Part shown: positions 1 to 64,000 of the stretch, piece by piece
Position numbering within the stretch: position 1 is the stretch's first letter
Layout of the letters: each line of letters begins with the position of its first letter
Source of the DNA: Styela clava
Taxonomy: Eukaryota
Length of the DNA: 64,000 bases
Reading direction: 5' to 3'
NCBI RefSeq assembly: GCF_964204865.1
Contig: NC_135257.1
Span: 14,942,001 to 15,006,000, forward strand
Program-made: the position numbers and the translations under genes
The notes under the pieces: model-generated
The model's database searches: none
Told to the model about the DNA's origin: nothing
Seen by the model: only the letters and a program-made list of their open reading frames with translations

Positions 1-1369
1 GTGTATCGAAGTTTACCAAGTCTCCAGCATTATAACGATCATTGGCCAAATTTGCAAATTTCCACAAATGCTGAGATGGAAACCTTTTGACAATTTTTCT
101 CAGTACAGTTAAGTCATCCAAATTGGCTCTAATACCAAATTGTGAAAATGTTATAAATGTGCTTCTTGCTTGAGTAAGCAATTTATCCCAAGCTTCAATG
201 TCATTAACTTTTATTGCGGGTCCCTCACACAACAAATTAAGATGTGCATCAATGATTAAATGAGTCTGACCATAATTTCGATGAAGAATATTACGTGCCA
301 AATTGTATCCCTCTTCTGATGGTAAATTTCCACATGATTTTATAGCTTCCTTTGCTTCACCAGTGCAATGAGATATTAGATAATTTAATTTTGTAGCAGT
401 GTCCAGTTTGCATGATCCAATATAGTTATTGAATTCACGAACGAATTCAGGATATTTTAGTACGTTCCCGTCAAATACAGAAAGCTTAATCTGAGGTAAT
501 GTGAATCCCTGCTTGATTATATTTGCCACATCAGTCATGCCCGCCATCATCGCCCTGGTCAATTGCGCTACAGCATTCAGGGTCATGTTAGGCATTTCAG
601 TAGCAAAAGGCTTGGCCACATCTGGCGCCCTCATGCCTCCCCTAACATCATCATACACGATATCATGCTTGGCAGATTTGAAATCAGGCTTAATCTCTGG
701 CTTGACGTAATTAGGCAACAATAATTGCTCCGCACTAATCTGTGGATCTAGTGGTTGCTCGCAATTATCAGGTAAAATAGGACTCACCAATATCTTCTGA
801 GTCACAGGCACCTCATGCTCCTGGCTTGAGTAATGGATAGGTATGCCTGGATCCAACATGCAAATAGGCCGCTGTACAATTTCTTCCGCAGTAGAATGTT
901 TATCCTGATCCGTATTTACAATTTTGAAAATACTCCTGTTACAATCCTCATTAAAATCTAATATTTCCGATTTATCATCATGTTTATTTAATATTTGTGC
1001 ATCATGACTTGGCACAGAAAACAGTCCCTTCCCCCCTGGTGTCTTCACGTATTCCATCAATCTCTTCGGTGATAAGGTAGTAAAGGATTCCACATCTTCT
1101 TCTTCATCATCCCGCGTTGAGCCTTTGCTTGATCTTGCCGCGACGCTTTCCAATTCTATCTTCGCTTGTTCTGCTTCCGTTTCCGCATCCAATATACTTC
1201 GCTGAAGTTCAAGTTGGACACGTTTACGCTCAAGTTCAACACGTTCGCTCTCAAGCGCAGCTTCCTTTTTTGCCCGCTCCAACTTTAATTGCGCTAAACG
1301 TAGATTACGCTCGGCCTTGGCTTGATCCGACTTCATCGACGATGTTATCGATGTCCGAGACGACGACAT
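1..1369 (-). mobile_element. BEL/Pao LTR retrotransposon gag ORF (DUF1759-type capsid region), open and truncated by the left edge of the window
   Basis: Manual translation from ATG at 1369 has no stop for 456 codons. It reads MSSSRTSITSS, then a coiled coil (AERNLRLAQLKLERAKKEAALESERVELERKR), then LPQIKLSVFDGNVLKYPEFVREF..KLNYLISHCTGEAKEAI..GYNLARNILHRNYG, typical of Pao gag. It is absent from the ORF track, probably because no stop falls inside the window. Confidence 0.88.
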
Positions 1370-2265
1370 TTCGACAATATAAACGCTTAGATGTTTCCTT
1401 TCAATTGATTTACGATAAAGTTCACACGATCAAAGTATCCACGAATGGCGAGTGTCACGAAGCCAATATTTAGCAACAAATGTAGATTATAAGCGACTTA
1501 ACACTTATGATGAGGCTCTACAAGAAGCCTATAACGTGTTGGGCGGTGACACTTCGCGCTATTAACTTCCCCTGATGTATAACCTGCCAGGTTTCTCGAT
1601 AATTAACAACTCCACAACTTTGAATATGAACGAAATGTAATGCAGTCGATAAAATACCAGTCTACATGCACAAGTACGATATAGACGAATAAATAAACGA
1701 CGAAATTGTGTGATGATAAGAACAAATAATTCCAGTATTGTAGAGACACAAACGATCACAGTATTGTAGAATGTAGACGTCCAAATAAAGTTATGTTGAG
1801 GTTGAGGTTGAGGTTGAGGGTTGCTAAAGTTTACGACCAACCCAACAGGCAGGTTAATAACATACTTAATTCTAAAGATGCAAACAATAGCAACATTACA
1901 ATATGAAAACAAATCAAACCCTATTATTTAACTTAAAGACAAGCGAATAAATCCGCTCATTACGGCATATGAATTAGCATTACTAACAGACTAACCGGCA
2001 AACTCTTAGCACAAATAAATTGTAAACAGCCGACTGGCAATGATTTGAAATAATAAACAAACACAAAAACGAGAGAAAAGAAAAATCGATAAAAGACTTT
2101 GTTCCCGCCGACAGGCCTATTCCTACCCACGAACAGATGGTGCAATCGCCTTGAAGGGAGTAGTTTATTAGCGGTCATTCGACAAAAGTGCAATGACCGA
2201 TTTCTCTCGAAATAACCCCGGGTCAAATATATGCCAAATAAAACAAAGAAACTTTGTCTGTAACA
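1370..2265 (-). repeat. Putative 5' LTR and leader of the BEL/Pao element
   Basis: Lies upstream of gag. The minus strand begins TGTTACA at 2265, an LTR-like TG start. A (GTTGAG)4 microsatellite sits at ~1795-1818. The inner LTR boundary and PBS were not identified and the partner LTR is outside the window. Confidence 0.35.
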
Positions 2266-2358
2266 GTTTGCATAATTCGAAGGTCAATTAATTGGCACAA
2301 ACGAACGTGATAAACAATTTCGTACAGGAAACGAGAAGATTCGCGTTTCGAGAGAGGC

Positions 2359-2566
2359 AGGTTGTAATGTTAATGGTTAATGTTAAGATTAATGGGGGGA
2401 ATGGGATTAAATAAAAAAATGATAAACAAAAACATGGAAACAAAAAAAAATATTTATTTATATATTTATAATAAAATGATTTGATACCAAAATATTAATA
2501 CGAAAATTCCGTTTGGCATTGGAATTTATTTGGCACAAAAAAAAAAAAAAAAAGGTTGTAATGTTA
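2359..2566 (+). mobile_element. Short retroposed insertion with poly(A) tail and 14-bp TSD
   Basis: AGGTTGTAATGTTA at 2359-2372 and 2553-2566 flanks 180 bp that end in an A-run of ~16 nt. Confidence 0.75.
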
Positions 2567-3935
2567 CTGTATATTTATGTAGGTCTTCGTACATAATCAA
2601 ATATGTTCCTCCCTTCCCTCACCCCAGGAAACTATATTATTCTTTTGCAATTAGGGCAATCCATGGCATGGAAACAATGTTTCGCTTTATACTGAACTAA
2701 CTGCAGCAAGTAGAGTTCATGTTTATACGGAGCACAAAGTTCTGAAATTGCAATTGTCAACAAGAGTCATATTGCTTCGAGCATTACCGGTACGGTAGAT
2801 GTCACATACTTCTGTACTTACATATAAATGTATGTATGTTTATTCGTCTTGTAATAGTGAAAAATAAATAATTTTTTTTTACATGCTTTATCTTAAAAAT
2901 AATTGTAATCGTATAAAATGATGATTATGAAAAAAATGGAATTATGGAAAAAATGAACCGTGATGAATTCTTCCTTGGAACAACCATGAATAAAATGTAA
3001 AACATATTATTAATGTACTGTTGGTAATTCTTTTTGATATTATTTTATATGTTATTTTTCATTAAAAAAAAAATGAAAAATAAATTGCCAATTATTATTA
3101 AGACAGGATGCATGCACAAGATCTACTGGACTAAAACACAAATGTACGGCATGTACCCCTTATGACAAATATAAAACAAAAAACGTTAGAATAAATATGT
3201 ATAGGCCTAATATGGTCCCTTATATAGACAGTTGTGCAATGTCAGAATGTGGGGCAATGGGTTGATTGGAGTGGTGAAAGTGATAATGGTGGAGTATGCA
3301 AAACTGTTTATACAGGGGAGTTTATAAGACAATATATATAAATAGAGCCAACACAACACCAGGTACAGGTACATAATGATGAAATCAAGATTTAGGCATA
3401 AATACAGCACCTTTGAGTGGTGAGACCATATAATTTAAATGGGCCAAGTATTAAAAGTGAATGTCGGTTCTTGTGTCTATATGGTATGCGGCACTCAAGG
3501 GTGATAGTAGAGTCTTCAATAGAATATGGCTATTTCAGCAAAAATGTGAACCATGCAGATTTTGATAAAATACTTCATTTCGCGTATCAAAATTTAGGTT
3601 TTCTTGTTTTATATATTAAATTAAAGCAGAATGTAGTAAGAATATAAAATAAAAATAAACTTGATGAAAAGCATTTCAATAAAACCTACCATGATTGCAT
3701 TTTTGCCAGAAGAAAAGAAATGTATAAAAGTACTATTCAATTGAGGCTATTACATTATAACTGTACTGACTTATGCATTCTTGCTATTATGGTACGGTAC
3801 TGTATTAGTGAAATTGTGTCTTTTAGTACGATTTATTTTTGTTTAATTTCTTTAGGCTCAATAGGTCTAGCCTAGTCCTAATTGTCAATTTCTTTTAGAT
3901 ATTTAGAAGTTATCTGTGTAATAATAAATACTTCC

Positions 3936-5135
3936 ATGATGGATAACAGAAAACGTGCTCCTGTAATAGTGATTTCAAATGATGTTCTGGATGATCTATG
4001 CAGCCGATTTTTATTGAATATTCCAGGACCTGAGAAAGATGATATGGTTCGTCTCTGTTTTCAAATTGAATTGGCCCATTGGTTTTATTTGGATTTTTAT
4101 CGAACAGAAAATCAGGATTTACCTGACTGTCGTGTACGAGATTTTGCGAAAATTATTTTTGAAAACTATCCATTCCTGCTCAAACCGACTGGTGCTAATA
4201 TTGATGAGGTAATAGATCGTTGGAGAGAATACAAACGTAGTGTTCCAACTTATGGTGCAGTTATCCTGGACGAAACTATGGACCATGTTTTACTTGTTCA
4301 AGGTTTTGTTGTTAAATCTAGCTGGGGATTTCCAAAAGGGAAAGTAAATAAAAATGAAAAGGCGGAAGATTGTGCTGCTCGTGAAGTTCTAGAAGAAACA
4401 GGATTTAACATAAAACCATACATGAACACAACAGAATATGTTGAACAGAGATTCAACGAACAACTCACAAGGTTGTATTATGTGGTTGGTGTGCCCTGCA
4501 TGACAAAATTTTCTCCTAAAACACGAGGGGAAATTAAAAGTGTAGAGTGGTTTAATATGGATGACTTGCCATGCCATAAAAAAGACATGACCCCCAAACA
4601 AAATTTATCTATGGCACCAAATAATTTTTTTATGGTGATACCTTTTGTTGCAAAGATACGAAAATGGATTGCAGGACAGAGAAATCGCTTTCAGAAGACC
4701 CAGAAATCTTCGAAACCATCAACACCAGTGAAAAAAATCCATCATTCAGGTAGCAATCATAAACTTGAAGGTCTCAGCAAAGCTCAGTTTGAGCATCTAT
4801 CAAGCACAAATCCTCTACCAGTTGTGAATAAGAAAGAAGATTCTTTAAGAGAAGCTGAAAGACAAAGACAATATTTTGCACAAGAAAACAACCTACAATT
4901 AGAAAAAATTCTACGAATTAAATCTGGAAAAAGTTCTCCTCAACCACAAAAAATTCAACCAAGAAACAGGTCTAATTCTCCTCATCATAAGTTGTCTTCG
5001 CCTGTGGGATATAGCTATGTCTCGAATCGTGGCCGAGGACGAATTTTATACAGTGAGGCCATGCCCGAATGTTGGAAAAACTTTCAGTTTGATTTAGCCT
5101 CGTTGCAGAAGGTCATTGATGAGTTTACACCGTAG
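3936..5135 (+). CDS. DCP2: mRNA-decapping enzyme 2 (Nudix hydrolase), single coding exon, ~399 aa
   Basis: Box A ([29 protein letters not shown]), Nudix box ([27 protein letters not shown]), [13 protein letters not shown], and C-terminal WKNFQFD motif. The first ATG is at 3936 (the ORF-track start is TTG). An acceptor-like TTTCTTTTAG ends at 3898. Confidence 0.96.
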
Positions 5136-6233
5136 TTATTAGTTACTACCTGATAACTATTCCCTTATGCATTTTTATCGTTGAAGGCTTTTGCACTGTT
5201 TAACAAATTTAAAATAAATGATTTTGTTTTACAGAATAGTGTTATTGGATTTAAATGAGATGAAATTGTGTTTTATTTTTTTTAAAGGAAATTTGTCAGA
5301 AGCAAAATTTGCTCTTTCACTCACTGAGAAATAAAGGTCGTTGATCTCTAAGCAAAGTTACAAACGTCCGCTAATGTGTCAAGAGCTACACAGACTATAT
5401 ATAGAGTTATAAGATAGAATTACACATTGGTAAATACCAATTGACAGAAAACATTTAAAAGCTGTTTCTGTCAATACAATCAGGAAAACAGTTATAAGGT
5501 AGTGAATTCCACATAACTGAAGTTCTTGAAAAATATTTTTGGTCATTTTGACTGGTAGGTACACTGACACTAAACTGGGGTGAGTGCCAACCAAGTTTGA
5601 CCACTGAAAACTTTTTTAGAAATAAATCCAGAAGAACACAGTTCATTATAATATCTGTAAAATGTTCACAGTGATGCAACATTCTGTTGATGGGAAAGAC
5701 CTTGGCAGTTCAGATGACAATTACATAGTATGAGATTAAAAAGTAATTTGAATTTACAACATCTTGTCTAACATGTATGATTAATTTGAGTTTGTCTCCA
5801 CGCATAGATAGACAAGACAAAAGGGAAAGCCACACCAAGCCTCAAAATTTTATATGGTTTTCTCTTTTGTACCGGATAATTGTTTTGGTATTTCAGAGCT
5901 ATTCGAATTATCCACCTGGCCTTAGCATTTACACCAAAGAATATATAACGTACAATCTGGTCATATAACTTTGAATAAAACTATTACATTTCATATCACT
6001 GTGTGCTAGTTAGTGTCTATTAACAGATTATGTGTTGAATACAATGATTTACCATTTATATAGACTTTTCTGTGGTTGAATCAAGTAGCCTTTTGCATAT
6101 TATTTTAATCAACAAGGAAAAGTCTTTATGTATTGGTGTTTATTATTTCATCATTTCTTGTTTATTTCCTTTGGTTTTGTTAATTCTTCAACTTCAAAGG
6201 TATGAGCACTGATAGATCTTTATATTTATCTAG

Positions 6234-6365
6234 AGAAGTGATTCTCAATCTTTTATGACTTGTCCCCTTCTGGGGTATATAATCACCCGTGGCCCCCTTC
6301 TGGAGGATATAAGCACTCGTAGCTCCCCTTGCATAACCCCCTTCTGAAGAATATAAGCACTCGTA
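6234..6365. repeat. hAT-type MITE end with ~33-bp tandem subrepeats
   Basis: AGTGATTCTCAATCTTTT terminus followed by three CCCCTTCTG..TATAAGCACTCGT-like units. The partner end was not found. Confidence 0.45.
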
Positions 6366-7577
6366 TTTTTTACTGAAAATGCAAAGAGTTTCTAATTAAG
6401 AAACTAATTTTACGATCGATGACGCTATTAGAGATATTAGCATTCTGTAATTCACTAGACTTTTTAGTTTGGAATTTGGGTCCAAACTTCATACCTGCAA
6501 GTAACAATGATTTATACTTACATTTGTTTTGATAAAAGTATACAAGTTGTAATAGAAAAGCAGTTAATAAAAGACAACTTTTAAGAAATTGGTTCAATTC
6601 CGTTTACAATTATGTTTAATTGAATCCTTTCCCACTGAAAGTTTAAAACATTGGGTTGGAAATAATGTAAGACTTTTTTTGAATGCACTGGAGTTTTTTT
6701 TTCAATTTTCTGACATCAAGCAAGATTTGTTTTTATTCATCACTTTGTACATAAAAAACTGATATAATATCAAACTTATTGCGGATATAGGTTGAAATAT
6801 TTTATTCAATTTTGATGATGTACATGTTTATTTATGTAACAAGAGAGCAATTCTCAAATATATGGGAACGAAGGAACCTCATCAGTACCTGTATGGTAAG
6901 AAAGGAGATTTTTCAACTAATGTCACCCCAGCAACAATTAGCAAAACGAAACATATGTATACTTTGTGTACAAAAAGTGATACTTAATCCTCTCAGCACC
7001 CATCCATCAGTATGTCCGACACTTTTGTGCTTTTATTCTGTTCACCACATGTTTTTATCTTTGTATGTTTGTTCCCTTTCGAGTTGAAATATGAGCCAAG
7101 TAAACTTGAAGATGTGTTGTCTTTATATTAGCACCAATTGTCACTGGGTAAGCCTTGTCTAAAATAAGCAACAGGGAAAAAAATATAATTCTATTCTTGT
7201 GAGAAAAATTATGATTAGTCAGTTCCAATCTAGGAATTTGGGGATCTTAAAATATGAGCTTCTCTAAAATGTTTCATCTTCTGGTTCCGTGGATGAGCTG
7301 ATAGATCAACTACTCACAGAAATCTGTGGGACTCGGGCTGAAACAATTTATTCAAAATAAATGTAATGTACTGCATCTAAGGCTAATATCAGAGTGCTTC
7401 TTCAAACATCAATCATTGGAGGGATGAAGGTTTTGATTTGTATTGTCATAATTTATTTTCCTACATTTCTGCAAGAAAAATTTTTTTCATCCAAGGTGTT
7501 TTATCATCGCAAGGCTTCGCGATGTGCAGTAATGTACGAGTAACTTGAGAAATATAAGTTTGCAGCCGTGAGAGATA

Positions 7578-7913
7578 TCGTATTTCCCCGAAAATAAGAC
7601 AGTGTCTTATTTCAATTTTCTTTCGAAAAATAACACTAGGGCTTATTTTGGGGGATGTCTTATAATTTTATTTAACAAAATCAAAATTAGAACGTACAGA
7701 ATTAAGAGATTTTCAAATGAAAACCGATATCCATTTACTTAAATGACACGTTTTACATTACCTAATCATTTGAAACGTATGGGAGAGATTTCTTGCTATC
7801 GACAAAGTAAAAAAATTCGCGTTATTGACTACCGTAGGTCTTATTTAAGGGGAGGGCTCATATTAAAATCATTCTTAAAATTCAGGCTAGGTCTTATTTT
7901 CGGGGAAACACGG
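7578..7913. mobile_element. pogo/Tigger-like MITE
   Basis: TIRs (T)CGTATTTCCCCGAAAATAAGAC ... GTCTTATTTTCGGGGAAACACGG, flanked by TA on both sides. Confidence 0.8.
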
Positions 7914-8789
7914 TACGATTTTAAAGCATAAAAATATTATGGGTTTTCCCATAACTTCGCATGTACTTATATATATATATATACTGTATTAGTAAACAAC
8001 TCCGATGACGAATGTCGAAAAAGTCTTGTGGGGGTGGGGCGAAATGTATGGGCCAAAACGGCTGTAAAGTCTGTATACCATCATAACATTGTACAGTATT
8101 TTTTTAAATGCAATCACGTGCTGAAAACTTTTACTGTTGTTTCAAATTATTATCATCGCGATACTATCATAACGCCGTTCGTCGTTGTTTACTTCATCCA
8201 TTGATTTATATGCTTGATAGTGTTGTATGGTAAAGAATATAGATAGATGTGTTGTGTGTATGGTATATATAACAATTGGAATGCCTCAAAATTTTGGTAT
8301 CCGCATGTAACAAGTATGCGTGTTCCAGCGTTTATTTTGCTTTCTCTTTAATCACATGTGATTATTGCCCAAATGCGTCGACTTGGCTAAAGCGCGTTTG
8401 TCTTCGTCACACTATCAATTTTATTTTCATTTTTTTGTACTTCTATGTATGACTCACTTTATGTTACATGAAACGCCAGACGAGTCTCTTTATAAATGTT
8501 ATCATGCGCGTTCTACAGGAGTGGTAGCACAAAAGTCATATTGGAGGTGTCAAAATAGGGCTGACGAAATGCGGTCGTTGCGTATTAAATTGGGGGTGAC
8601 GAAATAGGGTCGTCGAGTCAAGTTAGGGGTGACGAAATACGGTCGGTGTGTGTCAGATTAAGGGTGGCGAAATACGGTCGGTGCGTGTCAGATTGGGGGT
8701 GACGAAACACGATCGTTCCGTGGTGTCAGGTTGGGGGTGACGAAATACGGTCGCTGCGAAGAAACCTTAAAGATTTGATTTCAAGGGTT

Positions 8790-9120
8790 CAATAGCGCAG
8801 TCAATATTCGAATATATTGCAATGCAATAAGAAAATAAAATTCATATTCTATTCGAGACATTCATCACTGCTTAATTTTTGTAAGAATGTATCTTCTTAA
8901 AGGAAATCTTTATCAAAATTTCACAAATCATGCGAAAATATTCACTTCGATGTTTGGAAGTACATATTTGTGCGAACAATTTTTTTCAAAAATGAACATT
9001 ACAAAGAACAAGCAAAGAACTGGGATTAGTGATGCCCATTTGGAAAATGTTCCACATTTGGCGTCGTAAAGCTACTCAGCGTGATGCAGCAACAAGACAG
9101 TGTCACATTAAATGTCATTG
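8790..9120 (+). pseudogene. hAT (Charlie/GTF2IRD2-like) transposase C-terminal dimerisation-domain fragment
   Basis: Reads HAKIFTSMFGSTYLCEQFFSKMNITKNKQRTGISDAHLE. A hAT-like terminus (CAGTGGTTCCCAAAC, minus strand) lies at ~9857-9871. Confidence 0.85.
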
Positions 9121-10052
9121 TAATATTTTTTTAATAAGACGACTGAGTTGAGTTCACGGATTGTCGCAGTTTTCGCGCGCTGTTCCGTTTTTAACTTTCA
9201 AAAAATATATGCGACCCGCAAAAGACTGGCAACCCTGAATTTTGTCCCGTGAGCCGTAGCCGATAGTCGATCACGACTTCTTCCACATCCGAGTCCATGA
9301 ATCCAAAAACAAATGGCTGATTAATTATGGACTGGTGATCGGACTGGAGGCCGTGGTAGGATGAGGAATCGGGGATGAATTTTACCAAAGTATTTTGGTG
9401 CATGTCATCATGCTGTACGAATGAATGAGATGTACGAAAATCATTATTAAAAGGTTTGGGAAAATTAACTTTGTTTTCATTATTTTAATGTGAAATAGGA
9501 TGAATTTAGGAAGTGAAATACTATAAGGCAAGAGTACACGGCGGTTTTTGAGGAGGTAGAACCCTGGATTCTTTCATTTCCGACCTATTATATAGTGAAA
9601 AAGGGGTTTTCAGCCGTGCTACTATTGCTTTCAAAACAACGAAATCGCCTTTTCACCAGTAAACGGGGTAATTTAAGATACAATAAAAAACTCGCTGAAG
9701 AACACCAAGCTCATCTATTTCATTAAAAAACACTATAAACTATGATTTGCCTTCTTATTTGATCTGTAATATATTCGTTTCTGACTTTATATTTTTTGTA
9801 TTGCCGGGGGGCGATGAAGTTGTATAAACTACTATAGGGGGGCGATTGTCAAAAAAGTTTGGGAACCACTGGTCTAATACATTTAAAGCAAGTATAGGGG
9901 TGACGAAATGAGGTCGTTGTGTGTCAAAATGGGAGTGACGAAACATGGTCGTCGAGTCAAGTTAGGGGTGGCGAAATACGGTCGTTCGTGGTGTCAGGTT
10001 GGGGGTGACGAAATACGGTCGCTGCGAAGAAACCTTAAATATTTGATTTCCG

Positions 10053-12250
10053 CATGTCAGAATAGTAGCAGCACGTTTTAAACTGGACATATATAATACC
10101 AAACATAGCGTATATTCCGGTAGTTTTATGAAAAGTATATATGTATCATAGTTAAAAGTGGTTTTGTAGTTCAACTAAATTTGCTAGATAATTTAACAAT
10201 TATCTTTTCACTTTTCAATATAGCGATATTGGACGTATAGTACATTTAAAATAAGTATCGGAGAGTATAAAATAGGAAAAAAAAACATTTAACGTCCCCT
10301 CGTGGGTACTTTTTGAAATGTCAAAAAATCAAAGTTTTGGATGGGCGATTTCTCGAAAACTTTCAATAAAGTCAGCATTACGATATATTTACAAAAAAAG
10401 AAAATAAAAAATCATATAAATTCGATTTCATCATGTCAGAATTGTAGCAGCACGTTTTGACCTGGCCATATATAATACCAAACATGGCGTATATTCCGAT
10501 AATTTTATGAAAATATAAATGTATCATAGTTAAAAGTGGTTTTGTTTTTCAACTAAATTTACTAAATAATTGAACAATTATCTTTTTTACTTTCGCATAC
10601 TCTGATACTGAACGTTTTTAAACATGGAATAAGTTACAGGTATTGTAAAATAACGATAAACATTATATGTCCTCTCGTGGATTATTTTCAATTCTGAAAA
10701 ATTACAATTTTGGTTGGACGATTTTTGGAAAACCTCCTATAAAGACAGCAATACGACACACTGGGAAAAAAGGGGAGACGTAATAGATTCGATTTATCGA
10801 TTGATCGATTTAGATAAAACACAAAACCAATTCAAAATATTTTACGTCTGAAGTGTTGAAATATCGAAGGATATGCGCTGTGTTTGATATTACGTGCTGC
10901 TACTGTTCTACTATGATGAAATGGAATCTATGAGGGTTTTTATTTTCTTCCAATGTGTCATAATACTGCCCTTATAAGACGTTTTCGAGATATAGCCATT
11001 CCAAAAACGATATATTGAAAATTTTGAAAAGAGTCTACGGAAAATCGTGAAATTTTTTTTGTTATTCCAAAGTAAGCTATCCGCAACTTATTCCAACTTT
11101 GAAACCGTGCTGCTACTGTTCTGCTAGGAAGAAATGGAATATAGAAGCTTAGAAAAGGTCCTCTTCTCCCAATGTTGTCTTTATTTAAAATTTCTAAGAA
11201 ATCGCTGTTTGAAGAAGACCTATTTTTACTATCAAAATTTTTTGAAAGAATCTGCAAGAAAGCGTAAATTGTTCTACTATTACATTGTAATTTACGCAAA
11301 TTACAACAACTTGTTAGACGTAGAACACGGAATTTAGACAATAGTTTTAGAAACTATTTACTCGAGTGTTTAGTAAATTTGAGTTGAACCACAAAACCCC
11401 GTTGGAATATTTTTCAAATTGTTAAAAATTCGAAGATTATACGCTGTGTATGGGATTATATACAGCCATATCAAACCGTGCTGCTACTGTTCTGCTATGA
11501 TTAAATGGAATCTAGAAGGGTTCTCCTTTTTTCTTTTTTCTAATATTTCGTAATGTTGGCTTCATTGTAGGTTTTCAAGAAATCGACCAACCAAAACTGT
11601 AGTTATTCAAAATAAAATCCACGAGAGGCCGTATAATGTTTATAGTTATTTTATACCATTCCCAACTTATTCCAAGTGTATAAGACGTTCCGTATCGGTG
11701 TATGAGACGGTAAAAAAGGTAATTGTTCAATTATTTATTAAATTTATTTGAAATACAAAACCACTTTTACCTAAATATATATTTTTCATAAAATTATCGG
11801 AATATACACCATGTTTTTAGTATTATATATGGCCAGTTAAAACGTGCTACTACTATTCTGTCATGATGAATTCGAATCTACAAGATTTCTTTTTTTCTCC
11901 CAATATGTTGTAATGCTGACTTTATAGTAGGTTTTCGAAAAATCGCTCATTCAAAACTGTAATTTTTATTTTTTTATATTTTATACTATTCGGTACTTGT
12001 TTTAAATGTATTAGACGTTCGGTATCAAAGTAAAAATATACTTGTTCAATTTTTCAGTAAATTTAGTTACATAATTTATTTAAACTATGATACATGTATA
12101 TTTTTCATTAAATTATTCGAATATGCGCTATGTTTTGCATTATATATGGCCATGTTGAACCATGCTGCTGTTCTGTCATCATAAAATCTATAGAGTTTCC
12201 CTTTTTCTTAAAATATGTCGTAATCTTGGCTTTATTAGAGGTCATCGAGA
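10053..12250. repeat. ~370-380-bp tandem units that switch orientation at ~10800
   Basis: Marker CAGAATAGTAGCAGCACGTTTT at ~10058 and ~10437. Its reverse complement (ACGTGCTGCTACTGTTCT) recurs at ~10892, 11104, 11475, 11841 and 12159. Confidence 0.8.
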
Positions 12251-12355
12251 AATACCTGCCTAAAAACGAGTCATTGGATCAACTGTAATCAATAGTTCTC
12301 ATAATACTTGTTTTACAGTTTATTTATTGCTACTGTTGCTTGTCTATGCGAACTA

Positions 12356-12575
12356 CAGGGTTGTCGCTATAAAAGCAGAAAATTTATCAAACATTTAATT
12401 TTTACAAAGAATGACTTTAATGAAATTATTAAAAGCATATGCTATATTACATTCATGGATGCTAAAAATGTCGTCTGTGCAGAGCAGTATCTTAGTCCAA
12501 GAAATTAGTAAGAATGCACTTTATCCCTGATGTCATTCGAGCTTCCAAATTTCTGCTTTTCTAGCGACCACCCTG
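12356..12575. mobile_element. Tc1/mariner-type MITE
   Basis: TA|CAGGGTTGTCGCTATAAAAGCAGAAAATTT ... AAATTTCTGCTTTTCTAGCGACCACCCTG|TA. Confidence 0.8.
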
Positions 12576-12789
12576 TATATTTCAAATGTGGCATCCAATG
12601 GTATCCAGCGAATCTAGAATTTAACAGACTAATTCAAAAGGTTTCACCGAATAGCACATAGCCGTATAACTATCATTTCATATTTACATAAACATTTAAA
12701 AGATTCTCGGTAATATTTCGAGTGCAATCTTCTGATTGGACCCATTTCTTTCAAAAACTTTTTCTCATTTCGACTTTGTACATTGTCAC

Positions 12790-13385
12790 ATGTGACCCGC
12801 CGAAGGTTTCCTAGTGGCCCGCGCGATATTATTCGAATCCCAATATTTTTCATAAATCTGAGCCATTATTGAAACTTCTAATAAAAAAGTTATTCCTCGT
12901 CGTTTAAACGCGCGAGAAGCACCACCCAGCTATCGAAAGCTTTTTTTATGTCCCTTTGTGGGCGTAATTACTGGAGAGAGATGTTTGAATTTATTTTTAT
13001 CGTCTGCCTTGTATTTTAATCTGATTTCCTGTCTTTTTTCTGCGAAGCTAGAAGAGGCAGTTTTCGTGACCTCAATATTTGACAGCACTTACTTGTGCGA
13101 GCAAGTTTTTTCACAGATGAACCATGTCAAATCCCCCTGAGATCACTAATTTCGCTAATGAAAAATTCGCTCTGCATTGCTACCTCGTCCATCGCACCGA
13201 ATATTGACAAACTTATTGGATAAAAGCGGTGTCATACTTTACATTGAAATATATATGCGTAGTAAAAACTCTCGACTTTACTATATCTTCGTATTTTCAT
13301 TGTGCTTATAATTTTGGTTTGCGGGTTTTATTTGTTTTTCATTAATCTGGCCCTTCGGTCAAAAAGGTTGGACTTCCATGCACTG
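12790..13385 (+). pseudogene. Second degenerate hAT element with transposase C-terminal fragment
   Basis: Reads FVTSIFDSTYLCEQVFSQMNHVKSP*..CIATSSIAPNIDKL. It has TGGCCC subterminal motifs and an AAAAGGTTGGAC..CACTG-like end. Confidence 0.75.
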
Positions 13386-14287
13386 AAGAATGCGTTTCAC
13401 TTACTTAACATCTTCTGAATAGCGTTTCATCTCTAAAAGACATTCTCATACAATTCGGTTCCTAACTGAAAGAATGAAAAACCAGTGTAAATTACATTCT
13501 AACGTGGGTATTCTTCCTGATATTTTACATGATGCTTGTAGACCTTATTCATACGAAAACATTTGAGCTTAATTTTGATATGATTGTTTTTTTTATGCCT
13601 ACTTTGTTGCTCCGAACTTCAACACTCGAACAACTTGACTATTGCAGTGACGTTTTTATTGCCCCCATGTAGACGTTACTTTGAGTCATTCATCATTTAC
13701 ATATTTCAAGTAACCAATGCCCTACACTCACATGAAAACCTTCTCTTATTATTTTAGTCATCAATCAAAAATTTCAAATTCGTTAATATCATAATTGAAC
13801 GAGCAAGTAATTTATATCTAGATATATTTAATTAATGCTTATAGCATCCCGAACGCTTGCCAACTAAATTATTATTCCATTAAAAGTTATTGATGGTCTC
13901 AGACAAACCTACAATATCACATCCTAGATGTCTTATCACATCTAAAGCTTTTGTTATTCACGTCATAAATAATGAGTGGTACTGGTAACTGATCTTGATG
14001 TGCACATGATCGTATTGATACCAGTTTCTATACAGTCTACACCGGGAATTTGTTGCTTACAATTATATTTGTCGTGTTATTGTTTTCTGTTTGACAAAAC
14101 AAATGAACTCTCTACTTAAAATATGAAAAATCTGTTACTATTTCGAGATGTCCAAGACTTGAAGAGCAAAACGTAATAATATATCAAACATACCTTCACC
14201 TTAAAAATTTTATTCAAATTAATAATCGAAAAAATTTGAAAGAAACTTTAAGAATTATTTACAATCTTTAGTAAAATTTAATTAGCT

Positions 14288-14412
14288 GATTTTGATTTAA
14301 TTTAAATTTGGCATACGACTCGATCCCTCTGCATAGAGAGATTTCGTTGATTTTAGTCTCTCTATGCAAAGTGATCCCAGTCGTACGTCAAATTTAAATT
14401 AAATCACGATCA
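14288..14412. repeat. ~125-bp imperfect hairpin (MITE-like)
   Basis: TGATTTTGATTTAATTTAAATTTGGCATACGACT..TGCATAGAGAG pairs with CTCTCTATGCA..AGTCGTACGTCAAATTTAAATTAAATCACGATCA. Confidence 0.7.
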
Positions 14413-14661
14413 CTTTGCACGATGACATAAAACACGTTTTTTTATGTCATTTTTATGCATAATTAAGTAACATAAAATATTAGAAATAGGAAAAAAATTG
14501 TTTGACACTATTTGGGGGCAAGGAAATTTTCTTAAAACGAATTCAACTAACTGTAAAATATTCTGTTATTCGTTTTTCATATCTTGTTTTAAAGCTCCCG
14601 ACGAACACAAACGTATTTCAGGCAACATTGTACAACAAGATAATAAATATGCAGATGTATT

Positions 14662-14916
14662 TCATAACGTTGGCCTCCGAACTGTGCCTCCGTTTGTGAT
14701 TTTTTGAATTTCATTGAATGTTACATATAGGGCGCGAAGTTCCGAGAGAAGATTGTTCCTTTGAGCGTTGACTGTTTTCACAATACGGCGTGCTCTTTTC
14801 CGAAATTTTGGTCCGTGATCGGTTCCTCATTCATGCAATAAAACACCAGATGCATGCACCATTTCATGAATCATAACTTCCAATACCTTTTCAAGGTTTG
14901 TCATCGCCGATTTCAT
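14662..14916 (-). pseudogene. Decayed SprT-like (zincin) metalloprotease reading frame
   Basis: Reads MKSAMTNLEKVLEVMIHEMVHASGVLLHE*GTDHGPKFRKRARRIVKTVNAQR. This contains HExxH plus the downstream HGxxF motif, with one in-frame TGA at 14829-14827. Confidence 0.65.
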
Positions 14917-15425
14917 AAATAATTTCTATTAAATTCTATATTTCCTGGCGTCACTACCGGTATACCCTCACATCTTTATTTAGGTTGATAATAATTAACA
15001 GAGGCTCAATTGCCACAATAAACATATAAATACTCGGCGAATTTCATTTTTAAATTTTAGTGATTCTTGTTTTCATCCAGCTCGCTGTCACTGATTGCGT
15101 ACCGGCACCCTACTGCCAGATTTACGGTAACTTGACACGCTCAGTGATATTTTGCCATCTGCATTCTGACACGCCTCGACCGTATTTCTTCACCCCTAAT
15201 CTGACACCACCACCGACCGTATTTCGTACCCCTAACCTGACACCACGCAACGACCGTATTTCGTCACAATTAACTCGACGACCCTATTTCGACACGCCCA
15301 TTTTGGCACACAACGACCGCATTTCGTCACCCCTATACTTGCTTTAAATGTATTAGACGTCCAATATCGCTGTATTATCTATCTAAAAAGTAAAAAGATG
15401 ATTTGGGTAAATTGGGTTCAAATAC

Positions 15426-17047
15426 CTAATTTACCCAAATGGGTCGCCGTATCGGTCTTTGCTGGGCTGTCTCCTCGGAGGGGAACTTCACGATCACTAC
15501 TAACAATCTCCTGATCGAGAGCGGCAAGAAGATAACTCGGGTGATACACCACGTGTCCAACACCCGTTGGTTGGACCAGGGGAAGACAGTTTCCTGTCAT
15601 TCCCGGTTCGGTTGCTCTAACAATCTCTCGCTCAGTTCCAGATCTCGTGGGTTTCGAAAGCTCGATCAAATCTTCTGCCGCTGCGATCCGTTCGTAGATG
15701 GTTTACGGCATATGCGGAACCACGGGTGACTTGTAGTAAGTGTGGATACGCAAACGAGACTCTTCCTCATGTGCTGAATCACTGTCGTCCAGTCATGATT
15801 ATCATCAAGGAGCGGCATGATTCGGTGCAAAAAGAGATCTTGAATCACCTACCTCCAGCCAGGTTTTCTAGGTGCGATGTTGACGTAGTTTGTCGAGAGC
15901 ACGCCGCTAGAACAGCTGAGATGCTGCGGCCCGATTTGATTCTCGAGGAAATTGGAACGAATCGGGTCGTAGTACTCGATGTGGCGTGCCCATTCGACAA
16001 CGGTGAGGCCGCTATAGATGACGCGGCCCGTCGGAAGCTCTAAAAGTATGAAGAGTTATGTCGCTCATTGCTCTTGCCTCTGGCAAAATCGTGGAGTTCC
16101 ATGCATTTGGGGTTGGTTCTCTTGGCAGTTATGCCGTTGGAAACCAGACTGCTCTTCGTGCTTTGGGTGTGACCGGAGGTGGTGCTACGGCGGTCTCCCG
16201 TAACTGCGTTAGGAACGTTATTCGAGGATCCCTTCGCGTCTGGAGGGCCTGGTGCGGACTTCCTGACAGTGTCGGCTAATCTTACTGCACCCCCTTTTCT
16301 GACACTGTTTTATTATCTTCTTCCCTTTTGTTTTGTATTTGTGTGATTGTGATCTTGCGTGTGTGTTTCGTTGTCCCATTAACCCTTTTGATTCCCACTA
16401 GTGGTTTCTCTAGGTAGTTTGAGCCATTTGCTCGGACTATTTTGTTTGTATTTCATCTTTTCCCCACCACTTGCCTCCACAAACTCACGCTCGGCGATGG
16501 GCTTGGGCCAACTTAGATGCCATATATATATATTAGTGTATACCGCTTGCCTTAGTTATCCCAATTTTAATTTGCAGTTATTGTGCACTTTTCCACGGTT
16601 TATTAGTTTGTTCGTTTCCTTTTTTTTTATTTGATAATTTATCAAACTTTTTCCACATTATTGATTCAGAATTTCACCCCGGTTGATAGGAAAAGGCGAG
16701 CGGTAATTATAATTCAGTTAAATTTTTCCATGTTTAGAACCCATCGCCAAGTTTGCCAGCCCCTCGCCACTACTTTATACTTGTTATTTTTGCTTATGAT
16801 TTTCTTTCCTATATTCTTTTAAGGGGGAGGGGGGGGGGGCTGGCTCAGTTAGATAAGCCCTACTCTTTCTTTATATTGACTTGTTATTCTTTACATGTTC
16901 AATTTAATTTTTTGTTAAGGTTAAATTCTTAAATTTGTATTTATTTATAAATACCGTTTTTGCCCCCCCCCCCCCCCCATGCGCGGGGGAGACCAGGGTT
17001 ACTGGCAAATGTACATGTTATTGAATAAAAGTGCATAAAAACAAAAA
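15426..17047 (+). mobile_element. 5'-truncated RLE-clade non-LTR retrotransposon (NeSL/Utopia-like), degenerate
   Basis: Motifs across frameshifts: DQGKTV..SN; KARSNLLPL; CSKCGYANETLPHVLNHC (CCHC knuckle); RHD; LRPDL..LDVACPFDNG..RKL*KYE; VGSLGSY..RGSLRVW. A ~770-bp 3' UTR ends AATAAAA..AAAAACAAAAAA. Confidence 0.9.
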
Positions 17048-17790
17048 AGACGTCCAATATCGCTGTATTATCGATCTAAAAAGTAAAAAGATAATTTGGG
17101 TAAATTAGGTTCAAATACAAAACCACTTTTAACTAAGATAAATATATATTTTTCATAAAATTACCAGAATATACGCTATGTTTGATATTATCTAGGTCCA
17201 GTTCAAAACGTTAAGGTTTCTTCGCAGCTACCGTACTTCGTCACCGCTAACCTGACACCACGCAACGACCGTTTTTGTGACCCCCTATCTGACACGCACC
17301 GACCGTCTTTTGCCACCCTTAATCTGACACGCACTGACCGTATTTCGTCACTCCTAACTTGACCGACGACCCTATTTCGTCACCCCCAGTTTGACACGCA
17401 ACGACCGCATTTCGTCAGCCCTATTTTGACACCCCCAATATGACTTCTATGATACCAACCCCTACGGTACACGTTGTAAACTTGTATTCTTGAGTTTTGC
17501 TTGTTTTCCGGGCATTTCTGGTTATGTTTTGTTCGATTCATTGAAGGTTTTGTTTTCAGAATTCCGAAATAAATTGTAGCCTATATTCAATGTTACTTCC
17601 AAGACTTTTTAGTCTACTCTTCGCTATGTGCTGATTGGAATGTCTTTTTATCCGTCTCTCATCTTTTCTCTTATTTTCTAGCCACTCCAGTCTCGGAAAC
17701 CTTGTCGCAGTACCATGTATGGTGCAAGAACTTGCTCACAGATAGATCGACATACCCTACTTGAGATAAACTTTAATCTACTATTCTACT

Positions 17791-18230
17791 GCAGGGCTAC
17801 TCAACTGGCGGACCGCGGTCCGAATCCGGACCTTTCGGGTATTCGATTCGGACCGCTCCTAATTCTTTATTTTTTGTGGATCATTAGCCCCACTTTTGAA
17901 GTTTCCTTTATATAATTACTTTTATAGATTTAAATTTATATGAAAAACACTATAACGCCATAACAAACAATGGACCTCCTGAAGTATGCGCACCAAGATG
18001 GCGCACATCCTGAACTCAGGTTGTGTACAAGGTTAGGGTTCAGGTTGTGCGACATCTTGGTGCGCATACTTCAGGAGTGCCTAAACAATTTTGATTAGCT
18101 AATAATCACTAGTAGACCGAGGAAGTGCGTGTTTAAGAATGCCGAAATATAATTTCTGTAAAGACCGGACCCAAATAATTTTGAAATTTTGTATGCGGAT
18201 CTTCGGTAAAAATAGTTTGAGTTCTACTAG
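17791..18230. mobile_element. hAT-type MITE (contains a nested palindromic MITE)
   Basis: CAGGGCTACTCAACTGGCGGACCGCGGTCCGAATCCGGAC ... GCGGATCTTCGGTAAAAATAGTTTGAGTTCTACTAG. Confidence 0.65.
17972..18081. mobile_element. 110-bp palindromic MITE, copy 1
   Basis: GGACCTCCTGAAGTATGCGCACCAAGATG ... CATCTTGGTGCGCATACTTCAGGAGTGCC. Flanks are CAAACAAT / TAAACAAT. Confidence 0.8.
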
Positions 18231-19765
18231 TTTGTTCTACTGTATCATATTCCCCTTTTCTGGTCTGATAAGCAAACAATCAGTGGGACAATATTAGCAA
18301 ATGAAATAATGTTTTTTGGTACTTCCGTGGTATGTGTACCAGGTTAGAGTTAGGCCATTCATTCCGATTTTCCTTCGGGGTTCGGGGACTGTCTGTGTTA
18401 GCCAATTGAATATACTCCCTGCCCATAAGCTTCCGTTTCTTTACATTCTAATCAAATGTATATATATATCCCTGTTCAAATCCAATTTATAGTCCTGTGG
18501 ATAAATTGTATTCCCCAATAGGGTAGTGCCAAATGTATTCTTGTAATATGTCTTTAGCATTATTAGAGTACTACACTACATTCTTATTCAATACCCTGAG
18601 TTTTTTTTTTACGAGTTGTACGTAAAATGGTGGTATATCACTCGGCATACTCCCTAAGCAAACGACCCTGTCTTTTAGTTGAACAAAAATTTTCCCAATT
18701 TTTTTGTGACAGCCAGTACGGTCTCAAGCCCAACAATATGTTTCGGCTACGTGATTTTGGTGTAATATTGCTTCACAATGGTACGATACCGATACACGTA
18801 TGGTTTTTATTATGGGTTTTGTACTTTCTCAAAACGTTTCCTGGACCGGATGAATTCATGAACACCACTGTACTAATTCATCCTACGGTAAGCACATTAC
18901 AATCGCTGTATAACGTTATGGTAGTATTGCTGTATACTGGTTTACGGCTGTAGGACAAATAAGCAAACTCGGCAATACCGATAGTAAACTTAAAATTCAG
19001 ATATTTAAACCCTATTTCGGCCCAAATCCCACGCTAGAAAACACAATCTGGGACGACAAACTGACCACGCGTCAATGGCGAGTGAAAACGCTGGCTCGAG
19101 GCACTTGCCATGGTTTCGTCATAATTCGTGCAGTATCACATGACTCGTGGCATTACCGCTACTGGGGATGGGGATCAAAATACGTTAAAGGTTGATGGTT
19201 ACAGAAGATGCCCATCATAACGTGACTACATTTTCTGGCCACAATTACCCTAAACAAATGTTTGGAAAGTAGCAAGTTTTTTAAGCTAAAGCCTATTTTG
19301 GACAAATTAATTATAAACTATGATATTTGATATTTGTGATCGTTAATGTGTAGTCTATGTATTCTGAAGTTTGAAAATATGTAGGCCTAAAGAATAAAGA
19401 CAATGTCAACTTTTCTTCTGCATTTCTGCCCGATTTTCCTTTGAAATACTAAAAAAATCACTCGTGTTCGCGAAACTCGGTTCAGCAAATAATTAAACTG
19501 CAGCTCATGAAATTGCAGTGAGTAGTATTTCCCTTAATTGTTACGTAACAATGGAGGCAGACACAACGTAACATAGAGTAAGCGACATTGAAAGGTAAAA
19601 CAAATTTATTGATCATCACACAGCATTTAAAATGAGAAACAATAAAAAAATTACAATAAATACAATATGTAAAATATTCAATCATATATTAGTTATGTTC
19701 AACACAATTTTGTTTACTCAGCAAATCGCCGCGGCGTCCCCTTTGCGAATATCCCCATATATATA

Positions 19766-20408
19766 TCGCCGGATGAGAACAGAACAGGCTAGGTCACAAT
19801 TTTGAGTTTTGAGAAAAACGCAAGAAACAATTTGGAATTTTTTTATTTTTGAATTTCTAGATATTCACACTTAGTAAAGACGTGAGCTATGGTTATTTTA
19901 ATGTGGATGTGAATATCTTTGTAATCAATATTTTTTAGCACTCCAGCTTCAATTCCTTCCTGCTTTTTTAACCCCATAATGAACTTTGGCCCATTCTGTT
20001 CTCAACAACTTCTGATTTTTTTTGTATGGGATGCAAGGTAAAACAAGGTGACTTAGGCCTAAGTTGCACTGAAGAAATTTTTAGGGATGTAACATTTCAT
20101 TTCTAATGCTCATGCCCATCATATTAGAACTTGTGACTATCTTTTTCTGTATTTTGGGATTTTGAGCCATGCTCTACAAGGTGGTGGTCTTGAAATTCTG
20201 AATTTCATAATATTAAAAATTTTAGCTGGACTTAGGCCCATTCTGTTCTTAGCTTCTACAGTCCTAAGTCCAGCTAAAATTTTTATTATTGAGAAATTCA
20301 GGATTTCAAGATCACCACCTTGTAGAGCATGGCTCAAAACCCCAAAATATTGGAAAAAGTGAATTTTGCAAAAATGTGACTTAGGCCCCTACTGTTCTCA
20401 TCCGGCGA
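19766..20408. mobile_element. TA-flanked MITE with an internal 200-bp palindrome
   Basis: TA|TCGCCGGATGAGAACAG ... CTGTTCTCATCCGGCGA|TA. The internal inverted repeat at 20150-20350 explains the mirror-image ORFs 20137..20337(-) and 20162..20362(+). Confidence 0.85.
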
Positions 20409-21550
20409 TATGTCCTCTGCTGCGTCTAGCAAACGCAGTAAATTATTACTATGTTTTATATGAGAAAACACTATTGAAACTTGTATAAGGAGTATAATAT
20501 AAAAAGAGTCAGAATATATAAACGAGTCAGAAGATTAGACTATCGTAATCGTTATGAAGGGTATTTCGAAAGTTTATATGAAATGAAACACAACTGTTAT
20601 CGAATATTCTATTCTAATAAGTTAAAATATCCTAAGTCAGACACAATAGTAAAAACAGAGTAATTATGGGAATGATTATATGATAAGTTGAGTTGCATGC
20701 ACAAAATATCTAAAAGCAATTTTGGCACTACACCAACTAGCACTTATATATAAATTTGGATACATAAACTATAATTTGAAGCATCCAGGAAAAATAAAGT
20801 CTGTTGCTCAAATAATTAGCATTGAACATTCTGAGTCAATGGATATCTGTGGTCTTTTCTCTAGATTTTATATTCTCAGTACAAAATTTTAATTAATTTT
20901 GCCCGATTAGAACGATTTCCGGCTCGGATGCTCAATGTTGACAACATGACAAAAACTACTATCATACTGTAGTTTGTAATTTTAATTACAGTCAAGTTCA
21001 TGGATGGGCTACCAAAACAAAACACTGTTGAAATACATATCTACAGAGGATAAATACTCACTTCTCTCAGGTGAAACCAGTCTTGGTTATTTCTAAAGCA
21101 GATAAACAGTTTACCTAGTTGTATTTCATTAAAATAAAGTGCCTTTTTTCTAACCACATGGTATCAGGATTTTTCTCAGCCCTTTGAAGGAAGGTATTGT
21201 TGCAATGATTCGCCTCCCTTTTCTCACAAATAAGAAGAAATTTAAGAACTTTTATTTCGGTGTATATCAAAAATTGCAACGAGAGTAAATAATTCATAAC
21301 AGTTATCACTGACTGATTTATCATCAAGCAGCCATGCGTTCACCAGTCGTTGTATTTTATGTAAGACTATATGAAACAGATATAAGCGAAAACGATATAA
21401 CCGATTCCGGTATAAATTTAAAAATGTTACAAAATGTCTGATTTGCCATTTAAGTTTGTAAAAACACTCCCAATAATTAGAATGTGTTAGCACAGCTCTT
21501 AAGTATTACGATGACTCGATCCGCAGATACATTCGTATGTAACCTGGTTG

Positions 21551-22575
21551 TTAAATTCCATCATGAAACTGTATATTGTTATGCGAAACGACAACTAAAT
21601 GACTATTATTGGCCTGATTTTCATTTTGCACTGTATTTCTTACTTTATATGGAATTAGGATTTCTCTCCACTCTTTGAAAGAAAATATTACTGCAACGAC
21701 GTTAAAGACATTAAAAAGTGGCACCACAGAACCTAGGTCATACCAACTGTATTTGGATAGTAATACTGATACGAGTGAATACAATATTTGAGCAATAACA
21801 AAAGCCAGTGCTGTATAAAACGATCTTCTAATAAGAGGTGTTACGTACGAAAGAGAACTTAAACTACCGAACTCCCTTTCAATATCTCTTTTATGTTTCG
21901 CTAACGGAAAATAAAACATTCCTAGCAAAAGACACTCTGTAATTATTCTATGTGCACCTGTCAATATATATTGCCAAACAAATATTTCTTTCTCACAGGT
22001 GTAAAATCTGTGAATTGATGCAATCAAATGAAATATTGTCGATATGGTGGGCATCGCTATATGATATAAAATAATATAATCTTGCTTAACAGTCTAGTTG
22101 TGCGATTTGATAGACTTTGGAGATACGGATTTGTATAAATCATCCGTTGGCGACACCACAGTGATAAAAACAACATTGTATGACCAGAAACGATCGAGTA
22201 CGTTATAGTTATTTTTCCGATGGTACAATATTGTATACGAAAACAGTTGAATAATATAACGTTAATAAAAGCAACGCAAGTTGCTATTTGAAATGCAATA
22301 GCCGCGATTATACAATATCGCATATATTTTCCCCAGTCTAAGTCTCCCGAGTCTCTGGATCTTCTGTATCTTCGTTTTATTCTTCCGTTAAATCTGAGCA
22401 TTGCGATGAGCAAATGTGCAAAAATAACCAAGTACATAACCCTGATAATACTATAGAAGATGATCTCAAAATCGCTGTATTCAACAAAAATGTTTGTGTC
22501 GTTCAACTGGGCATATTCCGTTTTGTTCCACAACTGGACAAATTGGAAAAAAGTAACATTATCTTCAATCATCAT
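21551..22575 (-). pseudogene. Intronless 7TM/GPCR-like membrane protein split by one frameshift at ~22057 (pseudogene or sequence error)
   Basis: Two abutting ORFs join into ~340 aa. The N-terminus has three N-glycosylation sequons (NVT, NKT, NDT), followed by about seven hydrophobic segments, a Cys before TM3, LWCRQRMIY..P.L..L, LLLGMFYFPL and FNVFNVVAVIFSFKEWREILIP. Confidence 0.7.
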
Positions 22576-23569
22576 CCTTTTTTGATAATTTGATACTGTT
22601 TGTGAAGAAAATAAATTATTAGAATATGATAGATTACGGAATAATGACAATGCGTGTTATATTCGTACTAGGCATAAATATAGTCATGGCAGAATTCTAT
22701 GTTCTAACACTATTTTTACCTATTTGTACAATGAGCTACTTGCGACACTCAAATATCAATATATTATATATATTTCATACTAATAACGCCATGAACTGTA
22801 ATGTAATGAAATGTAATAAACTTGACATGGTTTTTGTTTCCTTCCATGGGTACACAAATGGATAATTTTGTCTGAAATTCATTGCCATCTCCGTTATCCG
22901 ATACTTTAGCAGGAATTTGTAAAGGCTTGTAAAGGCATGCTGAAACGAGAATATGCTTTTTTGTTACTCATTATAAAACATTGATAATGCTTACTTAGCA
23001 TAATGAATGGGAAAAACTTTTATCGAAATAAGCGAATTAAGAGACGATTAGTTTGGTAAAATTTCCAGTTAGACGACAGACGAATAATTGTCTTTCCTCT
23101 AATATAAAATAGATACGCTTTGCTGTTGTACCGGTCTACTGGATTCCCCTACGTCTATTACTGAATATGAACTAATTATGCGTGTCATTGCGTTGTCAAT
23201 TTGCAAAACATGTATTACGGTTATCGGATTATCTCTTTCGAAACGACGCGTAAATTTGTTATACGTTTTGCAATTTTAAATTGCTTTGAAATTTTCAGTG
23301 GCTGAAGATTGATTTTTTTGTTGGAAGACTATTTCTTTTATTCATTACTAAATTTTCTATGAATCCCATGAGATCTAATATTTCATCCAAAATTTCACTG
23401 TATCACTTTTTTAATGGGCGAACACGGTTTTTAATCCGCCCAGCGTGACGTGAGTTTTTTGAGGTTACCGGTAATGCTAAAGGTAAGATAGACTACTGCT
23501 TCTCTTGGTGTCAGTATTTGTAGACTGTGGTATCTGCTGTTATGAAACCGTAGTAAATCGAATTAGTTG

Positions 23570-24080
23570 GTATTTCAATTCACGTTGAAACATAATCGTC
23601 ACGGGACCTGGAAAATCCGTGTACCGGTCTAGCTGTCTGACAAACGAGGAGCGTCTGGCCCCACAGGTACCGGTACTGGTAAGTTACCCCACCGCATATG
23701 ATTATCGGGGAATCGAATAATTTTATTATTATTTTGCCCTAGTAACGGAGCAGTGACTCGGATCATTTGATATTTCAATTCATGTTGAAATTGGTCATTG
23801 CCACAGGACATGGAAAAGCTATGACAGACCCTGTACCGTTATTTGTACCCCGATCCAGGTTCTAGTAAGTTAACGCATATGATTTTGGGACGTTTTTTCA
23901 TGGGAAATGGTTGACTGCGGTACCTGATCCGGTAATACAGCAGTGACTCAGATCACGTGTTTAAACATAATCAGAAAGAAGGAATCATTGTCACAAGACC
24001 TAAAAAGCTATGACAGTTCCTGTACCGTCACGGTACCACGATACAGGACTGGTAAGCTACCGCATATGATTTTTGAGGAA
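23570..24080 (+). repeat. Three diverged ~185-bp tandem units
   Basis: Shared CAGTGACTC.GATCA, AAAAGCTATGACAG..CCTGTACCG and CT(G/A)GTAAG..CGCATATGATT, the last at ~23677, 23861 and 24049. Confidence 0.7.
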
Positions 24081-25171
24081 TTGCTCTGCGTGTCCATATA
24101 TTTGAGCATTGCTCGTTACGAGCATACGTCACACATATATGTTTGTTCGATAAATAGAAAATCTTTAATTAAATACACATTAAGAAAACCATTTTTTACA
24201 AACACGATAATGAAATTCTAATCCTTTTTCGAACATTAATATTTTAAACTGCTTGACGACTCATCCTCATATTTCAATACATTATTAACGTATTTGGGAA
24301 TAATCAGGTATATATAATAGGATATATGACATCTGACTGTTGATCTCACGATCTGGCAAATAAAAAATTCAATGAGTACATCTTAGCAAATGGATTAAAG
24401 CAGGTGATTGACAGTGTAACAGTAGAGGTTTGCAGCTGTTTATTGTAATATTTATTATCTGCTTATCGCAAGTCAACAAGACGATTTCTGAATTTCGTCT
24501 TGCACGGAGTCTTTTTTTTAATGAACTGTTCACAGAAATATGTGATGACGGAAAAGAGATCATTTTTATGCATGTTTTTCAGATTTTTGTTACAGATCCT
24601 TTAAAAATATGCAAATCATTTCCATGCTAGGCTTGTTTGTGATGAACGATCGCTTGTAATTTTGTTGTTCTTCGATAATTTTTGAAGGATTGTAAATTCG
24701 GCGAGTAACTAGTGAACGGAAAAGAGCATCCAGAGGCACTTTTCGATCAATATGTCTTTGTCGTATTTGATTCACAAGGCTATGGTAGAAATTTTGACTG
24801 TGTATATACCTCTATATATATAACTTATATTTCATCAATATCAGAAAGCTGTTGACACCAAATTGAGCATGTGGCAAATATCGAGACATGCTCATCAATT
24901 TTTTACCGAAATCAAAATCTATTTATGTTTAAAACTCATTTGGTCATATATTTAGAATGATAAAACAGAGATGATTGGCAGAACCCAAATGTATTTTGAA
25001 TTAAAAAAATGACAAAAGTTAGAAACTTGAAAATAAGAATCGAAGCTATGCAATCCCAGACTTCAATAGTAACATGTATAAAGACGCCGTAAATAAACTT
25101 TTGAATGTTGTGAAATACGAAAATTTATTTACAGGTGAGACACGTACGCTAATCACCCAAACGTATTAGAT

Positions 25172-25622
25172 CAGGGTGGTCTAAACCCAGGCCCGCGGGC
25201 CACATGTGGCCCGCCGCTTCATTATCTGTGGCCCGCGTCACATTTGGAGAGTAATCGATAAATCGCATTTCGTGTTGTTTCGTAATCAAATTTATCAGAA
25301 AAATCTTTTGACATATTGTTTCATCACTAATGTCACTGAATTGACTAGTGTTATGGCTGGCTGAGGCAAATAACGAAGTTGAATGATGTGCTTGGCAGTC
25401 TAAATTATGATCTGGCTTTCTATCTTTTTGGTCGGAAATATACTGAAAATCGAATGCAAATTCTATTAGCCTGGGATGGCTATGTCTGATAACTATGTGT
25501 TTGCACAATAAAAGTGTTTATTTTGTATTGCACTGTTTATCTATTCTTGGCACTATTGTGGCCCGCGAACAATGAAAATAAAAATTTGTGGCCCGCGGAG
25601 CCGACAACTTGAACCCCCCCTG
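25172..25622. mobile_element. hAT (Charlie-type) MITE with perfect 8-bp TSD
   Basis: TATTAGAT|CAGGGTGGTCTAAAC..GGCCCGCGGGCCACATGTGGCCC ... TGGCCCGCGG..CCCCCTG|TATTAGAT. Confidence 0.9.
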
Positions 25623-28600
25623 TATTAGATACTATGCTGATTTTGAAAATACGTCTAGAATCTCATAGCTGTGGCAAGGTGTAGGTGGAATTTTCACGGT
25701 TGCAAAAGGCCGTGGATGCAAATGCACGTGGGTTTAAATATCAATGAATGAAATTGTTCGTGGGTGGATATGTCCACGAGTGCAATTTATGTTCGGTGCT
25801 AAAATCTGTGGGTGCAAATGTTGGATTTTTTTTTCTATTCTTGTTGTTGTTAATCTTGTTAGAGTGATGGTTGTTGTTAAAAATATCCCACTTCAATTAG
25901 TGTAACACTCGATTTTAAGTATAATGCATTCATTTTTTATTTTCGTGTCCATATATTTGAGCATTGCTTGTTCGTTATATATTTTCATGCATATACCGCA
26001 AGTAGCCTACCCCCCGTTTTATTTTAATCATTCACTTCCTCCGTTTAATAATTCGGATATTACAGTATGTCCCATTTCTCCCAATAAATTGTGCATAATC
26101 GAGATATTACTGTGACTTTAAAAACATACACATTTGTAGGATTACAAGGGATGTTACCGATTTTGTGAACCGTGTGACGTGCTACTCCATAAAATATAAA
26201 TAAATAAATGTCGTACACAATAGATGGCGGTATAGTAGATAAGGCATGGCGCTCATGTTTTTGTCGGACTAGAAAACGCTTTTCTCCCCACCCTCAGGAC
26301 CAATCACCCTCAAATTAAGGATAAAAGTATATGGAACTTAATTTATGTGATAAATTCTAGAATTTGCTCTGGACCCTGCAGGGTCTGTTTCCCAATCCTA
26401 AATTTTGACGGTAGGAGATAATCTACTACCACGCACCCCACCATTTTGTCATCGATTTCGGGGCGAGTTAATTCTCATAAATGATTTATTCATTGATTTG
26501 GTACCACGTTGGTGTCCCTATATCTTAGCATTGTCTCCTTGTTTTGAAGAAGCAACAGCCAGTTGCCTCTGCCACCACTGCCTCTTGTAAATAATTGATT
26601 ATTGCTAGGTTGACTCCGTTAAATGCCTGGGCGTTAGCACTGCATTCATCTTTCTCGTTTACACTTTACTTCACTTTTGTTCAAGAATCACGCTAAAATG
26701 ATATATAACATAAGAGTAGGCTATTCTTCTGTTTTCGTCACCATGAAACAAACCATTAGGTTAAGATAACAAGTCCTTTATTTGTGATTTATGACAACAT
26801 TATCATGTTTTCAGTTGTGGTAAATAGAAGTTATTTTTAAACTATGAAATAGGTTTCAGAAGATTTACGAAGACCTGGGGCGTTATAGATAATAATCAGC
26901 TTTTTAAATACCGCTAACGTTTGTTGTTGTATTTGTAAATGTTGATTTTATCAATATGCACATGTACGAGAAGTTTCTACGAATGGTACTCCGCGTTTAG
27001 TAATGTGGACTGACGAATATATATGTTCCTATATGTTATTTATCAGTGATCCCGTGTATTAAAAAAAAAGAGTGAAATATCGGACCCTGTAGGACTCGGG
27101 AATTATTTGTAAAAACAAAAGTAATAGTGTTCTAAAGACTTTTTCCACTTTCAAAAGCGATTTGATCACAACAGTTCAACAAAACGATATATGGGAACAG
27201 TTTGTGTACAACAAACGCTCATTCACAGTATGGTCTAATGATTGTTTTTGATTGGCATTGATGATAGTTCTGCGAATGTAATCAACTATGTCTAACGCTT
27301 CCCGAGGTTACAGTCACCTTGTTGTGTTAGATTAGGTGTATCATGTTTTGCACATCATGTTCTGGCGTCTTGCTGTGGTGTAGCACTAAATTGGAAACGA
27401 TTTACAACCGCATGGCGAATCGGCGAAACTCTCGTAAGCCATTTCGTTTTGTGAAGATTGAAGTCACCCATTTCAAATGACAAATCATATTTAAAAAGTG
27501 AAGACACAAAATCGACCATTAACTTATTTATATTCAAAATGAATGAGAAAAGGCGTCAGTTTGAAATCGTTCCTATTTTGCAAGAGTTTTTGATAGACAA
27601 AATCAAGTTGAATTTAAAACTGAATTGAAAGTACATAAAATCGTTGTAATAATGATTGAAAACTATTCTGACTTGGAAGAAAGTAAAATAGAATGTGCCA
27701 TAGTGTTTATGTTTTCACGGGCATTTCAATTTTCTGCCGAAGGAAAATTCATCATGTGTTTAGCATTACCGGCACAGACGATCAGAAATTAACATTTTAA
27801 TGTTGAAATGGTCGACGCGCATTGATTTTTTTCATATTCTTTCCATAGTAGACGTTGTTGTTTGTTTTGTATCTAACGTGGAATGTAAGGTGACATTGGT
27901 CGAAATCTACGTGTCAGATCAGAGCACGGATTTCGTCATGTCACAAATACAAACAAAGCTGATGATGTTTTTCCTCGATAAAGTAAATACCAAAATAAAA
28001 ATACAAGCAGGACATTGTATTCGAACTTATAATAAATCATATTTATCCAATCTATGTGCTTTTTGTAGTTATTTATCCTAAACCAAATCATTATACCCGA
28101 GTCCGGGCACATTTTTTATGAGGACCACCACTCAGACCAGGATAATTCATTTCTGATGTGACATAAAATTAAATCAATTTTACGTTTTTTGTAATAATCT
28201 CGAAAATGACGGAAACCCAAGGTTCAGGATAACAAGGTCACAATGTCACGATTATCCACAAATCGAGGTTCAATTTCCTTATACACTGTATCATATCTTC
28301 GCATATTTAAACTAATAATAACGGTGACTCATCACAAATAACTAGTGTCCTTGATATTTCAATAAATAAATAAATAAGTTTTGCAGGAATTTGCGTTTTC
28401 GTAATACTGAGTATTTTCTGCAACCAAAATTAGGAAACCATTTCGGTAAATTAATCATTGTAACTGCGTTTGTAGGACGTTTTCGTTACAAGAATATACA
28501 GAGTGCGATATGGTGCTCCGATTTAAAGTCAGCAAGAGTACGTTGAGTTAAACTTGCGATTTTCTTATGGTGAATTAAATCAACAGCCAAAGGTATTTTT

Positions 28601-29907
28601 GGAATTGTTATCCGATGGATGTAATATACGATGCTACAATCATGCTTGTAGTTGTGTATTAATGTGATTAGACCAAAACATTTCATGTTTTGCTCCCATA
28701 GTATTATGAGCTGCATGCAATTAGTCAATATTTGTTCAAATTCTCCTCGATTTTAAATTATTTCTTAAGAACCATCGAGCAATATTATACTGCGCAACGA
28801 TTTGGGCACAATTCTGCTTGTAAAAAACTGTTGACTATTGAAGTATGAATCAATAATAATATGTATGGAAGCACTAAATTCCCGTCAATAAAGTCATTTT
28901 AAGGCTTAATGTCAAGATTTGCATTGATGCAGAGAAATTAATACAGAATCTTATTTTATTACAATGTCCGTGTAAATTATTTTAACGCAATATTTCCGAT
29001 CGGATTTTCTTGAAAATCGTGAATCTTAAAAAAAAAAATTATATATATAATTACTCTATATTTAACACGTAATTACATATGCTGAAAGTTCATGTGTCTT
29101 AAGCAGCTTATATCGTATTTAACTATTTATACCTTATTTTGGCGAGTTTTGTGACCATTTCAAGCAAAGAGATTTGAATTAATCCATATTGTTTTTTAAT
29201 CATGCCCTGCTCCAAAATATCAAATTTGCATACAAATATATTATAGCTAATTTGATGAAGACACAATCGAGTGTTCTCATACAAAGTACGCACTCTATGA
29301 CATCAGATCCTATAACATTAGAAACAAGAAATTTCAGTGGATGCATATTTTTGGCACTGATTTCTCTAATTCCATGTTATGACCTAAATCTACAGTCAAC
29401 ATTTATCTTTTTAAAAATATATCATTCATGCACGCCAGACGCACAATTGAGGTAAACGAGCATGTAATCAAGTTGTCGTTAACTATTGAAAACGACACTT
29501 GATTTCATTCACCGATATAGCAACAAGAATTGGAATTGCTAACCGCGTGTGTATTGTTGTGGCGCAGTTATCGTGATAAACATCTACGCCTTGACGTAAG
29601 GGGATTGTAAGAAATAAACAAAGAGCAAAAACCAGTTCAACTTTTAATTTACTAACTTTTAATTTTATTCTGTCATCACAAAAACGAATGCGGAAATATA
29701 TTATGATACATTATCACAATATAAGACCTATTAGCCTCAGGGTCTCGAGGTTCAAGTTTCTCGCTGTGCAAGCATATTTACGAACGGAAAAAACGGAACC
29801 TCGACAATGGCATGAATATAAAGTCTGGCTGGCTAACTTATTCTCAAATCACATAAAATATCTTGGTGGATCGAAGGCACGCGGCGAATAGGAGGAATCG
29901 AACCAGC

Positions 29908-32900
29908 ATGCATTCGTCCATAGAAATTTTACTCGTTGCAGTCGTGTTGACGAGCGAGGTGTTATCACTAAGTGAGTACATTTCATATGTTTTTATATAT
30001 ATATCCGAATATTTCATAGCTAACATATCAACAATTAAATCTAGTTACATACATTCATAAATCAGACTGTTTTCTTATAAACGGTCAACTATTTAAATGG
30101 TCGGAGATGGACGAGATTCGATGATGTTTGTGGGTCTGGATGAATATAAATTTTTCTTTCGCAAAAGGCACGAATCTAACAAACAAATGTAAGCCCGCAG
30201 TTGAACTATTACTAGATCACATCATTTATGACATTAGATAGTTAGTTGGTACATTTCAATTATCTTCACAAGAGTTTCACGTGGCTATAGGTAGATAATA
30301 ATAGTCGAAGTTTAGCATTTTATTTTTTGACGATTTCGCGTATTACCGATTCGTTAAGCTGACGTGATTTTCGATCTCATAATATTTCTGTGACACAAAA
30401 TCTAAAATGCGAAAAAATGAGTCGCAAAAACTCTAGATAGACGGTGCAATTCGGTCTGCTATCGGCTCAGTATAATTTTCCAAATTCCGAGAATCAGGTT
30501 TATAACTAGATGTGTAAATGTCTTCCAATTATTTAACGACACTACAACTTGTACAAAATTGTTGAGATGAAATAACACAGAAAGAGGATTGTTGCAATCA
30601 GGACTTAGGAGACTGCCATAGGGCAGCCGAAGTTAGGTATAAGGGGCATCATTATCAGAAACTCGTCCTGGGCAGCACATAAGTTTGGCAGGCCCCTGGT
30701 TACAGTACAAACTAGTTTCACATAATGCGCTGTCAATCACTAGTGATTCTTGATTAAATACTCTAATAAAAGTATACGAACGTTTTCATGATAATTGTTT
30801 TCACTGAAATCCCACATTAAAGACGATTTGTTTCGCACTTAAACGTAAATTGCTAGTTTCTGCATCTTTTAACTTTGATTGCAAGTAACGATTATTCAAA
30901 TAATAAAATGAATAAATTACAAATAAATTACGTCCTATCGTAATTGATGTGGTTACAGCGATTTCAAATATATATGTATTGGGAAAACTGTGTCACAAGA
31001 TTTTAAGATCACTAACTTTTCTCAATCCTATCTTTGAATTAGGTTCTAATAATAATTTTATTGAGATAAGTTCAGCGAGCTGTTTCTCGGATTTTAAAAA
31101 ATAACTGAAAAATTTAAGCATATACAATAAAAGAATCTGGAAACAAAATTCAATTTAATGCCTCTGCTACGAGATATAATTCAGGAAAAAATAGAATGTA
31201 AATAAAAACAAACAGACTAAGTTTCGATATTCTCTGTTCGCACACAATACGGGGCATTTCCGATATAATTAAGAAGTGCTTGAAGACGGTAATTGGTTTA
31301 ATTTTCTTGGCCTGAGGTTTTGTTCACAAAAAAAGTCTACTTCCGGATCACAGTTTTATTCTAAAGCACAGTTTTATTCTAAAGCATGTATTAAGTACAA
31401 TTGTGTTAAGTGTTTGCTTTGGTGGTTATACTCGATTTTTATTTACGCAGTTTCCTCTTATTGTTGGGTGAACTAATGTGAGACTCATACCGGTTAAATC
31501 AAAATCATGGCGAATAATGAATTATAGAAACATTGCGCCCGCGCGTGAAAATTTTTTTCGGATCGCCGTCAAGAGGGTCTAATTTATAGTTTTCATACAT
31601 GATAATACCTCTCTTGTAATGTAATACATCGAACTTTTCTTTTAACGCACGCTTTCAACCTACACACACACACACATATATATATACATATTGCGCGCAA
31701 AGAAACGTGTAATTGAATTTAAGAAAGTCTGCTGACCTCCGGGAACAAGGCGTTGAAAAATATTTGCTCAATATAACTAAACTGAAACAGAAATTGTTTG
31801 TTACTCAAAAAGGATGTCCTGGTACAATTCCACTTCAAAACAAATGCAAAGGAAAGAGGTGCATTCCGCGTGTGAGAAGAACTGAAATTGACTGGAATTC
31901 GGCGTCAACAAGAGGCTTCACAGTCACTTGGTTACCGGAACCTTCCGCCCAATGCTACTATGTAGAACTGTTGAATTCATATACAATTCACGTGTTACGC
32001 GTAATTCCATGTCACGAAGGGACTACGATCGAGGTAAGAAGTGTCACGGGAACGATAGTTATCCTAGGCCTAATTTAATTAACATCCTTAGATGGAGAGT
32101 TTTGACAATATTATAAAAAATACAAAGCCATCTAAGGAAAAGCATTTTGAATATGTTTGGAGTTTCTGGTGACATATACAGTAAACTCACGCATTTTCTT
32201 ATTAATGATAAATATACGTTGGCCTACCGTTACAGAATTTTTCATAATATAGTCGACAAAAGACACGAACGTAATATTTTTGAAATTAAACAACTCAGCA
32301 GGTATTTATCGAATAGCTCTCTAATGAACAAATCCCAACGATAAAAGATATCGATCGTAGAACTTAGTACGGCTGATAGCAAGTAACTTTAATATTTACC
32401 TCAAGTCATTTTAGATAAACTACTTGATGACACATTTACCCATGTTTTCTAGTTTTCCAACCTCTCTCCTTGGAGGATTTACGGAGTTCAAGTTAGCGCG
32501 GTCAGTTATGACTGTCGACGCGGTAAACAAGGAGTTCCTGCACGTGTGCGAACACTCTGGGCCCCAACTACTACTCGAGCGGTACGTAATATAAAGAATG
32601 ATAACCGAAGAGAACTTGCTAAAATATTGTTTGAAATGAAGCCATTCTAGTGCAAGATTATGCAAATGAAAAGTGTAAAGCAATAAACCAATAACAACGA
32701 GATATTTAAAGCATTTCTATCACCAGCATCTAATCCGAATTGTATGATGATACATGGGATATCTTAGTTGAACGCTTCCAATGCTCATTCATTTAAAATG
32801 ATTTAATCTAATTCTAACCTACAGACAACAACGAGGCCCATGCCAACACCAGAGCCTGGTAAATGCGGAAGAAGAAAATTTACTTGTGCTTCCAACGAAA

Positions 32901-34795
32901 CTGAGTGTATTCCAGCTCGACAGTGGTGCAACAGGCAATTAGATTGCATGGATGGTAGTGATGAACGTGGTTGTCCGGGTAATATTTTATTTTTATCCAA
33001 AAAATGTTTATTCAGTTGCATCAATAATTGTTTGACAATTTATTTAAAAAATATGTGCTGTAGGCTGCCCTACGGGTTATAATAATATTCGTGAATTTAC
33101 TGTAACGTAAACGGTTTAGAAATTCGCCACGATTTTGGAAAAGTTTCGGCTCACATCTACATCCCCTGCAGCTTAAGATAGCGATCGATAGTGATATCAG
33201 AATAATTGCTCATGTTTTTTCACGATATTCGATAATATCTAAACACCAAATACCACGTGTTGCTTACCCAATTGTGCACGTGGAACAACAATAAATTATT
33301 TTTCAAGTTTGACGTACAAATTAATAAAGAATAGCTAAGAATAACAAAAATATCTTTATCGTGGCTACGGGTATTTTTCTTCTTGTCAAATGTTTATATT
33401 TATTAATTCTATGATATCGCAGGCGGATGTGAAGAGATTGATATAGATTTCAAAAATGGAAACTATTCCTGCACGAGATGGGGTTCACCTGGAAGCTTCT
33501 GTGCATTTGACTGCGATAAACCACACATCAGTGATGGAAGGGAATACACTTGGTGTGGAAGAAAAACCGGGAAGTGGACCTACCCAGTTCCCACTTGTAG
33601 ATGTAAATCAGTGAAATGTTTACATACAAATTGCAATTAGATATGACTTTATAATGAGTTATGTTAATCCACAGTTAATATTTTAAACCTGCCCCTTTAA
33701 ATAAAGAGAATAAAAGATAAATAATATGAAAGATTGGTATAAAAGAGTTTTATATTACTGTATAACTTAAATGATTTTACTTTCAGTACAATCAACAAAA
33801 AATCTTATAATGTTAGAAGAGGAGGCAACAGCAACCAGTCTAACTGTGAAATGGGACGCAGTACCCGGAGCAGTACGATATTCTTTTCTGGCAGTAGAGG
33901 TCACCAGCGACAAATACAAGAATATGGCAGTTATGGTAATCACATACAGAACAACAAATATTACGATTATGCGATACTAACGCCAAGGCAAAGCTGGAAT
34001 GGAACATTCCAAATTTATGACCCAATACCATACAGTTTGAAACCTAGTTTTACCAATCACACAATGTAGCCAAACAAAAATGACATCCTGAGTGTCTGCT
34101 TGAAGTTGAACTAAAACTTCAAAGGAGTCCGAATTAGCTAATGTTAAAAACCTGACCACCCTGATGATAAAAGCCATACGGCAACTTTTCCCTCAAATTA
34201 TCGTGTTGAATATAGATGATGGACAACGGTTTGTTGTTGCACCCAAACAAGAGTCAGAGATGCCTAATTCATAATACATTTTTTCTGTTAAATTTCATTT
34301 AGAGAATAAAATCTGTAAGTTCAGAAGATTGCTGCACTGGGACAATCACCGATCTAAAACCGGATAGTGATTTTAAGGTTGTCATGACAGCAGTAGACGG
34401 AGATGATGTTGACGGTATCAAATCATTTCCGGTGTTTGGTCGCACTGGTAAGTAGCACACGTAGGAAACGTGATTTGCTTTTACTTCTATCTTCAAAAAC
34501 TTCATGTTTTTTCTTTGAGTCGAGTTTTTTGAACACGACTAATTGTAATTAGTAACCGGAAAGAGGTGACCATAAAGTGATGATGCTTGTTACATTATTG
34601 TCCTCATTCGCCTTAGCTTATTGTGCAGACTTAAACTACTCAAAAAATCTTACAGCTAATTTGGAAGATGAGACTGAAAAAGGTAAAGATGATGACACAA
34701 AAGGGGAGGAAGAAGATAAAGAAGAAGAAAAAGAGAAAGTAGAAAGGGAAAAAGAAGAGAAAGAGGAAGATAAGAATGATGAAGGCTATGAGTAG
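29908..34795 (+). CDS. Secreted mosaic protein: signal peptide-FN3-Thr/Pro linker-LDLa-CCP/sushi-FN3-acidic tail, ~393 aa
   Basis: GT-AG exons with matching phases: 29908-29971, 31813-32033, 32453-32581, 32825-32978, 33423-33602, 33787-33935, 34303-34447, 34656-34795 (1182 nt). LDLa: CGRRKFTCASNETECIPARQWCNRQLDCMDGSDERGC. CCP: CEEIDIDFKNGNYSC..GSFCAFDC..C..GKWTYPVPTC. FN3: FTVTW/NLSPWRIYGVQVSAV and SLTVKWDAVPGA/ITDLKPDSDFKVVMTAV. Confidence 0.85.
30599..30697. mobile_element. Short degenerate hAT-like MITE in intron 1
   Basis: CAGG...CCCTG termini with GGGCAGC subterminal motifs. Flanks GTTGCAAT / GTTACAGT match at 6 of 8. Confidence 0.35.
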
Positions 34796-34913
34796 ACTGT
34801 CAGCTAAACTCAACCACGACGTATTGGAGAACTTGTATATGATTGAAAGGAAATTAAATGTTTATATCTTTCGCACTTATTTGATTCATCGGCATTAAGG
34901 ACATATTTTTTTC

Positions 34914-35087
34914 GGTGACGTACATTTGAACCCAAATGTATATCCGCGGGTTCAAACTATATGCGGGTGCTGAAACTCATGGGTTAGGGTTAGTATATGT
35001 GGGTTCAAATATCCGCGAAACAAAAAAAAATTCCTAGGTGCAATAGTATGCAGGTGCAATTGTCGTGGGTTCAAATGTACGGGATCC
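34914..35087. mobile_element. Palindromic MITE with GTGGGTTCAAAT subrepeats and central GGGTTAGGGTTAG
   Basis: GGTGACGTACATTTGAACCCA ... TGGGTTCAAATGTACGGGATCC, flanked on both sides by A(T)7-8C. A related fragment lies at ~25680-25825. Confidence 0.7.
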
Positions 35088-37102
35088 ATTTTTTTTCCAA
35101 TATAGGAACCATTATAATGACCGTGGGTGGCGAACCACTGAAAATTTCTGTGATACACAGATTTGTAATAATTAATTTACATTAATTTATTCTAACAATA
35201 AGTGAAAGAACTGATAGTCGTAGTGGGCAGCTACTATCATAAATTATTTACGACGTTTATGAGATAACAATACATTCGCGATACTCAAGTCGCAATATTC
35301 TTGCTACAAGAGCTACATGTGTAGATTGCAAAACTCCACAATACCAAACCAGAAATATAAGAAACTAATGCAAATTCAACTTTCTCAATAATTCAGGCTT
35401 GATTAAATCTAATACCACATTCTTTTATGAAAAAAATATAATCTGTGACCTAGTAAAAATTCTTTCCTTTGTTTATACTATAAAATTTACGCTAGAAATA
35501 GAACAGATTCAGACTAAATTTTCTTTGGACTTTGAAATATCTAAACAAAGTGACTTTGACTATATGCCGAATGTTGACAAAAATTTTGACGCCATCTTGA
35601 GAAAGCTAATTTCTATCTCTTTGTCATGGGACAATCAAATTTTTACAACTTTGACAAAGCGTACATATTGTATAAACTTATTATGCTTACTTTTATAAAT
35701 ACAACATTGGTTTTATATCGCGCTTATAGGGTGACGGCCGTGATCCAATTCTTATGACTAAAGTCAATTGTGACATTTGATACAAGAATATCTTAAATCA
35801 TTGTGTATAACAAATCAATAGTGCCACAAGACTGTTACCATGTCATCTATATTTGCATGAACATTGTTCGCTTTTATGACTCTTACTTTTTCGCGTGAAA
35901 TATACGCATTCCTAGAGTATATATTACAATAAAAATGGTTCATATATCGCATTGAGTGGTGTATGCGATGACAGAACATTGGTCTTACGGTCCAAAGTTA
36001 TGGTCTTTACGACGATACCGATAAAAAGGAACAAGAACTAATTAATGAGCCAATCTTAGCACCACAGTACGTTTCAAATCAGCTGTGAAGGGTTTTCGCG
36101 GAAATGAACCATGTGCACTTACGGTATTAGACAATCTATCACTTTAAGTTAGGCTCTATAGACTTAGAGCAACTAATAGGAGTCATCAGATATAATTACA
36201 TAACAACAATACATGACAACCTATTACATAAAACCAAGCTATAAATAGCCCCCGAAGCAAAATCGTAGCCGCTGTACTCAATCCATGGAGTCGATCGACA
36301 GCTCGATAGCGGAAACAGGCTTTGGTGTTCTTTACGTGCAGTTTTTTACAGCGGTTATGTGACAATAGAGATAGACAGTGCTTGCTGCAATTCGTGAGCT
36401 GCAGTTCATTTATCTGTTGAACCGAGTTTAGCGAACATGAGTGATTTTTTTAACATTTCAAGGAAAAATCAGGCGGCGGTGAGGAAGAAGAGTTGACCTT
36501 TTGCCTTTATTCCTTAGGCCTACATGTTTACAAAACTAAAAGGCATAAAGTACACATTAACGATTACAAAATAGAGTTTTATTTAAAAGCAGCCTTTTTT
36601 CGTATAAATAAGTATTTTTCAACATGTACTTTCTATTTTGACCCCTCTGTGGTCCGTGAAGCGTGAAATTGGCCAAATGCCCGCGGGTAACGTATTGCCG
36701 CCATTTGATTTTTGGAATCAAGTTATATCATTGGAAATGGTATTAATCCTTGAAAAACTACGTCATCATGTGTTATTTGTTTCCGTTCAATTAAGTACAC
36801 GTCATTGCCGTTGATCTACCGACTAAACAAAGCGTGAGCTCAAAGCGTTTGAATGTAATCAAACCAGCTACCGGTAGTCAACAAATGATGACAGCGTTTT
36901 CTATCGTGCAAAAGTTCTTGCAGATTCAATTTTTGCGCAGGCAATCGAGATTTTTTGAGACGGAAAAATTTTCATTATCGCTAGCATAGGAACTTTCGAT
37001 TGTTTTCGTATTATCGCCGTTTTGCATAACTACATATGGCCATTAGAACAACGTGAAACAGAAAGAAGAGTTAAAATTTTTATTTATTGGATAGGACTAA
37101 GC

Positions 37103-37342
37103 TAGGGTCACCATATTTGAAAACGCAAAATTCCGGACAGTGCATAACTATTTTCATGACCTCGTAGTAAAAAATATGCGCACGGTACGAAATAACAATG
37201 TTCTGTATTAGCAGTGTGCACAGTAGGATAGCAGATGCAGTAAAATTCCGGATATTTGAGCATTTTTTAAATTCTTTCCGGACGCAAAATTGAACCCTAA
37301 ATTCCGGACATGTGGAATTTTCCGGACGGTATGACAACCCTA
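37103..37342. mobile_element. hAT (Tip100-type) MITE with perfect 8-bp TSD
   Basis: GACTAAGC|TAGGGTCACCATA..TTCCGGACA repeats..TATGACAACCCTA|GACTAAGC. Confidence 0.9.
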
Positions 37343-39077
37343 GACTAAGCTAAATATGACTCATCCGTGTATTCAATAGCCCTGAGAACTCAAGTTGTTC
37401 GCTGTGCAGTTTATTTTGAGCTCCGCTAATTCATGTAAAAGGGATTCAAGTGTAGATTCACATGTATGTTTACCTTCACATGAATTCCTTGTTGCTGAAT
37501 TAGACAATATGATAAACAGAAGACCAGAAGCTATATGCATAAAAAGGTACAGCAGTTATAGAAAATATATTAAAAGCGCTACAAAATCGCCCGAAAGACG
37601 TTGTTTGAAAAGGGTCGAGACAAGAAATTAGGGCAAGAAGTGTGCGTTTGGGGTCGTTCAACCCCTAACAAAATATATATAGAAATGAGGTTCAAACATC
37701 TTTAAAAATCACCTTATTCTACAGCCGGAGAGATTGTATGAACAAGGAAGAAAAGTTAGAACGGTCGATATGCAGGCTATCGGGAACTAATAGACTGAAG
37801 GGGGTTGTTGGGGACACTGATCTGTAGGCTACAATGTTTAATCAATAATTTATATTTGAAATACAATGTACTATCACGCACTATATACTAATTGTCGCAC
37901 TAAATCTATTCATTGTTTGTTTGCAATTCACGGTCCAGAACACACATTCTTGAAATTGCACCCAAGCGTGCTATTACCGTACGTCCGTACTTTGAGTCCC
38001 ATGCTGCATAAAGTTTGAAACACGAGCTCCCTTGTGTGGTAATACAATTTGTTCATTGTCCGGGAAAACAAAACGTTTACAAAAGCAAATAAGTGAGTGA
38101 AATTATACAGATAAAAAGTACATAAAATATAGTTGTATAACGGCATAGCAGAAACTTAAATAAATATATACATAACATGGAAACTATCCTCGAACAAATT
38201 TGGGAAAGAGAGGCTAAATATTTTTTAGCGGCTGAAGGTACTTATTATTCAAAAATCAAATTCAGTTTAAATTTTCGAAGCAAAGTCAAAGAGGTGTTAT
38301 TGACGTTGTAGGCCTGATTGTCCGACAACATTTTACTCGAAATTCTCGGCAAGTCTCGTAATTTAACCCCGTTTGTGGTATATATATACAAGACTCAATC
38401 GTAGTTTTTAGATCGGCGAATTCTTACTAATATGTATGTAACGTATTTGCTCGTTTTGTAGCTCTGGCCCATATTTTTTTTAACCAAACTCATTAACCGG
38501 GCCATTATTCAAGCACGGGCGCTTGTTATTTTTAAAGTAAAATTATACACAAAAATATATAAAAAACATATATATATATAGATAAGATCGATCGTTACAA
38601 TAATTACTATATTGTCATTTCCAGTTCTCAAGTATGATTTAAACGAGAATAACGAAAATGTTGACTTTTTCTACGCACCGCAGGTACAAATCCGCAAAAG
38701 AAGAAAAGTTTTGCGACGCCCTATCAATATTTAAACGACGCACTTGGGCGTCGCGACGCCCAGTTCGAGAACCACCGTGTTACATTATCAATGCTATTTG
38801 TTTTGTAATTGGACGCGAAGGCGTGAGTGTTATCTACCAGCGCTTAACATTCAACAGCGTTGTGACAAAAGCGCTTCTTATTTCCTATTGTTCTCTACCA
38901 CTGAAAAATCAGCTTTTACATCGGGCGGGTATTCAAGCACCGGCCCTTATTTATTTTTATGTTCTGTTTACACGGACGGCTATTTAAACGGGCCCTTAAT
39001 CAAGATCGGATTAATATGCCGCATAAACTTTTATGCCTGATTGCAAATGATCGTATATGTGTCTGTGTCATTCGCTT

Positions 39078-39514
39078 GCTCTGACGCAATCTTTTTCTTT
39101 TTTTTTTCCTTTTTTATTCTTTTTTTTTATTGTATTTTATAAAATGAAACAATATTGCAATAAAATTGCAATAAACAGTATTAATCAATAAATAATACAT
39201 CACAGTAATACATAACAATATCATGGCAAATCATTCTATGCATGCTCTTCATTTCGATTTTCATAAAAAAAATTATTGCAGTAAACAGTTTTTTTGTTTT
39301 TTTATTTGATTTTTATAAATAAAATAATATTGCAATAAACAATATTAAAATGATAACTGATACCAGCAGAAAAGTAATTTATCACAATATACAATATTGC
39401 AAAAAATACTATTAATCGATACAAATACCAAATACCGGAACAAAAAGTAATTTCTCATAATGTATCATAACTTTTTATCAAATAGTCTTGCAGTATTAGC
39501 TCTAACGCAATCTT
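39078..39514 (-). mobile_element. Minus-strand retroposed insertion with poly(A) tail and 16-bp TSD
   Basis: GCTCTGACGCAATCTT (39078-39093) and GCTCTAACGCAATCTT (39499-39514) flank ~405 bp that begin with a ~35-nt T-rich run. Confidence 0.75.
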
Positions 39515-39912
39515 ATTTGCTTCTTTGTTGTTTAGTCCTGTAGTCAACGCCGCGGTGTGTTAAAGCTCCTGGACCTTCTTCATACATAAAAAAAAAACTT
39601 TCGAATTGACAAATTAAGTTAATATTACATTGTCGATTGGCTTTCTGTAAGACTAATTTCTCGTCCTTCTCTCGTGCTTTTACGCTGGTGGATCCTCATG
39701 CTAAGAGCTAAGATAACTGTTCAAAATGATTCGAGGGTCATGCAGTACACTATCACAATTGATTTATATTGCTTTGAGTATTCATTTCTCCATCCTTTTT
39801 CTTTGTACTTAGATAACCTTTGTTTCCCAGTTTAAAAGTATAATTAATCTTCAATTAAACATTACGAATTTGCTGTAGCAAGTTTTTTGATATTTGGTCA
39901 CAATATTTTGAA

Positions 39913-42900
39913 ATGTGTTCTGATGTTCCAGCACGATATGTGCTTTTATCGATGCTATTCTTTGGGTCGTTCAACATTCCATTGCTGAGGTATAACTTGG
40001 GCATCGCAATTGTTTCAATGGTAAACACGTCATCGACTAATAATTCAAGTCGTTTATCCTACGATTCTTGTTCTAATTCTGATAATTCAACAACCGAAAA
40101 TATTGAGAAGGTAACGATTTTATATTACAACAATTAAGTACCAAGGACAAATACAACTTTATGAGCAACAATGTTATAATAAACAAAAATATTTGGACCT
40201 CCAGAAATATGTGCATCAAGATGGCGCACAACCTGAACAAAGTAGTTGTACAAGGTTAGAGTTCAGGTTGTGTGCCATCTTGGTGCACATACTTCGGGAG
40301 CACGAAAATTTTATATGATATGAATTCATGTATACTTTCCTCCGCGTCTATCTCGCCTCTCGAAATAACAAAGATCTGTGATTATATTTTCTGATATATA
40401 TTAATTTTTTTCTATTAAATTTGTAGTTTGGTTCATTTGAATGGAACACTGTGAAACAAGGCCTTGCTCTGGGATGCTATTTCTATGGATTCGTGTGTAC
40501 ACCAATTTTGGGACCATGGGCTGCTAAAAAAGTTGGATTCAAAATTGTTGTTGGTGCAGCAGTTGCTTTGTCATCAATACTCACAATTTTAATACCATAT
40601 GCAGCTTACGGTGGATTTGTATATTTCGTTACACTGAGGATAATCATTGGCTTTTGTCAGGTAGGTTGCGGCTGTTGTAATTTACTAGTTATCGAATACT
40701 CAATATGAAATTGTTTGACTTGCAATACGTCTTGTTCTTTAGCGAGCAAGTGGAACATGGTCAAATGATATATCAGATCAATTTATGACTGCATTTATTA
40801 TTTAAACTTCTTAAACATCTATGCGTGGGTTCAGGGTGCCGTCGGTCCTTCATCAGTAGCAGCTTTCTCGGCATGGATTCCTTTCCAGCATAAAACTACA
40901 GCGATTTCAATCGTAATGTGCGGTTTTTTTCTTGGAGCATTTGCCGCCTTGCCTATCTCTGCACTTATAAGTGAATACGTCAATTGGGAAACAGTATTTT
41001 ACGTGACGGGTACGTCTTCATATGCACTTAATTAATATGGCGCAATTTGTAGTATAAACCAAATAATTATAAACGAAACGGATTCTTATCATAAAATAAT
41101 ACGTTAAAACTCGTTGATTTCTGAGGATTATGATAAATACTTTTTCTATAATACGTTAACTTCATAAAACATGTTACAGGTTCTTTCTCGCTGCTTTGGT
41201 CTATTCTGTGGTTTAGTTTGGTTTACAATTCTCCTGAGCAACATCCAAGAATAACGAAAAAAGAGAAAAAATATTTACTGAGAAATACTTCTATAATCAA
41301 CGAAAACGTAAGTAAATACATTTCTGAAATTTGTTCCAATACACATACATATAGGAACAGACCTCAAAATATGCCACACAAATGTACTATAATATTCTCA
41401 TAAAATTTTAACAAATTCAAGTCACAATAGACAAATTCTGACAAAATCCCAGCATAATTTTGTGGAATTTTATTTGATGTGCTACCATGGTTTCGGAGTA
41501 AGTGCGTGTAGAACTTGCCTGGAGTAAATAAATGATAGATAGTTTTTCGTTTACAGGATAAAAAAGAACAAAACATACCGTGGTTGAGAATTATGACGTC
41601 ATTACCTTTCCTAGCAACAGTTATTACACATATTTCTTTTGATTGGACATTGACGATGACAAGTTTGGTGTTACCAACGTATTTAACAAACACTTTGAAC
41701 TTGGGAATATTAGCGGTAACCTATAATACTATTTTTATTTATGTATTTTTACCAGGAATATTCGCACTAACATTCATTTTTTTCGCTTATCCAAGCACTT
41801 TATTTTTTGAACTCAGTGTAACTAGAGTTTGTTATCGTGATTGGAATCATGTGTGTGGTAATACAAAAAATTCTTCTTCTCATTTAGGGCTTAGGCCATA
41901 CTCTAAACTTAAACATATTAAGTTTTACCGTTATTTTAAACCCGCAAGATTTGAGAAATAATGCCAAGTGCAATCTGAATGAACATGTGAATATGACAAC
42001 GCAATTTAGGCAGGAGCATCCACCGGTGCGCCGTGGTTGATGATGATGGTCATTACATTGATTGGAGAAAGAATATCGAACGTACTGAAACGGAAGAAAA
42101 CATTTTCTATGATCACAATACGGAAAGGATTGGTTGCGACTGTCACTTTACCTTCCGCTATCTTCTTCATTTTAGCCTCATACACTGGTTGCAATCAACA
42201 GTTGACAATACTTTTATTCTTTTTAATCATATCGCTTCAAGGACTGCACAGTAAGCACAAATTTTTTGTACGCTGTTCATTTAATCGGGGGTTCATATTT
42301 GATTATAGTTGTGAAGAGGCATACGAATTGCCTGTATATTGTGTTATCGAATTACTCTGAACACAGGCTGACTTATTTTATATCGAAGTTTGGAAGTGAA
42401 TATATTTTATCATATTAGTCAACAACTGGTAGCATGACAGAGGTATTTAAGATTGCAATGTTCCACATATTACGATTTCCCATTTGCGTTGTTCGTAAGT
42501 ATCATGGTATATTATTTTAGTGTACAGCTAGAAGTATTAACTCATTAGTAAATTTTACTTTTAGTTCCTGGTACAGAAGCAAATGTTTTTGATTTGTCGA
42601 ACAGATACTCCAGTATATTGTTTGGAATTCTTGTAACAACAAGTCACTTGACAGGAATTTTAGCTCCGCAGTTGACTGGAGTACTATTACATAATGAGGT
42701 TAGTAACTACGATGTCTATTTTCCGCAGTTCGGTCACATAACATGGTAATTTGGGTAACTTCAATATTCACTTTTACAGAATTCAATTGGCGGTTGGCGA
42801 ACAATTTTCTTCATTACGGCTGGCATAAATATATTAGCCGCCATAACATTTTGCATATTTGCTTCTGACAAGGAACAACCGTGGTCAAAGAAAGACACAA

Positions 42901-42983
42901 ATACCTCAGTCGATAATGAAGCCCATGATAAACCACTGACAAAAAGACGACATAGCAGCCAACAAGACGATTCACCAGTCTAA
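39913..42983 (+). CDS. SLC17-family (sialin/VGLUT/VNUT-like) MFS anion transporter, 8 exons
   Basis: Approximate exons 39913-40110, 40427-40660, 40834-41008, 41180-41307, 41557-41715, 42010-42250, 42564-42698, 42780-42983. Motifs: LRYNLGIAIVSMVN, FEWN..QGLALGCYFYG, WETVFYVTG, YNSPEQHPRITKKEKKYL, IPWLRIMTSLP, IRK, ANVFDLSNRYSSILFG, WRTIFFI, EQPW. Confidence 0.93.
40195..40304. mobile_element. 110-bp palindromic MITE, copy 2 (SLC17 intron 1)
   Basis: Same family as 17972-18081 (GGACCTCC..CAAGATGGCGCACA..TGTGCCATCTTGGTGCACATACTTCGGGAG). Confidence 0.8.
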
Positions 42984-43534
42984 TAAATACGTGAAGCTTG
43001 TACGTTAGCTTAAAAATGAATGAAGCAATTAGTCTCATGGCGACAATCAGCATTTACATTTATATAACCCATGTAAGAAGCCAGTCCTTTCTGCGCAAGT
43101 ATCGAATAATACAGAGGAATATGTGAAATCTCATTCAGGAATCTCGATAAATAAATATGGGAATATTTAGATTTCGTAATTTTGAAAGTCTTTTAGTGAT
43201 TAATTTTTTGTTCCCTCAAGAAAAATAATATATATTGCTCACTAATGCCTTAGAAGCAGATACGTGTATTCATATTTTGTATACCCTGGTACGACCTAAT
43301 TCAGCGTCACAGATGTTAGGGTCAAGTGGACTAAGATCAGGTGAAACAGAACTTGATACTTCTCTTCCTCGAGGCAGAAGTAAAAGTCGAGTAATTACGT
43401 ATTATTTACGGCTTGACCTGAAGTCCAGGAGTTACAGTTGAGTGTCAGCGTCATTAATAAGTTCAACATCCGAACTGAATGGTCTATAAAGTTTAAGTTA
43501 TTGCGACTTAAAAGCTAGCAAAATGTGAATAAAC

Positions 43535-43997
43535 ATGGTGATTTAGGCGGGACAGTCCCGCTTTTTAGCGTTTTGTCCCGCCGTCCTGATGAGTCAGCTA
43601 AAAGTCCCGCTTTTCCAGCAAAATACACAAACATGTTCTCGTTACTGTTGTTTCTGTGTAGCGCAGCGCTAGCTACTTACTGAATGTGAATGCGATCGTT
43701 TCCCGCTAATTCCCATTGATGGCAGATGTATCGCATGTAAAACCAATACTAATTAGTCTAAATTCGAGGTATGTGTACCGGTATCGTTAACGTCAATTCC
43801 TTCCTATTTTTCGAACTGAACCCGATATTTGGACAGAGAATATGCGCATGAAATTTCGATAACAATGTGTTCAATAAAGACAGCCGAGACAGCTTTAAAT
43901 GTAGGAATGTAGGCCAATGTAGATATAAAATCACAGATAAGGGGTCATTGTCTTTTGAGGCGTCCCGATTTGAAGACACAAAAATATGGTAACCCTA
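43535..43997. mobile_element. hAT Tip100-type MITE with degenerate left end
   Basis: GGGACAGTCCCG/GTCCCG subterminal repeats and a right end ATATGGTAACCCTA. Confidence 0.6.
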
Positions 43998-44070
43998 GTT
44001 ATAAATATAAGAAATACTTTTACCAAACCGTTCGAGCGTGTATGCCTGTGTTGTGCACCCCTGTTCTAGA

Positions 44071-44880
44071 CTAGTGGTTCCCAACCTTTTTTTGAGCCAC
44101 CAAATATTTTTTTTAAATGAATTTTGTAAAATCTCGCGACCCAAGGACAAATTTTTTTGCGACCCCTGATTCGTATGCCGGGATGACACTTACGTGTAAT
44201 ATAAATATGGCTCTAATATGATTGGTCAGTAAGAGTTAATATTCTTTATGTATACGTCTCATAGTGGACGTATATCAAAACAAAATCAATAAGTCCTTTT
44301 CGCGTCGTTTTCAAGCCTGATATATGCTTGGCCGAGTGTTTGTGACCCCGGTTGTGTGTCACTTTTTTCGCATATTTTCAATTCTACGAGTTTTATATAT
44401 ATCTGTAGGTATTTGAAAACTAAGAAATATACAATGAACATGTTATCACTTGAAAGAAAGTAATTTGAGCGAGTGCGCAATCGGTTTCGGCGCATAAACA
44501 AGCTAGTAATCATTACCCGCACAGAAATAAATACACAAAGATTGCGCTCGCTTGAATCTGCTGGCGAAAACAATCGCTCTTTGTATCTGGAATATTTTGC
44601 ATTGCGTTTCGCTCCAGAATGCCACTCTTATCTCGTTTGAACAAAAAAACTTCTAAACAACGAAAAGCGTTCTAAACAACGAAAAGCGAAGTTGTGACGC
44701 AACAAATAGCTGCGTCACGCATAACGGCTTGTCTACGTTTGGTTTTGTTCTGACTGAGAGAGGCATACTTCTGTTTTTCTCATCTGTTTAGATATTCTCT
44801 TGTGATTATTTGAATAATATTCTTGAATCGTACTGCGACCACGATCCCTTCGAGATCAACTGGAAGGTGGGGTCGGGACC
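44071..44880. mobile_element. hAT Charlie-type MITE remnant
   Basis: TCTAGAC|TAGTGGTTCCCAACCTTTTT start and GCGACCC subterminal motifs. The right part (GCGACC..GGTGGGGTCGGGACC) is degenerate. Confidence 0.5.
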
Positions 44881-45746
44881 TCTGTATTCTATTCAAGAAT
44901 AACCCTGTATTCTGTAAGAGCCCCCTGTATTCTATATAAGATGGAAAATTACAAATTATTTCAACGTCTATTCATTATCGTTGGGGGTAACCTACGAACA
45001 GTGATCGTTGGGACAGAATCGGTTCACGAAGTCATCCTGTACAAGCCAGACAAACAAACAACAACAACAATCGATTCTCTACAATACTTTCCGTATGATA
45101 TTTAAGGACACTTGCATAAATTAGGCCAGTCCAAATTTTGTTTATATAAGAGTATGACTCAATAGCATTGTTGGCTTTACTGAAAATTATATTAAACAGC
45201 GAAGAAACGAAATAAGTGATAAAAACCGACTCTCGAATCAGTTCTTAAAGCTCATGGACGGTTCCCCGACCCCTGAAAGATTCACCATATACTTTATCAC
45301 TGAAAACTTTTCAACGCTGATTTTGAGAGTGTTTTGGTGAGTTGACGCTTTAAACTGGCTTCCATGGCTAAAACTATCCTTTTTATTCAAAACAATAAAC
45401 AACGTGCCGCTGATAGCTAATTTTAGACTAGTCTATTACAGCGTTTGCGTTATCAAATTTTGATGTGGTCCTTGGGAAACATGATGAAAATTACGTTATT
45501 TTATTTACAACTATTTTTTGGAAATACAACTAAAAAATGGCGAATAACACGCAAAACTATCGAAAAGAGGCAATGTTTACAACCACGTTTGAGTATCTGT
45601 CTGAGCAAAAGAAATGTCTGAGCGGCGGCATAAAGACCGATTGTTACGTCATTGTTTAACTTATCGCTAATTTGTAACTGTATGGAAATAAACAAGGAAA
45701 TCGATGCTCGGGGAAACCATAGTTAACTTAATATTAGTAAACCATG

Positions 45747-48704
45747 TAGGCCGCGAGCCGAGGCCCTGAAAAACGCCTAGAAAGTGAGTTTCGTAGCGCA
45801 CATCAGGTAACTACCTGAAAATGATTTTAAAATGTTCCTTAAAAATTTAGTAACAAATATTGCCTTGTTCCCACTTCCAAAAGTTGCACGTTTTACGGAA
45901 AAGACGCTTTTACTACAAGAAATATGTGCTACGATCTGTCCTATATTCTCTACATTTTCGGCACTGAACAATGACTTCTGCATGACGTAACAATTGAATT
46001 AAACCAGCTGTTAGCGAGCGGATGAATATTAGTTATTTCTGCTCGACCTTGCGCTGAGTTGGACAGGCTTTCCATAGCCCTGTTTAGTTATTATTAGTTA
46101 AGTTATGCTAAGACGTTGTTGAAAAATGTATAAGTAAATTATTAAACACTTGTAGATCCTTACCACGGATATGGGCCGTGAGACGAAACCATGAAAACGC
46201 CCAGAAAATGAGTTTCGTAGCGCACATCTGGTAACTAAATAAATTCTTCAGTTTTGTGTGAAAACGAACATAATGAACGCATTACAGCTTGTTCCACAAT
46301 CCTGGTGCGAAATTGAATATAAGAGGTTCCCGGAAATTCAATAACCATAAGTTTACAACGCATACATAAGAACTATACAATTCGAGAGCCCTACAGCACA
46401 CTAACACAAATGTATTCCTGTAATGTTTTGCCTGACCAAAATCGGACTTCCTCAGTCAATCATAATTTATTAGGTAGATTACGAAAAATATGGCATACAT
46501 GTAACCAACAACAAAAAATACTTTAATTGTGTGACAGGAGTCGGGAGTGACCTCGAAAGCAGCGACACCAACAACGCTGATTCACATTTGAGAATAAATT
46601 TTATGTAATAACCACAAGCAGTTTACAACAAGAACAGCATAAAAAGCTACATCCATTTTATGGAAGCTATCAAGTATCAAACGTATTTATTTTTAAGCAA
46701 TGAAGTCACAAATTAACATCGTGAGCACGAAAACACAAATAAATCAGTTATTTCTCACTTAGAAATTTACCGCAAAAGTCAAGAAAATTAAATGAATGTA
46801 CAATATGTACATAACACAGTGAACAGAAATATTACAATTTACAATTAATCTTTTTTTAGTTTATGTGGTTATGTATTTGAACAAAGGCAATAATATTTCT
46901 AGAAACAGGACTACGACACTAACAAATGTCCGAAAAAAAAACAAATGTATGATACTTATTAAATCAACTGTAATATCTAATTCACTTTCTTCTGAATTGT
47001 TTTCGAAATCCACTATCTCAAAAATCGACTTTTCCTCTATAGGTGTACTGTGATTTCTGCAGTCAATACAAAAACAAAAATCTGTGCAATTTAAGTTGAT
47101 TTTGGCACACTTTCATAAATTATTTTGACTATTTTTCTTTGCAGTTTGCCAACTCAAGAACTGATTTGAGGGCCACATGCTTCTTCAGTGAATCATTGTT
47201 GGGTGGAGAGTATAATCCTTATGTTTGACAGTGTTAAATAGACGTGCCCTGGTACCGTATCATTTACATTCTTCATATCCTCTTCAAATTCCTCAGCTTT
47301 ATTTATTAATACCTCGTTAACCTCAAAAGATCTTCATAGTCGAGGGAAAAAAATGAATTGAAAATCTCAATGAAGTCTCCAACATGAATTTGATGGGCAG
47401 TTCCAATTGCAGAAAAGTGCTAAAGTATTTCAATATGAATAGCCCATCTAAGCTGTTTGCAACTATTATGATTCTCATATACCTTTAAGCTTCAAGACTT
47501 CTTGTTTAATCCATTTTATAGCACTGATAGCAGCAGGGATCAGAGCCTGCGTTAGGTCGGATTGGTGGAACATTGCCGTTTTCTTTTGTAGTACAGTATC
47601 TAAAATAAGGAAGAAAATAATATTTGGAGCAGCATGATTTTAAAAATACCCCTAAATACTAACTAATACCTTGAATACATAATGCATTTTATCTGATGTA
47701 CTAAATGAGCGTATATATGCTCATTGCATGTTCTACAGTCCAGCAGTGTTTGCATACCATTACTAGACTATATCTACACTAAATTTTGATATATCACAGT
47801 CTGAAATGTCCTATGACAGTATGAGTATGGACTATAGACTATATTTTGAAACATCAACTGTTTGTCTACAACTTCATTTCTCACCTCTCAATCATTTCCA
47901 ATGCTACCTTTCTTTCCACTCCGGCATAACTTATCATTGCTTCCCAGGTTCTTGTCGACTCTATGAATTTAGATTTAGACCAACCGACATTAGTAAAATT
48001 GATTAATTTCTTCTCTTTCACACAACCATGCATTACAGAAACAGCCATTCATTTCTATTTCCAAATATGCTGTGGCCTATATAGTAGTATAAGTCTGCTG
48101 AATAGTCAAGAAGAGTCATTAAATTAATCATAAACATTTCATGCAAGCCAGAAAATATCGTTGTTTGTGACATATTACAGTATTATTCTAGGTCTAGCCT
48201 TCCTTGGAGTTACCGCACCGTACCTATTTAACAACGTCTTATGAGCTAGTGCTCAACTAAAATTGCTATTTATGGCAAGGATATACACGTGTTTAATATC
48301 TTACCTATACTTTTCAACACCTCCTTAGAATAACTGGACTAATATAACCGGTAACTGAAAAAAACTATGGAAAGGCTACCCAACGCAAAAGCTATCAGTT
48401 GAGTACATCTGATATTCATCCGACCACTGGGGATCCACCTACAGCTGACTAACTTGACTGTTACGTCGTGCAGAAGTCTGCGTTCATTGGCCCATGATAC
48501 CGGAAAAGCAGAGAAAATAGGACAGATGGTAACACATATTTATTGTAGTAAAAGCGTCTTTTCTGTAAAACGTGCAACTTTTGGAAGTGGGAACAAGGCA
48601 ATATTTGTTACTAAATTTCTAAGGAACATTTTAAAATCATTTTCAGGTAGTTACCTGATGTGCGCTACGAAACTGAAAGATAAATGGCCTCGGCTCGCGG
48701 CCTA
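45747..48704 (-). mobile_element. Non-autonomous DNA transposon with long TIRs and 3-bp TSD, probably Academ superfamily
   Basis: ATG|TAGGCCGCGAGCCGAGGCC ... GGCCTCGGCTCGCGGCCTA|ATG. Near-identical inverted sequence runs ~200 bp (45790-45950 vs 48510-48672). A decayed minus-strand peptide VND..RARLF..LxPNNDSLKKHV lies at ~47170-47270. Confidence 0.7.
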
Positions 48705-49959
48705 ATGGGGAAACTTTCATTGCCAGACTGTCAGTACCGGTACGCTTATTACATAAAACGTCATCGCTCCAACGTCTGACTGTCCAATCTTTCTATGCCT
48801 ATGCATTTCTGTTTTACATTACATTATTGTTTTAATCTTTATGAAACTACGCGAGAAACTGGATTAAAATACAGAAAGAAGAGGTTAAATACCCTACTGC
48901 TGTATATAGCGTTGAATACGACTGCTGGATCGAGTTCTCAGCAGCCCACTTCATCATAAAAGGCCGTTTCCGAACTGCCGTCAATTTTTGTTGAAGCGGT
49001 TTATAAAAATTCATAAGTAATAAATTAAGTCGACTTTATGTTATTAGTAGCTGTCAAAAATTCTGAAAAAATCTATAGAATTAAATTCATCAAGAAACTT
49101 TTTTTCGTGGTACCCCAACTTTAAACCAAATACGTACTTGGTAGATTTTGATGTCTACCTTGTTCATCCATAGTTCAATCAGAATAAAATGAGAAACAAC
49201 AATTTGGCGCCGAACACCTGAAGCATGTCATTCCCGAAGTTCAATTGTCAGCATAAAGTCTTTCATAACCTTGGTAACTCTTGCACTAGAATGCGGCGAT
49301 TGTATTTTTGTACTTTCTTTTTATGTATCAGTTGATCATACAAAAACTAAATATTACTTTGTACACCAAAGTACCATGAACGCAGAATTAAAATCAGTGC
49401 TCACTTTTCCGTAAGTGTTCGAGCTGTGATTTTATGCAGTGTTTAACGTTTACCGAAAGTTTACTACCGTAGTTTAAATTTGATTTCGTTGCCCGCTCAA
49501 TATCACTATAATCCTAACTACATTGAAAACGATTGAATGGACCAAGAAAATACGTTTATTTTGTAACAATAGTAGTAAGAATAGTAACAATATCTAGAAA
49601 AATTGAACAAAACAAGCGAACATAAGGTTGGATGCAAAAAGGATTGAAGCCAGTATGTGCAGAAAGAAGCATTATTTAAAACGTTGATAATAACTTATTT
49701 GCAAAAAGTGCACAAAAACGTATCAAATTGTTGACAAAAATATATATAGATGTCATAGTTTCCACATTCTTGGCGTCTTAGAGCGACGACGGCTTACATC
49801 CCGTTTTGCATAGATTTATCAACTGGTTAGGTCAAAGGTCAACATTTTCTCTCTTATTGACAGGTATCTTTCTTTTAGATATGTGAATATCATGTGTATG
49901 CGTTGATTTCTGAAAATTATTTGAACTCAATTAAATCTTGCTTAATTTCTTGGGATAAC

Positions 49960-61899
<11,940 letters not shown>

Positions 61900-64000
61900 T
61901 CTCTAACAAAATTAGTGTTAAAATAGGTTTTCCTATTTTTTGACAATTACTTATTTTTGAACTAATAAAACATGCGTAACTTAATTAAGAGTATTCAGAT
62001 TGTGATTACTGAAAACCTTACAACTCCCGGGATTTCTTAGTTCTATTCGGTCTTACGTCACTAAACGCTTATCATAATTTCTCTAGAGATCTCGGCTGTA
62101 TTTAACGATACCTATAGTTTACTCGCTGCGCAGCTATCGAGCCTTTTCATGTCAATGCCCAAGGGTTGCCGAGAAATCAGCCAGCACTCCGCAATGGGGC
62201 CAGCTTATAAGTCGTCCTCGGAGGATACAGTTGACGAAAGAATAAAAAGAGAGTACACACTTGCATCTCCTACTTAATTCTCTCATATTGCATTCCATGC
62301 GGGTGCAGCTTCGTCTGAAGTAAAAAAGGCAACGAGGCCTGTACCATCATCTGTTATAAGCAGTGATATAAAAACATCTTCGTCGTGAAGCGAAAAGTAT
62401 CTCAATCTTCTCTCTGGCCTAAATCCACACATGCTCTTGTATCCTCTCTTCTTTTGTCTTTGACTACCCCGATAATTATTACAATCTGACAATATTTGGT
62501 TGTGGCGTCTGGTGCAATTTGCACTGCGCAGCATACATCGTCCGTATGTCGCAAAACAATCCAATTCTTTTGACTGTCTTCCACTCTAATAATCATACCC
62601 ATTAAGTTTCGATTTGTGATTTGTGAAACGTCACATATAAATTGGATTTTGTCAAATTATGCAAATGAGAAGGTCTGTCTATTGTGTTCTACGCAAAACG
62701 TTGCTCAATCTCCGTCTGGATATGCCACACGCTTATTTGGAGTAATTTGTTATAAAGTTCGCGAAAAGGGCAACTTTTTCTAAGCTTTTCAAACGGCAAT
62801 GAAATGAAAACGTATTATATGCGTATATTTATCAAATATTGCCTATCTTTTTGTCTAAAACGTGCATTTTTCACGTTTTATCTTGAAGCCTGAAAAATTC
62901 TGCTCAATGGTTCGAACGATGGTTCGTTTTTCAAATTAATTATTATTTAGATTTTCATTAAAAGACACCTAAAGTTTGGAACTTATTTTTGATAATATAA
63001 TAGTTTGTTCGTGTGATATTTTGATTTTCCGGTAGAATTGGATATTCGTTCGTCTTTTCTGAAATTAAATCCATTTACCACTTTTATTATATTCAGTACA
63101 ATTATTTGAAATATTGCTCTTACGTTTGGCCTATTTACACATTCTTTTTAAATATAATATCTTATAACTATATTAAATGTATTCCACTAACTTACTCCGG
63201 TATATCATTCATTTGGCAGATAAAAAAAAATTGTATTTCGAAATTTTATATTTCATCGTTAGTTTTGTGTTGATGCTAGAAGCATAGTGTGCGTAAAAGT
63301 TACGATTTTCGATCAATGATCTGAGAGAAGCAAGTTTGACGAAACTTCCATCATGCGATAGGTCAATATAATAACTAAACGAACAGCTGTCGACGTTCGC
63401 TCGGTTTCCTAAGTCATATGTGAGAGCAGTTTTATGATATATCATGTGAGGTCGATCAAAGAATTTTTTGGTTACTTCGCAATCCATTCATGGCCCAAAG
63501 TTGAAGTACTATTATTCCAAACTAGAATGCTTCATGCTGACTACCGATTTGAAGCATATCTCGAAAACTAAAATCCAATAAAACTTTCTTAATAATATTT
63601 TGGCTAATTACATGTGCTCGTTGTGCCATGAAAGTAATTTATAACATTTTCAACCACCGCCATGAACTAGCGTTTAGACAACAATCCACTCACGTGTTTT
63701 GGGACGGAGTGAAATATTTTCTAATTGGAACAATATATACCCAATTCATTACAATCTGGGATGTGTGACGGTAGATTGTAAATTCATCTTCCGAACCTAT
63801 TGTAATTGCATTAAAATATTCTTTATGGCAAGTAATAATTATGAATAGCAGTTTACAATTCTAAAGGATGAAAACACATTATATAAAATGAATATTGATC
63901 TAGATGTGAAGCTCAGACAAAAGTCTAATAACAGCAAATAAGTGGGAATTAGTTGTACGGCAAAGATCAGACTTTCATTCTACCTTGACTTTCAGTCTAC

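What the first reader, a model, noticed from the sequence alone, without database searches (positions are those of the whole stretch)
14662..14985. Hidden SprT-like metalloprotease relic inside the foldback element
Seen: the minus strand, missed by the ORF track because of an internal TGA, reads ..GYTGSDARKYRI**KLFMKSAMTNLEKVLEVMIHEMVHASGVLLHE*GTDHGPKFRKRARRIVKTVN. It starts within ~200 bp of the inner edge of the right inverted arm and reads inward. Established: HEMxH followed about 12 residues later by HGxxF and a basic helix is the zinc-binding signature of SprT-family proteases (SPRTN, GCNA/ACRC), which degrade DNA-protein crosslinks. Inference: the parent element may carry its own SprT-type protease, for example to clear covalently trapped or tightly bound transposase. 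I do not know of this as a described foldback cargo. Captured host or viral DNA is the alternative.
Basis: partly seen in the sequence, partly recalled or inferred. Interest (0 to 1): 0.75.

Follow-up and report, generated by a model that had tools for sequence, protein, structure and literature searches.

The report
Dead transposase tail with SPRTN-like protease
This is the broken last piece of a jumping gene's own transposase, left in a gutted copy; less damaged relatives in this genome and in sea cucumbers end in a zinc-protease domain predicted to fold like the DNA-repair enzyme SPRTN, which likely lets the transposon cut proteins off DNA where it lands, an add-on I did not find described in print.

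Summary
The motif is real. It is not a separate cargo gene or a host SPRTN/GCNA fragment. It is the last 78 codons of a Zisupton/KDZ-type (CxC4) transposase ORF: zinc fingers, CxC4, DDE core with SAP, Ulp1 SUMO protease, PHD, SprT. The 9-kb 'foldback' is an internally deleted copy of such an element. It shares termini, repeat-array arms, polarity and colinear 3' DNA with element D (74% aa in the relic). The stop codon is in 23 of 26 loci covering it, and copies decay neutrally (dN/dS 1.1); the domain was under purifying selection before (0.15). Three families here and 6 of 24 outside relatives, including two sea cucumbers, keep HExxH..H. A model of the domain matches SPRTN best (Z 10.1) but lacks its DNA-binding zinc domain. 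No paper was found; two key papers were not held. The locus is dead, but the parent architecture is a new variant with untested activity.

The parts
14686..14919 (-). Relic of the C-terminal SprT-like zinc-protease domain of the element's transposase ORF (78 codons, C-terminal half of the domain)
   Evidence: PF10263 over cut-off; 78% nt over 14668-14919 and 56/76 aa to element D; tblastn with parent proteins finds only this piece in the window
14854..14868 (-). HEMVH zinc-binding/catalytic motif
   Evidence: sequence; H, E, M, H invariant in 9 of 9 aligned domains
14827..14829 (-). In-frame TGA between HExxH and the third His, shared by the family
   Evidence: TGA in 23 of 26 loci covering the codon; a Gly codon in D (L021), L028 and L049
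14815..14817 (-). Third zinc ligand His (HG-x-x-F)
   Evidence: invariant in 9 of 9
14920..15137 (-). Arm-proximal sequence joined to the relic by the internal deletion; not protease-coding
   Evidence: no better than shuffles against the parent's upstream coding region; shared by family copies
15138..17467 (-). 5' arm of the element: inner 35-bp repeat array (15138-15336), spacer, outer array (17223-17432) and 5' terminus at 17466-17467; interrupted by a retrotransposon piece
   Evidence: terminus matches the 5' ends of elements D and A
12274..14667 (-). 3' non-coding region of the element, colinear in patches with element D downstream of its SprT stop
   Evidence: seven colinear blastn pieces, 67-91% identity
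8513..12200 (-). 3' arm: terminus at 8513, 35-bp arrays 8547-8759 and 9889-10021, ~370-bp repeat units 10027-12200; interrupted by a hAT-like insert
   Evidence: terminus matches the 3' end of D
8505..8512 (.). Probable degenerate 8-bp target-site duplication (partner 17468-17475, 6 of 8 identical after a one-base shift)
   Evidence: read by eye; suggestive only

Best explanation
The relic is the dead C-terminal half of an SprT-like zinc-protease domain that ends the transposase ORF of a Zisupton/KDZ-type DNA transposon, left in an internally deleted copy; in intact parents the domain is likely an active protease that, tethered to the transposase, likely cuts proteins off the DNA at the insertion site. 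Shown: identity of the relic, parent domain order, shared termini and polarity, 8-bp target duplications, purifying selection before and neutral decay after the deletion (about 0.95). Inferred: the parent domain binds zinc and cleaves protein (about 0.8). Inferred mechanism: the DDE core cuts and pastes, and the arm repeat arrays are likely its binding sites. The PHD likely docks the complex on nucleosomes, and Ulp1 likely strips SUMO from the complex or nearby chromatin. The SprT domain, lacking SPRTN's own DNA-sensing ZBD, would borrow DNA targeting from the transposase and cleave the spent, tightly bound transpososome or obstructing chromatin proteins so that host gap repair can finish insertion (about 0.45 among the possible jobs). 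The window copy makes no protease and would have been moved in trans through its ends.
For: Pfam hit over cut-off. 52 genome matches among 55 scored candidates. Parent ORFs carry CxC4, Ulp1, PHD and SprT; one uninterrupted 1588-aa ORF ends in HEMAH..H. The window is colinear with element D and shares arms and termini. Perfect 8-bp duplications flank 9 of 10 relatives whose two ends were displayed (A, C, L044, L045, L048, D, F, G, H; not B). dN/dS is 0.15 for family majority vs D (75 codons; pN/pS 0.23, bootstrap 0.12-0.40) and 1.11 for 23 copies vs majority. 6 of 24 outside transposase relatives end in PHD + HExxH..H, two of them from sea cucumbers. All 8 SprT-bearing outside proteins checked keep the Ulp1 His and Cys motifs. 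The domain model (pLDDT 85.7) matches SPRTN best (6mdx, Z 10.1, rmsd 2.9, 107 aligned; next 7.6); the profile's best PDB sequence hit is also SPRTN (E 0.0014). The core model matches DDE transposases/integrases (top Z 7.7) and D629, D835, E943 are invariant in 25 of 25. Transposon-type SprT domains form one group apart from host GCNA (98% SH-like).
Against: No activity, substrate or expression was shown. Most relatives lack the domain: 18 of 24 as listed, of which two are truncated and one has a full-length cluster mate that carries it. It is therefore an accessory, not needed for transposition. Other relatives carry USP, OTU or F-box modules instead, which fits counter-silencing as well as self-clearance. 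The SPRTN match is at fold level only: Foldseek E 0.019, 15-18% identity, with YbeY, abylysin and Wss1 at Z 7.3-7.6. Pfam scores for intact domains are often under the cut-off (A 25.5, F 17). No autonomous copy with exactly the window's arms was found, and D itself is frameshifted. Strict-register target duplications were absent in all 6 window-family pairs tested; one gives 8/8 and the window 6/8 after a one-base shift. Pfam KDZ (PF18758) was not hit. The SprT tree has few columns and its rows were chosen with a profile of these same domains.
Confidence: 0.6

Rival explanations
1. Same origin, different job: the parent's SprT-like domain is a counter-silencing weapon that, with the Ulp1 domain, likely cleaves host silencing proteins recruited to the element, rather than the transpososome.
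For: Relatives swap among Ulp1, USP, OTU, F-box and SprT tails, all ubiquitin/SUMO-pathway or proteolytic modules. It sits beside a PHD finger. A different transposase-like family with USP + Ulp1 has the same tail in 1 of 11 members. Fungal KDZ elements carry TET/JBP enzymes proposed to help escape silencing (PMC12730594, abstract passage).
Against: No substrate evidence. The closest structure is a DNA-protein-crosslink protease, and the helix after the third His is basic in all aligned members.
Confidence: 0.25
2. The domain is a maturation protease that likely cuts the ~1500-aa protein into separate functional pieces.
For: One very long multi-domain ORF. SPRTN autocleaves (PMC7534798, passages).
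Against: Equally long relatives lack the domain. No conserved cleavage linker was looked for or seen.
Confidence: 0.1
3. The relic is a captured fragment of the host SPRTN or GCNA gene (or viral DNA) carried passively by a foldback element.
For: Only half of the domain is present and it is broken. Earlier scan notes describe such captures in fungal Plavaka elements (unchecked).
Against: The relic is 56/76 identical to the tail of transposase D but 13/43 to host GCNA and 14/30 to the host SPRTN exon. The host genes are separate loci, GCNA with zinc ribbon and HMG. Downstream DNA is colinear with D. The relic groups with D and A at 100%. An ancient capture into the ancestral transposase is not excluded.
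Confidence: 0.03

Closest known systems
Zisupton DNA transposons (KDZ group; Bohne 2012 and Iyer 2014, neither read; known through passages of PMC12730594, PMC9297572, PMC12062965)
   Same: 8-bp target duplication, terminal inverted repeats, a ~1400-1600-aa protein, CxC4 domain, SAP-like insert, Ulp1 domain. The core is 39% identical over ~500 aa to a fish protein with CxC4, SAP, Ulp1, F-box and CxC7 (P0023), the F-box/CxC7 tail described for platyfish Zisupton.
   Different: The tail is PHD + SprT-like instead of F-box/CxC7. The arms are long, with 22-35-bp repeat arrays (foldback-like). Most of the ORF is one reading frame. Pfam KDZ is not hit.
SPRTN/Spartan (PDB 6MDX/6MDW) and GCNA/ACRC
   Same: HExxH plus a third His 12-17 residues later. 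Best sequence and structure match among solved proteins.
   Different: No zinc-binding domain after the protease core (the protein ends about 35-45 residues after the third His); no IDR or HMG as in GCNA. It is fused to a transposase and forms its own sequence group.
Wss1 and minigluzincins (abylysin, jannalysin)
   Same: Compact zincin core without ZBD; Z 7.1-7.4. Wss1 is SUMO-linked (recalled), as the Ulp1 neighbour suggests here.
   Different: 11-19% identity; stand-alone enzymes, not transposase domains.
Ulp1-carrying Mutator and Ginger transposons (search listing only; details recalled)
   Same: A DNA transposon carrying a SUMO-protease domain.
   Different: Different transposase family; no SprT domain in the listings (0 occurrences of 'sprt').
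MuA transpososome disassembly by host ClpX (recalled, no call)
   Same: A functional analogy: a DDE strand-transfer complex is very stable and must be removed before repair.
   Different: There a host unfoldase does the job; here the element would carry its own protease (inferred).

Membership tests
Zisupton/KDZ DNA transposon | 8-bp target-site duplication | tested here: met
   Perfect in 9 of 10 relatives with both ends shown; window family 1 clean of 6 pairs after a one-base shift, window itself 6/8
Zisupton/KDZ DNA transposon | Terminal inverted repeats | tested here: met
   Window arms 91-93% complementary; A, F, G, H inverted arms
Zisupton/KDZ DNA transposon | KDZ-associated cysteine cluster (CxC4, PF18717) | tested here: met
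   Element D 32 bits vs cut-off 26.9; over cut-off in 9 of 24 relatives; not hit in F
Zisupton/KDZ DNA transposon | DDE/RNase H catalytic core | tested here: met
   Model pLDDT 80.7; 7 top rows are DDE transposases/integrases, Z 7.0-7.7, rmsd 3.4-4.5, a middling Z; D629, D835, E943 invariant in 25/25; Foldseek gave nothing clear
Zisupton/KDZ DNA transposon | Pfam KDZ transposase model PF18758 | tested here: inconclusive
   Not hit in own proteins or in any of 24 relatives, including fish proteins with the CxC7/F-box tail defined from platyfish Zisupton, so the model does not seem to cover this branch
Zisupton/KDZ DNA transposon | Ulp1/SUMO protease domain (feature recalled from Bohne 2012) | tested here: met
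   PF02902 over cut-off in A and D; His and Cys motifs present
Zisupton/KDZ DNA transposon | SWIM finger and SAP domain (recalled) | tested here: inconclusive
   A CxC..CxH motif is visible but no Pfam SWIM hit; the helical insert matches SAP domains of FAN1 and a SUMO E3 ligase structurally; Pfam SAP hit only in 4 relatives
Zisupton/KDZ DNA transposon | Multi-exon gene | not tested
   ORFs begin without a start Met, so a 5' exon is possible; no splice analysis was run
SprT-like family (PF10263) | HExxH with catalytic Glu and three His | tested here: met
   Invariant in 9 of 9 aligned domains; in the relic a stop separates the third His
SprT-like family (PF10263) | Pfam gathering score 25.6 | tested here: met
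   Relic 28.3-29.7, D 26.2, P0001 26.9, P0004 31.9; below it A 25.5, F 17.1 and four others
SprT-like family (PF10263) | SPRTN-type protease fold | tested here: met
   6mdx Z 10.1, rmsd 2.9, 107 aligned, only hit at Z of 8 or more among 48,161 chains
SPRTN orthologues | ZBD and basic region after the protease core, plus SHP/PIP/UBZ (PMC7534798 passages) | tested here: not met
   The domain is C-terminal with no cysteine cluster after it; host SPRTN is a separate spliced gene
GCNA/ACRC orthologues | Acidic IDR, zinc finger and HMG box (PMC13092972 passages) | tested here: not met
   Absent from the transposase; present in the host gene L076
DNA-protein-crosslink proteases (function) | DNA-dependent cleavage of crosslinked proteins | not testable with these tools
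   Needs biochemistry

The most novel reading that the evidence does not exclude
Animal cut-and-paste transposons have their own family of SPRTN-like proteases, fused behind a SUMO protease on at least two unrelated transposase types (the CxC4/Zisupton type, and the USP-Ulp1 family of P0117). The transposase uses it to digest its own spent complex or crosslinked chromatin proteins at the insertion site. This would be a mobile-element-encoded DNA-protein-crosslink protease and a built-in transpososome disassembly device in eukaryotes.
Probability: 0.3. Interest if true: 0.78.

Novelty: new variant of a known kind. Interest (0 to 1): 0.52.

Why it matters
How eukaryotic DDE transpososomes are taken off DNA after strand transfer is largely open (own knowledge). 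A transposase that carries a SUMO protease, a histone reader and an SPRTN-like protease in one chain makes the question testable with point mutants, and this genome holds an uninterrupted 1588-aa example. It also offers a minimal SprT-type core without the ZBD, to ask what SPRTN's DNA sensor adds. It shows that these 'foldback' repeats are gutted Zisupton-type elements. The window locus itself is a dead remnant with no likely function.

Tried and rejected
(1) The upstream 14920-15140 as diverged coding sequence: a P-K..P..I register looked alike by eye but scored at shuffle level. (2) A hAT as the parent: hAT-like C-terminal pieces at ~8850-9100 (PF05699 E 0.15) and ~13050-13140 suggested it, but 8776-9871 also occurs as a separate insert elsewhere, and termini and ORF point to the CxC4 family. 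(3) An autonomous copy with exactly the window's arms: the transposase search gave 37 matches among 45 scored; loci K, J, I, M share no DNA with the window element; only D has sister arms. 16 of the 19 fetched window-family stretches L088-L106 gave a tblastn hit, always the SprT piece only. (4) A search of long proteins with F's PHD-SprT region found nothing; the core-region search did. (5) The ESM Atlas was not available. (6) A single-sequence PDB search gave only unrelated weak hits. (7) Expression: no RNA holder listed; contigs of four guessed-RNA runs cover scattered pieces of mostly deleted copies and none spans the ORF; no verdict. (8) A single origin of the SprT tail on the transposase tree: the quick tree (careful run unfinished) needs 3 changes, compatible with one gain and losses but not shown. 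(9) The retrotransposon piece as an arm-targeting element: 13 other copies have unrelated 3' flanks. (10) Literature: zisupton+sprt 0 papers; transposase+DNA-protein crosslink+transposon-encoded 0; SprT domain+DNA transposon 1 unrelated; searches listed nothing on this fusion. Iyer 2014 was not held; Bohne 2012 was not looked up by id; Repbase is not available. No complex prediction was run.

Full report
1. The observation. The minus-strand peptide is present as quoted. With stops read as X it matches Pfam SprT-like at 28.3 bits (102 aa) and 29.7 bits (59 aa), above the cut-off of 25.6. HEMVH lies at 14854-14868, the TGA at 14827-14829 and the third His at 14815-14817. Similarity to the parent protein begins at 14919. 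The 220 bases upstream, including the quoted GYTGSDARKYRI, score at shuffle level against the parent's upstream coding region (150 of 500 DNA and 258 of 500 protein shuffles as high). The relic is therefore 78 codons, the C-terminal half of the domain.

2. It is a repeat. A genome search gave 52 matches among 55 scored candidates, a lower bound. Of the best 30 loci, 17 have the 35-bp arm repeat within 1.5 kb. The TGA is present in 23 of 26 loci that cover the codon; this count includes the window and one tandem duplicate. The three exceptions are the more distant L021, L028 and L049. The family therefore spread after the stop arose. Against their majority line 23 copies show dN/dS 1.11 (pN/pS 0.81-1.58, 1604 codons, about 3.5% divergence). 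I left out L019 as a duplicate and eight loci of other families. Majority vs element D gives dN/dS 0.15 over 75 codons (pN/pS 0.23, 0.12-0.40). A vs D gives pN/pS 0.31 for SprT, 0.28 for Ulp1 and 0.17 for the core, with synonymous sites near saturation. The domain was kept by selection in the parents and has decayed neutrally since.

3. The parent. The 58-75% matches are the C-terminal ends of long ORFs. Pfam finds CxC4 (PF18717), Ulp1 (PF02902), PHD (below cut-off) and SprT in them. Three families occur. A/B/C/E have 34-bp arm repeats and are about 14 kb; A and B are 98% identical. D has 35-bp repeats that are a variant of the window's and spans 30.8 kb with inserts. F/G/H have 22-bp arm repeats, are 98-99% identical, and F holds an uninterrupted 1588-aa ORF ending in HEMAH..H. 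A, B, D, G and H carry frameshifts or stops. Nine of ten elements with both ends displayed have perfect 8-bp target duplications, read by eye. Zisupton is described with TIRs and 8-bp TSDs (PMC12730594, passages). A model of F's core (pLDDT 80.7) matches DDE transposases and integrases in its seven top rows (ISCth4 Z 7.7, rmsd 3.5, 159 aligned), with a SAP-like insert. These Z values are middling and Foldseek found nothing clear. D629, D835 and E943 are invariant in 25 of 25 rows. Pfam KDZ itself was not hit, not even in fish proteins with the CxC7/F-box tail that PMC12062965 (passages) ties to platyfish Zisupton.

4. The window element is a deletion derivative. Its two termini match the 5' and 3' termini of D, and the relic reads from the 5' arm as the ORF does in D and A. 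The relic is 78% identical in DNA and 56/76 in protein to D's tail. Seven further pieces between 12274 and 14604 are colinear with D's 3' region. No other part of the ORF survives in the window; 16 of 19 fetched family stretches gave a tblastn hit, always the SprT piece only. Target duplications in this family are poorer: none of 6 pairs matched in strict register, while one gave 8/8 and the window 6/8 after a one-base shift; several ends are degenerate or belong to different copies. No autonomous copy with exactly these arms was found. Non-autonomous derivatives of family A also keep an SprT piece among other fragments.

5. Not host DNA. The genome has a GCNA-type gene with acidic region, SprT, zinc ribbon and HMG (L076) and a spliced SPRTN-type gene (L077; label from motifs). 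The relic is 13/43 and 14/30 identical to them. In a fast tree of 107 domains the transposon-type rows form one 51-row group (98% SH-like) apart from host GCNA, and the relic groups with D and A. The tree has few columns, the host SPRTN exons were not included, hits without a complete motif were dropped, and the rows were found with a profile of these domains. It excludes a recent capture but does not name the ancient donor.

6. Beyond this genome. A core-region search returned 24 proteins. Six end in Ulp1-PHD-SprT with intact HExxH..H: four unnamed ENA proteins and proteins of Holothuria leucospilota and Apostichopus japonicus. A seventh, P0065, is a cluster mate of a truncated hit. Others end in F-box/CxC7, USP or OTU modules, or have lost the Ulp1 cysteine motif. 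The quick transposase tree needs three changes of the SprT label (careful run unfinished). A profile search of 1.84 billion representatives gave 198 hits at E up to 0.001 and 34 up to 1e-10, mostly gene fragments; 12 of the 150 listed have a PHD-like motif. One hit, P0117, has PHD, USP, Ulp1 and SprT but no match to the CxC4 core. It has a conserved D..D..CxxH..E pattern that I recall as Mutator-like, and it is the only one of 11 family members with the tail. The tail can therefore sit on a second transposase-like family; its ends were not examined.

7. The domain. H, E, M, H, H and one F are invariant in nine aligned domains. The model (pLDDT 85.7, pTM 0.84) has SPRTN as best match by profile (E 0.0014), Foldseek (E 0.019) and VIA-align (Z 10.1, rmsd 2.9, 107 aligned; YbeY 7.6, abylysin 7.4, Wss1 7.3). 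It lacks the ZBD and basic region that SPRTN needs for DNA-structure-specific cleavage (PMC7534798, passages) and the IDR, zinc finger and HMG of GCNA (PMC13092972, passages). It is an SprT-like family member by motif, score and fold, but not an orthologue of either. A shared fold does not show function.

8. Mechanism. Shown: origin, anatomy, selection history. Inferred: intact parents make one protein whose tail holds a SUMO protease, a PHD finger and an active zinc protease. DDE enzymes form no covalent intermediate, but their strand-transfer complexes are very stable (established knowledge; MuA/ClpX recalled). I therefore favour clearance of the spent complex or of obstructing chromatin proteins, with DNA targeting supplied by the transposase (about 0.45). 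Counter-silencing is the main rival (about 0.3), given the interchangeable ubiquitin/SUMO modules. Polyprotein maturation or a non-catalytic role take the rest. Sequencing runs gave no verdict on expression.

9. Novelty. Searches found no description of an SprT domain on a transposase. I saw passages of PMC9297572, PMC12730594, PMC12062965, PMC11210505, PMC7599744, PMC3424704, PMC7534798 and PMC13092972, search listings for the rest, and no supplements. Bohne 2012 and Iyer 2014 were not read; their text or supplements, or Repbase, could list this domain order, and the Pfam combination is already precomputed for a database protein (P0012). Two earlier AI notes of this scan reach the same reading; I consulted them after forming mine, and they are not independent evidence. 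Verdict: a dead remnant of a new variant of a known transposon kind, interest 0.52.

Noticed in passing
window 15426-17047 (+): 5'-truncated non-LTR retrotransposon piece (CCHC knuckle and restriction-like endonuclease motifs, recalled; no Pfam hit) inserted in the arm spacer with an unusually long 71-bp duplication (15355-15425 / 17048-17118). Thirteen other copies have unrelated 3' flanks, so it is not site-specific.
   Followed up: yes
window 8783-9871: Non-autonomous hAT-like insert with a decayed C-terminal dimerisation piece (PF05699 E 0.15); an 87% identical copy lies in L050. A second hAT-like relic at ~12560-13200 overlaps DNA partly shared with element D.
   Followed up: partly
window 14287-14412: A 127-bp imperfect palindrome 250 bp downstream of the relic, present in many family copies and not matched in D.
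   Followed up: no
window 10027-12200: About 370-bp repeat units in both orientations inside the 3' arm, related to the arm spacer; also found beside other copies (L028, L030) and near element B.
   Followed up: no
P0117, P0241-P0250: A family of 1300-2300-aa transposase-like proteins with PHD, USP deubiquitinase and Ulp1 (one with BAG); P0117 adds the SprT tail, giving three protease types in one chain.
   Followed up: partly
P0007, P0009, P0010, P0013-P0019: A sister clade of CxC4-type transposases that keeps the Ulp1-like and PHD regions but lacks the catalytic Cys motif and the SprT tail; possibly domesticated or re-purposed.
   Followed up: no
L042 (G000:C10:11738001-11748000), 1332-5600: A family-A non-autonomous element lies directly inside the 3' arm of a D-type element: one Zisupton-type family nested in another.
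   Followed up: no
L051/L052, L053/L054, L055/L056: Family F/G/H has a 5' region built of ~790-bp units, each with 33-bp repeat arrays, in varying number between otherwise 98-99% identical copies.
   Followed up: no
window 3882-5132 (+): Single-exon Dcp2 mRNA-decapping enzyme ORF (PF05026, NUDIX).
   Followed up: partly
window 2-1429 (-): Gag-like ORF with DUF1759, typical of Pao/BEL LTR retrotransposons (family link recalled).
   Followed up: partly
window 45787-48674; 19402-36500; 20142-20357: Further inverted-repeat pairs (175 nt at 95%, 110 nt at 82%, and a 95-nt hairpin), likely other non-autonomous DNA transposons.
   Followed up: no
window ~50800-63500 (-) and ~40400-42400 (+): Exons that look like a COE/EBF transcription factor and an SLC17-type transporter (recalled motifs, not tested).
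   Followed up: no
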